Origin: an uncultured virus (IMG/VR IMGVR_UViG_3300021364_000014)
Taxonomy: Duplodnaviria; Heunggongvirae; Uroviricota; Caudoviricetes
DNA: 64,000 nt
Virus record (IMG/VR): IMGVR_UViG_3300021364_000014
Reading direction: 5' to 3' (one strand)
Of this stretch, positions 1-64,000 are shown piece by piece (position 1 is the first letter of the stretch; each line of letters begins with the position of its first letter). Made by a program: the position numbers and the translations under genes. Below the pieces are notes generated by a model. The model saw only the letters and a list, made by a program, of their open reading frames with translations. It made no database searches and had not been told where the DNA came from.

Positions 1-137
1 TGCCACTCAGAATAGTTTTTTGTAGGCAAATACAGCGTAGGGTTGAAAGGAACCCTAACGCTGTAGCGATTGCCATTCTCATAACCACGTACAAGCAGAC
101 GGTTGCCTGCTTGCTCAACACTAGTGTAAAACTTCAT
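1..137 (-). CDS. g43: DNA polymerase B (T4 gp43), N-terminal fragment; runs off the window
   Basis: Manual translation MKFYTSVEQAGNRLLVRGYENGNRYSVRVPFNPTLYLP matches T4-like polymerase N-termini. ATGA overlap with the upstream ORF; follows regA/hsp20. Confidence 0.9.
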   Translation of the reverse strand, partial: MKFYTSVEQAGNRLLVRGYENGNRYSVRVPFNPTLYLPTKNYSEW

Positions 138-397
138 TCAAGGCATTCAATATAACGAGCAAGCAGTTGCTTGCTTGGATTGGTCACAACAGTCAAGTCC
201 GAAGACCTGATATTAAACTCACGCTCAGCAGCATGTGGTGCCCATGGAGTGATCTGACCATCACAGTCTACAACATAAGGCTCTACCATCCAGACATCGG
301 GGTCACCTGGCAAGGTGTCCCCTTCAACTGGTTCTACTTGAGCAATGATCCACTCATTCTGCAGTTTGATCAGGTTCGACGACACGTCCATTTTCAT
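134..397 (-). CDS. Conserved cyanophage small protein, possible Sm-like fold
   Basis: 87 aa; shares a KL..E.IIA ... PW.P pattern with the two adjacent ORFs. Confidence 0.6.
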   Translation of the reverse strand: MKMDVSSNLIKLQNEWIIAQVEPVEGDTLPGDPDVWMVEPYVVDCDGQITPWAPHAAEREFNIRSSDLTVVTNPSKQLLARYIECLE

Positions 398-758
398 CTA
401 CCTCAAAGAAAATTTGGTCTTCAGTTAGTCCAATCTCAGACAATCTCTTTACAAAATTATCCAGAATATTATTATCAGGATAAACCACACTGATAATATG
501 TTCTCCACTGATACGATGTTCTTCAACAGGAGAGAAAGGACACCAACGAGAATAGTTGATAGGAATAGTACCATCTTCATTGAGAGTACCAAGATCCAAA
601 GTATAAGGATACACCAAACGATATCCCATTACTTTAGCCGCTTCATCTTCTGTTCGAATTTCACCAAAGATACAGAGGACTCTCTCACTAGTAGTAAGAG
701 TTACAATACGAATATTGTGATTAGTCTTCAGTTGTTGTTGCGTCTGTTCTTCCGTCAT
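354..758 (-). CDS. Conserved cyanophage protein, possible Sm-like fold
   Basis: 134 aa; IRIVTLTTSERVLC...RWCPFS, paralogous to its neighbours. Confidence 0.65.
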   Translation of the reverse strand: MTEEQTQQQLKTNHNIRIVTLTTSERVLCIFGEIRTEDEAAKVMGYRLVYPYTLDLGTLNEDGTIPINYSRWCPFSPVEEHRISGEHIISVVYPDNNILDNFVKRLSEIGLTEDQIFFEVDENGRVVEPDQTAE

Positions 759-1083
759 TTTCTAGTTCCTTTTTCTCCGTGATTTTTTGTTCGTATGCAT
801 TTTGCAGTCCTGGTTCAGGAGTGCTGATTGTCATGACACAATCATAGGGAATCTTAAACTGCCAGTCAGGCGTGTAAGGATTCCATTTACTAAACCTTAC
901 TTGGTATTCCATACCATGTTGTTCAGTCAGATACTGTGGTGTCTGACCATCCAGGTTTAGGATATAAGGATCTTCCATCAAGAGACAGATACCTCGTTTG
1001 TTATCTCCTTCTTCATCGAAGATTTCTTTCAACTCAGTGATAATACGATCACCAGTTTTTAGAGTGACAACTGATACTGACAT
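721..1083 (-). CDS. Conserved cyanophage protein, possible Sm-like fold
   Basis: 120 aa; VVTLKTGDRIIT...FSKWNPYT. Confidence 0.65.
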   Translation of the reverse strand: MSVSVVTLKTGDRIITELKEIFDEEGDNKRGICLLMEDPYILNLDGQTPQYLTEQHGMEYQVRFSKWNPYTPDWQFKIPYDCVMTISTPEPGLQNAYEQKITEKKELENDGRTDATTTED

Positions 1084-1108
1084 AGTTTACCATCGATTGT
1101 TTTGCTTG

Positions 1109-1684
1109 TCAAAATAAGTTTCCATAGGATTTGTTTCTAGACATAATGTTGAAGGATATAGAAACTTTGTGGTCTCCAAACGACACAACAGTATGCGGCA
1201 GAGAAGATGGAAAAATAATTACTTCTCCTTCTACGTTACCAGAAGTTTCGTAGTTCTGTTGGAACAATTGATGTCCAAACTGAGAAAACACTGTGCCGTT
1301 TGTACCCTCTAAATGCAGAAGGTAGATCCCAGAAAATGTAGATGACGGATGTGTGTGAGTCTTATGCCAACACTGATCGTCCCTGTATACATTATACCAG
1401 ATGGACTGAAGTTTTGACTCTTCAGGTTTATGTAGGATACTCAAATTGGGGTCCTCTAGCATTTCGCTAAAGGGACCCCAAATAATATCATTATAATCTT
1501 GTTCTGTCAAGTCAACAAGAATATTATCTTCCTCAAAATAATTTGTAATAGAATCTCTATAAACACCAGAGTATGTAATACTCTTTTCATTCTCATATAT
1601 TTGAGGAAGAAGTCTACTCTTCAATTGTTCATGGTTTCTAACTTTTGTCCAGAAGATAAAGTTAGAAGGAAAATTATATAACAT
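1109..1684 (-). CDS. 2OG-Fe(II) oxygenase (HxH type)
   Basis: HTHP...SGIYLL...IIFPSSLPHTV...KVSISFN. Confidence 0.8.
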   Translation of the reverse strand: MLYNFPSNFIFWTKVRNHEQLKSRLLPQIYENEKSITYSGVYRDSITNYFEEDNILVDLTEQDYNDIIWGPFSEMLEDPNLSILHKPEESKLQSIWYNVYRDDQCWHKTHTHPSSTFSGIYLLHLEGTNGTVFSQFGHQLFQQNYETSGNVEGEVIIFPSSLPHTVVSFGDHKVSISFNIMSRNKSYGNLF

Positions 1685-1687
1685 AAA

Positions 1688-2092
1688 CTAGAACCATTTT
1701 TTTCTTCTCTGTTTCTCTGGTAGTTCTTTTCTTAGCGTAACAGTAAGTAGACCATCAATAAACTCTACGTTCTCAACTTCTACATCATCTGCCATCTGCC
1801 AGTTCTTAGAGAATGTCTTGTAGGAAATTCCTCTATGTGCATAGTCTCGTTCTTTATCTTCACGAGACTTGCGAGCAGAGACTGTCAGAACATTTCGTTC
1901 TGTCTCCACTTCGATATCTCCTGCTGAAAATCCTGCAAGAGCGATCTCCAATATTGTTCTACCATCAGATCCATTAATGACATTGAAAGGAGGATAACTC
2001 TTTCCTGCTCCCGCAAGAGCTTCAAGTCTACTGAATGTTTCATCGAACCCGATTGAATGTGGTGTGTATGTTTCCCAATTGAATGTAACCAT
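1688..2092 (-). CDS. hsp20: Small heat shock protein (Hsp20/IbpA family)
   Basis: YPPFNV, EIALAGF, HRGIS, DGLLTVTL alpha-crystallin motifs. Confidence 0.95.
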   Translation of the reverse strand: MVTFNWETYTPHSIGFDETFSRLEALAGAGKSYPPFNVINGSDGRTILEIALAGFSAGDIEVETERNVLTVSARKSREDKERDYAHRGISYKTFSKNWQMADDVEVENVEFIDGLLTVTLRKELPEKQRRKKWF

Positions 2093-2093
2093 T

Positions 2094-2138
2094 GTCCTTA
2101 AAAAGCGACGTTTGCATGTGACCCCAAAGGCATCACAT
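2094..2138 (-). promoter_or_regulatory. Structured hsp20 leader, ROSE-like thermometer candidate
   Basis: Minus strand GUCGCUU-UUU-AAGGAC pairs the SD with a bulged G; a second hairpin AUGUGA...UCACAU lies upstream. Confidence 0.55.
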
Positions 2139-2160
2139 TAATAGTTATAACCGAACAAGA

Positions 2161-2188
2161 AAAATGGGAATTCGTGAAAACCCCCATC
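2161..2188 (-). terminator. Intrinsic terminator after regA
   Basis: ATGGGGGTTT-TCAC-GAATTCCCAT stem (with G-U pairs) followed by TTTT. Confidence 0.55.
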
Positions 2189-2199
2189 ACCATTACGGT

Positions 2200-2628
2200 T
2201 TACTCAACTTCTTGCTTCTTCCGACCAATGTTGTACTTGCTTTCTAAGGTCCACTCACCTTTCTCTTTGAAAGAAAGAACCTTAATCTGATTGAGGGGTG
2301 CAAGATCAGCAATCTTTTCTTGACTCTCGCCAGAGATTGATACCAGTCCCCAATCAACTAGAAGTTGTACGATACGATTTCTACGCTGTACATCATTCAA
2401 AGAAAGATTTGTTTTCTTGCCGTCTAAAGCAAACAATTCTTTGAAGTGTACAATATAATACTTGCCTTGTTTGTGTAGGATGTGACAGGACTGATAGATC
2501 TTCTTTTCTTTGCGCGATGCAACACCAATCCTAGTCAGTGTTTCTCTCACTTTCAAAAAGTCATCTGGTTCATTGAGAACCACTTGTACCATGTCAGCGG
2601 ATTTCCATTGCAATTCAGTTTCGCTCAT
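2200..2628 (-). CDS. regA: Translational repressor RegA
   Basis: PDDFLKVRETLTRIGVAS, LYQ/IYQSCHILHKQGKYYIVHFKELFALDG. Confidence 0.97.
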   Translation of the reverse strand: MSETELQWKSADMVQVVLNEPDDFLKVRETLTRIGVASRKEKKIYQSCHILHKQGKYYIVHFKELFALDGKKTNLSLNDVQRRNRIVQLLVDWGLVSISGESQEKIADLAPLNQIKVLSFKEKGEWTLESKYNIGRKKQEVE

Positions 2629-3010
2629 TCTTACCACCTTTGCTCAATGCTTTTTTTATATGATCTAATTGATCCTTGGTGAGAATCCTGAGCGCCTGCA
2701 GAGCTTTATCGTCATTATAACCATAATACTCTTTGACTAAATCAAGATAATCAATAGAATCTTTACGTGCCCAAGGAGAGAAACGCTTCCTTGGTTTCAC
2801 ACTATTTATAAAAAAGTCATATTGCATCTTCTTGGGAAGATGTGGATTCTTGTTCATCTCATTGGCAAACAAGATAGTGTCAGTGAAAGAACTGAGGCAC
2901 CTATTAATAATATAAGGAGGATACCCTCGCTCAGCATCAGTATCATCATCTAGAATATTCTTTTTAGATTGGTTGATCGAGTACAGGTAGTCTTTTAGTT
3001 GGTACGTCAT
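2615..3010 (-). CDS. g62: Clamp loader small subunit gp62
   Basis: YLYSINQSK, YPPYIINRCLS, KRFSPW, VKEYYGY; lies just before regA. Confidence 0.93.
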   Translation of the reverse strand: MTYQLKDYLYSINQSKKNILDDDTDAERGYPPYIINRCLSSFTDTILFANEMNKNPHLPKKMQYDFFINSVKPRKRFSPWARKDSIDYLDLVKEYYGYNDDKALQALRILTKDQLDHIKKALSKGGKNERN

Positions 3011-3158
3011 TCCAGTGTCTAATCACTCCACTAATAATAAAAAGGTTGGTAGCCAGGTAAGAAATAAAAATAAGGGTGCGTATGCCAGCAATAATATCTG
3101 CTTCTCTATCCGTTCGTCCATGCTTCTCCCCTAACGCTTTCGCCCAAATACGCCACAT
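2964..3158 (-). CDS. Hypothetical small membrane protein
   Basis: 64 aa; MWRIWAKALGEK..., with one hydrophobic segment. Confidence 0.6.
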   Translation of the reverse strand: MWRIWAKALGEKHGRTDREADIIAGIRTLIFISYLATNLFIISGVIRHWNDVPTKRLPVLDQPI

Positions 3159-3159
3159 T

Positions 3160-3300
3160 CTACTTCGCCAAATTCACCGTAATAACTGTTGCTTTGGGGT
3201 TTCTTGCCAGAGCAGTTTCTCTAGCATCTTTGTAATTTGCTGCTTCTACGATCTCAGAGAAGATCCTTCCAGCAACGTAGAGTTTGACTTCACATTTCAT
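3160..3300 (-). CDS. Hypothetical 46-aa protein (not in ORF track)
   Basis: Manual translation MKCEVKLYVAGRIFSEIVEAANYKDARETALARNPKATVITVNLAK fills the gap after dam. Confidence 0.65.
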   Translation of the reverse strand: MKCEVKLYVAGRIFSEIVEAANYKDARETALARNPKATVITVNLAK

Positions 3301-4153
3301 AGTTAGTAAGAACGAGTTCCTTGCGGTTTGCTTGATCAGTATTATAGGACCCTACGGATCGCATTGTGTAGGTGTGTGCAAATTCTGCTGCTGTCCACCC
3401 CTTAAACCTCTCACGAATGAGTTGAGACGAGTTATAAGATATACATTGAGGACCAACAAACCTATCGCACTTGACAGCAAAATAGTCGTGGTTGAACCCG
3501 CTATGCATATTCCCCCGCTTTCCATATAGATTAGATCCAATTTCATAGGGGGGATCAAGGTAGGTGAAGACTGACTTCTCATCGCTAAGGAGGTATTCAT
3601 AAGACTTGTTAGTAATTTTCCAATTGCCAATTAGTTTTTGATATTCACGGAGTCGTTCGATACCTGCAAGGGAGAAGTTGGAATCACTTGCTTGCTTGGA
3701 GAAGGAACTAGATTCAGTAAGACCTGAGAAAGAACACTTATTGACAACATAGAAAGAAACAGCACGCCAAATATTCTCATTGTATGGAGGGAACTTATCT
3801 GTTGTTGCAGATCCTGAGAGATACTCTTTAGCATCCAAGAAAAGTTTTTTTGCGGAAGCGGGGTCAGGGTGCCTTTGTTTAAGTTGGATGAGTATGTCCG
3901 CAATTTCATTACCGTGGTCCTGTAGTTCTCTCCAGAAGTTATAGAGTGGTTCATAAAGATCATTGACCCAGATGTTCAAATGAGGATACCTTTTAGTAAC
4001 CTCAAGTGCCACAGAACCACCACCAAGAAAAGGTTCATGGTAGTGAGTGTAGTCTTTCAGATCAGGAAAATACTGAAAGAGTTTACTCAGGGCACGACTC
4101 TTCCCGCCTGGGTAGCGCAATGGTGTTTTCAGGGATTTCAAAGTCTTTGTCAT
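3290..4153 (-). CDS. dam: DNA adenine methyltransferase (Dam/D12 class)
   Basis: PLRYPGGKS, EPFLGGGSV, YLDPPY. Confidence 0.93.
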   Translation of the reverse strand: MTKTLKSLKTPLRYPGGKSRALSKLFQYFPDLKDYTHYHEPFLGGGSVALEVTKRYPHLNIWVNDLYEPLYNFWRELQDHGNEIADILIQLKQRHPDPASAKKLFLDAKEYLSGSATTDKFPPYNENIWRAVSFYVVNKCSFSGLTESSSFSKQASDSNFSLAGIERLREYQKLIGNWKITNKSYEYLLSDEKSVFTYLDPPYEIGSNLYGKRGNMHSGFNHDYFAVKCDRFVGPQCISYNSSQLIRERFKGWTAAEFAHTYTMRSVGSYNTDQANRKELVLTNYEM

Positions 4154-4328
4154 GATATTTTAGGTATTCCCAAAAGGTCAGTTTCATTTCCTTGTGCGTC
4201 ATGCCACAGTGAGCGGCAGCAGCAGGTAGGTTCATTGTAGCACGAAACAGTGCTTCATTTGCTTCTGCTACGTTTTCTGGTGTTGTTTTCACGTATCCAC
4301 TTGTAGTGTCTTTCAGGTTCTTTTTCAA
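4083..4328 (-). CDS. Hypothetical protein (true start possibly GTG near 4292)
   Basis: Co-oriented ORF, KTTPENVAEANEALFRATMNLPAAAAHCGMT. Confidence 0.55.
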   Translation of the reverse strand: MKKNLKDTTSGYVKTTPENVAEANEALFRATMNLPAAAAHCGMTHKEMKLTFWEYLKYHDKDFEIPENTIALPRREESCPE

Positions 4329-4395
4329 GGCGTTCTAACATCTCCTCCATGTAAATGAATTTAGGTTCTTTCTCAATGAATTTGAGCAGTGTCAT
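4255..4395 (-). CDS. Hypothetical 46-aa protein (not in ORF track)
   Basis: MTLLKFIEKEPKFIYMEEMLERLEKEPERHYKWIRENNTRKRSRSK; ATGA overlap with the g44 stop. Confidence 0.5.
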   Translation of the reverse strand: MTLLKFIEKEPKFIYMEEMLERLEKEPERHYKWIRENNTRKRSRSK

Positions 4396-5336
4396 TTGAA
4401 TTCACAACTCATCATGATCTCAGTCAAGCAGGCAAGCATGTTGACTTCCTGGTCTGGGACAATTTGAATGTCCCTCATGTATTTGGCAATGATAAGAACT
4501 GCCTCAGGAATAGAAGCAGGTTTCATGACACCATAGATGCTGTCATAGATCTTACGCATCACCATGCTGGGGTCATTGTCCATGTGTTGGACAACCCAGT
4601 TCTTTACATTCGTGAACTCTTTCTTCTTCAGGGACGCAAGTAGTGTATCCAAATTAACATCAGCAACATCCACAAGGATAGCAGACGTAATAGCACCAGT
4701 AGCGGCATACCGCTGGCACTCGTTAATAAGCCTACGCCAATCAGGATAATACCGACGGACAAGCTTAGCAAGAACCTTGTCCTCATACTGAACTTGTTCA
4801 TGGACGAGAATAGATTTTAGACGAGTGAAGAATTCACCTTGCAACTGAGTTGCTTGCTCAGGTTTGATCCTGAAATCAACAACCGTGCAACGTGAGTGCA
4901 GCGGTTCAATGATTTTGTTGATGAAGTTGCAGGTGAAGATGAAACGACAGTTGCCATGAAACTCCTCCACAGCGGTCCTGAGAGACAGCTGCACGTCGTT
5001 AGTGGTGTTATCTGCCTCATCAATGATGACGACCTTGTGGGACGCCCCAGAGGTCAGAGAGATGGTTGTGGCAAACTGCCTCACACGGTTCCTCACAGTG
5101 TCTAGGAAGCGTCCCTCATCAGATCCATTGATCACGATGTAAGAGGCACCAATCTCCTCACACAGCGCCTTAGCGATGGTAGTCTTGCCCACACCTGCGG
5201 TGCCACTCAGCAGCAGGTTAGGCAGTTCGCCCTGGTTGACGAAACCCCGAAACACCTCTTTGATGCTATCAGGCAGAATACAATCTTCGACAATGTTTGG
5301 GCGATACTTCTCAACCCAAAGAAACTCTTTGCTCAT
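4392..5336 (-). CDS. g44: Clamp loader AAA+ subunit gp44
   Basis: LWVEKYRP, GTAGVGKT, IIDEAD, PLHSRC. Confidence 0.97.
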   Translation of the reverse strand: MSKEFLWVEKYRPNIVEDCILPDSIKEVFRGFVNQGELPNLLLSGTAGVGKTTIAKALCEEIGASYIVINGSDEGRFLDTVRNRVRQFATTISLTSGASHKVVIIDEADNTTNDVQLSLRTAVEEFHGNCRFIFTCNFINKIIEPLHSRCTVVDFRIKPEQATQLQGEFFTRLKSILVHEQVQYEDKVLAKLVRRYYPDWRRLINECQRYAATGAITSAILVDVADVNLDTLLASLKKKEFTNVKNWVVQHMDNDPSMVMRKIYDSIYGVMKPASIPEAVLIIAKYMRDIQIVPDQEVNMLACLTEIMMSCEFK

Positions 5337-5925
5337 TATGTAATTGAAGATTAAAGGAAAACGTCAGTCGCATACTAGCATTGGATTGGATGTCAACGCA
5401 ATGCTTCAGGTATGGTGGGAATAAAATTACATCACCGTCAGACAAATTTGGTTGTAAACTGTCGGCAAAGTATTCCCTAAATTCAGATCCATTGTATGGA
5501 AACTGATGGACTCTATTATAAGAGTCTGGTCTAAAGAATGTAGTTGGGGTGAATCCTTTGTTGTAATAGATGCCACACCAGTAAGGAGTTAGAGACATAC
5601 ATCCAGTAAGATGTGTATGTGGTTCTTGTCCTTGATTATCGTGATATGAGTTATACCAGAAATCTACAAAATCAAACTTATCTGGTATGCCATGCATATA
5701 GAAAAGTTTTTTGATCTGATCTTTTAGATCTCTTATCATACTGTCCCTAACAGAAGAAGGAACAAGAAGATCATTGTCTGGTATAACAGGAAACGTAGAG
5801 TTGACTGGAGTAGTCCACCCTTTAGGACGACTGTCTTGTTTTTCTATGTCTGGAAACTGATAAGAAGAATGCTTATCAAACCTAAAAGTAAATATTGGGA
5901 CATAGAAAACTTTATGCAGTCTCAT
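5311..5925 (-). CDS. 2OG-Fe(II) oxygenase (HxH type)
   Basis: QEPHTH...GDVILFPPYLKHCV...RLTFSFN. Confidence 0.8.
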   Translation of the reverse strand: MRLHKVFYVPIFTFRFDKHSSYQFPDIEKQDSRPKGWTTPVNSTFPVIPDNDLLVPSSVRDSMIRDLKDQIKKLFYMHGIPDKFDFVDFWYNSYHDNQGQEPHTHLTGCMSLTPYWCGIYYNKGFTPTTFFRPDSYNRVHQFPYNGSEFREYFADSLQPNLSDGDVILFPPYLKHCVDIQSNASMRLTFSFNLQLHNEQRVSLG

Positions 5926-6257
5926 TCCAAAGGTCTCGTAAACGATTTACTGACAATGCTTTTTGCATCAAGCATCATCTTCATATATTTTACACCCTCT
6001 TTGGGTTTCGTGTGATCTCCACAAGTGAAAATGTCGCACACTGCCATGCCCAACTCTGGCCAAGTGTGAATGCTGATATGACTTTCAGCGAGCATTGCCA
6101 CACAAGTCAAACCCTGAGGTTCAAACTTATGTGAGTTGAGTGCCAATAAAGTTGATTTACATTTGACTGATGCCTGGTAAACAACATCCCTTACAAACTG
6201 CTCGTCATCTAAGAACGATTTGTTACACTCCTTGAGTGTAAAAAGGATGTGTCTCAT
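5922..6257 (-). CDS. speD: S-adenosylmethionine decarboxylase proenzyme
   Basis: HKFEPQG, LAESHISIHTWPE (pyruvoyl cleavage site), DIFTCG. Confidence 0.95.
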   Translation of the reverse strand: MRHILFTLKECNKSFLDDEQFVRDVVYQASVKCKSTLLALNSHKFEPQGLTCVAMLAESHISIHTWPELGMAVCDIFTCGDHTKPKEGVKYMKMMLDAKSIVSKSFTRPLE

Positions 6258-6928
6258 CAGGGTTCAAGGGCAATGTAATAAGTAAGGTCAACATTCTGAT
6301 TAGTCCATTCAGAAATTAGGTGCTTGGAGACTTTGACATTGTAGTCGCCAGGGAGCAAACGGATGTTCTCAATTTTAAGATCAAGAGAATAGGTGCCAGT
6401 AGTGCAACCTGCCACGGTGAGATCGTAAGTATTGCTGGTATCATTCTCTTTATCGCGGAGGATGAGTTTGATTTCGTTAGAACCTTCTTCAGATTGGAAG
6501 GTCAGATCAGGCAGACTATAAACAGCAGATGCTTTTTGCAATGCAATCAAATCATCTCCAGTCAGATTGAACTGGAGATCAGCACCAGGAAACTTTACGT
6601 TCTTTTCTGGAGCACTCTTCAGCGTGATCTCAGGATCCGAGAAATAGTATTTTGCAGAAGTGCGCCCCCCACGAATGCTAACGAAATCGTTAGAGGTGAA
6701 CTCGAGCTGAGGATCGTTAAACAGAGAGATACCGCTAAGAAACTGACTGAGATCATAAATTGCGAAGTCAGCAGGAAATACTTCCTCGCCAGTAAACTTT
6801 GCGAGAATGTTCTCTGCGTTAGAGATGGTCCGTACAGTGCTTCCCTTGCGGAAGACAATAGAGGAGTTGATTGTGCTGAAGTTCTTGAGGACATCTAGGG
6901 TCTTTTTAGAAAGGATAACTTTGCTCAT
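6257..6928 (-). CDS. g45: Sliding clamp gp45
   Basis: LKNFSTINSSI, FAIYDLSQFL, YYIALE. Confidence 0.96.
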   Translation of the reverse strand: MSKVILSKKTLDVLKNFSTINSSIVFRKGSTVRTISNAENILAKFTGEEVFPADFAIYDLSQFLSGISLFNDPQLEFTSNDFVSIRGGRTSAKYYFSDPEITLKSAPEKNVKFPGADLQFNLTGDDLIALQKASAVYSLPDLTFQSEEGSNEIKLILRDKENDTSNTYDLTVAGCTTGTYSLDLKIENIRLLPGDYNVKVSKHLISEWTNQNVDLTYYIALEP

Positions 6929-7212
6929 TGGGGGTAAGTTTCACGGGTAGCGTTTTTGTCATTGAAGTGAAGAAGGAGAAGACCGTAGTGAAGGATCTTG
7001 ATAATATCACGACGGGCACAACCCTTCTTGTCATAGCGGGAAGCATACTTTAGGATGTTGCTTCGGCAGAATGCCTCAGCATCACCACATGCTTCAATCA
7101 AGTCTAACGTTTGAATGCTGTCATTACCAGCAGAGTAGTGTTGTCCATAAGTTCCAGAAATGTAATCACGCAGCTCTGTCAACAGAGCATCTTCATTATA
7201 TTTGTTTGCCAT
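6925..7212 (-). CDS. Conserved phage protein (DUF3310-like)
   Basis: TYGQHYS, QTLDLIEA, FCRSNILKYASRYDKKG. Confidence 0.75.
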   Translation of the reverse strand: MANKYNEDALLTELRDYISGTYGQHYSAGNDSIQTLDLIEACGDAEAFCRSNILKYASRYDKKGCARRDIIKILHYGLLLLHFNDKNATRETYPQ

Positions 7213-7389
7213 TCACTTGTCCCAGATAAGTCGAATATTACTATGGTAGCATTCCTGAACGTTGCCGTCAAGATCTTTGACAAACAACTTAAGACCCTCG
7301 CCACCTAGGATCTTAACAGTCTTGCCACTATCAAGAGTGGCAAGATGATCCACATAACCGTGGAATTTATCAGAACGGAGCTGCGGCAT
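7213..7389 (-). CDS. Hypothetical protein
   Basis: MPQLRSDKFHGYVDHLATL...; co-oriented and fills the gap. Confidence 0.55.
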   Translation of the reverse strand: MPQLRSDKFHGYVDHLATLDSGKTVKILGGEGLKLFVKDLDGNVQECYHSNIRLIWDK

Positions 7390-8482
7390 CTTCTTCCTCC
7401 TGTTGAACGTCAGCATCAATTTTATCATAGAGTTCGATGAAAGATTGCTTGGTTTCGTCATCAAAACGATTGACGCAAACCTTGATCGCCTTCATACGAT
7501 CCTGCCAGATAGCGAATGCTCGCATGATGTGAACCAGACGGCGGGTGGAAATCACTTCATCAATACCACCGTCTTTGAAAGTTTTGCGGATAATGTCTGC
7601 CCAGTTGGCAAGGTTCTCGCAGAAGTCATGGTCAGCAACAGCAAGAGAGGCAGCAACCTTCTTCAGGATCTTGCTCTCGATAGCAGGGGTGGGATACTCC
7701 TGCTCGAAGGTCAGGGCAAAACGCTCAAGGAATGCTTCGTTGAGAACATTGGTGCCGATGAAACGACCATCATCACTGCCCTTGCCCTTGGTGTTGGCAG
7801 TAGCAATCACATTGAAACCAGCAGCAGGTTGGATATACTTACCAATCTTCTTCAGGAAGATACCCTTACCTTCAAGGATAGATTGCAGACACAGGATCTT
7901 ATTGGATGCCAGGTCAACCTCGTCTAGAAGCAGCACAGCTCCACGTTGAAGAGCCTCCACGACGGGTCCATTGTGCCAGACAGTTTCGCCATTAACAAGA
8001 CGGAAACCACCAATAAGATCATCCTCGTCAGTCTCAATGGTAATGTTTACACGAATGAGATCTCTATTTAGAACAGCACATGCTTGCTCAACAGAGAAAG
8101 TTTTACCATTACCTGACAGACCAGTGATGAAAGTCGGGTAGAAGATGCCAGATTGGATGATCTTCTTCACATCAGAGAAGTTCCCGAACGGGACATAATT
8201 GTCATCCTTGCTAGGAACAAGGTTCTGATCTTCCCGATCGGTAATAGCAACAGCAGGAGCAGCAGCAGGTGCTTGGTAAGTCTGCTCCAGTTTCTCTTGA
8301 ACAGTCAGGTTCCAAGTGCCACGGCGGACATAGAAATCACGCAGACGCTTGACAGCAGTAGCATAGGTCACTCCAAAATTATCAGCAGCAGAACGAACGT
8401 GATCAGCATTGATATCGTTACCATAGGTCTCGGACAGGTAAGAGGTGAGTTGGGAAGTGGTCAGGTCGGACTTGGCAGGCAT
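7370..8482 (-). CDS. cobS: CobS-like/MoxR AAA+ ATPase
   Basis: GLSGNGKT, LLLDEVD, TANTKGKG, NEAFLERF, ISTRRL. Confidence 0.9.
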   Translation of the reverse strand: MPAKSDLTTSQLTSYLSETYGNDINADHVRSAADNFGVTYATAVKRLRDFYVRRGTWNLTVQEKLEQTYQAPAAAPAVAITDREDQNLVPSKDDNYVPFGNFSDVKKIIQSGIFYPTFITGLSGNGKTFSVEQACAVLNRDLIRVNITIETDEDDLIGGFRLVNGETVWHNGPVVEALQRGAVLLLDEVDLASNKILCLQSILEGKGIFLKKIGKYIQPAAGFNVIATANTKGKGSDDGRFIGTNVLNEAFLERFALTFEQEYPTPAIESKILKKVAASLAVADHDFCENLANWADIIRKTFKDGGIDEVISTRRLVHIMRAFAIWQDRMKAIKVCVNRFDDETKQSFIELYDKIDADVQQEEEDAAAPF

Positions 8483-8505
8483 TGGTGTCTTGCGTTGATG
8501 TAGTA

Positions 8506-8560
8506 ATTATAGGGCAAGAGGGTGGTGGTGCCACCCCCTGGTGGACGGTTTGAGAACTGG
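8506..8560 (-). promoter_or_regulatory. Putative early promoter (upstream motif plus TATAAT) for cobS
   Basis: CCAGTTCTCAAACCGTCCAC at 8541-8560, 29 nt, TATAAT at 8506-8511; the spacer contains a GC hairpin. Confidence 0.6.
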
Positions 8561-10705
8561 TCAGGCGATGTATTCGATAAAAGAACTGAGGAGTTTTTTG
8601 TTAGTGGACTTAGAACCTAGCATCTTCTTGAATGCTTTGGAGATCTCACCTTTCTTGGCACCACTCTCTACATCGAACTCAACATCCTCGTCAATGGCGT
8701 TGTTGCTGATAGCGTAGAGAGCAGTGTAGCTCTTAGGGAAAGGGATGACAGCAGACTTAGTTTTCTTCCACTGCTTCTGGACTTGATCATAGTGAGCGAT
8801 GCTGGCATAGGTGCTGACAAAACCAGACAACCCATTACCACCCATGATACGGAAACCAAGCACATTCACACCAGCATTACGATCACGCAGTTGCTGGATG
8901 AAAGTGTTAGTCATCTCACCCCAACCATCACCACCGCTGTAGACGCGACCAGTCTGGCGGTCACGTAGCACAGTGTTGTAATCAAGACGGCGAGGACGAA
9001 TGTAAAAAGCATCCTTATAGTCATCATACACCTTTCGACCATAAGAAGCTTGACACGCCTCGCCGTCAGTCAGGATACAAACATTAACCTTCTGGAGATC
9101 ATTCTGTTTCTTGAACTGAGGGATGATGTAGTTGAGCATCACGATACCCTCATTCAAAGGAGTGCCAGACAGAGTTACACCAGTAGTGGTGGGATAACCA
9201 GAGTGATAGACATAAGCGTATGCCTCACGGTACAGGTTCAGGCACTGACGCTCATAGTCCTTAGAGTTAGAGCGAGAAGAAACCATGTTCATCAGGTGGA
9301 ACATATCCTTCTGAAGGAAGATCTTACCTTCTTCGCATCCAGTTTTAGCAAACCATTCCTCGTTAGAGATGTATTCGTCCTTACCTTGTTTGGCACGACG
9401 AACAGCATAGAACTCATTGGTGAAAGCATAGACCTCAAACGGGATCTGGACTTTCTTGCAGAAGGCAGTCAGGTTCAGAAGTTGCTTGACAGTCGCCAGG
9501 ATCTCACGCTGCATAGAACCAGACCAGTCAAGCAGGAACAACAGACCGTGGTTCTTGCCGTCAGGAACAACAGTTACTTTCTTAAAGATGTCATCACAAT
9601 ACTTATAAGTATGCAACTTAGTAGTATCAAGAACACCAGTCTTAGATTGACCAGCACGAGCGTAAGCGTCAGCAGACTTACGGCACTCAAACTCCTTAAC
9701 AAGGTAGTTTACCTCCTTCTGCGATTGCTTACGAAACTCCCTGTAAGATTTATCTACATGATCGTAGCGATCAGAGCGATCAATGCCATCACCACCAGCA
9801 AGGAAGACTTCGCGTTGCTCATCAATCCAGTCATGAACTTCAGTCCAGTCAGCGACATAGGTAGGGAGATCAACACTCTCGGGGATCTCAACATACACAG
9901 GATTGTTGGCAAAACGATTGGTCAGTTTCTCAGCAGCGCGATCAAAGTTGCTTTGAGTTTCAGAAGTTTCTCCACCATCAGAACCTTCCTCTTCTTCGTC
10001 TTCTAGATCATCATCTTCATTCTCAATCGGACCAGCATTATTAATGCCTGCTTCAGGTTGAGAAGATTCAGTTGCTTCAGATTGTTGCTGCTCAGATTCT
10101 TCGTCATCGTTACTTTCACTTTCACCTTGCTGAGCAGCAGGAGGAGGAACGTCTTCTACCTTCTCTTTCTTAGAAAACTCAAACAGATCAACAGCAATCT
10201 CACAGACCTCAGCAAAGGTCTCAGCATTCTCTGTGCGAGTTACAAAGATCTTCTCATCTTCAGCAAAGGGAAGCATAGCACTAGCACCAATCTTGAAGTG
10301 GAGATTGATACGATCGATCAGACTGAAGGTATCAAAGTCCTCACCCTCAATACCAAAGAAGTCAGCATCATTAAGTTCTTTGTAACCACCAGCAAAAGAC
10401 TTACGCAGACCAGGATACTTACGCTTCATCAGCTTCTCAATACGTGCATCCTCAATCACATTGATGAAGTCTTTAGGGCACTTGTGCTCAGCAGTCCAGT
10501 CTTCATTAGGAGTGAAGAGAGCATGACCAACCTCATGACCCACCAGCATATCGTATACGACGCTAGAAGCACGGTCCCAGTTAGGCAGGGTAAGCACACG
10601 GCGGTCAACGTCAAACGATGCTGTAGGGACCTTGCGGTGCTCTACAATGAGGTTCTCTGTAGCGAGTAGGCGGGCGAGGTTGCCTTTGATTTCCTGGGTG
10701 TACAT
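8561..10705 (-). CDS. HEXXH metallopeptidase-like plus VWA domain protein (CobT-like partner)
   Basis: HEVGHAL, EDARIE, acidic linker, MIDAS LLDWSGSM, GTPL, LTDG. Confidence 0.85.
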   Translation of the reverse strand: MYTQEIKGNLARLLATENLIVEHRKVPTASFDVDRRVLTLPNWDRASSVVYDMLVGHEVGHALFTPNEDWTAEHKCPKDFINVIEDARIEKLMKRKYPGLRKSFAGGYKELNDADFFGIEGEDFDTFSLIDRINLHFKIGASAMLPFAEDEKIFVTRTENAETFAEVCEIAVDLFEFSKKEKVEDVPPPAAQQGESESNDDEESEQQQSEATESSQPEAGINNAGPIENEDDDLEDEEEEGSDGGETSETQSNFDRAAEKLTNRFANNPVYVEIPESVDLPTYVADWTEVHDWIDEQREVFLAGGDGIDRSDRYDHVDKSYREFRKQSQKEVNYLVKEFECRKSADAYARAGQSKTGVLDTTKLHTYKYCDDIFKKVTVVPDGKNHGLLFLLDWSGSMQREILATVKQLLNLTAFCKKVQIPFEVYAFTNEFYAVRRAKQGKDEYISNEEWFAKTGCEEGKIFLQKDMFHLMNMVSSRSNSKDYERQCLNLYREAYAYVYHSGYPTTTGVTLSGTPLNEGIVMLNYIIPQFKKQNDLQKVNVCILTDGEACQASYGRKVYDDYKDAFYIRPRRLDYNTVLRDRQTGRVYSGGDGWGEMTNTFIQQLRDRNAGVNVLGFRIMGGNGLSGFVSTYASIAHYDQVQKQWKKTKSAVIPFPKSYTALYAISNNAIDEDVEFDVESGAKKGEISKAFKKMLGSKSTNKKLLSSFIEYIA

Positions 10706-10728
10706 GTCTTTCGTTTGCTGATGGGATC

Positions 10729-10785
10729 ATCATACAAAAAAAGGATGGTCATCCGACCATCCCATGTGTCACTTCGTTGACTGTC
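10729..10785 (-). promoter_or_regulatory. Putative early promoter for the peptidase/VWA gene
   Basis: GACAGTCAACGAAGTGACAC at 10766-10785, 31 nt, TATGAT at 10729-10734. Confidence 0.5.
10736..10762 (-). terminator. Intrinsic terminator at the end of g46
   Basis: GGATGGTC-GGAT-GACCATCC followed by T7. Confidence 0.85.
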
Positions 10786-12494
10786 TCTTGCAGCACACTG
10801 AAGTTCTTTTCCTTCACCGCAGTGATGGTTCTATCAAACTTGTCGTCTAAACCTTGCTTGTGACTGATGACAAACACCTTAGTATTATCATCAAAGTTAC
10901 GAAGGATCCATCCTAGATCAGATGTACCAGACTGGTCAAGTGATCCGTCAAAGATCTCGTCTAGAATGAGGAGGTTAGTATCCACACTATTCTTAAGTTT
11001 AGCAATAGAACGCCAAGTAAGCAACAAAGCGATGTCAATACGAGCTTTTTCTCCCTCACTGAAACTATCATAAGAAAACACATCACGGTATCTAGATTTG
11101 ATCTGCTCCTCAAAGTTCTCGTCAAGGGTGAAATTAACATAGAACTCCATCCTTTGTAAGAATTCGTTAATCAATTTGTTCATGGTAGGAAGATAGGTCT
11201 TGATAATCCTGGTCTTAATACCATTGTCTTTGAGAAGTTGACCTGCTGTCGTCAAGACATCTCGGTCTTGTTTCAGGTTAGCATGTTGCTTGCTCAGATC
11301 TTTCTTACTCGTTACAAGAATTTGCAGTTTATCAAACTCCGCTTTCTTGTCTGGGTTTGCTCCTTCCAGTTCCTTGATCTCATCTTGCAGTGCTTCCACT
11401 TGTTTGCGGATAGTCATCAACTGAAAGTTAGTCTGAGAAATGCTAGTGTTGATGTTATTGACTTCAGTAGACAGTTCAGTAAACTTATTGAACCTGACTT
11501 CTTCTTCACCAATAGCTTTGAGGATATCATTGTATCCTACTAGCATTTCGTCAGACTTATTCTTACCCTCTTCAATCTTTTCGTTACGAAGTGTATCAGA
11601 AAGTTCTTGAGTACAGGTAGGACAGACATGATTTTTCTCAAAGAAGTCATGTTCTTTTTTACAACTGTCTAACTTAGACTGCACTTTGATGAGAAAAGTG
11701 TTTAACTTCTTGATCTTTTCACTGGAAGTTTGATACTCCTGCATTTCTTCATTAAGTTTACCGATTTGTTGTGTCAAAACAGACACATCTTCGGCACCTT
11801 GGAGTTCAGTTTTTTTATACTCTTTTACTTTTTCTTGCTTACGATCAATTTCTTCTTGAGTTCTTTGTTGCAGAGATAGCATGTGTTGCTTCTGCAGTTC
11901 AATTTTATCTTTGAGCAGATCAACTTGATAGTCAATATCTCTCAACTCTTCATTGTTCTCCCTGAGCTTGTCTTTCAACAAAACATTCATGGTAGAGAAA
12001 ACTTGAATGTCAAGAATGTCTTCAATAATCTCACGACGTTGTGCTAGAGGCAAACGCATGAAAGGAACAAAGGTAGAAGAACCAAGCACCACAATCTGTG
12101 TAAATGATTTGTAGTTCATCTTGAGAACATTGCTCTCAAAGTTTTTTTGCTGTTCTACCAAAGAACTCTCTTGGTTCCACAGTTGACCGTTGCAGTAGAT
12201 CTCAAACTTATTTGGTTTGATACCACGAACTACTTTGTATTCTACCTTACCGATAGAGAATTCAATCTCTGCAAGACAATCTTTCTCATTGATGCTGTTT
12301 ACCAATGATGGTTTGTTGATCTTACGGAACGGTTTGCCAAACAAAGAAAATGTAAGGGCATCAAGAATGGTGCTTTTACCCGCTCCGTTGCTACCAACAA
12401 TTAAGTTTGTTCTACCTGCTTCTAAATCAACTTCACTAAACACATTACCCGTGGACAAAAAATTCTTCCAACGGATTTTTTTAAAAACAATCAT
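10749..12494 (-). CDS. g46: Recombination endonuclease subunit gp46 (Rad50/SbcC-like)
   Basis: GSNGAGKS, CPTC zinc hook, FSEGE signature, LILDE. Confidence 0.97.
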   Translation of the reverse strand: MIVFKKIRWKNFLSTGNVFSEVDLEAGRTNLIVGSNGAGKSTILDALTFSLFGKPFRKINKPSLVNSINEKDCLAEIEFSIGKVEYKVVRGIKPNKFEIYCNGQLWNQESSLVEQQKNFESNVLKMNYKSFTQIVVLGSSTFVPFMRLPLAQRREIIEDILDIQVFSTMNVLLKDKLRENNEELRDIDYQVDLLKDKIELQKQHMLSLQQRTQEEIDRKQEKVKEYKKTELQGAEDVSVLTQQIGKLNEEMQEYQTSSEKIKKLNTFLIKVQSKLDSCKKEHDFFEKNHVCPTCTQELSDTLRNEKIEEGKNKSDEMLVGYNDILKAIGEEEVRFNKFTELSTEVNNINTSISQTNFQLMTIRKQVEALQDEIKELEGANPDKKAEFDKLQILVTSKKDLSKQHANLKQDRDVLTTAGQLLKDNGIKTRIIKTYLPTMNKLINEFLQRMEFYVNFTLDENFEEQIKSRYRDVFSYDSFSEGEKARIDIALLLTWRSIAKLKNSVDTNLLILDEIFDGSLDQSGTSDLGWILRNFDDNTKVFVISHKQGLDDKFDRTITAVKEKNFSVLQETVNEVTHGMVG

Positions 12495-12760
12495 TCTTCT
12501 AGATCATCAGGTGGTATCAAAAAATCGTCAGGTGTAATGATCGAAAACTTTTGTCCACGATCTTGACATGCTGCTATTATAACATGATCTTCAAGTTCTA
12601 CAACCTGCATAGGAGGGTAATCTTCATCTTCCTCAATCATCATTAGGTATCTTTCAGCATCATCGCCTTCAGTCCAGATTGGGATAACACGATCCTCGTC
12701 TTCATCAAACACAGAGAACACACCATCTGGATGGTCTTCTAATGTAAGAATGAACATCAC
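12491..12760 (-). CDS. Conserved acidic protein between g47 and g46
   Basis: 89 aa; DDAERY, ITPDDFLIPP; ATGA overlaps on both sides. Confidence 0.7.
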   Translation of the reverse strand: MMFILTLEDHPDGVFSVFDEDEDRVIPIWTEGDDAERYLMMIEEDEDYPPMQVVELEDHVIIAACQDRGQKFSIITPDDFLIPPDDLEE

Positions 12761-13797
12761 ACTACTTCACACGATTCAATATATAGCGAACGCATGAGAG
12801 ATTTGAGATTTGTTTTGTCTACGGCAATCTCTACTTCATCAATATATTCGTTGAGAAGTGTCATCGTATCCTTAGTCTCAAGATCCACATCATCGATTCC
12901 CTCTACATCAACAAGTGTTTCTACAATTTTAACGTCGTGTGCTCCTACGTTGTAAAGACGATCAACCAATGTTTCAAACATTTGGTAGTCCCGTTTTTCT
13001 TCAACGATGATCTTGACGAACTTGTCCTTATAACTAGACACATCTTGTTTGTTGTAGTCCACACGTGCGTCGTCATAGAAGATTTTGTCGAAGATTTCAA
13101 ACGGGTTCTTGATATACTCAAGTCGATCACTTTCAGTATCGTAGATATGGAATCCGCGAGTGTCTTTATAATCATTCCAGAACATCTGGTAAGGGTTGCC
13201 TAGGTATTGAACATTGCCATGTTTAGACTTGTGATGGAAATGCCCAGACCATACACGTTTGAAATTTTTGAAATCAGATACATTGAAACCACCTTCAAAC
13301 TTCATGCCTGGTGTGACTTCGAAACCATCACACTCAAGGTGACCACACATAATGTCTGCTTCACTGTTAGCAATCAGTCTCAAGCATTCTTCTTTGTTGC
13401 CAGAGTTAATCCATGGCATCATCAGAAATACTTTCTTGCCCATCAGAATTTCTGTGGGTTCTGAGTATACTCTAATATTGGCATACTTCTCCAAGAGAAG
13501 TTCGGGTGAGTTGATCTTGTTTGTGTTCTTGTAATACGTGCAATGATTGCCAAGGATCATATGCACATTGTATGGTTTCAGTCTTTGGAAATAATTCGTA
13601 TCAACACGGTTAAAAGTATTATAGTCCATAGACTTTCGATTATCGAAAGTGTCACCCAGATCAATGATGGTCTTGACACCTCTTTTCTCAAGCGTAGGAA
13701 AAAAGATTTCATCGTAGAACTTTTGAAAATAATTCCAGAATGCCAGATTGCCTTTGCGTCCATCAAGATGCTGGTCTGTAATAAGTGCGATCTTCAT
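12757..13797 (-). CDS. g47: Recombination nuclease gp47 (Mre11/SbcD-like)
   Basis: TDQH, LGDTFD, GNH, GHL, SGHFH. Confidence 0.97.
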   Translation of the reverse strand: MKIALITDQHLDGRKGNLAFWNYFQKFYDEIFFPTLEKRGVKTIIDLGDTFDNRKSMDYNTFNRVDTNYFQRLKPYNVHMILGNHCTYYKNTNKINSPELLLEKYANIRVYSEPTEILMGKKVFLMMPWINSGNKEECLRLIANSEADIMCGHLECDGFEVTPGMKFEGGFNVSDFKNFKRVWSGHFHHKSKHGNVQYLGNPYQMFWNDYKDTRGFHIYDTESDRLEYIKNPFEIFDKIFYDDARVDYNKQDVSSYKDKFVKIIVEEKRDYQMFETLVDRLYNVGAHDVKIVETLVDVEGIDDVDLETKDTMTLLNEYIDEVEIAVDKTNLKSLMRSLYIESCEVV

Positions 13798-14021
13798 AAT
13801 TTACCACCAACTACTCCATCAAATTGCTGGGAAGTTGTGCAGTTTGCCCAGTTGGTAGCGACACCTTCCATGTGGAATCTCGTTCCCGCCACGACAACTT
13901 CTTTCGTAAGTCCTGTGATGAGAGCCTTGCCATCCTCACCAAAGCTATTCCACGTTCCAAACCTTGACGCTGCAACTCTGAATTTTCCATAGGGTGTTTC
14001 ATACCATTCATAATCACTCAT
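13794..14021 (-). CDS. Hypothetical protein
   Basis: 75 aa with ATGA overlaps to g55 and g47. Confidence 0.65.
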   Translation of the reverse strand: MSDYEWYETPYGKFRVAASRFGTWNSFGEDGKALITGLTKEVVVAGTRFHMEGVATNWANCTTSQQFDGVVGGKL

Positions 14022-14524
14022 CGATTCATTCTCGTTTCAATATTTTCTTTGATGCTACCCATGTCAGAATAGGAAGCGTTCATACCTGACATACTACCAT
14101 CATATGTGTCAGTGTGCATAACTTCGTCATATCCTGAACGCTCTAGGATCTTTCCTTTGATCTCTAGTTGCTTCTTCTCTTTCTGAATGCGGCGTAGGAA
14201 AGCGTAGTAAATAATTTGTGTGAAGTAAGCAAACGGGTTCTTTGATTTCTCGGGATCAAAGTTGTCAATATACTGCAGGCAGTTTTCAATTCCGTCGCAG
14301 ATCATGTCCTCACGGAACATGTAGTTAACAAAGTTTGGTTTGTAAGACAAGTGCGTGGCAATCTTCAGGAAGCATTCTCCTAGGTAGTTTGTAACACGAG
14401 GTCGCGGTTTACCTGTCTCTTTTGCATGGAGAACTTTCTGTCGATACTCAGTGATCGCAGCAAGGAATTCTTTATTGTTGACATAGTATTCTGTCTTTTT
14501 ACGGGTCATTACTGCGCTCATCAT
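14018..14524 (-). CDS. g55: Late-transcription sigma factor gp55
   Basis: YVNNKEFL, HLSYKPNF, NPFAYFTQIIYYAFLRRIQKEKKQ; start trimmed to MMSAVM. Confidence 0.96.
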   Translation of the reverse strand: MMSAVMTRKKTEYYVNNKEFLAAITEYRQKVLHAKETGKPRPRVTNYLGECFLKIATHLSYKPNFVNYMFREDMICDGIENCLQYIDNFDPEKSKNPFAYFTQIIYYAFLRRIQKEKKQLEIKGKILERSGYDEVMHTDTYDGSMSGMNASYSDMGSIKENIETRMNR

Positions 14525-14550
14525 GGTTGTCTTACCATTATCATGTAACC

Positions 14551-14579
14551 AGTGTAACATGTCATGGTTTTTTTGTAAA
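14551..14579 (-). promoter_or_regulatory. Sigma70-type promoter for g55
   Basis: TTTACA-N17-TACACT on the minus strand. Confidence 0.6.
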
Positions 14580-14627
14580 CCCTTGACAAAACCTCAGAAA
14601 CTTAGTAGAATAACTCTGTCAAGGGTT
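14578..14627. repeat. 11-bp perfect inverted repeat with 28-nt spacer
   Basis: AACCCTTGACA at 14578-14588 and TGTCAAGGGTT at 14617-14627. Confidence 0.85.
14583..14611 (+). promoter_or_regulatory. Near-consensus sigma70 promoter on the non-coding strand
   Basis: TTGACA-N17-TAGAAT. Confidence 0.55.
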
Positions 14628-14645
14628 CAAGAGAGGTAATAGCTT

Positions 14646-15044
14646 TTAGCTTTTATTAAAGATATCCTCTAAAGTCTTTTTCATCTCTTTTACAGAACCT
14701 AGATATCCAGATCCTCTTGGTAATTTATTTGCTCTACCAGTTAGAGATTTTCCATTTTCTAATCTTTGCAAGGTTTTTTCATAGAACTCTTGAATCTGTC
14801 CATCAACTTCTGTCATCGTAATAATATGCTGTCTGTTGAGAATAAACATATTATCAAACGTTGCGCTGACCCATTCTTTGAATGAAAATCCAGTAACTTC
14901 TAATTGACCCTTTCTTTGTTTGGCAAGTTCAACTAAGAGAGGGTTTTCTAGTAGCACTTTGTCTTCGTCTTCTAGGTAACAAACTTTTGCTACGATCTCC
15001 TCTCCAGATATCAATTTTACTGTTGCATAAAAATCATCTTCCAT
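14646..15044 (-). CDS. Conserved cyanophage protein, possible Sm-like fold
   Basis: FYATVKLISGEEIVA...LENP...W; located between uvsW and g55. Confidence 0.75.
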   Translation of the reverse strand: MEDDFYATVKLISGEEIVAKVCYLEDEDKVLLENPLLVELAKQRKGQLEVTGFSFKEWVSATFDNMFILNRQHIITMTEVDGQIQEFYEKTLQRLENGKSLTGRANKLPRGSGYLGSVKEMKKTLEDIFNKS

Positions 15045-15045
15045 A

Positions 15046-16518
15046 TTATCCAGCTCTAAGGTTTACTTTTATAACCTCATATTTAAAGTTCTCTTCATTG
15101 TAAATTGTAACTCTTTCGTTCAAATGTTTCAATGTGTAGTTCTGACCACCAATGTCGTCAGCAATGTCATACAAGGTTGCAATGTCTTTGCCTTCGCCTT
15201 TCCTGAGGACACGTCCGATGGACTGAAGATTTCGAATGCGCGACTTACTAGGGGAAGCAAAAATAATGTTGTGTAATCGTTTGATGTTGATGCCTGTAGA
15301 GAACGTACCATACGATGCAATGATAACAGCGTTATCTTCGGTCTCCGTAATCTGACGAACTTCTTCTCGGTCTTCTACATCCGTACCACCATGCACAAAG
15401 AATAACTTGCGCGATGGATCTATAGTGCTATTTATCAAATCATAAAGTGGTTCACCATGCTTCTCAATATAGTTAAATAGTACAAGAGTGTTACCTTCAA
15501 TATCTTTGACAAGATTTTTGATAAGGTTATTTCTACCACGGTGTGTTACGAGATACTCCATCTCATCATGATATGTTTCAAAATGCTGAGGAGCATGTTT
15601 ACACAACAACACTTTGATCCTAAATTTACTAAGATATCCTTCTTTGATTAGATCATCTGTTTTAGTAACTTGTTCGCACTCACCAAACAATCCTTCTAAC
15701 ACCCACTTATGTGTTTTGCTACCGTCAAGAGTTCCTGTAAATCCAAATCTGTATTTTGCATTATGAAGCTTTGTCATAATGCCAGTCAATGATTTAGACT
15801 TGAAAAGGTGAGCTTCGTCACCAATCACACAATCGATGTCATCGAAGTATCTCTTAGGAAATTTGTAAATAGATTGCCAAGTAGAAATGATGATCGGTTT
15901 ATCAGTATTCTTGTCCTTGCCAGAGTAAATCTTATGAACATGATCATCAGCGTTCCATCCGTAGTCATTAAAGTCATTGACCATCTGTTCTACCAAGGAC
16001 GTAGTAGGGACGATGATGAGCGTCTTCTTGTTGGTAGCAGTATAGTATCTGACGAGGGAATAGATCATCAGAGATTTACCACTCCCCGTAGGAGAAAGTA
16101 AAAGTTTGCGGTTATTTTTTATCGCTTCATAGACCGCATTGTACTGATATGGACGAGGAGTAATTCCCGCTCTGGTGATTTTGTCCATAAAAGTTTTGAT
16201 GCCAGCAGGAGACACAAAATCATTTGTCTCTTCAACATCTCCATACCAGTCATTCTTTTCATACTCAATTTGATATTGTCTTTCATCTGCCCATACCTGC
16301 AGGTGTTTCATCAAACCGCCATAGAGTTCACCAGTGCCAGGGGAGTAAAGACGAATAGTTCCATCCCAGTATTTGTATCTGGGATTCTTCTTTAGGAACT
16401 TTGCTTCGGGAACTTCAAACGAAAAATAGTCCGCAAGCTCCATATGAACATGGGGCTCCACGGACTGAACTGTAACGTAAACTTCGTTTTTCTTTTTAAT
16501 ACTCAGAGTGGTCATCAT
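15046..16518 (-). CDS. uvsW: Helicase UvsW
   Basis: SPTGSGKS, GDEAH, TGT, QSIGRVLR. Confidence 0.96.
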   Translation of the reverse strand: MMTTLSIKKKNEVYVTVQSVEPHVHMELADYFSFEVPEAKFLKKNPRYKYWDGTIRLYSPGTGELYGGLMKHLQVWADERQYQIEYEKNDWYGDVEETNDFVSPAGIKTFMDKITRAGITPRPYQYNAVYEAIKNNRKLLLSPTGSGKSLMIYSLVRYYTATNKKTLIIVPTTSLVEQMVNDFNDYGWNADDHVHKIYSGKDKNTDKPIIISTWQSIYKFPKRYFDDIDCVIGDEAHLFKSKSLTGIMTKLHNAKYRFGFTGTLDGSKTHKWVLEGLFGECEQVTKTDDLIKEGYLSKFRIKVLLCKHAPQHFETYHDEMEYLVTHRGRNNLIKNLVKDIEGNTLVLFNYIEKHGEPLYDLINSTIDPSRKLFFVHGGTDVEDREEVRQITETEDNAVIIASYGTFSTGINIKRLHNIIFASPSKSRIRNLQSIGRVLRKGEGKDIATLYDIADDIGGQNYTLKHLNERVTIYNEENFKYEVIKVNLRAG

Positions 16519-16988
16519 TGTCCATTTACAAATTTCTCCCACTCAATGGCACTCTTGATCTGGAAACCTCTGTTAGAAATTTGCTTCATGACTTGATCCA
16601 ACCAGTAAAGCATCTGGTCTAGATATTTGATCTTTGCCTCAAGGTTGATGATCTCGTCATCTGCCTCAAGATAAGTTTTCATTTTTTCTGAAGTCTTGAT
16701 GCTTGATCCAAATGGTTTAGAGGCGTAAGTTTTTGCGTCTGCTTCGCCTGAGTAATACTCACGTTTCTCTTTCACCATCTTACGGATCTGAAATTCCAGC
16801 GAGGTTTTGATCTGCTGAATGTCAGTGTAATGGTTTAAGTATTTATTATGTTGGAAAGGGATGTCTAACGCGAGTTGTCCCAGATCTGTGGTATACTGTT
16901 TGTTCTTGAACTGAAAATCAACGGCACTATCTTCTGCCCATTGTTCTCTCAAGTTTTCAAATTTATCACGAAGAGTTTCAAAATTCAT
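16515..16988 (-). CDS. uvsY: Recombination mediator UvsY
   Basis: KREYYSG, RGFQIKSAIEW; synteny g3-uvsY-uvsW. Confidence 0.88.
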   Translation of the reverse strand: MNFETLRDKFENLREQWAEDSAVDFQFKNKQYTTDLGQLALDIPFQHNKYLNHYTDIQQIKTSLEFQIRKMVKEKREYYSGEADAKTYASKPFGSSIKTSEKMKTYLEADDEIINLEAKIKYLDQMLYWLDQVMKQISNRGFQIKSAIEWEKFVNGQ

Positions 16989-17506
16989 AGAGGTTGTAAG
17001 TTTTTATCACGAAGGAAGAACTGCTGGTGCTTGAATGTCACCTCTGCAGTAATATATTCCACATCACTAATTGTAGCATCAAACTGTAGGTTAGTGAGTG
17101 ATACAGGAAACAGATCTCTGAACTCTACAATGAATGCTGGATTGTATTGTGAAGTAACAATGTGCAATTGTCCGTTAGTATAGATGTCTGCTTCAGGAGT
17201 TGTCCTTGCCATCTGATCCGCGTTGCCGTTATCACGCATCCAGGAATGAATACTATAATAATTTTTCAAATCTTCATCTACAATAAAACGTACAGTAAAA
17301 TCCCCGAACGTTACACCGCCACCAGGAATAATAGGCAAGTTCCTAAAAGGACTTCCTACTTCCACAGTGCCCATTGCAACGTCGGGGACATTAGCTGATT
17401 GACAAAAGAAGTCTACCCCATCAAACTTTTCTAGTTTGAGGATAAAACCAATTGGATTTAAGAAGTTCCTATTACTAGGTTGCTCCTTGTACCATTCAGC
17501 AGACAT
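16985..17506 (-). CDS. g3: Tail tube terminator gp3
   Basis: NRNFLNPIGF, FFCQSANVP, FIVDEDLKNY, FPVSL. Confidence 0.9.
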   Translation of the reverse strand: MSAEWYKEQPSNRNFLNPIGFILKLEKFDGVDFFCQSANVPDVAMGTVEVGSPFRNLPIIPGGGVTFGDFTVRFIVDEDLKNYYSIHSWMRDNGNADQMARTTPEADIYTNGQLHIVTSQYNPAFIVEFRDLFPVSLTNLQFDATISDVEYITAEVTFKHQQFFLRDKNLQPL

Positions 17507-17531
17507 GTCAACTTCCCAAGCTACCTAGTAT

Positions 17532-17711
17532 TTAGGGGTTGTTTGGATCGAGACCTAGATCAATAAGATACTCTCTCCACCATGCTTCTTTTTGTTTTTT
17601 CCATTGCGGAACTTCACGACCTTGCTCTGAATACCATTCATATAGAGCTTCGTCAATCTTCTCTGAGATTTCCAATTGCCTAATCCTCTTCTGTAGAATG
17701 TCCATTTGCAT
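17532..17711 (-). CDS. Hypothetical protein
   Basis: MQMDILQKRIRQLE...WWREYLIDLGLDPNNP. Confidence 0.55.
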   Translation of the reverse strand: MQMDILQKRIRQLEISEKIDEALYEWYSEQGREVPQWKKQKEAWWREYLIDLGLDPNNP

Positions 17712-17883
17712 TAATGATCTCTTCCAGTTGTTTCCGAATATCAGCCGAACGATGTTTCTCACGCTCGGAATGCTTATAACCATATTTACCATGGAAGATA
17801 GCGTGACCTTGACAAATCATTGTCATACCAAATCCAAATAGGAGAACAACTCCTATCCATTCTATAATGTGATGTTCAACCAT
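17680..17883 (-). CDS. Hypothetical membrane protein
   Basis: 67 aa with an N-terminal hydrophobic helix. Confidence 0.55.
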   Translation of the reverse strand: MVEHHIIEWIGVVLLFGFGMTMICQGHAIFHGKYGYKHSEREKHRSADIRKQLEEIINANGHSTEED

Positions 17884-18095
17884 GGCAGTACGGGGGGTAT
17901 CACTCCAATGAGTCGAAGCAGACCTTCAGCAAAAAGTGCAAGAACAACCCAACCAACACACATACTAATAATCGAAGCATTCCGATTGTGACGGCGTATG
18001 GCAGCATCAATCATCTCCTGTACTTCTTCCTTTGTTACAGTCTCGGTCTTCGTTGTACCAAAAATCTTCCCAATCTTTTTTTGAATTTGTGACAT
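17862..18095 (-). CDS. Hypothetical membrane protein (start uncertain)
   Basis: IDAAIRRHNRNASIISMCVGWVVLALFAEGLL. Confidence 0.55.
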   Translation of the reverse strand: MSQIQKKIGKIFGTTKTETVTKEEVQEMIDAAIRRHNRNASIISMCVGWVVLALFAEGLLRLIGVIPPVLPWLNITL

Positions 18096-18189
18096 CTTCC
18101 CACTCAGGTTCGTATAAAGGACATGGTTCTTCCATCAAAGTTTCATTTTTCATTTTGATAATTTCTTCATAAAGTTTATCTAAGTCCAT
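18007..18189 (-). CDS. Hypothetical acidic protein
   Basis: 60-aa co-oriented ORF. Confidence 0.45.
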   Translation of the reverse strand: MDLDKLYEEIIKMKNETLMEEPCPLYEPEWEDVTNSKKDWEDFWYNEDRDCNKGRSTGDD

Positions 18190-18365
18190 TCGTCATCCTC
18201 CTCTTCATCGTCCCACACTTCGTAGGGACCATGTTGCATACGTTTTAGCTTGTCGGTTTCTGCTCTGAATGCAGCAGTTTCAGACAACCATAAAGCAAGT
18301 TTCATTACAATGAACACCGCTGCTAACGGTGATAGACATAGTAGTAAAACTAGAGATGAATTCAT
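18180..18365 (-). CDS. Hypothetical membrane protein
   Basis: N-terminal TM segment and acidic tail. Confidence 0.55.
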   Translation of the reverse strand: MNSSLVLLLCLSPLAAVFIVMKLALWLSETAAFRAETDKLKRMQHGPYEVWDDEEEDDEWT

Positions 18366-18526
18366 GATGAATACTCTTGGAGAATTTCGAGAACCTTGTT
18401 TAGAGAGTGATGTGCTCCGTCTAACCAGTCATCACTGGCACCGTCGTACATACCCTGATGGATCTCGTTCTTTAGTCTAAGCACTCTTGGTTCGATGTCA
18501 ACCTTTTGCATTCTTCCTCTTGGCAT
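18362..18526 (-). CDS. Hypothetical 54-aa protein (not in ORF track)
   Basis: MPRGRMQKVDIEPRVLRLKNEIHQGMYDGASDDWLDGAHHSLNKVLEILQEYSS; downstream of a TAAATA and overlaps the next ATG. Confidence 0.6.
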   Translation of the reverse strand: MPRGRMQKVDIEPRVLRLKNEIHQGMYDGASDDWLDGAHHSLNKVLEILQEYSS

Positions 18527-18560
18527 ATATTTACCGCAAGTTGTACTTCTATTTAAGCAT

Positions 18561-18586
18561 AAAAAAAGGGGACCCGAAGGTCCCCC
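18561..18586 (-). terminator. Intrinsic terminator after g23
   Basis: GGGGACC-TTCG-GGTCCCC followed by T7 (UUCG tetraloop). Confidence 0.93.
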
Positions 18587-18606
18587 GTGTTGATATCGTG
18601 ACAGTA

Positions 18607-20031
18607 TCAGGTGAGGTTCGCAACGCGAACTCTTCTGTAATACTGGTTGCGGTTCGCGGTAAGTGCCTCAGCATCAGGTGTGCCGTTGCTCTGTACAACG
18701 AATGGGTTAGCGACCATGCCGTAGCGGGTCTTGAATCCAATCTTAGGCTGGAAAGTGCTAGGATCGATCGAACGTAGCATCTGGAGGGGAACATATGGGC
18801 AGTAGAAGAGACCACTGTCATATGGGGAAGAACCCTTATAACCAACTACGTAGTAGTGGGTGTTGGAAACGTTAGCAGAATAAGGATCAACGAAGACCTT
18901 AATGCGACCGTTCATGGTTCCAACGAGGAGGTTACCAGTGTCATCGACTTCACCGATGGAAGGACCACCAGCGCCAGTTAGACCGCTGCTGTAGTCGAGA
19001 GTACCCGACATAGCAAGTGCGGAAGCAACGTCAGCAGAAGTGATGATGAAGTTGCCCTTTCCTCTACGAGTCTGCTGTGCAATAGCGTTTGCATCGCGCT
19101 CGATTTGGAACATGAGTCCCTTGAACTTTTCAACCGACCATCTGCCGTTGGAGTCAACGTCGAGGTCAAATACACCAGCGTTAGCAACGTTGTTCTGAGC
19201 ACCAGACTTAGCGACGGTGTAGACAGTACGAACGACTTCGCGGTTAATTTCAGCAAGGATCTCGCTGGAAAGAAGGTTAGCGAGTTCTTGCTCAGCATCA
19301 AGACCGTGGATTGCCTTGAGGTCTTGTGCTAGTTCTAGAGTGTACTCAGCTTTGAGAGCTCTGGTCTTTGCAGTAACAGAGGTCTTCTCGATGCTGAAGC
19401 TCATCTCGTTGAATAGGGTCGAACCCGATCCTAGAACTTCTGCATCTTCTCTAGCGATGTTGCCTGCTTGACGCTCATAGTTGGAAGCAGTTGTACCGCC
19501 GCCAGTTGCGTCGTTAAGCAGACCAGGGTTAGCATCGGTAGTACCGCCGTCGCCAAGAGGAGATACGGGATCATTGTATGCTGCAGGACCCTGAGTGTTA
19601 CCAGAGAAGTTGGTGTCAGGCTCGTTATAGAGTGCCTCGGAACCAGCACGAAGTGCGGAACCAGCTTCTTGGTAGTGCGACTTCATCGCAAAGATGAGAC
19701 CTGTAGGACCGCTCATAGGCTGGACACCACAGATGTCATAAGCGACGAGGTTAGGCATCGCACGGCGGATGAGGCTGATCATTACAGGGTCGAAACCTGC
19801 AAGTCCACCAGTCTTGGTGGTTAGACCAGAACCCGAAAGTGCGTCACCACTGATAGCACCAACAGTGTTGGATGCTTCGTTGATCATACCACGCTCTTCG
19901 CGTAGTTGAGATTCGGTATTTTCTAACAGAACAGCGGTAACAGCCTTTCTATAATTGTCTTTGATTGCGCCAGCGCCCTCATGACCTAGAACAGGTGCCC
20001 ACTTTTCTGTTAGAGCATTTGCGTTAAACAT
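18607..20031 (-). CDS. g23: Major capsid protein gp23
   Basis: LIRRAMPNL, GVQPMSGPTGLIFA, RALKAEYTLELAQDLKAIHGLDAE, FQPKIGFKTRYG. Confidence 0.99.
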   Translation of the reverse strand: MFNANALTEKWAPVLGHEGAGAIKDNYRKAVTAVLLENTESQLREERGMINEASNTVGAISGDALSGSGLTTKTGGLAGFDPVMISLIRRAMPNLVAYDICGVQPMSGPTGLIFAMKSHYQEAGSALRAGSEALYNEPDTNFSGNTQGPAAYNDPVSPLGDGGTTDANPGLLNDATGGGTTASNYERQAGNIAREDAEVLGSGSTLFNEMSFSIEKTSVTAKTRALKAEYTLELAQDLKAIHGLDAEQELANLLSSEILAEINREVVRTVYTVAKSGAQNNVANAGVFDLDVDSNGRWSVEKFKGLMFQIERDANAIAQQTRRGKGNFIITSADVASALAMSGTLDYSSGLTGAGGPSIGEVDDTGNLLVGTMNGRIKVFVDPYSANVSNTHYYVVGYKGSSPYDSGLFYCPYVPLQMLRSIDPSTFQPKIGFKTRYGMVANPFVVQSNGTPDAEALTANRNQYYRRVRVANLT

Positions 20032-20064
20032 TTTGTGCTCCTTAGAAATTGGGGGGTGTTATTA

Positions 20065-21216
20065 TTATTTCCAGCGGTTGAGTGCTTGGAGGTATTGTGC
20101 CATTACTGGCGATACTTCCTCTGCACCCTCAACTGGGGTTTCATCAGCAACCTCGCTTACAGGTGCTGCCGATTCCTTGAAGTAGGACTCCTTAATGGTC
20201 TTGACCTTTCTGGAGAACTCTTCTTCGGAAACAAACTCTACACCTTCAGCAAGTGCAGCGAGTTTTTCTTTTTGAGTATCTGCTAGTCCTTCCGAAACAG
20301 TGTTCAGAATGTTGATTTTTGCAGTCTCATTAAGACGATTTTGTAGTTTCACATTAGCTTTGACCTGTTCGTCAAGGCGCTCTTCCATTTCACGAATAGA
20401 TTCAGCCATACCTTCTACCACATCGACTTTCTCGTCGGGGATAGCGATATAGTGCTCTTCAAAGAGACCCTTCAGACCTGCGATAAAGTCTTCGGTGATC
20501 TCATTTCTGATGCCACGGTCAATAGCAACTTGATTTTGCTCCATCCATTGACCGATAGCGTAGTTCACTGTGCCGTTTACTTCCTCGGAAAGCTCTGCCT
20601 TAGCAGCAGCTACTTGCTTATCGAGTTCAGCAGCAAAGTGCTCTACAAGTCTGTCATACTCTTCAGAGATTTTCGCTTTGACAGCAGCCTCAAAAATGGT
20701 CTTTGCTTTCTCAGCGAACTCTTCAGAGAGTTGTGTACCTTCTAGAAGTGCGGCAACGTCTGCCGACATATCTACTTCTTCCATCGAAGGTTTAATAGGA
20801 TAGGTAACTGCGCTACCTACCTTAGTGCCGTATGCTACTTCCGCACCGACTGTTGGGCGTGCGTCAGGCGAATCTCCTGCACGCTGCTGAGGATCACCCG
20901 AAACTTGGGAGATAGGAGCAGCAGCTTTTGCTCCAGGATTTTCTTCGCCATCATCATCGTGCTCGTTAGGAGTGGTAGAAGTACCACCTAGATCTGCGGG
21001 AGCAGCTTGTCCTGCAGGAGCAACGCCAGGTTGGACGGTGGGCATAGGATCCTTTCCGCTAGACTTAGCAGTCTGAGCGTCAGAAACCTGAGAGGGATCA
21101 CTACCAGTGCCAGGGATAACGTTAGCAGAAACCGTTGGCATTGGATCGCCAGCTTCTACAATCACCTTTTGCTCGGTAACGAACTCCTCAAACTTTTCGT
21201 TTAGCATATCTGACAT
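20065..21216 (-). CDS. g22: Prohead core scaffold gp22
   Basis: LSEEFAEKAKTIFEAAV, LFEEHYI, IKESYF. Confidence 0.93.
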   Translation of the reverse strand: MSDMLNEKFEEFVTEQKVIVEAGDPMPTVSANVIPGTGSDPSQVSDAQTAKSSGKDPMPTVQPGVAPAGQAAPADLGGTSTTPNEHDDDGEENPGAKAAAPISQVSGDPQQRAGDSPDARPTVGAEVAYGTKVGSAVTYPIKPSMEEVDMSADVAALLEGTQLSEEFAEKAKTIFEAAVKAKISEEYDRLVEHFAAELDKQVAAAKAELSEEVNGTVNYAIGQWMEQNQVAIDRGIRNEITEDFIAGLKGLFEEHYIAIPDEKVDVVEGMAESIREMEERLDEQVKANVKLQNRLNETAKINILNTVSEGLADTQKEKLAALAEGVEFVSEEEFSRKVKTIKESYFKESAAPVSEVADETPVEGAEEVSPVMAQYLQALNRWK

Positions 21217-21267
21217 TTGAGTTTACCTCGTGTTTTCCGTATAATTATTCTAAGATTATTTATGAAT

Positions 21268-21912
21268 TCAAAGATTTGAGAGGAAATGCTCAAATACTTT
21301 GAGCGTCCTCTCTTCCATGTCACGGCGTGATGCACCGTCCATGTAACGTTGGTATTTAGCAACTTGGCGTTCTTGTAGAATTCCGTTGTTCCATACCCAC
21401 TCTTTACCTTCCATGATTCCATTGACAAATGCGTCAGGGGCGGATGGATCTGCTACAATATCAGCAGCAGTGGTAAGCATGAAGTCATCTGCAACAACAT
21501 TGCAGTCTTCTTTCTTTTGAATGCTTCCCATACCACGAGAGGAAACACCTAACTGAACACCTTCGCCTAGCAGATTCTTTGCGATATTACCCATTGGTGT
21601 ATCTAGAATCTGTGCCTTGCCAATGAAGTTATTACCCTCAGCGCGGAGACTTGTGATTCTGTGAGACACTCTATCAAGATTAATAGTGGGTCCATCGGGG
21701 TGACCGAGTTCACCTAGAGCACGCTTCGACTTTACATATTCCTCATTGTATCTCTCTACCTCGCGGTTGAGAACTTCAAAAGGATACATGCGACCGTTGC
21801 GGTTCTTTAGTTCGGACTGAAGAAAAACACCTTCAATGTATAGAAGTTTCTTTCCGTTCTTTTCCTCAGTGAGGATTTGAACGTCTTCAATCGTTTCCGT
21901 TATCAGTTTCAT
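21268..21912 (-). CDS. g21: Prohead protease gp21
   Basis: NRNGRMYP, ALGELGHP, GVSSRGMGS, DIVADPSAPDAFV. Confidence 0.97.
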   Translation of the reverse strand: MKLITETIEDVQILTEEKNGKKLLYIEGVFLQSELKNRNGRMYPFEVLNREVERYNEEYVKSKRALGELGHPDGPTINLDRVSHRITSLRAEGNNFIGKAQILDTPMGNIAKNLLGEGVQLGVSSRGMGSIQKKEDCNVVADDFMLTTAADIVADPSAPDAFVNGIMEGKEWVWNNGILQERQVAKYQRYMDGASRRDMEERTLKVFEHFLSNL

Positions 21913-22108
21913 CGGTTGCTTCCGTTTCGGTTGGTTCATCAAAGAATGTATTCGCTACCACTTTCTTGTAGTCTGCCATAGCATCAGATGCTTTGGAAAA
22001 CAAAAGATCATGGATTGCATCAATAGCATTGGCTCGTTGGTTATCGGCAATTTGATTGACGATATTAACTTCGCCTTGATGCGAATTGACTTCAGTGTGT
22101 TCTGCCAT
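21887..22108 (-). CDS. Small protein between g20 and g21 (gp67/68-like position)
   Basis: 73 aa, synteny, preceded by TAAATA. Confidence 0.6.
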   Translation of the reverse strand: MAEHTEVNSHQGEVNIVNQIADNQRANAIDAIHDLLFSKASDAMADYKKVVANTFFDEPTETEATDETDNGND

Positions 22109-22127
22109 AATAAGGATTCAGTATAAT

Positions 22128-23843
22128 TTATTTAGTAGATGCGGAAGGTGACGGTTTTGGAGAAGGCATTTTCTTTGCCTTATCTACTTCCCTTTCCGCG
22201 GCTGAGTCAGCAGCAAGTTCTTGTCTTTCTGCTGCATCGTCTGCTTGAATGTCTTGAATTTCTGGAGCAAGTGCAGCATTCTGTTGCTGCATAGTATCCA
22301 GCATATTCTGCTGAGCAGGATCGATAGCAAGACCAGAAGCAATGTCGCCCTTCATTTGCTTATCAATTTCCTTCATATCCTTATCAGTCTGACCTAGGAT
22401 ATGACGACGAACGTACTCTACAGAGAAATACTTTCCAACAAAAGGATCCATTTGAGTGACAGTTATCATTCTTTGGTTCATCATTTCAATTTCTTTTAGT
22501 TCATTGAAATGATTATCGAACAGGAAGTCATACTGAACATGCTCTTTCATGTCATCCCAATCTTCTGGGGAGATTACTCCCTTGAGGATGAGTTGAGTTT
22601 TGAGCATGTCTTGGAACATCTCGCTAAATCGCTTACGGAGACGACCGATGAACTTCGTGAACTTAAGTTCGTCACGGAGGACTTCAGTGGTTTTACCGAG
22701 ATTAAATCCTTTGTTATCGTCTGTGAGACGAGAGGGAGGAAGATTGAGAGAATTGTAGAGTTTCTTTTTAAAATACTCCACATCCTTGAGTTCACCAAGG
22801 TTCTGTCCGCCAGGTAGAGTTGTAATCTCAGTTCCACGTCCACCCTCTCTGCGAGGTAACCAGAAATCCTCTAGCATACTCATATGCTTTTTGTCATCAC
22901 GCATCTCACCAGTGTTTGCGTCATACACTAGCTTGTTGCGATAGCGAGACATCACATCGCGTAGGTATTGTTCCGCTTTTACTTTGGGAAGATTGCCAAC
23001 GTCGATGTAGAAAATTCTACGCTCAGGTGCGCGTGATAGTCTGTAGATAACAAGTGAATCTTCAATCATTCTTAATTGATTGAGAGACTTGATTGCCTTA
23101 TGCAGGAAACCAAGAGTCATTCTTTTGTTCAAATCTTGTAGTCCAGATGGGCAGAACGTAATAGAATCTACTGCCATCTTGACACCCTGAGACAGTGACA
23201 TATCGCCAATTGGTCCCAGTACACCACCTTTGTAAAATCCTTTTGGATTGTACAGATAGTAATCAACAAACGTTCCATATTCATGCTCAAGTGCAGTGCC
23301 TTTAATTGCTGCACGAGCAAGAGAATCTTTTGGAGTTGTATCGATTTTTTGACGAACCTTCTTGATCTTCATCGGATCAATATAACGAAGTTCCGTAATG
23401 CCTTTCTTTGGATTATCTAAATCGATAACCTTGTGGTAGAATAGTCTACCGTCGATATACCAAGATCTAACAATCTCGTGTGCGCGATTGTCAAAGTTCA
23501 ACAAACGTTTGATATACTCAAACTCATTACGAATTTTTGTTTTGATGCCTGCACCCATAGGTAGATTATCAAGATTGATTTCTACGGGAGTGTCGTGTGC
23601 ATCACTTACAATAAATTCATTCACAACTTCGTCAACAGCACTATCAACCTCAGGGTGTAGTGCCATATCACGATAACGACGGATCATCTCAAACTCATTG
23701 CGAGCCTGATTATCCGTGTCTACATACGTTCCATAATATCCGCCTGCTGCTACAGCAATTGCCTCATCAGCATTAGGAGGGACAGGGGACTGACCCTTCT
23801 GACCCTCCTTGCGATTAATTTGGAAGCCAAATAACTGACTCAT
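22128..23843 (-). CDS. g20: Portal protein gp20
   Basis: YRLSRAPERRIFYIDVGNLPK, EDFWLPRREGGRGTEITTLPGG. Confidence 0.99.
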   Translation of the reverse strand: MSQLFGFQINRKEGQKGQSPVPPNADEAIAVAAGGYYGTYVDTDNQARNEFEMIRRYRDMALHPEVDSAVDEVVNEFIVSDAHDTPVEINLDNLPMGAGIKTKIRNEFEYIKRLLNFDNRAHEIVRSWYIDGRLFYHKVIDLDNPKKGITELRYIDPMKIKKVRQKIDTTPKDSLARAAIKGTALEHEYGTFVDYYLYNPKGFYKGGVLGPIGDMSLSQGVKMAVDSITFCPSGLQDLNKRMTLGFLHKAIKSLNQLRMIEDSLVIYRLSRAPERRIFYIDVGNLPKVKAEQYLRDVMSRYRNKLVYDANTGEMRDDKKHMSMLEDFWLPRREGGRGTEITTLPGGQNLGELKDVEYFKKKLYNSLNLPPSRLTDDNKGFNLGKTTEVLRDELKFTKFIGRLRKRFSEMFQDMLKTQLILKGVISPEDWDDMKEHVQYDFLFDNHFNELKEIEMMNQRMITVTQMDPFVGKYFSVEYVRRHILGQTDKDMKEIDKQMKGDIASGLAIDPAQQNMLDTMQQQNAALAPEIQDIQADDAAERQELAADSAAEREVDKAKKMPSPKPSPSASTK

Positions 23844-23879
23844 GACTACCTATTCAAATGGTGTGCTTCCAACTATTTA

Positions 23880-24467
23880 TCACTCCACAGGAATGCTAGA
23901 AACTCCATCTCTGCTTCCTGCCTGAGCAGTGAAGTAAGAATACTGCCACTCAACAGTAAACTCTTCAATCTGATCATTGCTATCATAAGCAAGATCGATA
24001 GGAGAAACGTTGGTTGGGAAGCAATACTCTAGGTTGTAAGTTCTAAGAACCGAACCAGTAAGAGTGGAATCTTTCTCTAGTTGAGAAACTGCTAGTCTTG
24101 CCATATAACCACCAGTTTGAGATGGTGTGAACAGAGGAGCAGTGTTTGCCTCGTGGGTGTTGATGCTGTTTGCCCACTGCTCGAAGAAGGAGCGAAGCTT
24201 CATGTCCTTATCATTGAAGAAGGTTGCAGACCATGTATCGAAGGTGCGGTCACCTGCGATCTTGACTGTTCTTCCTCTGAAAGGAACTTCGATAACACCT
24301 AGGTTAGAACCTGGGAGTGCAGCAGACTTGCATAGGATGTTGGTGAGATTAAGATCCTCACCACCCTTTGCGAGTGGCGAAGGAAACTCAATGCTCACTT
24401 GGAACATATTGGGCTTGACGCCCTGACCGATAGTTTGTAAAAACTGACTTACGTTAGACAGTGCCAT
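23880..24467 (-). CDS. g19: Tail tube protein gp19
   Basis: LCKSAALPGS, FRGRTVKIAGDRTF, IEEFTVEW. Confidence 0.96.
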   Translation of the reverse strand: MALSNVSQFLQTIGQGVKPNMFQVSIEFPSPLAKGGEDLNLTNILCKSAALPGSNLGVIEVPFRGRTVKIAGDRTFDTWSATFFNDKDMKLRSFFEQWANSINTHEANTAPLFTPSQTGGYMARLAVSQLEKDSTLTGSVLRTYNLEYCFPTNVSPIDLAYDSNDQIEEFTVEWQYSYFTAQAGSRDGVSSIPVE

Positions 24468-24506
24468 TTGTGTTTACCTCGTAATTTTTTCTCTATACTC
24501 TACTAA

Positions 24507-26411
24507 TTATCTACCAATTACTTCACTGAAGGAGACTCCAGTTCTTGTAGCAGTAACTGTTACTGTTACGTAATTGATCGAGCGAGTTGGCTTGAGGTAG
24601 AGTTCCGCAACAAACTCGTTTCTGTCGATAACTTCAGGTGTGTTGTTGCTTTCGTCGCAAACAACCAAGAAGTCAGTTAGACCTCTGCGTGCCTGAACTT
24701 CCTGAAGATAACCAGTCATAGAAGCATTGAAACTTCCACGAGTGACTTCATCATTCTGCTCAAAGAGTACGCCTTCAGCAAGACCTCTTGCTCTCTTCTC
24801 AACATTGAGGAAGAGACGACGAACGTTGATACGATCGAATGCAGAAGGTGAAGCAAGACCAGTTTTGTCTCCAAAGAGAACAGGACCAGCGCCTGCCATT
24901 GCTACAATAGGATTGATTCTATTTGTGTAGAGATCATCACGTTGTGCCTTGTTAGGATTGAATGCTAACTTAACAACGTTCTGTAGACCACCACGGTTTA
25001 GACCTGCTGGGGAGAACCAGTCGTCTAGAATTGTGGAAGTAGAAACACAGAGACCAGCAACATCACCATTGCAACCGATGTAACGGTACTTATCGTTGAA
25101 ACGATCGTAGGTGTACTTGATACCACTGTCTAGAACAACATAGGAAGAAGATCCAATGTTATCGAAGAATGCGATTGTGTTAGCAAGTTGATTTGCTGGG
25201 GTTAGTGCAGATCCACCAGAGGTTGCCACTTGAGCACCGCTCCATGGGGAGATGAATGCAATGCAATCCTTTCTGCTGTTAGCGATAGCAGCAACTGCTT
25301 GTGCCTTAGCGATAGTGTCAGTTTCATCAGCACCGTCGCCACCCATGAGAACAAAATCGATCTCGGTTTCTTCGGTGTCTAGGAATAGATCATACGCTGC
25401 TTGGATTTCACCAGCAGTGTATGCATAGTCATCAGAACCACCAGATAGAGAACCACCTGCGGTAGGTAGGATTCTTGCAAGTTTTAATGGAGCAGCAGCG
25501 GTAGCACCGTAAGATGCTGCAGCAGCACCAGGATCTTCTCCAGCAGTTGTTACTTCAGCAGAACTGAGAGCAGCACCAGCATAAACATAACCAGAATACT
25601 CATTGACATAATCCTTCCAGTAGGAGGATGCTCCCTCGGGAGTCTTAGCGTCAGAGAGTTTCGAGAGATATGTCATTCTCTCAACAACTGTATTGGAGCT
25701 TTCGTCGATGATTGCTACGTGAACTTCATCGAAAGAAAGATGACGCTCGGAAGCGAAAGCAGATGTACCAGGACGAGGAGCGATTGCTTTGTAAGTTAAA
25801 CCAGTGGAAGCGATTGCTTGGGAATTGTAATCCCACGCAGTAGCGGTATCACCAGCAGCAGGAACAGGAGCAGCAGAACCCTGAACAATTTCAAAGGTGT
25901 TTGCGTCTGTTACCTTAACAACTTCGTGACCTACAGCAGCGTCATCGGTGTATGTACCACCAACTGCTAAACCGTGAGCGGTCTTGCTGATGACCCAATC
26001 AGCACCACGGTCAACGATTACAACGCGAAGGTTGTTGCCGTCAGCACCAGCGTAACGAGCAAGGAACTTCTCGGAAGTTACTCCTGCTTCGAAAGCATCC
26101 TTGTCACCGACAAGAACACCAGCGCCAGATGCGGTAGCGTTTAGAACTCCAGTTGCAGCACGAACAACTCCTAGTTGTCCACCGTAACGGAGGAACTCGG
26201 ATGCTACCAACCAATCGCCAGCGTTAGCCTCAGCGGGTGCTCCGAACGTATCAATTAGTTCTCTTTCAGAACTGATGTTTACAATTTTGCCTACGGGTCC
26301 AGTGCGGAAAGATGAAGCAAAAGCACCACGAATAGCGGATGCTCCTACAACGACAGCATTGGAAAAATCACGTTCTCTAATAACAACACCAGGCGAGACT
26401 TGACTTGCCAT
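24507..26411 (-). CDS. g18: Tail sheath protein gp18
   Basis: SPGVVIRE, WFSPAG, SAFDRINVRRLF, KPTRSIN. Confidence 0.97.
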   Translation of the reverse strand: MASQVSPGVVIRERDFSNAVVVGASAIRGAFASSFRTGPVGKIVNISSERELIDTFGAPAEANAGDWLVASEFLRYGGQLGVVRAATGVLNATASGAGVLVGDKDAFEAGVTSEKFLARYAGADGNNLRVVIVDRGADWVISKTAHGLAVGGTYTDDAAVGHEVVKVTDANTFEIVQGSAAPVPAAGDTATAWDYNSQAIASTGLTYKAIAPRPGTSAFASERHLSFDEVHVAIIDESSNTVVERMTYLSKLSDAKTPEGASSYWKDYVNEYSGYVYAGAALSSAEVTTAGEDPGAAAASYGATAAAPLKLARILPTAGGSLSGGSDDYAYTAGEIQAAYDLFLDTEETEIDFVLMGGDGADETDTIAKAQAVAAIANSRKDCIAFISPWSGAQVATSGGSALTPANQLANTIAFFDNIGSSSYVVLDSGIKYTYDRFNDKYRYIGCNGDVAGLCVSTSTILDDWFSPAGLNRGGLQNVVKLAFNPNKAQRDDLYTNRINPIVAMAGAGPVLFGDKTGLASPSAFDRINVRRLFLNVEKRARGLAEGVLFEQNDEVTRGSFNASMTGYLQEVQARRGLTDFLVVCDESNNTPEVIDRNEFVAELYLKPTRSINYVTVTVTATRTGVSFSEVIGR

Positions 26412-26494
26412 GTTTTTACCTCTTAGATATCAAATTTATCTAAAAGTATTTAGAATTTCGTCTTGTTCAAGGGGGGAAACAATGCATGAACATA

Positions 26495-26725
26495 CTACCA
26501 GTCAGGATATTCCCATCTATCCAAAACTCTGTCTGCAAATCTGCTGGCAATAACTCTTATAATAGTACACTCTTTACATTCGTATGAATATCCTGATGGC
26601 AATCCTCTCTTAGACTTTCTAGTCATATAAAAATCTTCGATCAAGTTCTTTGTTTTTCCACAAGATCTACACTGCCTCTCTTTGAAGAGAAGGTGTTCTA
26701 GACTGAACTGATCTCCAATGTCCAT
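26495..26725 (-). CDS. Small CxxC/CxxC zinc-finger protein
   Basis: CRSCG...YECKEC; overlaps the g17 stop. Confidence 0.7.
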   Translation of the reverse strand: MDIGDQFSLEHLLFKERQCRSCGKTKNLIEDFYMTRKSKRGLPSGYSYECKECTIIRVIASRFADRVLDRWEYPDW

Positions 26726-28377
26726 CAGAAATTCCACATATAACTTACTTCTTCTTGCTTGTCTCCATAAGCCCATAAGTCACCATCGGCATCGATAAAG
26801 GTATCGTCGCCCATTCCATCATCAATAAAACCAAAAGGAGCCATGTCTTGCTCAATCTGATTTCGCTGTTCTTCATAAATTCTCCTTCTGATATCTTGAT
26901 CAGTCATTTCCTTAAAGTATTCCTGCATGACTAACCATGCAAATAGAACCATGCACATTACAAGGTCATCATGGTATCCTTCATCTGCTTCCCATGCTTG
27001 TTTCTTCTGAACGAATGTGGTAAGTTCTTGGAAGATCTGGAAGTCGTTGAATAGTAGTTTGTCTTCTTCAATAATTGCTTTGAGGTTAGCGCAACCAATC
27101 TTCTTGACGGTTACGCTCATCTTTACACCTAGTTGTGTTTTGTTTCCAGAGAAACCTTGTCCAACAATCTGCCCAGCTCTCCCTCGCATCGCACACATAA
27201 GGACGTTAGGATATTCGAGATCGTAGTTGAGAGTAGCAGCAATACTATCACCGATGTCATTGACTTCTACCAAAACGTATGGGTTATTATATTCTTTACA
27301 GACTTGGAAAATTACTGAGGGAAACAGTACAGGTTTAATCTCATTATTTCTGTACTTCGCAACGATCTTATACGGGACCGTGGTGATATCAAACACGATA
27401 AAAGCACTGTAGTCGCCACCGATACCTCGGGCAACGTCCACAGTAACAATATATTCGTGATCCTTTTGCACTCTCTCATACACGTCAAGTCCTGCATTGC
27501 TAGCGATGGGGTCTGCGAAAGGAATGTTTTGTAGTTTTGCTGGACTAATCAAAGTGTCAGCAGATCCAAGGAAGTCGCACTCAAACTCCTGTGCAAACTG
27601 TCTTGGAGATGTGTTCTTGATTGTTTCTTCTTTCCACTTGGCATCCCTTCCTGGGACCTGCGACCAGTGGACTTCGTTGGTGACGTAATCATTCTTACCT
27701 CGTCTGGCATCCTCCCACATCTTGTAGAAGTGGTTCATACCATTCGGCGTTGAGATGATTATGACTTTCGTTGACTTACCAGAAGTAATAGTAGGATAAA
27801 CAGAGGCAAAGAATTGCTCTGCAACATGGTTTGGAACGAAGGCGAATTCGTCGAGGAAGAGAATGTTAAACGACATGCCTCGGACAGCACTTGCAGACGT
27901 AGAAGCTGCCAATATCTTACTGCCATTTTCTAACTCCACATTACCTTTGTTCCATACAAGGATACCATGTTGCATCCACTTTGGTAAATTTTCGTAAGCA
28001 AGTTGTAATCTTCCTAGAAGTTCCCTGGCGGTAGATGCCTTGTTCGCAAGTATACCAATGTTGACACTATCATAAAAAATTGCGTAGTAAAGAAGATAGG
28101 CAACCACAGTGGTACTCTTACCAGTCTGTCTTGGGAGCTTTGCGATGTTGAATCTGTTTTCATGGAAGTCTCGCAGAATTTCTTTCTGAAAGTCATACAT
28201 CTTGAAGGGCACCAAACCTTCATCAAGAGAGATGATCTGAATATAATTCATAGCAAAATAGATAGGATCATTCTTACACTTGATCCATTCATCAATTTGC
28301 TTCTTTGTAAACTGGATAGGTGTTCCCGCCTTCTTCAGGTTCGGGTTACCTAAGTAAACATCATTACTAGTTGCCAC
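26725..28377 (-). CDS. g17: Terminase large subunit gp17
   Basis: PRQTGKST, LDEFAF, STPNG, DVARG, HDDLVM. Confidence 0.98.
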   Translation of the reverse strand: MATSNDVYLGNPNLKKAGTPIQFTKKQIDEWIKCKNDPIYFAMNYIQIISLDEGLVPFKMYDFQKEILRDFHENRFNIAKLPRQTGKSTTVVAYLLYYAIFYDSVNIGILANKASTARELLGRLQLAYENLPKWMQHGILVWNKGNVELENGSKILAASTSASAVRGMSFNILFLDEFAFVPNHVAEQFFASVYPTITSGKSTKVIIISTPNGMNHFYKMWEDARRGKNDYVTNEVHWSQVPGRDAKWKEETIKNTSPRQFAQEFECDFLGSADTLISPAKLQNIPFADPIASNAGLDVYERVQKDHEYIVTVDVARGIGGDYSAFIVFDITTVPYKIVAKYRNNEIKPVLFPSVIFQVCKEYNNPYVLVEVNDIGDSIAATLNYDLEYPNVLMCAMRGRAGQIVGQGFSGNKTQLGVKMSVTVKKIGCANLKAIIEEDKLLFNDFQIFQELTTFVQKKQAWEADEGYHDDLVMCMVLFAWLVMQEYFKEMTDQDIRRRIYEEQRNQIEQDMAPFGFIDDGMGDDTFIDADGDLWAYGDKQEEVSYMWNF

Positions 28378-28397
28378 AACAATCAGATCACTACTGA

Positions 28398-28619
28398 CTA
28401 TTTATCCATAGGGTGATCGTTGTCCAATTCTTCTAGTCTCTTCTTCCAGGTTACTCCGCCTTCCATACCACGGGAGGGGTTGATACAAGTATCATCACCT
28501 AGGTTGTTGCAAACCAAACCTGCTAAGTCTAGTTCGTTTCCTTTCTTGCCTGTGCCAGACCAGTAGTGTTCATCATCAATCCAAGTTGCCCCACACTTGG
28601 GGCAAATTTTGGTGTTCAT
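28398..28619 (-). CDS. Hypothetical Cys-containing protein
   Basis: CPKCGATW...LAGLVCN...CINP. Confidence 0.65.
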   Translation of the reverse strand: MNTKICPKCGATWIDDEHYWSGTGKKGNELDLAGLVCNNLGDDTCINPSRGMEGGVTWKKRLEELDNDHPMDK

Positions 28620-28831
28620 TTGTCGTACTCCTTGAGGAACTTTTCAAAGTTGTTGGTGTCCTTAATAAGTTGCCTCTTAAGTTTCCAACCCATCCACTTC
28701 ATCTGAAGTCGGATGAACGCATATCTAATTTGTAGATCAGCGTAAGCAAAGATCTTCAAGGTTTCATCGACGCCAGCAATCGCTACCAGGATGGCAACGA
28801 ATACTACCAGCATATAAAATCCATACATCAT
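28616..28831 (-). CDS. Hypothetical membrane protein
   Basis: N-terminal TM segment; ATGA overlap. Confidence 0.6.
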   Translation of the reverse strand: MMYGFYMLVVFVAILVAIAGVDETLKIFAYADLQIRYAFIRLQMKWMGWKLKRQLIKDTNNFEKFLKEYDK

Positions 28832-28949
28832 TGTATCTCTCTGCTACACAGATTATAAGCTATGTAGCAAAAAATAGTGTTACGATTGGCTACGATTTTA
28901 TAAGTGTTACTTTACACACAGATTATTTTTTTATAATATACTGGTTACT

Positions 28950-29405
28950 TCAGAGAGTTCCGTTGGCGCGTCTGATTTCTCTGAGTTCCTCAAAGTTCTT
29001 CTGTTTGGTTCCGCCATCGTAGGACCAGGCGTAACCTTCTGTAATCATTTGCTCATTGAGGGAGAGTTCTGCGTCTCCAATGTAAAGCCATCCCAGGAGT
29101 CTACCGTATTTACCAACACCCCCAACAAGCTCAGTCCTAATAACGAGGTCATCATCACCAGAGATAGCACCATCGAGCTTCTCTTTGAGCCAGTTGGTTG
29201 CGTCGTATCCAAGTTCCTTCTCTTCAGCGTCGCGTGTTCGTTTCTCTGGCGTATCAACTCCTGCAACTCTGACTCTTTCTTTCTTATAAAGATCAAAACC
29301 CAGGTCAATAGTGACATCAATTGTATCTCCGTCAAGGACTCTGTTAATCTCTACCACTCGGAAGTTGTAGCAACTCTTCCGACTCGGGGGTGTCATGGCT
29401 CCCAT
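28950..29405 (-). CDS. Thermonuclease (SNase-like) family endonuclease
   Basis: LDGDTID, RVAGVDTPE, GKYGRLLG, EGYAWSY. Confidence 0.88.
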   Translation of the reverse strand: MGAMTPPSRKSCYNFRVVEINRVLDGDTIDVTIDLGFDLYKKERVRVAGVDTPEKRTRDAEEKELGYDATNWLKEKLDGAISGDDDLVIRTELVGGVGKYGRLLGWLYIGDAELSLNEQMITEGYAWSYDGGTKQKNFEELREIRRANGTL

Positions 29406-29535
29406 ATTCGTTCTCATCAATTCTTAGTATATAGTAAATGATCCATGCAACCATACACAAAAGGAGCATGATACTAAGTATCACACTCCATACAGGATCA
29501 TTATTATCATTCAGTGGGCGGAGTAGGAGGTTCAT
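29344..29535 (-). CDS. Hypothetical membrane protein
   Basis: One TM segment, DPVWSVILSIMLLLCMVAWIIYYIL. Confidence 0.55.
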   Translation of the reverse strand: MNLLLRPLNDNNDPVWSVILSIMLLLCMVAWIIYYILRIDENEYGSHDTPESEELLQLPSGRD

Positions 29536-29686
29536 GACTATGGAATGGTTCCCAATGTTCCCATCCGTATTTATGAACTGCCCACATTCCTAAGATGGGA
29601 ACGAATACAAGTAAGAACCCCATGACACCTAGGCACCACGGGCGTTCCATTACTGCTCTTGCTATATGTCCTAGTTGATGCATCAT
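29507..29686 (-). CDS. Hypothetical membrane protein
   Basis: LVFVPILGMWAVHKYGWEHWEPF; ATGA overlap with the zwf stop. Confidence 0.6.
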   Translation of the reverse strand: MMHQLGHIARAVMERPWCLGVMGFLLVFVPILGMWAVHKYGWEHWEPFHSHEPPTPPTE

Positions 29687-31023
29687 GCTGGATAATCCCA
29701 ATTAGTTATCAATCGTGTTTTGTGTTCTGGACCCCATCCGCCACAGTAGATATAAGGGACAGTGCGAATTGGGCAACTATCACCAGTACACAAAAGATCA
29801 TCTACAATCCTCCAACTCTCCATGACTTCTTCGGCATGAACAAAGTGTGACTGGTCGCCATTGATAGCATCATACAAGAGTTTCTCGTATCCATCTATTG
29901 CTCTGTCCTGTGGATATGCGTGGGTGAGTGTGGCACGTTCTAGATCATCATTTAGTCCAGGTGCTTTGATATCCATACGGATATCAAGATGAGGATTAGG
30001 CTGTAAACGCATAACGATACGATCATTTACTTCGCCCTCGTATAGTTTGAGTGGTGGTTCTTTTAGTTTGATGACAACTTCTACACAACCGTAAGGCATC
30101 TTCTTGCCAGTCATGACGTTAAAAGGAACTCCCTGCCAACGCCAGTTATCAACGAATAAAGTACCAGCGAAATAGGTAGGAGTACCACTGTTAGGATCAA
30201 CGCCCTCTTCATCACGGTAGCCATGGTATTGTCCAAGAATAATGTTCTCAGACATTCTAGTAGCTGCGAGTACCTTTGTCTTCTCACGTCTGATTTCCCT
30301 GGCATTCATCTTACTGGGTGGTTCCATTGCTACGAGTGCTAGCACCTGTAGAATGTGGTTCTGTAGCATGTCACGAACTGCTCCAGCAGTTTCGTAGTAT
30401 TGAGAGCGACCTTCACATCCAATAGTTTCGGAAGCATAGATCTGGATCTCTTCTACATACTGGCGGTTCCAAAGTGGTTCCAGAAGAATGTTGCTGAAAC
30501 GAGTAGCAAGTATATTATTGACAGTATCTTTACCGAGATAATGGTCAATGCGATATACTTGTTTCTCGCGTAGATGTCTAGCAACCACAGCTGATAAATG
30601 ATCAGCAGATTTATAATCGTATCCAAAGGGTTTCTCGATAACCACTCTGGAGTGATCTGGGTCATCCAGTTTCCCAGCTTCTTTAAGATTGGCGATGGCA
30701 TTAGCATACCTCTCTGGTGGCACGGATAGAAAATACGTATTGTCGTGTAGGTAATCAGGAAGATGAGAAAGAGTATCAACATTGTCCAGATCTGCTGAGA
30801 TGTAATCTAGATGATGTAAGAATTCCTCAGGGTAATCTCCCAAAGATTCTTTCCATTGTGCTGCTGTTGGTTGCCTTCTAGAACAACCAGTGATTAAAAA
30901 ATTATCTGGTAGAAGATCTTTCTTCCAGAGTTTGTATAGTGCTGGAATTAGTTTCTTCTTACACAGATCTCCTGTTGCTCCAAAGATAACAATTCCTTTA
31001 GTGAGCTGTGCCGTTTCCATCAT
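29683..31023 (-). CDS. zwf: Glucose-6-phosphate dehydrogenase
   Basis: FGATGDL, EKPFG, RIDHYLGK, RDMLQNH; start trimmed to MMETAQ. Confidence 0.97.
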   Translation of the reverse strand: MMETAQLTKGIVIFGATGDLCKKKLIPALYKLWKKDLLPDNFLITGCSRRQPTAAQWKESLGDYPEEFLHHLDYISADLDNVDTLSHLPDYLHDNTYFLSVPPERYANAIANLKEAGKLDDPDHSRVVIEKPFGYDYKSADHLSAVVARHLREKQVYRIDHYLGKDTVNNILATRFSNILLEPLWNRQYVEEIQIYASETIGCEGRSQYYETAGAVRDMLQNHILQVLALVAMEPPSKMNAREIRREKTKVLAATRMSENIILGQYHGYRDEEGVDPNSGTPTYFAGTLFVDNWRWQGVPFNVMTGKKMPYGCVEVVIKLKEPPLKLYEGEVNDRIVMRLQPNPHLDIRMDIKAPGLNDDLERATLTHAYPQDRAIDGYEKLLYDAINGDQSHFVHAEEVMESWRIVDDLLCTGDSCPIRTVPYIYCGGWGPEHKTRLITNWDYPA

Positions 31024-31126
31024 AGTCGTCCGAGTCGTAGTATTGAGTTTCACCTTTATAGGCTCCAAACCACAGGGTGGCACATACAAAGGGTATTGAT
31101 ATCCAGAGAAGCGCATTACCTAACAT
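30998..31126 (-). CDS. ndhP: NdhP-like small subunit of the cyanobacterial NDH-1 complex (not in ORF track)
   Basis: MLGNALLWISIPFVCATLWFGAYKGETQYYDSDDYDGNGTAH: TM helix plus the NdhP-type tail FG...YD.D.Y.GNG(S/T)AH. Confidence 0.8.
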   Translation of the reverse strand: MLGNALLWISIPFVCATLWFGAYKGETQYYDSDDYDGNGTAH

Positions 31127-32174
31127 GATGACCACCAAACATAAATCTCATTCCATTCAAAATCTTGGACGCGAAAGCGCCAAGACGGCGTGAGTTAAAA
31201 CGCTCATACAGCGCAGTGCTGAGGACAGGAGCGGGTACACCAAGATCCACAGCAGCGTGAACAGTCCAACGACCCTCACCACTGTCTGATACTCCCCCAT
31301 CGAACTTGCTAAGCTCTCGATCGCTCCGTAGAACATCAGCGGTAAGATCAAGTAACCAACTGCCAACCACGCTACCGCGACGCCACAGCTCAGCCACCTC
31401 AGCAACGTTAATGTCATACTGATAATCGGCAGGGTTGTCCATTGGGGCGACCTCTGCATCTCCTGCTTTGACATACTTAGAACCTGCGTTTGCTTCATGG
31501 AGGATGTTAAATCCTTCTGCGTATGCCTGCATGATACCATATTCCACACCATTGTGGACCATCTTCACAAAGTGTCCAGCTCCAGGACCGCCACAATGCA
31601 ACCAACCTTTCTCTGCTTGGGTCACCCATGAGTTAGGTTCAGTCCTGGGGGCAGCATCAATTCCTGGGGAGAGGGCATCAAAAATGCCTTCACAAGTGGC
31701 GACCGCAGTATCTCCGCCACCAACCATAAGACAGTATCCACGGTCCAGACCGTAAACACCACCACTAGTGCCACAGTCAATATACGCGATGCCAAGTTTT
31801 GCAAGGCGCTCTGCTCTTTTCCGACTGTCCTTAAAATTGCTATTGCCATGATCAATAATAATGTCGCCTTCACGACAATATCGTAATAGCTCATTGATCG
31901 TCTCCTCTACTGTTTCTGCTGGAACTACCATCATGAAAATGCCAGGCAGATAAACAGTTTCTCCCGACTTTTCTCCATAAATTGATTTTCCTTCATGTAC
32001 TACTTGAACAAGGCTTTCCACAGAAGTGGTACATCCACTGATATAACCCTTCTCATATTGTTCATTAGCTTTTTCATAGTTGTTTCTATAACCCCATACT
32101 TCGTGTCCGTTTGCGATAAGACGGCGGGACATTCCTTCGCCCATCCGCCCAAGTCCTATCATTCCTACTTTCAT
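31116..32174 (-). CDS. gnd: 6-phosphogluconate dehydrogenase (short form)
   Basis: GLGRMG, DHGNS, GTSGG, GHFVKMVHNGVEYG, DSGEGRW. Confidence 0.97.
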   Translation of the reverse strand: MKVGMIGLGRMGEGMSRRLIANGHEVWGYRNNYEKANEQYEKGYISGCTTSVESLVQVVHEGKSIYGEKSGETVYLPGIFMMVVPAETVEETINELLRYCREGDIIIDHGNSNFKDSRKRAERLAKLGIAYIDCGTSGGVYGLDRGYCLMVGGGDTAVATCEGIFDALSPGIDAAPRTEPNSWVTQAEKGWLHCGGPGAGHFVKMVHNGVEYGIMQAYAEGFNILHEANAGSKYVKAGDAEVAPMDNPADYQYDINVAEVAELWRRGSVVGSWLLDLTADVLRSDRELSKFDGGVSDSGEGRWTVHAAVDLGVPAPVLSTALYERFNSRRLGAFASKILNGMRFMFGGHHVR

Positions 32175-32674
32175 TTGATCATCTCCATTGCTTTTAGTAA
32201 TTCATTACTATGTTGTAGTTCGTCATTTAAGATCTCAAGGATCTTGTCGTCATGTCCATTGAGTGCTAAGTGTTTGGCATATGTAGTTGCTGCGTGAACT
32301 TCTACTTCGTAGGACAGATGGTAAGCAGAGCGAGGAGCCACCCAATAATAAACCACGTTGGTCCAATAATAGATAAGGACGAGGTGCTTGGCGACAAAGC
32401 GATCGATAAAATAAGTATTACCGCCCCTGCTCTCCATATATTCCAGATGTTCTGTTTCATTGACTGACTGTGCAAAATGCTCTTTCATCAAATACAGATG
32501 TTCGGGACCACGCAATCCCATGCTTTCCCTGAAATGTAATACACTCAAAAAAGCAAAATAGGGTGCCCGAGCAATTTCCTCAAGCACCCAAAAACGTGAA
32601 TAGTCTCTTCCTTGATAAAGGAAGTCTAGTATTGCAACAGTGATGTCTAAAACAACAGTGTTGAATTTTTTCAT
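32171..32674 (-). CDS. ptox: Plastoquinol terminal oxidase
   Basis: RFWVLEEIARAPYF, NETEH, EVEVHA, NDELQH di-iron ligands. Confidence 0.95.
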   Translation of the reverse strand: MKKFNTVVLDITVAILDFLYQGRDYSRFWVLEEIARAPYFAFLSVLHFRESMGLRGPEHLYLMKEHFAQSVNETEHLEYMESRGGNTYFIDRFVAKHLVLIYYWTNVVYYWVAPRSAYHLSYEVEVHAATTYAKHLALNGHDDKILEILNDELQHSNELLKAMEMIK

Positions 32675-32826
32675 TCTTTTACCGAATACTGATCTTGATA
32701 AGTTTTGAGCTTATTGATCAAGTCATCATATTGTTCCCACATGTATTCACTACCTGTCTTCTCTTTGTAGAGTTCGCAGGCGATGATTAGACGTGTTATA
32801 TCTGTGTCAGAGAGACGCATTTTCAT
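32671..32826 (-). CDS. Hypothetical 51-aa protein (not in ORF track)
   Basis: MKMRLSDTDITRLIIACELYKEKTGSEYMWEQYDDLINKL...; ATGA overlap with ptox. Confidence 0.65.
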   Translation of the reverse strand: MKMRLSDTDITRLIIACELYKEKTGSEYMWEQYDDLINKLKTYQDQYSVKE

Positions 32827-32899
32827 ATCAAAACTCACTTACTAATTATAGGTTCACTAGGTAATAATTCACATTCTTTACAATATTTTCACAAGTATG

Positions 32900-33346
32900 T
32901 CAGCAATTCCACGCACGTAAACTTTTATTGATCCTGCTATCAGGATCTTTGGCAGTTTTCTTAGAAGTTAATTTAGATTTCATGCCCTTCATTCGAGCAC
33001 AAAACGATGCGCGACGGGGATTTCCAACCTTCTTGCTTGGTGCTTTAAGGTCAGATCCAGGATTTGCTCTTTCGTAAGACTTCCTTCCCTTCTCGTTAAG
33101 TCCACCTTCTTTGTTCTGCCCTGATTTTTTGGTCCAGGCAGCACCTTCTTCTAGCTCCGTTTCCTCGCGCTTGACGGATCTGATGGGGACAGCGAAACGA
33201 TCCCATGCTTTCTCTCCGTAAGAACATTCATCTCTAGTCTCAGGTTTCTGGCAGAGTTTGCAGAAGCGTTTCTCTTCCTTCTGCTTTTTCTCTTTCTCTG
33301 CTAGAACAGCCTCAGCGAGATGTTTAATTTCTCCGTATGTTCTCAT
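32900..33346 (-). CDS. Conserved basic phage protein
   Basis: GGLNEKGRKSY, RRASFCARMKG, SRINKSLRAWNC. Confidence 0.75.
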   Translation of the reverse strand: MRTYGEIKHLAEAVLAEKEKKQKEEKRFCKLCQKPETRDECSYGEKAWDRFAVPIRSVKREETELEEGAAWTKKSGQNKEGGLNEKGRKSYERANPGSDLKAPSKKVGNPRRASFCARMKGMKSKLTSKKTAKDPDSRINKSLRAWNC

Positions 33347-33374
33347 GATAAACGACGAGGGTTTACCAATTTAT

Positions 33375-34091
33375 TTATGCTTCCTTGACTACTATACCCT
33401 CACCAAAGACACCACAAAGGTTGGTGCCAGACAGAGACTTGATCTGGAATTGAATATCAGTCTTCTCAGCATACTTGAATGGAACACGACGCTGGATATT
33501 CATTTGGTTGATGTATGGTGTCTGTGCCACTCTCAAATTGACACCAGATTCTAATGTAACAAAGTTCTGAAACTCTCCTGGTTTTGCCGAAGCACCATCG
33601 TTCATGAAAGCATCAATTCTGAAGAGGTAGAAATCACAACCAGCAGGGACAGTATATGCTGCTGCTTGTGCTTTACCTGTGCCAGCAGTAATTCTTGAGT
33701 ATGTGGTGGCACCATTAGTTGCTGTGATGTTGCCAGTAGCATTACCACTGATGGTTACAAAATCATTGATACGGAAGAACCCAGCAGTTGTTACTGGTGG
33801 TGTAGCATTGTTGATAGTAACTACTTCACTGATCTCTTCGTAGTTGATGTCAAGCCCAATCAGTTTTACTTGGACGCCATCATCAGATGTGTCGCCAATG
33901 TCACTGGCAACTGTCATGTTGAGAGCAGATGCTGGAAACACATAGTCAGTGGTGTCTGACAACTCCCACACAGTTCTCATGGTAGTGCCCTGACTATCAT
34001 TGAAACCAAAGATGTTTCTTACTGATGCTCCACGAACCTTGCCTCTGGCAACGTTCAGCATGAAGGCTTCGTCCCAATTAAAACTTGCCAT
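33375..34091 (-). CDS. Hypothetical beta-rich protein, probably virion-associated
   Basis: 238 aa directly downstream of g16. Confidence 0.65.
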   Translation of the reverse strand: MASFNWDEAFMLNVARGKVRGASVRNIFGFNDSQGTTMRTVWELSDTTDYVFPASALNMTVASDIGDTSDDGVQVKLIGLDINYEEISEVVTINNATPPVTTAGFFRINDFVTISGNATGNITATNGATTYSRITAGTGKAQAAAYTVPAGCDFYLFRIDAFMNDGASAKPGEFQNFVTLESGVNLRVAQTPYINQMNIQRRVPFKYAEKTDIQFQIKSLSGTNLCGVFGEGIVVKEA

Positions 34092-34118
34092 CTAGACTAC
34101 CTAAACCGATAAAAATAT

Positions 34119-34520
34119 TTATCTCTTGTTACCGTTCATCTGCTTCAGCATCTTCTGTAGCTCCGCAGTGCTACCGACAAACATAGCGTTGTTTGTGACC
34201 TTGGTTGGACCTTTCTTTTCCTCGTCAAGATCCTTCATCTTCTTATGAAGATCCTGTAGTTTCTCAGTCATGTCTGCAACGTGCTTCATTGCCGCTACAG
34301 CGACCTCATACGCTCTCGGGTGCCCTGACTCCTGAGCGACCTCTAAAGCGCCTCTGACCGCCTCCTGACCCTGATCTATGAGGCTGTATAGTTCTCCTCT
34401 AGTATATTCATAATCTTTCTGGCGATCGTCATCAGTTTTCTCAACCTTTACTGGTGGTTTTTCTTCCACAGGTTCAGCACTGATATTGAGGATCTCCTCC
34501 ATGTTCTCTTCTAGGCTCAT
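34119..34520 (-). CDS. g16: Terminase small subunit gp16
   Basis: DYEYTRG, HPRAYEV, FVGSTAELQKML. Confidence 0.95.
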   Translation of the reverse strand: MSLEENMEEILNISAEPVEEKPPVKVEKTDDDRQKDYEYTRGELYSLIDQGQEAVRGALEVAQESGHPRAYEVAVAAMKHVADMTEKLQDLHKKMKDLDEEKKGPTKVTNNAMFVGSTAELQKMLKQMNGNKR

Positions 34521-35317
34521 AAGAATTCAATTCCTTCATTAAATCCAAAGTCATCACCAGCATCCAAGAGTGCATCATCATTTACATCGATAACACCATC
34601 GGTATTGATATCTGTAGTTGCTTTGGGTGTATATGTTCGTGTGATAGTTCTGCGGTTGACAGATGTATCTCCAAGCGTCTCGTGAATAATTGCTTTCTTG
34701 ATAACGTCTGCCTGGTTGTAAGGACCGTAGAGGTAAGACTTCATAGTGAAGTTTAGAGTATAGACAATGTATCTACGCTCATAGAAACTATCGTCCCACT
34801 CATCTTCATAACTTACATTGTTTAGAACAATAGCAACATCACGTTTCTCGTTCATGTCAGGGATCATGTTGAGAGTAATGCTGAAAGATGGTTGGAAGTA
34901 TGGTAGGATCTGTTCAGTAATTTGTAATGCATCATCTTGAGACTTGGCAATAATACCAAGTTCAAATCCTATATTATAAGGAACAGGAACATATTGAACT
35001 CTGACTTCATCACCATTACCATCAACGATCGTTTTGTATTTTTGAATTGGTGATGTCTTACGGGTAGGATCGTAATCAATGCTCGTCATCTCAAAGTAGA
35101 GACGTGGTAGAGTAATTGCTACTTTCCTGTCCGTATTATTTTCTTCTAGACGAACAAGAAATTTCTGTTTAGGACCATATGCTAGGGGAACTTTCTGCTC
35201 CTCTAAGACAGTACCATCACTAGGATCTGTGCTCTTTAGTGTGATGTTATTAAACATCGTACCAAAAGCAACAATGTTCTTACGAACAATCTGATTGTAA
35301 AAATGCGAACCTAACAT
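34517..35317 (-). CDS. g15: Tail sheath stabiliser gp15
   Basis: FGTMFN, VPLAYGPKQKF, QITEQILPYFQP. Confidence 0.95.
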   Translation of the reverse strand: MLGSHFYNQIVRKNIVAFGTMFNNITLKSTDPSDGTVLEEQKVPLAYGPKQKFLVRLEENNTDRKVAITLPRLYFEMTSIDYDPTRKTSPIQKYKTIVDGNGDEVRVQYVPVPYNIGFELGIIAKSQDDALQITEQILPYFQPSFSITLNMIPDMNEKRDVAIVLNNVSYEDEWDDSFYERRYIVYTLNFTMKSYLYGPYNQADVIKKAIIHETLGDTSVNRRTITRTYTPKATTDINTDGVIDVNDDALLDAGDDFGFNEGIEFL

Positions 35318-36441
35318 CAGATACTACCTGTAAAATTACCAAACTCACCAAATGGATTAGATTCTGTCCAATCCACAATATTATCAGCATCATCTTCGAT
35401 CTGTCTATTTTGATCGTAGTTGCTGTTCACATTATTTAGAGTGTCAAATGTCTCAGGACTCCACTTGGCACCTGAAGTTAGACCAGTAATTACTTCAGCA
35501 GTAGTGAAGGTTCCTGTTCTGTTGATGACTTGGAGAGCTCTGGTTGTGCTATCCCAGGACTTGACTTCTGCTCTGTTATCCTTAGGTGAGTAGTCAATAG
35601 TAACAGTAGGAGCAGTTGTATACCCAGTGCCCCCACTAGTAATAGTGATGCCATTAACAATACCAGTCGAGCTAACCGTTGCAGTGGCTGTTGCTCCATT
35701 TCCTCCGCCTCCTGTAATAGTAACTGATGGTGGAGTGCCTTGCTTATAATGAGATCCGCCGTCAGTAATAGTTATACCAGTGACAGCATCACCCGTTATA
35801 GTTGATGTTGCCTTCGCAAGGAACTCGTCACCAACAATCTCCTCACCTACAATAAAGTCTCCTGTTCCACCAGGATCCATAAAGAGTTTGATGGCATTGT
35901 CGAATAGTTGTTCCACTGCATCGATCTCTGCAACACCAGTATCAAATTCGTCTTGACCGACCTCATAGATCTCAGCGGTGATAGCATAGAATTGGATCTT
36001 ACCAAACTGGAAGAATGGTTCTTCCTTACCAACAAATTTGATTTCGTAGATATCTTGTGTCAATGGGAAGTATAGTAGATCCCCTTCATTGGGTCTGCTA
36101 TCTAATGTTAGAGTAGGATTATATTGTGCTACAGACTCATCCCATCTTCTACTAGAAACACGGAATATAATTTCGTCTGTAATTCTTAGACCGAACTTGG
36201 AGATGAACTCTGCATTGTCGCCAAAACCCGTGACGTTCTGTAGCAGCATCTCAATCTGGAATTGTTCCTGATACTTAGTGTATCTGACTTCATCCAGAGT
36301 GCTGTCTTGCAGAACTACCTTAGGGATATAGTATATGTCTGTACCAAACAGTTTGATTTGCTCATCCACAAGATCCTGAACGAGACCTTGTTCGCCACTG
36401 TGACCTTGGTAGTAAGTTGGAAAGTAGGGACTGGTAGGCAT
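35317..36441 (-). CDS. g14: Neck protein gp14
   Basis: SKFGL, RPNEGDLLYFP, PFFQFGK, ESNPFG; contains a Gly/Thr-rich insert. Confidence 0.93.
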   Translation of the reverse strand: MPTSPYFPTYYQGHSGEQGLVQDLVDEQIKLFGTDIYYIPKVVLQDSTLDEVRYTKYQEQFQIEMLLQNVTGFGDNAEFISKFGLRITDEIIFRVSSRRWDESVAQYNPTLTLDSRPNEGDLLYFPLTQDIYEIKFVGKEEPFFQFGKIQFYAITAEIYEVGQDEFDTGVAEIDAVEQLFDNAIKLFMDPGGTGDFIVGEEIVGDEFLAKATSTITGDAVTGITITDGGSHYKQGTPPSVTITGGGGNGATATATVSSTGIVNGITITSGGTGYTTAPTVTIDYSPKDNRAEVKSWDSTTRALQVINRTGTFTTAEVITGLTSGAKWSPETFDTLNNVNSNYDQNRQIEDDADNIVDWTESNPFGEFGNFTGSI

Positions 36442-36442
36442 C

Positions 36443-37243
36443 TTATCCGATCATATCCATTGGTGGGATTGCATACTTGCTGAGAACTTCGCTTTCGATT
36501 TTCTCAATTTCTGCTAGTGCGTCTGTGTATAGTTCTCTACCATTTAGAGTGATGCCACCAGGCAACTGAACATTGTTATACTTAATCAAGTTCTGACCCC
36601 ACTGCTTCTTCATGAGAGCAGTAGCATATCTCTTGACAAACATATCATTGTTCATCTCTGTAGCATCTGTAGGATCGATAAGACGATGACACTCAATCAG
36701 GATGTTAGATCCTTCTTTGAGGAAGTCTTTGTCTAGATCCATATAGAGACGATCACGACGCATTGTGTATCTGAACTGCTGGAATGATCCATTGTTGAGG
36801 ACCATATCTAGAGTTTCTAGATACTGTTTATTCATATAATAGTTGAGGATGTCAAGTGATCCAAACGCATACAAGTCGTTCAGGAACAACTGATACTCAA
36901 CACCAAAAAGATTAGAACGGATTGAATTGCTGACAAGACCAAAGACTCTGGTAATGCCAACTACATGAGACGGGATGTCAATGTAGTTTGTTGTTTCTTT
37001 CCAGTCAGTTGTGCCAGTTGTAGTTGTTACACTAGCAGCAAACCTTGTCTTATCGTCAGCAGTGATTTCGTGGAATAGATATGCACGCTCCATACCGTTG
37101 TAGCAGTTCTCTTGGAAGAACTGATACGTGTCATCAATAACGTTATTAACCTGTTCGTCGTCAATGTTTACTTGTAGGACAGGCTCACCAAGCTGTCTCT
37201 TACAATATGTGATGAGTTCAGCTCTTGAATTTGGAGATGCCAT
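36443..37243 (-). CDS. g13: Neck protein gp13
   Basis: YCKRQLGEPV, KQWGQNLIKY, LPGGITLNG. Confidence 0.95.
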   Translation of the reverse strand: MASPNSRAELITYCKRQLGEPVLQVNIDDEQVNNVIDDTYQFFQENCYNGMERAYLFHEITADDKTRFAASVTTTTGTTDWKETTNYIDIPSHVVGITRVFGLVSNSIRSNLFGVEYQLFLNDLYAFGSLDILNYYMNKQYLETLDMVLNNGSFQQFRYTMRRDRLYMDLDKDFLKEGSNILIECHRLIDPTDATEMNNDMFVKRYATALMKKQWGQNLIKYNNVQLPGGITLNGRELYTDALAEIEKIESEVLSKYAIPPMDMIG

Positions 37244-37250
37244 TACACAC

Positions 37251-37288
37251 AAAAAATCCCTTCTTACCTATTTAGGAAGAAGGGATTT
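37251..37288 (-). terminator. Hairpin/terminator with a late-promoter core (TAAATA) at its apex, upstream of g13
   Basis: AAATCCCTTCTT-CCTAAATAGGT-AAGAAGGGATTT followed by TTT. Confidence 0.75.
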
Positions 37289-37293
37289 AGTAT

Positions 37294-37482
37294 TTATTCA
37301 GCGGGAGTTTCTTCTGCTGGTGCTTCTGGTTCTCCCTCTAGAAGTCCGAGAGTCTCAAGACCTCCTTCTAGTTTGATTTTATATTCTTTTGCTTTACGCA
37401 AGTTCTCTTCGAGTTCTCCAATTTGCTTTACTGTAGTAGCAATTTGCTCCTCAAAGTTTTTCTTTAGTGCTGCTGGGTCCAT
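37294..37482 (-). CDS. Small coiled-coil protein
   Basis: 62 aa with a heptad pattern and acidic tail. Confidence 0.7.
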   Translation of the reverse strand: MDPAALKKNFEEQIATTVKQIGELEENLRKAKEYKIKLEGGLETLGLLEGEPEAPAEETPAE

Positions 37483-37488
37483 AATTAT

Positions 37489-38031
37489 TCAGGGAATGAA
37501 ATTAAAGTTGATGACAAATCGAGAGTTGTGCGTAGGTTTACTACTTGAATGAAAGCGCAAACCATCAAAGAACACACAACGTCCTTTCTTTGGTGTGACA
37601 GTGCTATTTATGGGATATTCGGCAATCGGATCTCCGTACATCCTTTCACTAAAATACGTATCACCGTCACTATCATTGACATAATACAGACATACCATAT
37701 GTGGATCTGCCATATCTACATGCATAGAATCATATTCTTTATGTCTAATGCCAGGTGTCTGCAAAAAACATCTACCACGGATGACTTTCGAAACACTGAT
37801 ACCTGTATTATAACACGCTTCAAATAAAAGCGGCATGAACAATCCAGTGTATGATGTAGTAGATTTACCATCTAACAAAAACATATGAGAGAATCCTGGT
37901 AGTTGACTCTCTCCATCTTCGGATAGATTGTCATGGTAGACCCACCTAAAATCTGTATCAAATCTCATAGTTTCTTCGATGAGATTTTGGTAGTTAGGAT
38001 TGATGCAATTGTCTTTAATAATGTTCTTCAT
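37489..38031 (-). CDS. 2OG-Fe(II) oxygenase
   Basis: MHVD...YYVNDSDGDT...FHSS...RFVINFN. Confidence 0.85.
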   Translation of the reverse strand: MKNIIKDNCINPNYQNLIEETMRFDTDFRWVYHDNLSEDGESQLPGFSHMFLLDGKSTTSYTGLFMPLLFEACYNTGISVSKVIRGRCFLQTPGIRHKEYDSMHVDMADPHMVCLYYVNDSDGDTYFSERMYGDPIAEYPINSTVTPKKGRCVFFDGLRFHSSSKPTHNSRFVINFNFIP

Positions 38032-38620
38032 CTGGTCCCTCCACATTCCAAGTAAGATTTCCAGATACAGTCACTCGCTCATCAGTAGTAGATTTGAATG
38101 GATAGACTGCATGTTTTGTGGTGGACGGGAACATAAGTATAACACCATTCCAAGATTTATCAACTGGTAATACTTCTGCTTCTAACTGAAACGCACCATT
38201 ACTACTATGAGTGGTTCTCTCTTCTGCTCCGTATGGTATATCGACAAAGATAACAAAACTTACAATACCAGAGTGTGTATGGACTGGATTGTATTCATTC
38301 TGTCTTTGGTAATTTACCCAAAGGTTTCTTAGTTTGATAAAAGGTGATACGTCTCTTGTCTCTTGAAAATCCCATGGACAAGTTTTATATACTTCATTCC
38401 ATAGATCTCTGGACAAATCAACAACATAGTCTTCAAATCCAGGACATTCATACTTCCACTCAGACAAACTTGATTGTTGTTCTAGAGCACCAGCCAATCT
38501 TGTGTTGTAGTTCCATGTCTCATCTCCTCTACGATTTCTTGTATAAGCAAGAAGATCTCTGTATAAGTTGTCTGGTATCTTCTCAGATATAAATGAAAGA
38601 TTACTTTGTTGATAAATCAT
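38015..38620 (-). CDS. 2OG-Fe(II) oxygenase (HxH type)
   Basis: YNPVHTHSG...FPSTTKHAVYP...RVTVSGN. Confidence 0.85.
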   Translation of the reverse strand: MIYQQSNLSFISEKIPDNLYRDLLAYTRNRRGDETWNYNTRLAGALEQQSSLSEWKYECPGFEDYVVDLSRDLWNEVYKTCPWDFQETRDVSPFIKLRNLWVNYQRQNEYNPVHTHSGIVSFVIFVDIPYGAEERTTHSSNGAFQLEAEVLPVDKSWNGVILMFPSTTKHAVYPFKSTTDERVTVSGNLTWNVEGPDEEHY

Positions 38621-39132
38621 GGATACAAATCAGCACTTATACTATATCGTTTTTGATCTTCCACTCCTTTGCCAGGTGTATGTGGTAGATTTGATGGAAA
38701 TATAAACCACGTCATTAAATTACTTGGTAAGTAATACGGGTCTCTTCTTGGCATGGGGAACATAGTAGTTCCAGACTCACCTAACTTCACATACATTATA
38801 CCAGACAACGTAAATGGATTCTCTGGGTTATGGCAGTGCATGTATGGCTCTATCGGATTTTTATCCCAATCAACATACACCCACGAATTCATATTGTAAT
38901 CAAATATATCCATACCCCAAAACCTAGAACAAGCATCGTAGAATGACCATCTAAGTTTTTTGATCATAGGGTTATCTTGCTCTAAGAAATCATCCTTACC
39001 CTCATTGAAAGTAAGTTTAGATACGTGAGCCATGTTCTTAGAAAGACTGCCCTCTGCAATAGAAGTATCGATGAATTCTATGAGTTCGTCAGCATCAATA
39101 TCGACAGGATATTGTTTGATTCCTAATACCAT
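38617..39132 (-). CDS. 2OG-Fe(II) oxygenase (HxH type)
   Basis: MHCH...SGIMY...FPSNLPHTP...RYSISAD. Confidence 0.8.
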   Translation of the reverse strand: MVLGIKQYPVDIDADELIEFIDTSIAEGSLSKNMAHVSKLTFNEGKDDFLEQDNPMIKKLRWSFYDACSRFWGMDIFDYNMNSWVYVDWDKNPIEPYMHCHNPENPFTLSGIMYVKLGESGTTMFPMPRRDPYYLPSNLMTWFIFPSNLPHTPGKGVEDQKRYSISADLYP

Positions 39133-39704
39133 TTTCTTTTTGTTTGTGCAATAATTTTATCATGGATATCAGGATCACAAAATGAGAATGCTATGGTAGT
39201 CCTGAGTTCATTACCAATCAAACTATTAGGAGGTTGACCTTTGTGTAACCAGTTAGATGGAATGAATACACCACTGTTAGGAACATATGGAGTAAAATGA
39301 TATTCTTCATCGGGAGTCTGACATACAAACTCTCCTCCCCATTCTACATCCCAGTATGGTTGGTTGAAATAGATGAACGTCCATACTCCATGTTCTTCCC
39401 AATCTTTATGGAAGAGAGTATTCTGACCTGCAGTCTGACCATTAGCATGGATCTTGCATAGTTTGATATCTCTACGCAAGTGCTTCATCATTTTCAATCT
39501 AACTGTAGTAGCACACTTAGTAAAGATCAAATCTGTCCTAAGAGGATGTTGCCACGATACAGGATCTCCCTGACCATAAGACGCATTGTTGTACGTCCAC
39601 GTGGCAAGACTATTCATAGAAGGTGATTTGCGATCAAAATAGTCCCACAAAGTAAGTCGCTCTGATTTTGATAGAACGTTATTAATAACAATCGGTTTAT
39701 TCAT
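39123..39704 (-). CDS. 2OG-Fe(II) oxygenase
   Basis: FHKD...WGGEF...LHKG...RTTIAF. Confidence 0.85.
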   Translation of the reverse strand: MNKPIVINNVLSKSERLTLWDYFDRKSPSMNSLATWTYNNASYGQGDPVSWQHPLRTDLIFTKCATTVRLKMMKHLRRDIKLCKIHANGQTAGQNTLFHKDWEEHGVWTFIYFNQPYWDVEWGGEFVCQTPDEEYHFTPYVPNSGVFIPSNWLHKGQPPNSLIGNELRTTIAFSFCDPDIHDKIIAQTKRKWY

Positions 39705-40264
39705 ACCCACCAAATCCAACCAGTCATAATATATTTTTCTTGAGTCTCTGATATCTGTCCTCTATGCTTATGAGTTAATGCGGCGGGGAAGATTACAGTT
39801 TTACCTTTTTCTGCCTTGACTGTGTAGTCTTGATAGAAAAATTCTGTTCCACCATCTGGAACATCATTTAGATATGTGATATACACGAATGCTCTATCAC
39901 ATCCATCTTTACCAGAACCATCAACATGCCAAGTGTAGAATCCATCTCCAGGTTTGTAATACTGAATCTGTGGCAAACGTTCCATTACAAATTCTTGATT
40001 CATAATCTGAAGAGAGTTTAGATAGTCGTCAACAAAACTATCCAACTCCGCTCTATACTTATCAAATTTGTAATCCATTGCGGATCCTAAAGGACCTGCA
40101 TCTTCAATAAAAAAGTCTTTGCTTTTTTTAATTTCTGGAATGACACTACCACCACCTACACGTCCAGCGTATGTCAAATCTTTTTTGTCTGCATCATGAA
40201 AAAGATCTATGAGTCTATCACAGATAGAAAGGTCTGATAATGCGTACTCTCTAATAAATTTCAT
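39701..40264 (-). CDS. 2OG-Fe(II) oxygenase (prolyl-4-hydroxylase-like)
   Basis: WHVD...YLNDVPDGGTEF...THKHRG...KYIMTGW. Confidence 0.88.
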   Translation of the reverse strand: MKFIREYALSDLSICDRLIDLFHDADKKDLTYAGRVGGGSVIPEIKKSKDFFIEDAGPLGSAMDYKFDKYRAELDSFVDDYLNSLQIMNQEFVMERLPQIQYYKPGDGFYTWHVDGSGKDGCDRAFVYITYLNDVPDGGTEFFYQDYTVKAEKGKTVIFPAALTHKHRGQISETQEKYIMTGWIWWV

Positions 40265-40845
40265 TGCCAAGCGGGTCCTTGTACCCATCCTACCAGAGAT
40301 GTTCTAGTACCACTAGTAACAGGAAGAACAGTATGCGGTGTATCTGCTCCAAAGAAAATAGCTTCTCTTTCTTTCAACTCCATAGTTCTTCTATCTCCTG
40401 CTGCATCGATTGAAAATTCACCACCTTCAAACTCACCTGGCAAAACAATACTGAAACTCATTTTTCTAATTCTGTTACCCTCTCTTCTATTTGGAGTCCA
40501 ATCTCCCTCATCAATATGCCAATCATAATAATCTGTGGGACCATAAACGGTATATTGAAGAGGTTCGATAAAGTCTAATTTTATATTCCAAAGCATTTTT
40601 GAGTTAGCAAACTCTACCAATCCATCCAATAACTCAAACACTCTTGGATTGTCAATAAAAGATACTTTACATTGCCTATCCTTTGTTATTTGACCACCAC
40701 CAACTTTTGCAACCATCAGATTTTCCTCTGCAATAGCCAATCCTTCTTTCTGCATATGTCCAGATTCATTGATTGCCTGCATTAGCATATTAAAAAAATC
40801 TTCTTCTAATTTGATTTTGAAGTATTGATATTTAAAAGAGTTCAT
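40261..40845 (-). CDS. 2OG-Fe(II) oxygenase (PKHD-type-like)
   Basis: YDWHID...RKMSFS...FEGGEF...PHTVLPVTSGTRTSLVGW. Confidence 0.88.
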   Translation of the reverse strand: MNSFKYQYFKIKLEEDFFNMLMQAINESGHMQKEGLAIAEENLMVAKVGGGQITKDRQCKVSFIDNPRVFELLDGLVEFANSKMLWNIKLDFIEPLQYTVYGPTDYYDWHIDEGDWTPNRREGNRIRKMSFSIVLPGEFEGGEFSIDAAGDRRTMELKEREAIFFGADTPHTVLPVTSGTRTSLVGWVQGPAWQ

Positions 40846-42524
40846 TTTGAAATTACCATAACATGTATACCATTCCACCATCCATTAGGATCTTCTGGAA
40901 TCTTGGTTAGAATCTTTCTTTCAAACAAAAGATTTAAGTTGTTCTCTTTTACAAAGAACTCTGCTGCTTGCACAACACCCATAAAGTTTGCATCGTCAAT
41001 AACAAGGATAAACTTGTCTGCAAATGCTGGAATCAGGAATGTGAGGTTATCATATTGAGCTTGTGGATCGTGATCAGCATCATAGAAAATAACATTAGGT
41101 TTTTTATGTACATGTCTGGGAGTCAGATCCTGAATAGTATTCGGACAGAAGTATTGTTTCTCTCTCAATCCACGGAAGAAAACTTTTTTTGGATCATCAT
41201 ATGATTCCATTTCAACGTCATCTCTAAATGGAGAGATCTCTTTCTCTGAATAATCATCAACAGCAAACGCTTCTACATCTCTGTTCATGGTAGCAGCAAA
41301 GAATGTACTACCAGCATGTACACCCAACTCCATGTAGATAGCGTCAGGTTTGGATAGTAGATTATTCAAGAAGTGTCTTACAGTATTAGAAGATAATCCT
41401 TCGTAATTAAATCCCTCTTCTACAAACTCACTATCACCTCTTGCTGCTTTTTCGATAGATGACAGAACCAATTCGATGTCCTCGTCAAAGTGTCTATCGC
41501 TTCTCTTCATTCTAGATTGCACAACAGAGTCGCAGTAGTTGCACTTCCAACAATCAAAACCACATGTCTTGATCTTCTCTCTCCAAATATCGATTGGTTT
41601 TTCTTCGAGAGTTACATCTTCAATGTAGTCATTGAACTGTGGGTGTAGCAACTCCTCATCTGCTGCCCATCGCTTGATGATGTCCATGCTTTCCATAAGA
41701 CGCATTGCATTCTCTCTGCCATGCATCTTGAATACATCAATACCTAGATCAAGAAACTCTTCCCAATCTTTTTTCCATGGTGGAATGGTTGCTGCTTTCA
41801 GTGATGCAGCAGGATCTCTCTCGTCCCAGGTAGAACAAGATACCCTACTCAAACTAGTATTGAAATACTGAGGATCATCTTTCTCTCTCACCATATTGTA
41901 GTGATAGTGTTCTGGCATGATAGGACAACCACCCCAGCACCACTCGTTAGCAAGTAGTGAGATCTTTACTGGTTTGCCAATTTCAGCACAGTATTCTTTT
42001 GCTTCTTTAATTCTCAGTAGAGTATCTCTATCACGCATGAGATCTCTATCTAAGTTGACATAATGAAACCCTGCTTTTGCTAGGTTTACAATTTCATTAG
42101 GTCTAGTAACTTCTCTAAGAATAGTGTTTTTGATGAACAGTTCGGGAAACTCCTTCTGCAACTGTCCAGTCAATACCCATGATGTATGTGGGATAGTAAT
42201 GATACGAACTCCTGCATCATACAGGAATCTAAAATTCTCGATGAAAATATCCAGGTTCTCTTGTGTTGGTGGAACTTGAATATTATTAAATGTAGCAGAC
42301 AGGGGAATACCTGTTTCCTGAGAAACAAACAAGGCATTGAGAGTGGTATCTCTCATATCCCCATCAATAACATCACCCATCGCATCCTGCACAAACGGCG
42401 GCATACGACAGGTGAAGTAAATATCGTAGATGTATTCCTTATGTTCCTTGAGAAAAGGAATAAAGGTGTTTAGTACAAAGTCTTCAGGAAGCTTTGTATT
42501 CAGCGGGATCGAGAATCTTGCCAT
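40842..42524 (-). CDS. U32-family (Fe-S hydroxylase-like) domain fused to a class I SAM methyltransferase
   Basis: N-terminal LDRDLMRD, NEWCWGGC, C, FKMHGRE and CGFDCWKCNYC; C-terminal MELGVHAGST, FYDADH, VIDD. Confidence 0.75.
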   Translation of the reverse strand: MARFSIPLNTKLPEDFVLNTFIPFLKEHKEYIYDIYFTCRMPPFVQDAMGDVIDGDMRDTTLNALFVSQETGIPLSATFNNIQVPPTQENLDIFIENFRFLYDAGVRIITIPHTSWVLTGQLQKEFPELFIKNTILREVTRPNEIVNLAKAGFHYVNLDRDLMRDRDTLLRIKEAKEYCAEIGKPVKISLLANEWCWGGCPIMPEHYHYNMVREKDDPQYFNTSLSRVSCSTWDERDPAASLKAATIPPWKKDWEEFLDLGIDVFKMHGRENAMRLMESMDIIKRWAADEELLHPQFNDYIEDVTLEEKPIDIWREKIKTCGFDCWKCNYCDSVVQSRMKRSDRHFDEDIELVLSSIEKAARGDSEFVEEGFNYEGLSSNTVRHFLNNLLSKPDAIYMELGVHAGSTFFAATMNRDVEAFAVDDYSEKEISPFRDDVEMESYDDPKKVFFRGLREKQYFCPNTIQDLTPRHVHKKPNVIFYDADHDPQAQYDNLTFLIPAFADKFILVIDDANFMGVVQAAEFFVKENNLNLLFERKILTKIPEDPNGWWNGIHVMVISK

Positions 42525-42714
42525 ACTCTACAATCACTTTCTCCATATAAATGTGTTCAGCTTCTGGATTGGTTTCCAGAATATACTTGTTCTCTTCCGC
42601 AAGCGCCATTAGCTTCTTACGATCAAGATCTTTGTTCTTATCTTCCAACTCAAATCTGTCATAGATTGAGTAATGGATGATGGGAAGTAATTCAAGGTGT
42701 CTTTGACTCGCCAT
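42484..42714 (-). CDS. Hypothetical protein
   Basis: 76 aa from MASQRH; overlaps both neighbours. Confidence 0.6.
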   Translation of the reverse strand: MASQRHLELLPIIHYSIYDRFELEDKNKDLDRKKLMALAEENKYILETNPEAEHIYMEKVIVEYGKILDPAEYKAS

Positions 42715-43546
42715 CGTTAGATTGCTCGATTTGTAGTTGTCCTGAGTATTTATGTTGCTGAAGCTTAGGTAATGCAATACCCTCTTGCTGCAACTGTGCC
42801 TGAACTTGTGGAGCGATCATCTTATTAAGTTTATCAATTCCACCACCAATCATACCAGAGTATTTGACTGCGATACCAAGTGCTTCTACTTGATCTTCTT
42901 CTGGCATGTCCATGATTGATGTCATATTACCAGCACCAATCCTACCATATGAAACGATGTCCATTGCTGCCTGCTTACCCATACGGGCAATCCAATAAGT
43001 CTTGACTTCGTGTGGTTGCTCTGTTGTAAAATACTCTAGAGGATAACCATTTTCTTCGTCAACATATTTGTCAACAACATTCAAGAAATACTTGAGCTCC
43101 AGTTCAGACTGTCTAAGTTTTCTTTTCCAGATACCAATATCATAATCGTTCTTTTCTAGATCGATCTGCATTAGTTCTCTATCGAGTTCGTCAGGAACTT
43201 GTTCCATGTCCCTAACTAATCTCTTTCTTAGAATTTCTGCTTTTCTAAGACTGTTTCTATTCTCCATGTAGGCATGATACCTAGTCTCAAGTTCCATCAA
43301 TGCTTGACGAACTTTTCTCCATGGAGTGAGTTGAGTATCAGCAACAAAGTGCTCACACTCATATTCTGTCATGCCACTATTGAATCTCATACTGGCAGAC
43401 AATACATCAAAGTCTTTCGATGTTAGACCGAACTCGTCTACAAAAGATTTTGATAAATGAATTTCGCCCGTGTCCGAGCTAACAATGTTTCTTACGTCTG
43501 AAACGATATCAGATAAACTTGCGTCAGAATTTAAAGACATATGCAT
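42692..43546 (-). CDS. Hypothetical coiled-coil protein
   Basis: TPWRKVRQALMELETR..., YWIARMGKQAAMD, GRIGAGN. Confidence 0.7.
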   Translation of the reverse strand: MHMSLNSDASLSDIVSDVRNIVSSDTGEIHLSKSFVDEFGLTSKDFDVLSASMRFNSGMTEYECEHFVADTQLTPWRKVRQALMELETRYHAYMENRNSLRKAEILRKRLVRDMEQVPDELDRELMQIDLEKNDYDIGIWKRKLRQSELELKYFLNVVDKYVDEENGYPLEYFTTEQPHEVKTYWIARMGKQAAMDIVSYGRIGAGNMTSIMDMPEEDQVEALGIAVKYSGMIGGGIDKLNKMIAPQVQAQLQQEGIALPKLQQHKYSGQLQIEQSNDGESKTP

Positions 43547-44333
43547 CAACCTCATACTCTGGTTTGCGATCCCAATCAGTTTCAGAGATCGTTCTGCCCA
43601 TTTCAATCGCTTGTTTTTGGGGCAAGAGGATTCCCATGTAATCCTCATATAAGATATTTAGGTCCCAAACAGTAGTGCAACTTTCAAACTTTTTGACTAG
43701 TGTTTGATACTCTACAAGCATTGTAGAAAGTTTATCTTCCCACTCTTCCGCTTTTTGTAGAATCTTATTTGCTAGAGCATCCTTATCGATATGTCTCTCC
43801 ATAGAGAGATAATCTAGGAAAGGAGTTCTGTGTCCATCTGCTCCTCTGTAAGTCAACCACTCCCTTGCTTCATGCTTCTGGATTTCCCAGGATGCAGACT
43901 CAAGATCTGTAGTATTTTTTAGATTTCTGAATCTAGTATTATATTCATCCTCAATGATTTCTTTTGCAAAAGCAACCATGAAATCAATAACATCTTTAAG
44001 AATGTTATCTGTCAACTCAATGGGAACCTTCATAATTTCGTTTGCAGGCGTCCATGCAAAACCTGCTTCACCTGTATTTACAGCGACCTTACCAAATGGT
44101 CGGATCTCAGAGAAGAAGTTAGATCCGTTATAAGCTTGCTGCTTAGTAACTTCTCTATACTTGTGCTCCCACTCTTTGTAAATAATTTGGAAGATATTTT
44201 CGCTGACCTCTACACAAGAGAAGTGCATCAGCGAAAACATTTCGTTGTAGTGCAAGCGAAGATCCCCAGTTGCCGATGCGTTGACAAACTGTTCTTGCTT
44301 GATTTCCTTTTCGTTGATGATTAGATATCTCAT
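43524..44333 (-). CDS. Hypothetical protein with a tail-fibre-chaperone-like C-terminal domain
   Basis: SWEIQKHEAREW...TPFLDYL...DALANKILQKA; TAATG overlap with the upstream gene. Confidence 0.6.
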   Translation of the reverse strand: MRYLIINEKEIKQEQFVNASATGDLRLHYNEMFSLMHFSCVEVSENIFQIIYKEWEHKYREVTKQQAYNGSNFFSEIRPFGKVAVNTGEAGFAWTPANEIMKVPIELTDNILKDVIDFMVAFAKEIIEDEYNTRFRNLKNTTDLESASWEIQKHEAREWLTYRGADGHRTPFLDYLSMERHIDKDALANKILQKAEEWEDKLSTMLVEYQTLVKKFESCTTVWDLNILYEDYMGILLPQKQAIEMGRTISETDWDRKPEYEVDAYVFKF

Positions 44334-45616
44334 TATTGTGCCTGATTTGCAGTGACAGCAGCGGCAGCAGAACAGCAACCGCCAGAAGATTGACCATAGT
44401 GACCCTTGGGTCTTGCAGCAGCACCAAGGTTGGTCTCAACATCAGTAGTGTAATCCCACTTAGTTGTGTGATTGTTCTGCTGACCATCATATTGACCCAT
44501 CATGTAACCATGGTCTTGACCCATCATGAAGTTCTCTTCACCATAAGCACGGACCTTAGTACCGTTCTTAAGACCAGCTCCAGAGGAACCGCTGTACTTC
44601 GTCCATGGGGAAGTAACATTGTTTCCAGTACCAGCATAGAAATGTCCGTACTTAGAAGGAAGGAACTTACAAACTCCGTCAGGAGCAGCGTTAGAAGACC
44701 ATCCAGCCCAACTATCGTTGGAATGATTGACATAATGTCTGCTACCACGGAAAGATGCCCAAGATCTATTTTCATCACCACAAGATGCGGTGTGGTCAGA
44801 ACCAGAAGGCGAGTTGCCTACCTGATACATGATCTCAGAGGGATAGTGTAGTTTACCAACAGCAGCGTTACCACCACCTAGGTTGTAACCAAATTGCTGT
44901 ACTTGTGCAGTAGCACATGCGTTTCTGTCTCTGTTGACAGGCATGTTCCAACCACCAACAACGGTGTATCCCATGACGCCTCTGGGGTCATCACCTTCAT
45001 AACCGTAGTTCGATGGAGAGTAAGTACCACCACCAGGGTTGCTTCCTGTAGTACCAAACATTCTCCTCATACCTGTGTGCAGGTTAATTGAGTCTGTATG
45101 ACTGGAAGATCCCGTAAACGAGTTGACGCAACCATGACCATATCCGAAGTAATCACTCCAAGTACAGTCAGCATAGGTCAATGCTCTAGTCAACTGCTCA
45201 CCGCAATAGAACGTGATGTCATTTGCGTGCCAAGTCTTGTTGACTGTTCTCCAAGGGTTGGATCCCTTGTACCCCGCCACCAGATAACCGTGGGTTATCA
45301 AACTTCTGTATCTAAATCCCGTAAGGGGAGCAGATGCAACGGTTTGTCCAGGATATGCCCAGAACACACCGTTCTCACCATCGGATACTAGATAAGATCC
45401 TCTGGTAATATTTGAAGGTTCAGGAATACCACCACCAACTTCATCCCACTCAGATCCATTCCAGATCTGTGCTTTATTCTCGTCAGTATTGTAAATAATC
45501 TGACCGACATTTGGAGTAGCTGGTCTATTGCTGTTAGTAAAGGATGGTAGTTTAAGACCCTGTGTGGTCAAACTAGCATTACCTGTAACAACTGTTCCAA
45601 CAGTTAATTGAGACAT
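44333..45616 (-). CDS. Probable fibre-tip protein: docking segment plus Kelch-like propeller
   Basis: RP...GQIIYNTD....IWNGSEW motif, then repeated (H/F)GY..G blades. Confidence 0.65.
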   Translation of the reverse strand: MSQLTVGTVVTGNASLTTQGLKLPSFTNSNRPATPNVGQIIYNTDENKAQIWNGSEWDEVGGGIPEPSNITRGSYLVSDGENGVFWAYPGQTVASAPLTGFRYRSLITHGYLVAGYKGSNPWRTVNKTWHANDITFYCGEQLTRALTYADCTWSDYFGYGHGCVNSFTGSSSHTDSINLHTGMRRMFGTTGSNPGGGTYSPSNYGYEGDDPRGVMGYTVVGGWNMPVNRDRNACATAQVQQFGYNLGGGNAAVGKLHYPSEIMYQVGNSPSGSDHTASCGDENRSWASFRGSRHYVNHSNDSWAGWSSNAAPDGVCKFLPSKYGHFYAGTGNNVTSPWTKYSGSSGAGLKNGTKVRAYGEENFMMGQDHGYMMGQYDGQQNNHTTKWDYTTDVETNLGAAARPKGHYGQSSGGCCSAAAAVTANQAQ

Positions 45617-45637
45617 GGGTGTATTCCTATCCTGATT

Positions 45638-45643
45638 TATTTA
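45638..45643 (-). promoter_or_regulatory. Late promoter core TAAATA
   Basis: 21 nt upstream of the ATG at 45616. Similar TAAATA cores precede g22, g20, g18, g17, g13 and the giant fibre. Confidence 0.6.
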
Positions 45644-45647
45644 GTGA

Positions 45648-46004
45648 CTATTCTGGTTTGGGATGATTCTCTTTGACAGATTTCACAGCAGCATACCAAG
45701 AGGAAGTATCTTTTCCTGGCACAAGACCAGATTCCATATCATGGAATAACATATCTAATTGATCTGATAGTTCTGGGTACTCCATTCTTCTACCGAGATC
45801 ATATGGAACCTCTTTTGGTTGCACTCTCTCAATACTTCTATCCTGAAAATTATAGAAGTAGTCTGCTTCTGTAGTTTTTGGTTCTAGTTTATATGGACCT
45901 TCGACCCAAAAGAAACCTTCATGAACTTCAAATCTTACATCAGTGCCGCCTCTCTTCATTTCGATGATGCGACCTGTTTCTTTATTTACTAGTGATTGAT
46001 ACAT
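45648..46004 (-). CDS. Tail fibre assembly chaperone-like protein
   Basis: From MYQSLV; RRMEYPELSDQLDMLFH...WYAAVKSVKENHPKP. The ORF-track extension overlaps the next gene. Confidence 0.65.
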   Translation of the reverse strand: MYQSLVNKETGRIIEMKRGGTDVRFEVHEGFFWVEGPYKLEPKTTEADYFYNFQDRSIERVQPKEVPYDLGRRMEYPELSDQLDMLFHDMESGLVPGKDTSSWYAAVKSVKENHPKPE

Positions 46005-46005
46005 A

Positions 46006-46761
46006 TCAAGTATACTCCCATACGATAACGCAACCAGCACCGCCGTTGCTATTGTTATGTGCAAAACCATTCTGTGAATAGTATCCATATGCACCGCCAG
46101 AACCCCACATTCCGTGGGTGTTTGCTGCACCATCACTGGAGTTGTGGTGGTTTGATCCAGCTTTATGCCAGAATGTAGATCCACCCGATCCTTCTCTATT
46201 TGATCCGTGTGACATTTCACCAGGACCACCAGGAAGGTTGATGTCGCCACCAGAAGCATCGCCACCTCTACCACCTTCATATGGGTTATCGGTATATCCA
46301 CCAGACCCACCACCTGCTGTGCAGTAAGAACCAAAGGTGGATGTTCCACCTCCGCCTCCTCTTCCACCATTTCTTACATATCCACCGCCACCACCATATG
46401 AGTAGGTCACACTGTTGACGTTGGAAACATCGATATATTTAATAGCGGTAGCACCACCGCCGCCACCAGCACCACGATAGTTATCATCGTTGCAACGTGC
46501 TCCACCACCACCACCAGTGACATACACTAGAACGTGGTTACAACCTGCAGGTTTTGTCCAAGTTCCAGATCCTCCAGCAGTGGATGTAACACCCCAAGAT
46601 CCAGTTTGAGATGTGTACACTTTGATGCCAATCAAAGCACCAGGAGTGGACATTTCGGAATAACCACTGCCATTCCAAATTTTCAATTTATCATCTTGCA
46701 GATCCATAATATTAACACCAGCGGTGTTTTGGATCTGGTCAACCTTTAGAATACCAGCCAT
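46006..46761 (-). CDS. Glycine-rich fibre-tip protein
   Basis: MAGILKVDQIQ start; GTWTKPAG, VTGGGGG, GGAGCVIVWEY. Confidence 0.75.
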   Translation of the reverse strand: MAGILKVDQIQNTAGVNIMDLQDDKLKIWNGSGYSEMSTPGALIGIKVYTSQTGSWGVTSTAGGSGTWTKPAGCNHVLVYVTGGGGGARCNDDNYRGAGGGGGATAIKYIDVSNVNSVTYSYGGGGGYVRNGGRGGGGGTSTFGSYCTAGGGSGGYTDNPYEGGRGGDASGGDINLPGGPGEMSHGSNREGSGGSTFWHKAGSNHHNSSDGAANTHGMWGSGGAYGYYSQNGFAHNNSNGGAGCVIVWEYT

Positions 46762-46766
46762 AATCT

Positions 46767-49700
46767 TTATACAATAGCCCAGTTACCACCACTATTTATA
46801 GTTACAGTGTAACCGTTTGCAATAGTGATAGGTCCTGCACTTACACAGTTGATGTTTGCGGGGATTGTGATATTTTCTGCAACAGTGTTGCTGTTAGACT
46901 TGAAGATACCGTAAGAGTCAATCCACTGTCTGACACCGTTAGCATACAGAGCACCATTCTCGATGTTAGTATCGCCAGAAATATGTAGTTCATATGTAGG
47001 ATCAACTCTGTTGATACCAACTCTTGATAGTCTGTAGATATCTGCTTGGTTAGTTGCTTCAGTCCATCTGGAAGTAACGAATTCAGAGTTGTTCTGGAAC
47101 AACTGACCATTGATGTTCATGTCTCCCTGAACATTCAACTTATAGTTTCTGGTCTGGTTGTTCTCTGGATCAACACCAGAGAATGCAGAAGTGTTGACTG
47201 CAATTGCGTTCTCAGAACCATCAATCAAGAGAGCAGGTGTTCCCTTCCAGGAAGTACCGCCATTGTTGCTGGATGGTGTGATTTCAAAGCAATCGTTGAA
47301 TCCGATTTGGTTACCAACTCTGAAGTTTCTTGCAGAAGAAGAACCAAGGAAGTATAATGGAGCACCAGAGTTATCATTAGCAGTATCAATAGTCATACTG
47401 ATAATGTTGGTGAGATTTCTAGCTTGGTCTAGAATTCTCGTTCCGTTTACATGATAACCAAATGCTGCGTTTACACCAGTGTCATCATAAACTTGGAAAT
47501 GAACTTTATCTCCATCTTCTGGTTCGTAGATGTCAAGACCTTCAGGTGTTGCCCTGATTGCCATGTCAATTCCAGAATCAGCAGATCCATTGAAGAAAAT
47601 AGTTGGTTGTGTAACACCAGAAAGTAGAATGTTTCCACCAACATGTAATGCTTGTGCTGGATTGACTCCAACATTGATACCAACACGATCTGTAGATACA
47701 TCAACGAATAGTGTATCAGTATCAACTGCAAGGTCATTTGTGATCGAAACGGTGCTCAGGAATGTACCTGTACCTTGTACTTGGAAGTTAGATGCAGCAC
47801 CAGTTAGGGTCAGCGAACCAGTCATGGTATCGCCTGCCTTGAGGACGTTCAGAGAAGCAGCACCAGTGATAGATGCTGTGATTGTACCAGCAGCAAAGTT
47901 GCCACTCGCATCACGCTTGACTGCTGTATTTGCAATGTTTGCAGATTGGAATTCGATGTTACCTTCGTTCCAAACTTTGCTACCGTTGACAGAGAAACCA
48001 TCAGCATTAACAACCTGTACGTTGAGAGTACCAGATCCGTCAGATGCATTACCACCAGAAGCGATAATTGCTGAGTTGTAGTTTGCTGCCTGAGTAGAAG
48101 AGTTGAAGTATAGACCAGGAGAAGATTGAACTCCGTCCTTTCTACCTAGTCTTAGGTTTGCTGTGCCACCATCACTTTCCCACTTAGCAACTTCTACTGT
48201 GTTGTCATCTTCAATAGTGAACTCTTGGAATGGTACGTTGATAGCAGTGCTACCAATATTAATTGCACCAATGAAGTTACCAGTCGTTAGTCTACCAACA
48301 ATGATGGTGTAGTCATTGAAGTTGTCAGCGGTGTCATCGTTGACGATGATGTTGTCAATTGCGATCTGACCCGTACCCTGACCATTTGCGTTGTACAGGT
48401 TGACGTTGTTACCAGGAGTGAATGGAGAAGTAGTTAGAGTTCTGCCACTTACATAGATTTGATACTTAGGATCACCATTGAAAGACTTGATGGTAATAGT
48501 ATCTCTGAATACTGTTGGACTAATAAATCTTGGAAGTCTGTTATCAGAGAGTGTTCCACCATTAATGTTTAGAGCATTCTGATACCATGATCCTTGCTTA
48601 TCATCTAGTCTGTCTGCGTTTAGACCAGATCCAACACCATCATTTAGAGAAGACCAAATCTTTGCCCAGGAACCGAAGCTGGTAACACCAGTTCCAGATC
48701 CACGCAACCACATGTTGTCATTGTCGGTAAATGCAAGTTGTCTTACACCACCACCAGATGCGTCGAAGTTGCTGCCGAACTGTCTGATAGTCATGACGAG
48801 GTGCTTGTTACCACCGTCTAACAACTGGTTAGAAGAGTTGTTTACAGTGTTAGCAACAATACCTTCTTGGAAGAAGTTTGGAGTTGGGTTGGATGTTGGG
48901 TTGTTAGTACCAGTTAGAACTCTGAGTGTGTTACCAGAAGAACCAGAGATGTCAATGTTGTAAGTACCAGACAGTCTATCTGTTGGTAGCGTACCAGCGT
49001 TCTGGTTGCTAGAGTTCAGGTAGAAGGAACCTTGTGCGCCGTCGAGAAGGTCAGCGTCAAGACCAGAGTCAGGACCGACGTTTAGATCGACAGAACCATT
49101 TCCAGATTGACCGATGGTGAACTGAGACTTCTTAAATCTTGCAACACCAATCGTTCCATACAAGTCAGAGGAGATCGTCAGATCAGTAACTCTCTGAACG
49201 TCAATAGAAACGTTTGCATACTGTCTGTTGACTGTGCTTAGTTTTGCCTCTAGAACCAGACCAGATCCTCCACCAATTTCTGGTGGTGGATTTGTGATTG
49301 AGAAGTCAGCATTGTATCCAGTACCACCGTCAGTAACAGTGATCTCAGTGACTGCATTGTTTGCAACAATAACGTTGCAACGTAGTCCAGTGCCAGTTCC
49401 ACCAGTCAATCCAACGTCAAAGTATTGACCATTGGTGAATCCACTACCACCAGAGGAAATGATAACGTCATCGATGAATCCACCTTGAGTGTAGCTGGAC
49501 TCGAAGATCATTGGAGATCCACCACGCTCAAACTCGATGATGGTTCCTGCAGGAATTGTAGCAGTGACTGGGTTGTTGATCGAAACTGTCGTCAGACCAG
49601 CAGCAGTAATAACACCTGTAATATTGGTATTGAGTTGGATACCAGAAACATTGTTTAGAACTTCATGTCCAATCAATACATCCGAGTTGGTTGTAAAGAT

Positions 49701-52700
49701 CAGAGAACTAGATCCAGCATTTACGTTAGAGTAGAGTTGAGCAAAGTATCTTGTTTCAGAACCCTTGACCGACTGAACTGCAAGTGCAAAGTTCTGGTCA
49801 CCACGCAGGAATGTGAAGGAGTTTGCAGCACCACCAGTTGCCAATCTGTCAGTCTCTAGAACACCAGATGTGATGTCAGAAGCAGCGATCTGGTTGGAGG
49901 ATAGAGATACCCAGTTATTAGCGTTGCTGGAAGAAGTATTGACGACTCTGCTAATGTTGACAGCAACTGGAGGAATATCACTAGAATCAATATTGTCAGT
50001 ATCGGTGATCTTGACGTTATTAACAATGTTACCGTACAGTCTGCTTTCGATGAATGCATCACCTTGTGCTTGTGTACCTGCACCAGTTGGAGCAGCAAAC
50101 GTAACAGTTGGTTGAGTTGTATATCCTTTACCGCCCTTGATACCTTGGAACTCGATGATTGTAACGGTAACAACCTCGCCGTTAGCAATGGTACATTCTG
50201 CTTGTGCAGGAATTGCACCTAATCCAGGGTTACCACCAGAGATTGTAACCGTTGGTGGGGAAGTGTATCCAGAACCACCATCAGTGATATTGATCTGGTA
50301 GACTACACCAGTTCTGTATTCAGTTGCCTGAATTCTACCACCAGAGATACTACCAGTGAAGATATCATTGATAGTAAACTGCAGTGTGGGATCTACAGGG
50401 AATCCAGCGAACAGACTGGAGTTATCATTGTTCAGAATGAACGATGTAGATGTATCCTGTTGAATTGCGATGTCACCAGCAAGTGCGCCTTCGATAGAAA
50501 GTCTTGCATTTTGATCGGGAACAGTGTAGACACTGAATGGTCTGAGTGCTGGGATCTGGTCGATAGAAATCTTACCAGAGTCAGTCAATTCAACCAGTGC
50601 TCTAGGAACAGCGTTCGTGGAGTATGGTTTGTTGATGTATGGACCAAGATTGTTGGTGATGTAGTCTCTAACTGCCTTCTGAGTAGGTAGTTTAGAGTCA
50701 GTTGCGTTAGCACCACCAAGTGTGTTGGATGCGTCGAAACCAGTAACAACAACGTCGCCACCTTTCAGTTTCAAGAATTCAACTTCAGAGATCGTAACCG
50801 TACCTGTGAAAGTAATAGCACCAGTTCTGTTTTCGATTCTTGCGAATGTACCAACCTTGAAGTCACCAAGTTCGTCAGTACCAGAAACATAAACACGACC
50901 ATAGTTTTCAGAGACTTGTTCGAATGCCTCAACCTTAGTACCACCGTTCTCGGGTAGTGCTAGGTAGTTAATACCAGAACCTGCAAATTCCCAAGTGTGG
51001 GAAGAAGAGTTGACAATAGATGGTCTGTGTAGGTTGATTGTAGAACCAGTTAGTGTTCCTACAGAAACTGGGTTTCCAGTAGCAATACTGGTTAGATCCA
51101 TTGCCTGACCAGTTCCATCATCGATGGTCAACTGTGCAGAGAAAGGAGGACCAACAGTTACCGAACCAACAGCATCGATAAAGTATTCAATTTCAGGATT
51201 GGTGTTTGTAACACCATCAATCTTGACGACATAGTGCTCAAGAGGTTCTCTTCCAAGTCCACTAACTGTTAGAATAGTTCTACCAGTTGGAGTTGCGGAT
51301 ACATTGGTGATTGTTGCAATATCAAAGACGTATGGATCTTTTCTGAATCCTGTACCTCTTAGTGCATATTGTCCAAAGTTGGTAGCGGAGTTGGTGATAG
51401 ATGCATAACCACCAGACTCACAGAGGACACCATCAGAACAGAAGATAACAAAGACCGAAACCAACTGGGTATAACCATCGTTGATAACTTTATATCCTGT
51501 ACCACCAAAGGAGACGATCGTGAATGCCGCAGCAACCATCGATTTACCTTGGTTGGGGAAGGATGCAGAACCGTCTAGTTCCAGACCAGGGAAAGGACAG
51601 TTGGGTTGCTTGACCTTAGAACCGTCAATTAAAGCACCGCCACCACCTAGGAAGGAGATAACAGATGCGTTCTGGGTGTAAGGAGATGCTTCAATAATTG
51701 GGAAGTCATCAAAGTCACCACGAACCGCCATTCTGACGCCATCCTGATCATAGATGTAGCTGTCAGGATAGGTTAGAATTTGTGAAGTATCATACAGAGT
51801 TCCTGTGTTCTTAGTTGTAACACCAGGAGCAACTGTACCGTCTAGAATATCTTCTAGTAGAGCGAATAATGTTGTAATTGTGGATGCTACGTTTGCACAA
51901 TCTGGGTTTCCAGGATCAGCAAGAATAGTTCCGTCAGTGAATTGTGGGATTGGCGAAGATGTAGTTACAGGAGTGCCAGCACCATCAGTCCAGTTACGCA
52001 TTGCAGCAATAGCGTAATCTCTTACTTGCTGATATGCATATAGAGTTTGTGGTAAATATGCAGAATCAATACCTGTTAGTTGTGCTCCAGTGTAGTAGAA
52101 CTCTGCATTAGTTACAGTTCCTGAATTACCACCTAAGCACAAGTCTCTTACAAGACCTTTGAGGATGAATCCAATATCTCTTCTGCACTTTCTTTCGTCT
52201 ACATTATTAAGTCCTAGTGCTGGATACTGAACAAGAGTATCAAGATATGCTTGATCAGCAATAAGATCCTTGTTGCGAGCAATCAGATATGCTGCATCTA
52301 GATATGTTCCAGAAGCATTATTTGCAATAACGTCTACCCAGAGGTATGCTAAAGTATCAATAGCAGATGCTACGTTAGCACAAGCAGGTGTTCCTGCTGT
52401 TGTTGTGATAACAGTATCATCAAAGTATCTTGGTAGAGTGGAATATACAGGTGTGTAGACAGGATCGCTTGGAGTTCTATTACCAGTTCTCCAGTTACAC
52501 ATTGCAAAGGTTGCTAGTTCTCTAGCATACTCAATTGCACGAACTGTTTGAATAATCTCATTCTCTACATATGCAATCTTGGCACCAACAATATACTTCT
52601 TAGCGGCTTCGATTACGTTAAAGTTGGATCCAAATTCTAGGTCTCTAGCTAGAGCATTCAAGAAGTGAACAACGTCTTCACGACACTGATCATCATCAAC

Positions 52701-55700
52701 AGGAATGCTGAAACTTGGATATAGTTTCTGACCATTATCACATTCCAGTAGAATGTTGTTGATCTGAACAGTGTCATCCTCTGCGATTCCAGGAATTGGA
52801 GATGCTAGAGTAACTGTTGCAGCACCACTGACTACATTATCCCAAACAAAGTTTGTGATATTGTAAGAGTTTCCACCATACGTAACCGTACCGCCACTTA
52901 CATACGTATGCGTTTGACTTGTAAAACCAAGATAAATCTTGAATTCCGAACCACCAACACTCAATGCGTTGGATACAGATCTGACAAATGTATGTGTAGA
53001 CTGTGGTAAATGCTTGACAGCATTAGCGGTTGCACCAACAAACGAATGTGGAGATTGTGGTTCAAACTTAATTGCATTAGCAGTAGCAGAAACAAAGGTG
53101 TGAACAGAACCAGATGCAGTTCCTGCACTGCCAACATTGAGAGAAATCCAACCATCTTGTCTTCTGATCGCATTAGCAGAAGCACTAACAAACGTATGTG
53201 CTCCTGTATATGGGGAAGATCCTACATTGATTGTGAACGTATTTGCGTCAATAACTACAATTGGCATCCAGCGTCCAGATGGATAATCATAACCAGCACG
53301 TGGATATGTCTTTTGTGCAGTATTTCCATCTAGATCACAAGTGTATGTGAGAGATCCATCTTGAATCTGTACATAATCACCACTAGTAAATCCATGACCA
53401 GCAACTGTAAATGTTACCGTTCCTGTTGCAGCATTATAAGGCGCGTCAGTGGGAGTATGCTCCGTATACCCAACATCAGTAAGAGGAATAGACTGACCAG
53501 CATATGGGTCAGAACCAGGACGTGGATATGTGTGCTGAGTTGCGTTGCCGTCTTGATCGCAAGTAAATGTAAATGAGTTATCGGAAAGAACTACACTGCG
53601 TCCAACTCCAAGACCATGTTGACCGATTTGGCATAACATATCTCCTGTAGCAGGATTATAGTTTACCGCAGATGGTTGGAAATACTGGTTTGGTTGAGAT
53701 GCACCAGCATTTACAGTGATAGTGTTTGCACCAACTGCTGTGATAGGCATAGACCTACCAGCAAATGGATCGATACCAGGACGAGGATATGTTTTAACCG
53801 ACTGATATCCATCCATGTCGCAAGTAAACGACAGGGAGTTATCATCAATAACAATACCTTCACCAACAGAAAGTGTATGTGTACCGATTGTAAGAACTAA
53901 ATCTCCAGTAGCAGGGTCATAGGAAGCACCAGATGGAGTCCACTGTTGATTTGCTCCAGATGCACCTACATTTACAGTAAAGGTATTTGTGTCTGCGGCA
54001 GTGATAGGAAGTGCTTTTCCACTTGCATACTGGTCAGATTCGGGCAGAGCGTGCTCTGTCTTATTGCCGTCCATCGTACAAGTGAATGTGATGGATTCAT
54101 CGGCAATCTTAACACCATCACCAACTGAAAGACCATGGTTTGCTACTGTGAATACGGAATCACCTGTAGCAGGATCGTATGTTACATTGGTTGGAGTGTA
54201 AGCGGAATCTACAGCACCACCAATATCGTATACAGAGTAGTATTCTTTCTTGAATTGGTCGTTGATCTTTCCTACAACTTCATCAGCGATGAAATCTCTG
54301 TTGTTACGGATGAAGGTAACAGCATCCTGATATCTTCTATCAACAGGAGAAGATAGTGGGAATTTGTTTGGAGAGTTTAGTAGGGATAGGGTGATACTCT
54401 TGGAGTATGACTTTACAACAGCAGCAGATCCTGGTTGGAAGTTAGCATCTGTAATTGCTGGGAACTTCTTAGGAATTACGAATCTTCTGCAGCGACCGTC
54501 AGCGTCTTCGATAACTTTGTAGATTCTCTGCTTACCATTCAATGCAGACAAGTCGGGACCAGCAGTAGGAAGACCGCTAATTTCAATCTCCTGACCTTCT
54601 TTGAAATCGTGGAAGTTTGTTCTACCGACTAGTTCACTGGTGTAGAATACAACACCACCAAGGTCTTCGGCATTGCCAAATTGTGCAGAATGTACACCAT
54701 CTTGAGTAATAGATGGGTCTCCTTGTAATGAGAAATCAATTCTTTGAATTGGTAGAGTTGCTGTGATGTTCTCATCAACAGATACAACTTCACCTTCTGC
54801 TCTAATAGAAATTAGTTCAGTGGTATCAATTTCTTCTACAATAATGTTTGCATCATTGATGGTGAAGTTGCATGGTCCAATAGTATCAAAAGTAGGTGCG
54901 CCTAGAATTGGCGAGAATGATACGTACCACTCAGTAGCAGGAATGCTATTCTCAGCATCCTCGTTATCATTTACCTCAATGATTTCGTAGAACTGAGTTC
55001 CAGTAAAGAATGTATTTGGAACGTCATCGATAGCAACATAAACACCACCAGTAAATGATACACTTTCTGGATTGCTGCTAAACTTGAGAGTATTAGATGC
55101 GTAAATTTCTGACGATGACTGTAGTAAACTACCTCCATCAGAACCGCTGATTAGGTATCTAAAACTTTCACCCTGAATAAAGGAACCAGACTTCAGTGTA
55201 ACATCAATTGTACCTGTTAGGTATGCACTAGCACCAATTGCGGTTGTGAAAGATACATCAATAATTTCTGCTCTAGCACCAGAGTTAATACCAACAATTT
55301 CTAGACCAGTTTGTAGTTGTGATAAACCTGTGTTATCTTGGAAGCTTAGACGGAACTGATCGGGTCCAAAAATTTGGTGACCGATTGGGAAGTTAGTTCC
55401 AAAGTCTCCGTTGGTATCATAATCAACGATAACACGCTGTTTATCGTCAAATACCATCGCAAAATCCCAAGTTGCGACAGAATCACCAAATGCGTCAACT
55501 TGGTCTCTATAAGTAACACCAGTAACGTAGTTCTTATCGCCAAACTTAAAGATGTGCTTCTTGGGGTTAGCAGGTCTGATGATTACCAGACGCAAGTTGT
55601 CACCAACAACAGAGCAGTCAGGAGGTAGAGAGATTGGGTTATCTTCTACGTAGTCTCCACCAGAAACAATCAGTGTTTCTTTGACACCAGGAGTTGCCCA

Positions 55701-56684
55701 TGCTAACTGTGCTGCTTTTTTGATAGAGCGAACAGGACTGACAGCAGAGCGACCATCGTTTTCGTCAGAACCAATCTGCTGAGAGACATAGATTCTGCCA
55801 CCAACGTCATTGGTTGCTAGGTTTAGAACGTATTCTGTAGTAGCAATCTTGTCCGATCTGTCACCCAATAGTGGTGTGATAGATCTTGGGAATACGCCTG
55901 CTTCTCCAGTGGTATTGTAACCAAATGCTTCCTCGTCAATAACTCGGAAACCAATATGCTTAAAGTTGACTTCTCCGTTTAGAACTACACCATCTACGTG
56001 CTCAGGTGCATCGGATCCAGTCTGTCCAGTGTTTAGTGCCTGATAAACGTTGGCACCAAAATATCTGTAAGAATCTTTTTGGATAATAACATTGTCAGCC
56101 CAGGGAGTACCTGTATTGTTGACATATGTTTTGAAATTTGGACCTCTTAGGTTTAGGTCAGGTGTAATAAAGTTGTCAATATCAAGGTTTAGAATTCTCG
56201 CCGTATCAGAAATGATAGACGTGGAGGTTCTAATAGCACCGTTGATGTCAAGTTCAAAGTCAACCGTGTCAAGTTGTACTGTTGCAGTAGCACCAGCACC
56301 GCCACCACCACCAGTAATGATGGCATTGGGAGCAGATGTATATCCACTACCAGGGTTATTAACAGCAATGTTGATTACTCTGCCGTTGAAGATAAACGCA
56401 GAAGCAAGTGCTTGTACACCACCAGGAGTGGATGGAGGATCAATCGTAACAGAAGGAACAACAGTGTAACCAGTACCACCATCTGTTACGGTTACAGTGT
56501 TTACTCTCTGTCCAGTTCGGTTGATACCAACACGTGGCAAGGATGTATCAGGATCGAGTTGAGTTCTGAGAATTTCTTTCTCAGCTGCCCCAACGCCTGC
56601 CCTAATTGTTACTTCATTATCACCGATAAAAGCAGGTTTTGAACCTCTAAAAGTCTCTTTATCGGAATTAATGTTAAAACTCAT
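46767..56684 (-). CDS. Giant tail fibre/virion structural protein (3305 aa)
   Basis: GGxGY-P-V repeats, KCxRD helical repeats, GLDADLLDG, RVGIN, C-terminal SAGPITIANG...W motif. Confidence 0.85.
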   Translation of the reverse strand: MSFNINSDKETFRGSKPAFIGDNEVTIRAGVGAAEKEILRTQLDPDTSLPRVGINRTGQRVNTVTVTDGGTGYTVVPSVTIDPPSTPGGVQALASAFIFNGRVINIAVNNPGSGYTSAPNAIITGGGGGAGATATVQLDTVDFELDINGAIRTSTSIISDTARILNLDIDNFITPDLNLRGPNFKTYVNNTGTPWADNVIIQKDSYRYFGANVYQALNTGQTGSDAPEHVDGVVLNGEVNFKHIGFRVIDEEAFGYNTTGEAGVFPRSITPLLGDRSDKIATTEYVLNLATNDVGGRIYVSQQIGSDENDGRSAVSPVRSIKKAAQLAWATPGVKETLIVSGGDYVEDNPISLPPDCSVVGDNLRLVIIRPANPKKHIFKFGDKNYVTGVTYRDQVDAFGDSVATWDFAMVFDDKQRVIVDYDTNGDFGTNFPIGHQIFGPDQFRLSFQDNTGLSQLQTGLEIVGINSGARAEIIDVSFTTAIGASAYLTGTIDVTLKSGSFIQGESFRYLISGSDGGSLLQSSSEIYASNTLKFSSNPESVSFTGGVYVAIDDVPNTFFTGTQFYEIIEVNDNEDAENSIPATEWYVSFSPILGAPTFDTIGPCNFTINDANIIVEEIDTTELISIRAEGEVVSVDENITATLPIQRIDFSLQGDPSITQDGVHSAQFGNAEDLGGVVFYTSELVGRTNFHDFKEGQEIEISGLPTAGPDLSALNGKQRIYKVIEDADGRCRRFVIPKKFPAITDANFQPGSAAVVKSYSKSITLSLLNSPNKFPLSSPVDRRYQDAVTFIRNNRDFIADEVVGKINDQFKKEYYSVYDIGGAVDSAYTPTNVTYDPATGDSVFTVANHGLSVGDGVKIADESITFTCTMDGNKTEHALPESDQYASGKALPITAADTNTFTVNVGASGANQQWTPSGASYDPATGDLVLTIGTHTLSVGEGIVIDDNSLSFTCDMDGYQSVKTYPRPGIDPFAGRSMPITAVGANTITVNAGASQPNQYFQPSAVNYNPATGDMLCQIGQHGLGVGRSVVLSDNSFTFTCDQDGNATQHTYPRPGSDPYAGQSIPLTDVGYTEHTPTDAPYNAATGTVTFTVAGHGFTSGDYVQIQDGSLTYTCDLDGNTAQKTYPRAGYDYPSGRWMPIVVIDANTFTINVGSSPYTGAHTFVSASANAIRRQDGWISLNVGSAGTASGSVHTFVSATANAIKFEPQSPHSFVGATANAVKHLPQSTHTFVRSVSNALSVGGSEFKIYLGFTSQTHTYVSGGTVTYGGNSYNITNFVWDNVVSGAATVTLASPIPGIAEDDTVQINNILLECDNGQKLYPSFSIPVDDDQCREDVVHFLNALARDLEFGSNFNVIEAAKKYIVGAKIAYVENEIIQTVRAIEYARELATFAMCNWRTGNRTPSDPVYTPVYSTLPRYFDDTVITTTAGTPACANVASAIDTLAYLWVDVIANNASGTYLDAAYLIARNKDLIADQAYLDTLVQYPALGLNNVDERKCRRDIGFILKGLVRDLCLGGNSGTVTNAEFYYTGAQLTGIDSAYLPQTLYAYQQVRDYAIAAMRNWTDGAGTPVTTSSPIPQFTDGTILADPGNPDCANVASTITTLFALLEDILDGTVAPGVTTKNTGTLYDTSQILTYPDSYIYDQDGVRMAVRGDFDDFPIIEASPYTQNASVISFLGGGGALIDGSKVKQPNCPFPGLELDGSASFPNQGKSMVAAAFTIVSFGGTGYKVINDGYTQLVSVFVIFCSDGVLCESGGYASITNSATNFGQYALRGTGFRKDPYVFDIATITNVSATPTGRTILTVSGLGREPLEHYVVKIDGVTNTNPEIEYFIDAVGSVTVGPPFSAQLTIDDGTGQAMDLTSIATGNPVSVGTLTGSTINLHRPSIVNSSSHTWEFAGSGINYLALPENGGTKVEAFEQVSENYGRVYVSGTDELGDFKVGTFARIENRTGAITFTGTVTISEVEFLKLKGGDVVVTGFDASNTLGGANATDSKLPTQKAVRDYITNNLGPYINKPYSTNAVPRALVELTDSGKISIDQIPALRPFSVYTVPDQNARLSIEGALAGDIAIQQDTSTSFILNNDNSSLFAGFPVDPTLQFTINDIFTGSISGGRIQATEYRTGVVYQINITDGGSGYTSPPTVTISGGNPGLGAIPAQAECTIANGEVVTVTIIEFQGIKGGKGYTTQPTVTFAAPTGAGTQAQGDAFIESRLYGNIVNNVKITDTDNIDSSDIPPVAVNISRVVNTSSSNANNWVSLSSNQIAASDITSGVLETDRLATGGAANSFTFLRGDQNFALAVQSVKGSETRYFAQLYSNVNAGSSSLIFTTNSDVLIGHEVLNNVSGIQLNTNITGVITAAGLTTVSINNPVTATIPAGTIIEFERGGSPMIFESSYTQGGFIDDVIISSGGSGFTNGQYFDVGLTGGTGTGLRCNVIVANNAVTEITVTDGGTGYNADFSITNPPPEIGGGSGLVLEAKLSTVNRQYANVSIDVQRVTDLTISSDLYGTIGVARFKKSQFTIGQSGNGSVDLNVGPDSGLDADLLDGAQGSFYLNSSNQNAGTLPTDRLSGTYNIDISGSSGNTLRVLTGTNNPTSNPTPNFFQEGIVANTVNNSSNQLLDGGNKHLVMTIRQFGSNFDASGGGVRQLAFTDNDNMWLRGSGTGVTSFGSWAKIWSSLNDGVGSGLNADRLDDKQGSWYQNALNINGGTLSDNRLPRFISPTVFRDTITIKSFNGDPKYQIYVSGRTLTTSPFTPGNNVNLYNANGQGTGQIAIDNIIVNDDTADNFNDYTIIVGRLTTGNFIGAINIGSTAINVPFQEFTIEDDNTVEVAKWESDGGTANLRLGRKDGVQSSPGLYFNSSTQAANYNSAIIASGGNASDGSGTLNVQVVNADGFSVNGSKVWNEGNIEFQSANIANTAVKRDASGNFAAGTITASITGAASLNVLKAGDTMTGSLTLTGAASNFQVQGTGTFLSTVSITNDLAVDTDTLFVDVSTDRVGINVGVNPAQALHVGGNILLSGVTQPTIFFNGSADSGIDMAIRATPEGLDIYEPEDGDKVHFQVYDDTGVNAAFGYHVNGTRILDQARNLTNIISMTIDTANDNSGAPLYFLGSSSARNFRVGNQIGFNDCFEITPSSNNGGTSWKGTPALLIDGSENAIAVNTSAFSGVDPENNQTRNYKLNVQGDMNINGQLFQNNSEFVTSRWTEATNQADIYRLSRVGINRVDPTYELHISGDTNIENGALYANGVRQWIDSYGIFKSNSNTVAENITIPANINCVSAGPITIANGYTVTINSGGNWAIV
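46793..46800 (-). promoter_or_regulatory. T4 late promoter TATAAATA within the 3' end of the fibre gene
   Basis: Perfect consensus, 31 nt upstream of the Gly-rich gene ATG. Confidence 0.6.
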
Positions 56685-56730
56685 GGTGCCAACTAGCTCC
56701 TAGCCCGTTTATCCTCGTTTATATTTAGCA

Positions 56731-57231
56731 TCATGCCCAAGCAATGCTTACAACTTCGGTAGAAACTACCCATTTGATATTTGAAGTAGTACCTGCTCTA
56801 GTAGTGCTATAACTAAAACGATTGGAAGCTCCTTGTGGTGTGATACTCCAAGTCTGACCGATGGGAATATCATCTTTGATAGCCGTTGTCATCGTAGACA
56901 TGACTGTAACATTTCCAGCACCATCACAGAATGCTGTGCTTTCTTGCTTTGCAGAATACACTACACCCTGAGGATTGACGGCAATAATATGTCCTGTAAT
57001 AAAATTTAGTGTTGAACTATCAATAGGAATCTGTGTACCAACAGGATCTAACGCTAGAACTGCGGTGTTTAGTCCTCTAAGAATATATCTGGTAATTTTA
57101 CTATCAAGATACTCAGAATTCTTAATTTCTAAAGTGTTTATATCCTTAGCATTTCTTAGTTCATCTACAATGGTGGTTTTATCAATAGAAAAACCACCTG
57201 TAGAATCAAACTTTTCTAAATTGACTGGCAT
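56731..57231 (-). CDS. Virion structural protein
   Basis: 166 aa, beta-rich, between two large structural genes. Confidence 0.7.
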   Translation of the reverse strand: MPVNLEKFDSTGGFSIDKTTIVDELRNAKDINTLEIKNSEYLDSKITRYILRGLNTAVLALDPVGTQIPIDSSTLNFITGHIIAVNPQGVVYSAKQESTAFCDGAGNVTVMSTMTTAIKDDIPIGQTWSITPQGASNRFSYSTTRAGTTSNIKWVVSTEVVSIAWA

Positions 57232-57232
57232 T

Positions 57233-60200
57233 TTACTTCTTAGTGATGGTGGATGATACAGTAATATTTACTGTATTTGTTGGTGCAACGTTTTGACCCA
57301 GTAGGAAATTAATTCTAACTTCATTTTGTGGAGTAAGTTCGAAGGTTGGAATGATGAGTTGTACACCAGTTCTCAAGTTTCCATACTCAGTGTGATATAC
57401 ATCAGTTGTGTTATTTGTAACACCAAACTCAATGAACTCACTATCACCTGTTGTTGGATTGGTTGCAATAACAACTGTCTTACATCCTGCATTTGTTGCA
57501 GTAGCATATAGAACAGAGTTACCATTATTAGAAGTTCCTTTTACCAGGGAAATTTTTTCTGTTAGAATCTTGACATCAGCAAGTTCGAACTCTTTCAGAT
57601 CTCCGTCAAATACCTTGACACCAGTGAATGTACCCGTTCCAAATGTTGTGTTGAAATACACATCACCTTGGTTGTCGAGTCTGAGAACAGGATCAACAGT
57701 TAGACCACCAGACAATCCGAGATCAAAGTATTGCTTAGATGTATGTAAGAAGGTAGTGTCTACTGCAGTGTTGTCTAGTGTGGTTTCTGCATTATTGAAT
57801 GTCATCAAATTTGCAGTAATTTCAAACTGGTTGCTTGTCTGAGATCTAATAGTATCTACAGAGAAGAAGTCCATAGCAGTTGTGGTCAACTGTACGGTAT
57901 TGTTTCCATCATTGTAGAAGTACAGGATGTTCTCGTTTGCACCAGGAGATGTTTCTGGGATGATATATGTGTTTTGATCAACGTCTTTGACACCACCAAG
58001 AGATCCCCAGTTAGTTCCATCATAACCTTCATATAGTTGGTCACTGGTGTTGAATCTGATAGAACCAATCTCAGCAGCACCTCTATCTGCTGTCGTGCCA
58101 CTAGGAATGACCAATGTTGTATTCGTATCAATCTTGACTTTCTTGCCAGGGTTTGGTCTGATTAGAAGATCATTGACATCAGTAGAGATTACATTGTTTA
58201 GGAATCTCAATTCTCCACTAACAACTAGTGGAAGACCACCAAGTTTACCAATTCTGAGTTCTTCAATATCTTCAAACTCTAGTGGTGCAACTGCAAGACC
58301 CCAGAAAGTAAGAACTGCAGAACCATTTGGTTGTGCTCCAATGGTATGAGTTGGTTCGTTACCAGTGGTAGCAGTTGTACCTGCGGTAGTTACTTCATAT
58401 AGATTGTTTCTATACTTGAGATATTGACCTAGTGTTACTGGAGTATTGGCATTATAAAGAGTGTAATCAGGTGCTAGAACATTGTTAGAACGAATCTTTT
58501 TCATGTTCTGGAACTCCAGGTGCTGTGGAGTTACCTTAATGGTGTTGACATTATCATTGATAAACCATAGAGTGTTATCATTAGCACCAATCGTCTCTTC
58601 TGCTAGAATGTAGGTGTTACCGTCTAGGTCTCTAACACCACCAAGAGAAGACCATGTAGTGGTTGATACACTATATCCTTCATACTGACTGGTTTCTGTG
58701 TTGAAACGGATGCAACCATCTCTTACAATGCCAGGTCCAGGTCTTTCAGAAGTGTTGCCAGCAGGGACTGCAAGTGCAGTAACCGTGTTTGTATGTACAA
58801 TTCTACCCAAATCAGGAACAAGACTGATGTCTTGAGTATTCTGAGATGTGATAGATGTTGTAGCAGCGTCAATGACTAAGTTTGCACCAACACGAATTTC
58901 TGGAGACTCAAGATATCCAGCAGTGGTCAAGTTACCACTTGCACCAGTGATAGCAAATTGACTACCAAAGTTGAATGCTAGAGCGGTAAAATTAATACTT
59001 TCTAGTGTTGGTTCTGGAACTGTCAGTTCTAAGTTTCCACTGGCAGGTTGCAGTAGTGGAGTTGTTACGCTAGTAGTAGCAACAACTGTTGAAGATGCGA
59101 GTGCATTGATTGTAGCTTCTGGTGATGAAATATCTTGAGTCGTTAGAAGATTACAAGTAAATTCACCTGTTAGAACTTCGCCTTTGACAATTTGTTCTGT
59201 GGTTACATCAGTAACTAAAATCTGAAGACCAGTACCAAATGTCTTTGGATTGACTGGATCAATAGTTAGAGTTGCCTCGTCATTATCATCTCCTCCTTCA
59301 TTTACGTGAGCAGGGTCTTCTGTAGCACAGTAGTAATAGAGAGTTGGAGTGTTCTCAGTAACTTTGATTGTTAGATCTGCATCTGTTCTACTAACACCAG
59401 TAGTGTACTCAGCACCCTGAACAGTTACTACAATATCACCTTCTGTTGTTGGTGTATTATTAAGTCTTAGTGTAGTTCCGTTTACAACTTCTTCAATTAT
59501 AGTTGCGTCTGCTAGAATACCATCACCAGACTCTTTTACAACTTCCATTCCAGCAAGCATACCAGTTGTGCTTGCAACAATGATATTTTTAGATGTTGTG
59601 GAAACTGTTGTGCTTACACCTTCAAATCTACTTGGACCCCATTGTCCATCTCTGAACTGAGACAGAGCAAAGATGTGAGATCCTAGTGATGCATCTTGCA
59701 AATCAAACTTGTAAGAGTTGCCAGCATACATTGTCCACGATGGTGTCATTTGAGCACCGTTGCCATCGTTTAGATCAATGTAGAATCTATACTCTAGTGA
59801 TGCTGTGTTGATATCATAACCAACAGCAGGAGCATTCTCATTTACAAGGACATCTCCATCAGCAAAACCAAAGGTATCGGTAACAATAGTGGTAATATTG
59901 CCACCAGATGTATTGACTTTTCTAACAGTAACAGGATCTCCTGCGTCATTAACAGCGTCAACTGTTAGAACAAGGTTGTCTGCAGGAGTGGAACCACCAA
60001 CAGCAGCACCAGCAAGAGTGATTGTATCGTTTGTTGCGTAGAAAGATCCCTCAGATCCTGTTGTAATAACAGCAGAAAGGACAGCACCTGTGTTGTCTCT
60101 TTGTACATCAAATGTAGCGCCAGTACCATTTCCAGATGTATTGATCTGTGGAACTGCTGTGTATACACCATCTGCTGCTCCAGGAACTGTTGTAGAAACG

Positions 60201-62725
60201 GTTACTGTAGATGCAAGGATAGATCCACCAGCATCTCTTACCTGATCCCCTACAGAGAATGTTGCGGCGGGAATTACATTGCTTACAAAATCGATGATAT
60301 CAACTTCAGCGTTTGTGACTGTGTAAACTTCTGGTTGTACGAGGTCAAATGCATTGACAGTTAATGTATCACCTTGAGAATATCCATTACCACCATCAAT
60401 AACGGTTACTTCGCTGATTACGCCAAGTGTACCAACGGTGTACTGGAATCCTGTACCACCACCATATTCTGGTTCGAAGTTTACAACCATTGCACCAGCG
60501 GTAATTGGTGCAATAGACAAAGTAACTTCTGTTGCGCTTACAATATTGGTAACAGTTGTTCCATCAATAATTCCACCTGCACCACTTACATACACAACTT
60601 CCATTCCAGTTGTGATACCAGAAGTATCTGGTACAGTGATGTTTGTTATATTTTGGTTTGTAACTCTCAGGTCTGCATTACCAGGAACAGTTGGTGCTTC
60701 AGAGATTGTAAACTGAGTTGCGCTATCAACACTAACAACAACAGCTCCACCAGGAATTTGACCAGGATTATTAATGTTTTGAATTAGATCAACTGCGTCA
60801 CCAACTTCAATACCAGCAGTAGAAGCAACAGTAATCTGTGGACTTCCTGCTTCAATCGTAGAAACAGAGATAGCAAGGTCGTTACCACCAGATCCTGGTA
60901 CAGCACCAGAAGCGCCTCCAAGCGATCCTCCAGGGATATAGAGCGTGTCTCCTGGTAAGTATCCAGAACCAGCGTTGACGATGGTTACAGAGTCATAGAA
61001 AGTGTTTCCACCACCACTACTGACAACAACATCTACAACCAGTCCAGAACCATTACTGTTTAGAGTAGAAACTAAAATATTTGAATATGTTGTGTCAGGA
61101 CCAGCAGCGTTACCAGTAAATTGAATTTCAGTAACACCAGCATTAGATGTAAATGTTACACCTAAGAATTCAATTTCACCCCTAGCATATGTGCTGACAT
61201 TGTTGACCGCAGTTGCTAGTGTAAGAACATCTCCAGTCTGATATCCAAGACCAAAGTCTGCAATGCCATCTAACTCATCAATAGATCCGAAGTTTCCACC
61301 AAGAGTGTATGCAAAACCAGAACCCTCTACTCCTGCTTGTAGACTGTTAGCATCATAAAGATCTAAAGGATCAACAGATAGGACATCACCTAATTGATAC
61401 AGACCATCTCCACCATTTGTAATAGTGACGGTTGAGATAACACCACCGAGATCATCAACAGTCATAGAGAATCCAGACTGTGATGGACTTGGATCAACTA
61501 GAGTTAGTTGACCACCCATATTTGGGTGAACACTACAATTGTAGAATAATGTGTTATTATTAGGTGTTGCTGGTACTGTGAAAGTAACAATCTTAGTTGT
61601 AGCGCCAAAGTAACCAGCAAGGAAGTTTGCTCCAGTTACAGTAACGCCATCTAGTTCATAAACAACACCATCAGCAGCATCGATTATAGCATTAGTATCA
61701 TCTACTGCAGTAGAGATGTAAAATGGGTGTTGATTTGATGTAGTATCACTTACATCAAACACATAAGTTTTTCCTTTTAGGAGGTTGAAATCTCCACCTA
61801 AGAAACCATCAATAAAATACTGGTTACCAAGGGAAGATTTGACTTCAAATGTTTGTGTACCAGTTGTGGTGATTGCTGCAGTTAGTACATCGCCTACTGT
61901 ATACTGAGAAGTAACAGATACAAACTCACTGCTGTCAACTCCACCAAACTGCTGCACACCGCCATTTACAACACGGAGATTACATTTCATTCCAGAACCA
62001 TTACCACCAGTCATGGTAATGCTCTTGAACAAACCATCTGGATAGTTGGAACCAGATGTGACAGTAGCACCAAACAGACTGACCTCAACCTGTGCTTCCA
62101 TGCCACTGCCGCTACCACCAGTCAGGGAAACATTGTTATATGTTCCAGGATAGTAGTTGATACCAGCGTTGGTGACAACACCAGAGATTTGTGGTACTGT
62201 GAAATCAATCAGAGCGCCACTACCACTACCACCAATCAGTGGAATGTTTAGATAAGAACCAGGAGTATATCCAGTACCAGTATTAGAAATAGCACCTTGG
62301 AAACCATCGACGGTGAGACCTAGTAGTGCAGAGTCACCAGTACCGCCAATGGCAGGAATGTCTGTATAGTCACCACCATCATAGTTTTGACCAGCATTTT
62401 GAATTGATAAGAACAAACTGTCGAGACTGTTCTTCTCAATAATAAAGTCTTTGTAATACTTAGTGGAACTGGCGGATAGATCAGCAAGTTTCTTGCTTTG
62501 ACTTGCAAAACCAAGAACACCGTTACTTGATCTGTATACACCCAGTGTGGTATCATTAACAAACGCTAGTGATGGTGTCGTTACAGAACCATCACCAAGT
62601 TTCAAATTACCAGTAGATAGGTCAGACCCACCACTACTGATTTGGAATAACTGAGAACCGAGTTCATTGATTTTTACCCTTTGTTGTTCAAAGGTATCGG
62701 TTCTTGCGACGTTAACTGCTGGCAT
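57233..62725 (-). CDS. Large virion structural protein (baseplate/fibre associated, 1830 aa)
   Basis: RTDTFEQQRVKIN start; GxGY repeats; two IRFNT..YEGY..W.SLGGV.D.D repeats. Confidence 0.8.
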   Translation of the reverse strand: MPAVNVARTDTFEQQRVKINELGSQLFQISSGGSDLSTGNLKLGDGSVTTPSLAFVNDTTLGVYRSSNGVLGFASQSKKLADLSASSTKYYKDFIIEKNSLDSLFLSIQNAGQNYDGGDYTDIPAIGGTGDSALLGLTVDGFQGAISNTGTGYTPGSYLNIPLIGGSGSGALIDFTVPQISGVVTNAGINYYPGTYNNVSLTGGSGSGMEAQVEVSLFGATVTSGSNYPDGLFKSITMTGGNGSGMKCNLRVVNGGVQQFGGVDSSEFVSVTSQYTVGDVLTAAITTTGTQTFEVKSSLGNQYFIDGFLGGDFNLLKGKTYVFDVSDTTSNQHPFYISTAVDDTNAIIDAADGVVYELDGVTVTGANFLAGYFGATTKIVTFTVPATPNNNTLFYNCSVHPNMGGQLTLVDPSPSQSGFSMTVDDLGGVISTVTITNGGDGLYQLGDVLSVDPLDLYDANSLQAGVEGSGFAYTLGGNFGSIDELDGIADFGLGYQTGDVLTLATAVNNVSTYARGEIEFLGVTFTSNAGVTEIQFTGNAAGPDTTYSNILVSTLNSNGSGLVVDVVVSSGGGNTFYDSVTIVNAGSGYLPGDTLYIPGGSLGGASGAVPGSGGNDLAISVSTIEAGSPQITVASTAGIEVGDAVDLIQNINNPGQIPGGAVVVSVDSATQFTISEAPTVPGNADLRVTNQNITNITVPDTSGITTGMEVVYVSGAGGIIDGTTVTNIVSATEVTLSIAPITAGAMVVNFEPEYGGGTGFQYTVGTLGVISEVTVIDGGNGYSQGDTLTVNAFDLVQPEVYTVTNAEVDIIDFVSNVIPAATFSVGDQVRDAGGSILASTVTVSTTVPGAADGVYTAVPQINTSGNGTGATFDVQRDNTGAVLSAVITTGSEGSFYATNDTITLAGAAVGGSTPADNLVLTVDAVNDAGDPVTVRKVNTSGGNITTIVTDTFGFADGDVLVNENAPAVGYDINTASLEYRFYIDLNDGNGAQMTPSWTMYAGNSYKFDLQDASLGSHIFALSQFRDGQWGPSRFEGVSTTVSTTSKNIIVASTTGMLAGMEVVKESGDGILADATIIEEVVNGTTLRLNNTPTTEGDIVVTVQGAEYTTGVSRTDADLTIKVTENTPTLYYYCATEDPAHVNEGGDDNDEATLTIDPVNPKTFGTGLQILVTDVTTEQIVKGEVLTGEFTCNLLTTQDISSPEATINALASSTVVATTSVTTPLLQPASGNLELTVPEPTLESINFTALAFNFGSQFAITGASGNLTTAGYLESPEIRVGANLVIDAATTSITSQNTQDISLVPDLGRIVHTNTVTALAVPAGNTSERPGPGIVRDGCIRFNTETSQYEGYSVSTTTWSSLGGVRDLDGNTYILAEETIGANDNTLWFINDNVNTIKVTPQHLEFQNMKKIRSNNVLAPDYTLYNANTPVTLGQYLKYRNNLYEVTTAGTTATTGNEPTHTIGAQPNGSAVLTFWGLAVAPLEFEDIEELRIGKLGGLPLVVSGELRFLNNVISTDVNDLLIRPNPGKKVKIDTNTTLVIPSGTTADRGAAEIGSIRFNTSDQLYEGYDGTNWGSLGGVKDVDQNTYIIPETSPGANENILYFYNDGNNTVQLTTTAMDFFSVDTIRSQTSNQFEITANLMTFNNAETTLDNTAVDTTFLHTSKQYFDLGLSGGLTVDPVLRLDNQGDVYFNTTFGTGTFTGVKVFDGDLKEFELADVKILTEKISLVKGTSNNGNSVLYATATNAGCKTVVIATNPTTGDSEFIEFGVTNNTTDVYHTEYGNLRTGVQLIIPTFELTPQNEVRINFLLGQNVAPTNTVNITVSSTITKK

Positions 62726-62918
62726 TTTTGATTAACTCTCTCAGTAGTGATTTTATTTCAGAGATTTCATTCTTCAACATATTTATGTCTTCTAACGCGG
62801 AACCGAGATGTTTCGATTTACGTCTTGCATCAATAGCAGAATCGTCGAGATTGATGATGGCACCAGTGTTTTGGTCTCTTACGAGACCATCATGACCACT
62901 TACCTTTATGTAATCCAT
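62712..62918 (-). CDS. Conserved small protein
   Basis: KVSGHDGLVRDQNTGAIIN followed by a coiled coil. Confidence 0.75.
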   Translation of the reverse strand: MDYIKVSGHDGLVRDQNTGAIINLDDSAIDARRKSKHLGSALEDINMLKNEISEIKSLLRELIKNASS

Positions 62919-62927
62919 GCGCGGAGA

Positions 62928-64000
62928 TTAGAAAGAAGCTACGGCTCTAATGTCTTGAATCTTGGGTACAAACGCGGGATCTACAGATGCCATCACAATT
63001 TTGACTGCAAAAGAGGAGAATTCTGGTAGATCTGCTACACTGTACTTAAGATCCTGATACGATGATTGCTTTTCAACTACACCAGAAATGGTGTTTTCAC
63101 TGGTAGCAATTTCTGCTGTATCTGGCATTCCAGTTTCATTAAAGAATACCCAATCAATATCTTCAAAGTTTTCTTGACTGGATGCTTTCTTGAATCTATA
63201 CAGAACTTTGACATCAGCAATGTCTTTGACGTTTGCCAGTAGGTGTACGTCAATAGAAGTTGCAGGACTATTAATTGCAATTTCCTTGGTAACATATTTT
63301 GCTGCAGCAGATCCATTCTTAGATGTATTCTCTGCAACAAACTCAATACCGTTGGTGTATGTAATAGTTCCTACTTCTAGATATGCTCTTTCGTTAGTCT
63401 CATCTGCATCAGGATGCATAATGAAATCTCCAACACGGAAGATATCTGTTTGCTGATCAGTTACACCATTAGAATCAAATACTGCTCTAGTAAATTGATC
63501 ATCATCAATGATTCTAGAAGTGTAATCATCACCGATAGGTTGTGTATCAACTCTTACGGTTAGTTCTTGTGTTTTGCTATTCCAGACAACAGACTTGCCA
63601 GTAATGATGTTGTAATATGCTTCTGTTCCTTCGGAAACACTATTATAAACAGCAACTGGATTGCGTGCTGTAATAGTAGCAGCATCAGCAATATCAAAGA
63701 ATAGTTGTGTTGGATTGGAATCAACAACCACCGCAGTTAATCCAGTGTCGTCACTGAGAGTTACACCCTCACCTTTCTGGAAGAATTGAGATGTCTTCAA
63801 TCTTACATAAAGAACGTTTCCGTCTACACGGGCGATGATACCAGATGCCTTGGTTGTGTTACCAACGATAGACTGGTTGACACTGATGTCTGCTCCACCT
63901 TGACCAGATACTTCAAACTGATATACTGGGAAGAACTTGATAATTTGATCTCTTCTACCATAACGATTTTCTTGTCCCTTAGCATTCTCAACTCTGTTTG
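62928..64000 (-). CDS. VrlC-like (DUF4815-type) large virion protein, C-terminal fragment
   Basis: Frame is open to the window edge; C-terminus FSSFAVKIVM...PKIQDIRAVA. Confidence 0.75.
   Translation of the reverse strand, partial: NRVENAKGQENRYGRRDQIIKFFPVYQFEVSGQGGADISVNQSIVGNTTKASGIIARVDGNVLYVRLKTSQFFQKGEGVTLSDDTGLTAVVVDSNPTQLFFDIADAATITARNPVAVYNSVSEGTEAYYNIITGKSVVWNSKTQELTVRVDTQPIGDDYTSRIIDDDQFTRAVFDSNGVTDQQTDIFRVGDFIMHPDADETNERAYLEVGTITYTNGIEFVAENTSKNGSAAAKYVTKEIAINSPATSIDVHLLANVKDIADVKVLYRFKKASSQENFEDIDWVFFNETGMPDTAEIATSENTISGVVEKQSSYQDLKYSVADLPEFSSFAVKIVMASVDPAFVPKIQDIRAVASF

What the first reader, a model, noticed from the sequence alone, without database searches (positions are those of the whole stretch)
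40842..42524. Fused U32-family Fe-S enzyme and SAM methyltransferase, a possible hydroxylate-then-methylate enzyme
Seen: the N-terminal ~340 aa has LDRDLMRD, NEWCWGGCP..H..C, FKMHGRE (compare U32 KIEGR) and an extra CGFDCWKCNYC cluster. The C-terminal ~200 aa has ELGVHAGST...FYDADH...VIDD. Known: characterised U32 'peptidases' (TrhP, RlhA, UbiU/UbiV) are Fe-S, O2-independent hydroxylases, and in Bacillus the U32 genes sit beside the O-methyltransferase TrmR to make 5-methoxyuridine in tRNA. Inference: the phage fusion may perform both steps on an unknown substrate. It is odd to find it beside six O2-dependent hydroxylases in a phage of an oxygenic host.
Basis: partly seen in the sequence, partly recalled or inferred. 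Interest (0 to 1): 0.75.

Follow-up and report, generated by a model that had tools for sequence, protein, structure and literature searches.

The report
Phage iron-sulfur enzyme fused to methyltransferase
A late gene of marine cyanobacterial viruses joins a distant relative of the oxygen-independent 'U32' iron-sulfur hydroxylases to an O-methyltransferase and travels with a propeller-shaped, tail-linked protein, so it probably adds a methoxy group to a still unknown target during virus assembly.

Summary
Observation confirmed: one intact 560-aa ORF (40842-42524, minus strand) in a T4-like cyanophage, with all quoted motifs. Pfam misses the N-domain, but its predicted fold matches U32 Mk0906 best (Z 16.0), and profile comparison links it (P 99.6%) to a bacterial U32 subfamily that Pfam recognises. 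It lacks the CX6CX15CX3/4C motif of TrhP/RlhA/UbiU. It has CX3CX5H...C plus a CX3CX2CX2C cap, and falls outside that clade. The C-domain has a metal-dependent O-methyltransferase fold.

The gene is part of a conserved cassette (propeller, coiled-coil partner, chaperone-like protein) beside tail-fibre genes. The P-HM2 orthologue is transcribed late. The methyltransferase is fused in 26 of 29 type I clusters, separate in 2, absent in RP12 and never fused in type II.

Hydroxylate-then-methylate is plausible but untested; tRNA is an unlikely target. Best guess (0.4): tailoring of the propeller protein or a group attached to it. A small-molecule pathway is the main rival (0.25): the bridging bacterial U32 examined lies in a ketosynthase/UbiD/Methyltransf_24 cluster, and RP31 virions did not show the cassette. 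The scan noted this family before on other DNA.

The parts
40842..42524 (-). U32-like / O-methyltransferase fusion gene, 560 aa (phrog_1458; T4-GC354 in P-SSM4, P-HM2, S-ShM2)
41490..42524 (-). N-domain, aa 1-345: U32-like TIM barrel plus helical 4-Cys cap
   Evidence: Mk0906 5d88 Z 16.0, rmsd 3.3, 223 aligned; HHalign P 99.6% to a Pfam-recognised bacterial U32 subfamily
41835..41939 (-). Putative cluster-1 ligands C196-x3-C200-x5-H206-x23-C230; C196 and C200 align with RlhA C169 and C176
   Evidence: conservation; alignment; metal binding inferred
41532..41564 (-). Putative cluster-2 (or zinc) cap C321-x3-C325-x2-C328-x2-C331
   Evidence: 72 of 72; 59 of 59; which metal is untested
40845..41435 (-). 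C-domain, aa 364-560: class I SAM-dependent, metal-type O-methyltransferase (ExGxxxG, D423, D482, D510-D511, N513, WWNG)
   Evidence: TomG Z 16.1, TrmR Z 16.0, MycF Z 15.8, tied; conservation; separate gene in L259 and L302
42484..42714 (-). Small ORF (about 76 aa from the ATG at 42714) between late promoter and fusion; function unknown
   Evidence: no family hit
42747..42753 (-). T4-type late-promoter-like ATAAATA, 33 nt before the small ORF
   Evidence: all 14 window matches are on the coding strand, but the total is not above chance
42692..43540 (-). F0, helical-hairpin partner protein (phrog_1409, T4-GC353)
   Evidence: 27 of 27 type I clusters; model; only generic coiled-coil matches, Z up to 10.7
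43524..44378 (-). F3, chaperone-like protein (phrog_1604, T4-GC352); likely start near 44333
   Evidence: 25 of 27; likeness to tail-fibre assembly chaperones is recalled, not tested
44333..45616 (-). F1, protein with a fibre-type N-terminal module and a kelch-like propeller (phrog_1417, T4-GC351, annotated 'sericin 1 precursor-like')
   Evidence: kelch only by weak HMM hits, E 0.44-0.73; not folded here
45648..46761 (-). Gly-rich protein (46006-46761; Gly_rich_2, phrog_863) and small phrog_1787 protein; a Gly-rich protein with a small partner also precedes type II U32 genes
46793..46799 (-). Late-promoter-like ATAAATA in the end of the 3305-aa fibre gene, 32 nt before the Gly-rich gene
37489..40881 (-). 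Six tandem 2OG-Fe(II) oxygenase-like genes; the number and kind of oxygenases vary between phages

Best explanation
A late-expressed tailoring enzyme of a conserved tail-linked cassette. SHOWN: a U32-like barrel with two conserved metal-ligand sets, an O-methyltransferase fold, tight linkage to the propeller F1 and helical F0, and late transcription of the P-HM2 orthologue. INFERRED: the barrel holds a [4Fe-4S] cluster through C196, C200, C230 and possibly H206, and the cap holds a second cluster as an electron relay. As proposed for UbiU/V, the enzyme oxidises an aromatic ring and installs OH without O2, probably from prephenate. The Mg-type methyltransferase then caps that OH as OCH3. GUESSED: the target is a residue of, or a group attached to, the propeller protein during tail-tip assembly, with F0 and F3 as adaptor and chaperone. 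Halogenases, 2OG oxygenases, radical SAM enzymes and the methyltransferase itself would be exchangeable add-ons.
For: Fold and homology. Ligand conservation. Linkage: 123 of 50,697 phage records hold the full fusion, and 123 each hold F0 and F1 with the same 77/38/8 split by name. F0 lies within 6 kb in 27 of 27 and F1 in 26 of 27 type I clusters; the 27th, RP12, has ORF142 at E 8.7e-11 in a targeted search. The cassette lies after tail-fibre genes in P-SSM4, S-CAM4, P-HM2 and RP12. Timing: PHM2_098-101 are all Late in light and dark (PMC5082946 supplement). Type II U32 follows Gly-rich proteins and a small partner in 9 of 20 clusters. Two of 7 bacterial members sit near peptide-modifying radical SAM enzymes (L372 PqqD-SPASM; L371 TIGR03975). 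An IscU-like gene lies within three ORFs of U32 in L139 and L150.
Against: No activity has been measured. None of RP31 ORF135-139 (the cassette) is among 32 virion proteins, though the flanking ORF133, ORF140 and fibre ORF150 are (PMC5468394 Table S3; gel bands, low depth). The methyltransferase is absent in RP12 and near only 1 of 21 type II genes, so it is not obligatory. 11 of 20 type II clusters and all 7 bacterial clusters lack these tail-type partners. In S-ShM2 the fusion lies about 6 kb from F0. A DUF401 membrane protein lies near 16 of 29 type I genes, which fits a small molecule or ion better. The characterised U32 substrates in the papers read are RNA bases and a prenylated phenol, none a protein. 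The propeller fold rests on weak hits.
Confidence: 0.4

Rival explanations
1. Same hydroxylate-then-methylate chemistry, but on a diffusible small aromatic molecule or lipid. The cassette would be a late biosynthetic cluster, with the propeller as enzyme or binding subunit and DUF401 as transporter.
For: The one bridging bacterial U32 locus examined lies in a cluster of two ketosynthases, UbiD, Methyltransf_24, a second methyltransferase, FMN reductase, radical SAM/SPASM and RND efflux (L400). Trp-halogenase-like genes occur in 14 of 61 loci and DUF401 in 17 of 61. The propeller has conserved polar residues (K322, E360, N362, Q367, Q380, N382, S410, S411 at 91-96%). The cassette was not seen in RP31 virions. 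The top methyltransferase folds include small-molecule O-methyltransferases.
Against: Only one bacterial cluster was read. F1 carries an N-terminal module shared with other phage proteins of the fibre region. The cassette sits among tail genes in unrelated phage groups. No scaffold-building enzyme is conserved in the phage cassette.
Confidence: 0.25
2. The barrel is not a hydroxylase. It is a two-cluster reductase or electron carrier, or a peptidase that matures fibres, and the methyltransferase works separately, for example on a sugar hydroxyl.
For: The ligand pattern differs from UbiU, TrhP and RlhA. In RB69 the U32-fold gp50 sits in the 5-hydroxycytosine cluster, yet a thymidylate synthase homologue makes the 5-hydroxy-dCMP and gp50 is only labelled a putative 'sugar or heterocycle reductase' (PMC13326640). 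MycF and SpnH sugar O-methyltransferases are within about 1 Z of the top. Some U32 proteins were reported as collagenases (PMC5727448).
Against: K266, G269 and R270 (KIEGR equivalent), R160 and two aligned cysteines are kept. Fusion or adjacency with the methyltransferase in 28 of 29 type I clusters suggests sequential action.
Confidence: 0.17
3. RNA modification: a fused TrhP+TrmR-like enzyme making 5-methoxyuridine in tRNA, or an RlhA-like rRNA hydroxylase.
For: TrmR is tied for the best C-domain fold (Z 16.0). Two of the three characterised U32 activities act on RNA.
Against: The family lies outside the TrhP/RlhA clade (quick tree, SH-aLRT 99). The canonical motif is in 0 of 59. Both domains are acidic (K+R 42 vs D+E 55; 21 vs 38), though E. 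coli TrhP and RlhA are mildly acidic too. Late timing, strict linkage to F0 and F1, and no tRNA gene in the window.
Confidence: 0.1
4. DNA modification: the enzyme makes a hydroxy- then methoxy-pyrimidine in phage DNA or its precursors as anti-restriction protection.
For: A sister U32 subfamily (CHI14 and Thanatos; HHalign P 96.7%; 222 phage records) lies in the arabinosyl-hydroxycytosine gene cluster.
Against: There the hydroxylation is done by a ThyA homologue. This cassette has no nucleotide kinase, dCTPase or ThyA homologue among its recurring neighbours, and it is late rather than replicative.
Confidence: 0.08

Closest known systems
Peptidase U32 family (PF01136): E. coli UbiU/UbiV, TrhP, RlhA; solved fold Mk0906 (PDB 5d88)
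   Same: TIM-barrel fold (Z 16.0; next barrel MTHFR 13.3); HHalign P 96.9%, E 1.5e-10, 221 columns to a canonical profile; KxxGR, the ARE-type Arg and two aligned cysteines.
   Different: No Pfam U32 hit for the query; CX3CX5H...C instead of CX6CX15CX3/4C; extra CX3CX2CX2C cap; fused methyltransferase; separate clade; phage tail-linked context.
Uncharacterised bacterial U32 subfamily starting 'ATNWD' (L393, P0301-P0420; annotated 'U32 family peptidase' or 'PrtC family protease'; the label ATNWD is mine)
   Same: HHalign P 99.6%, E 1.1e-24, 233 columns; CX3CX5H in 119 of 120 and a 4-Cys cap in 118 of 120; one member clusters with a Methyltransf_24 gene.
   Different: Not fused; no F0 or F1 in the locus read; polyketide-like context; remote in sequence (best HMM E 4e-31 in a small set); itself without a known function in the papers searched.
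RB69 gp50-type U32-fold protein of arabinosyl-hydroxycytosine phages (CHI14, Thanatos)
   Same: Phage-encoded, NExC motif, KxSGR, C-terminal 4-Cys cap.
   Different: Lies in the DNA-modification and replication block, has a longer C-to-C spacing and no methyltransferase; function unproven (PMC13326640 Table 1). That the CHI14 and Thanatos proteins are gp50 orthologues is inferred from context and fold.
Metal-dependent O-methyltransferases: TomG, TrmR, MycF/TylF, COMT; Pfam Methyltransf_24
   Same: Fold (Z about 16, rmsd 2.7-3.3, about 170 aligned); ExGxxxG and invariant D482, D510, D511, N513.
   Different: 10-16% identity, top hits tied, so no substrate class can be read off; conserved WWNG end. 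Assigning the Asp residues to Mg binding is recalled from COMT and MycF.
B. subtilis TrhP1/TrhP2 + TrmR (5-methoxyuridine) and UbiUV + UbiG
   Same: Logic of U32 hydroxylation followed by O-methylation (UbiUV step seen in PMC6747719 passages; the Bacillus pathway is recalled).
   Different: Separate proteins, canonical U32 clade, RNA or quinone substrate, cellular.

Membership tests
Peptidase U32 (PF01136), broad sense | Pfam HMM score above cut-off | tested here: not met
   No hit for the query; 1 weak hit (E 0.033) among 77 relatives
Peptidase U32 (PF01136), broad sense | U32 TIM-barrel fold | tested here: met
   5d88 is rank 1 of 48,161 chains, Z 16.0, rmsd 3.3, 223 aligned; model pLDDT 89.5
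Peptidase U32 (PF01136), broad sense | Profile homology to Pfam-recognised members | tested here: met
   P 99.6% to the ATNWD subfamily, which is P 99.9% to canonical U32; reversed-profile controls P 4% or less
Characterised U32 hydroxylases (UbiU/V, TrhP, RlhA) | Four-Cys motif CX6CX15CX3/4C (PMC6747719) | tested here: not met
   0 of 59; CX3CX5H and CX3CX2CX2C in 59 of 59
Characterised U32 hydroxylases (UbiU/V, TrhP, RlhA) | KIEGR-type motif and ARE-type Arg | tested here: met
   K266 71, G269 70, R270 71, R160 69 of 72; aligned
Characterised U32 hydroxylases (UbiU/V, TrhP, RlhA) | Orthology (nests in their clade) | tested here: not met
   Separate side of a branch, SH-aLRT 99; quick tree of 44 rows, careful search unfinished, midpoint root, UbiV on a long branch
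Characterised U32 hydroxylases (UbiU/V, TrhP, RlhA) | Binds [4Fe-4S]; prephenate-dependent hydroxylation | not testable with these tools
   Needs purification and assay
Methyltransf_24 (PF13578) | Pfam HMM above cut-off 26.3 bits | tested here: inconclusive
   Query 22.2 bits; relatives P0134 36.4, P0179 38.1, P0277 43.3 and the split gene in L259 35.0 pass
Class I metal-dependent O-methyltransferases | Rossmann fold, SAM motif I, acidic metal site | tested here: met
Class I metal-dependent O-methyltransferases | SAM binding and O-methyl transfer | not testable with these tools
   Needs assay
TrmR (tRNA 5-hydroxyuridine methyltransferase) | Specific similarity above other O-methyltransferases | tested here: inconclusive
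   Z 16.0 at 12% identity, tied with TomG 16.1 and MycF 15.8; no Methyltransf_3 or NCBIfam hit
Virion structural module (F1 propeller) | Present in purified virions | tested here: inconclusive
   RP31 homologue not among 32 proteins, low depth; T4-GC351 has no proteomic entry in PMC3037559, and its row appears empty for at least S-PM2 and S-SM1

The most novel reading that the evidence does not exclude
A phage-encoded, RiPP-like post-translational system: an undescribed two-cluster U32 subfamily hydroxylates aromatic residues of a tail-tip propeller without O2, and swappable methyltransferases, halogenases, oxygenases and radical SAM enzymes diversify the mark to tune host recognition or metal binding. 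It would be the first protein substrate for a U32 hydroxylase that I know of.
Probability: 0.3. Interest if true: 0.85.

Novelty: new variant of a known kind. Interest (0 to 1): 0.62.

Why it matters
The gene is common in marine cyanomyoviruses (123 GenBank records, many of them near-identical isolates; at least 2,033 protein clusters at 90% identity) and every listed record calls it hypothetical. It defines a U32 branch with a different ligand set and a second metal site, fused to the enzyme expected for the next step. That makes it a self-contained system in cultured phages (P-HM2, P-SSM4, Syn33) for the open questions of the U32 family: the electron acceptor, the role of the cluster and the range of substrates. 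If the target is a tail protein, it would also explain part of the unexplained oxygenase and halogenase load of cyanophages.

Tried and rejected
Sequence searches of PDB with the protein and two profiles found no relative. NCBIfam gave nothing for the query. Foldseek's top PDB hits to PRMT5 and pyruvate kinase were rejected: rmsd 23-25, only barrel-plus-Rossmann order. F0 gave no Atlas hit, no Foldseek hit at E 0.001 or better and only generic coiled coils. The complex prediction of N-domain with F0 returned no verdict and is not used either way. RP12 ORF141 did not match F3. No whole genome is held for the window. The count of ATAAATA (14) is not above shuffles (mean 9.95; 19 of 100 reach it); only its strand and position are used. 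Literature searches returned no listing that describes this family; the library lacks most subscription papers, including the HY126 and CHI14 studies cited in PMC13326640. Long single-member representatives (P0136, P0138, P0139, P0144, P0238) were not interpreted.
Full report
1. Observation. The window is part of a T4-like cyanomyovirus: capsid, portal, sheath, terminase, neck and replication genes can be read. The finding is one intact ORF, 40842-42524 on the minus strand, 560 aa, with every quoted motif present. It is phrog_1458 (E 3.6e-231, unknown function), and its first 344 residues also match the stand-alone phrog_36869. Pfam gives only a sub-threshold Methyltransf_24 hit at residues 399-511; NCBIfam and PDB sequence searches give nothing. 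Of 50,697 phage records 126 match: 123 cyanophage records over at least 80% of the protein and 3 Ralstonia jumbo-phage records over the N-domain; all 60 listed are annotated hypothetical. The protein search found 2,033 clusters among 7,998 scored candidates.

2. N-domain. The AlphaFold model (63 sequences, pLDDT 89.5) has U32 Mk0906 (5d88) as rank 1 of 48,161 chains: Z 16.0, rmsd 3.3, 223 aligned over residues 1-276. The next TIM barrel is MTHFR at Z 13.3. The ESM Atlas gave clusters at score 0.97, one with Peptidase_U32 in 20% of members. A profile of 72 family members aligns to a canonical U32 profile built on E. coli UbiU, UbiV, TrhP, RlhA and 12 genome hits at P 96.9%, E 1.5e-10, 221 columns when indexed on RlhA; indexed on TrhP or UbiU only 111-113 columns aligned. 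That alignment puts C196 and C200 on RlhA C169 and C176 and KMHGR on KIEGR.

A closer bridge appeared: a Pfam-recognised bacterial U32 (L393) with the same NxxCxxxCP...H pattern. Its subfamily (694 proteins, 120 listed) aligns to our profile at P 99.6%, E 1.1e-24, and to canonical U32 at P 99.9%; reversed controls score 4% or less. CX3CX5H is in 59 of 59 of our representatives and 119 of 120 of the bridge; a 4-Cys cap is in 59 of 59 and 118 of 120; the canonical CX6CX15CX3/4C motif (PMC6747719, passages) is in none. A quick tree of 44 rows separates the TrhP/RlhA/UbiU/UbiV group from bridge, RB69-type and this family (SH-aLRT 99; careful search unfinished). So the domain is a remote U32 homologue and not an orthologue of a characterised hydroxylase.

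3. C-domain. Residues 364-560 match O-methyltransferases: TomG Z 16.1, TrmR 16.0, MycF 15.8, all tied at 12-15% identity. E399, G401, G405, D423, D482, D510, D511 and N513 are invariant in 63 sequences; reading the aspartates as a Mg site rests on my recall of COMT and MycF. No substrate class follows from this.

4. Context. 378 loci (and the window) collapse to 61 clusters at 70% identity: 30 type I, 24 type II and 7 bacterial, classed by hand. Among 27 type I clusters with at least 3 kb upstream, F0 lies within 6 kb in 27, the propeller F1 in 26 and an F3-like gene in 25. The 27th, RP12, has ORF142 at E 8.7e-11 in a targeted search. These profiles were built from the same loci. In GenBank, F0 and F1 each hit 123 records with the same 77/38/8 name split as the fusion; I compared counts and listed rows, not full sets, and many records are near-identical isolates.

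The methyltransferase is fused in 26 of 29 full-length type I clusters, a separate adjacent gene in 2, and absent in RP12; in type II it is never fused and nearby in 1 of 21. Variable neighbours include Trp-halogenase-like genes (14 of 61 loci), DUF401 membrane proteins (17), 2OG oxygenases, radical SAM (3), carbamoyl-, sulfo- and glycosyltransferases. The cassette follows tail-fibre genes in P-SSM4, S-CAM4, P-HM2 and RP12; in S-ShM2 it is split by about 6 kb. Late-promoter-like ATAAATA sites lie at 46793 and 42747. In P-HM2, PHM2_098-101 (101 is the orthologue) are all classed Late (PMC5082946, supplement rows). The lead to check timing came from earlier scan notes, which had found this family on other DNA.

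5. Results against a virion target. The RP31 virion table (PMC5468394, passages and Table S3 read in full) lists 32 proteins, including fibre ORF150, ORF140 and ORF133, but none of ORF135-139. The data are gel-band and shallow, and RP31 is a distant case. The Sullivan 2010 table has no proteomic entry for the propeller cluster, and its row appears empty for at least S-PM2 and S-SM1 (PMC3037559, passages and supplement rows). The one bridge locus read is a small-molecule-type cluster with ketosynthases, UbiD and a Methyltransf_24 gene. This supports the U32 plus O-methyltransferase pairing, but on a metabolite. The sister phage subfamily sits in the arabinosyl-hydroxycytosine cluster, where a ThyA homologue does the hydroxylation and the U32-fold gp50 has only a putative label (PMC13326640, abstract and sections 25 and 27). 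A U32 fold therefore does not guarantee hydroxylase activity.

6. Mechanism. For UbiU/V the proposed route is two-electron oxidation of an aromatic ring through [4Fe-4S], then hydroxide from prephenate; the enzyme also works in air (PMC10990095, first two of four parts). By analogy I infer a barrel cluster on C196, C200, C230 and possibly H206, a second cluster on the cap as relay, and O-methylation by the fused domain. My odds for the target: propeller protein or a group attached to it 0.40; small molecule 0.25; non-hydroxylase chemistry 0.17; RNA 0.10; DNA 0.08. Summed, hydroxylate-then-methylate in some form is about 0.8 by my estimate; nothing enzymatic is shown.

7. Novelty and verdict. 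It works like a U32 hydroxylase paired with an O-methyltransferase, a known logic. It is not a member of a characterised subfamily: motif and clade tests fail. The altered ligands, the cap, the fusion and the tail-linked cassette were not found in print in searches, seen as listings unless named above; PMC5727448 was read as passages. Supplements of the U32 papers (family lists) were not read and may include the bridge subfamily. Verdict: a real, widespread, unannotated new variant of a known kind; interest 0.62.

Noticed in passing
L403:5986-7155, L404:5992-7128; L400:10558-11736: A bacterial U32 subfamily with CX3CX5H and a 4-Cys cap matches 222 phage records; the two opened (CHI14, Thanatos-2) place the gene in the arabinosyl-hydroxycytosine cluster. 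Lee et al. 2026 give the RB69 U32-fold gene no tested function; an O2-independent backup for cytosine hydroxylation is an untested idea of mine.
   Followed up: partly
L400:8954-18305: Bacterial cluster: two methyltransferases (one Methyltransf_24), UbiD, two ketosynthases, FMN reductase, U32, radical SAM/SPASM, RND efflux; looks like an undescribed aromatic polyketide or lipid pathway.
   Followed up: partly
L083-L162: A type II clade of the same U32-like family (about 390-460 aa, no fused methyltransferase) follows tandem Gly-rich genes and halogenases in some phages, and sits in the replication block beside an IscU-like gene in others (L139, L150); L139 has two tandem copies.
   Followed up: partly
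L372:8439-11077; L371:1456-10659; L377:3656-20926; L375:9908-19989: Bacterial members lie beside a PqqD-radical SAM-SPASM enzyme, a RiPP radical SAM C-methyltransferase with a canonical U32, or type I secretion genes with two-component regulators.
   Followed up: partly
L302:11637-12539 and L369:8826-9542: A prepilin-type N-methylation motif protein lies near the U32-like gene in one phage contig and one Victivallales contig.
   Followed up: no
window 29683-32674: By sequence, zwf, gnd and a PTOX-like gene sit between the neck genes and terminase: typical cyanophage auxiliary metabolic genes (names recalled, not scanned).
   Followed up: no
window 46767-56684 and 57233-62725: Very large fibre-like ORFs of 3305 and 1830 aa directly upstream of the cassette.
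   Followed up: no
window 37489-38046 and 39123-39719: These 2OG-oxygenase-like proteins hit phrog_274, labelled 'DNA endonuclease V'; the 'denV' annotation after this gene in several cyanophage records may be a mis-annotation.
   Followed up: no
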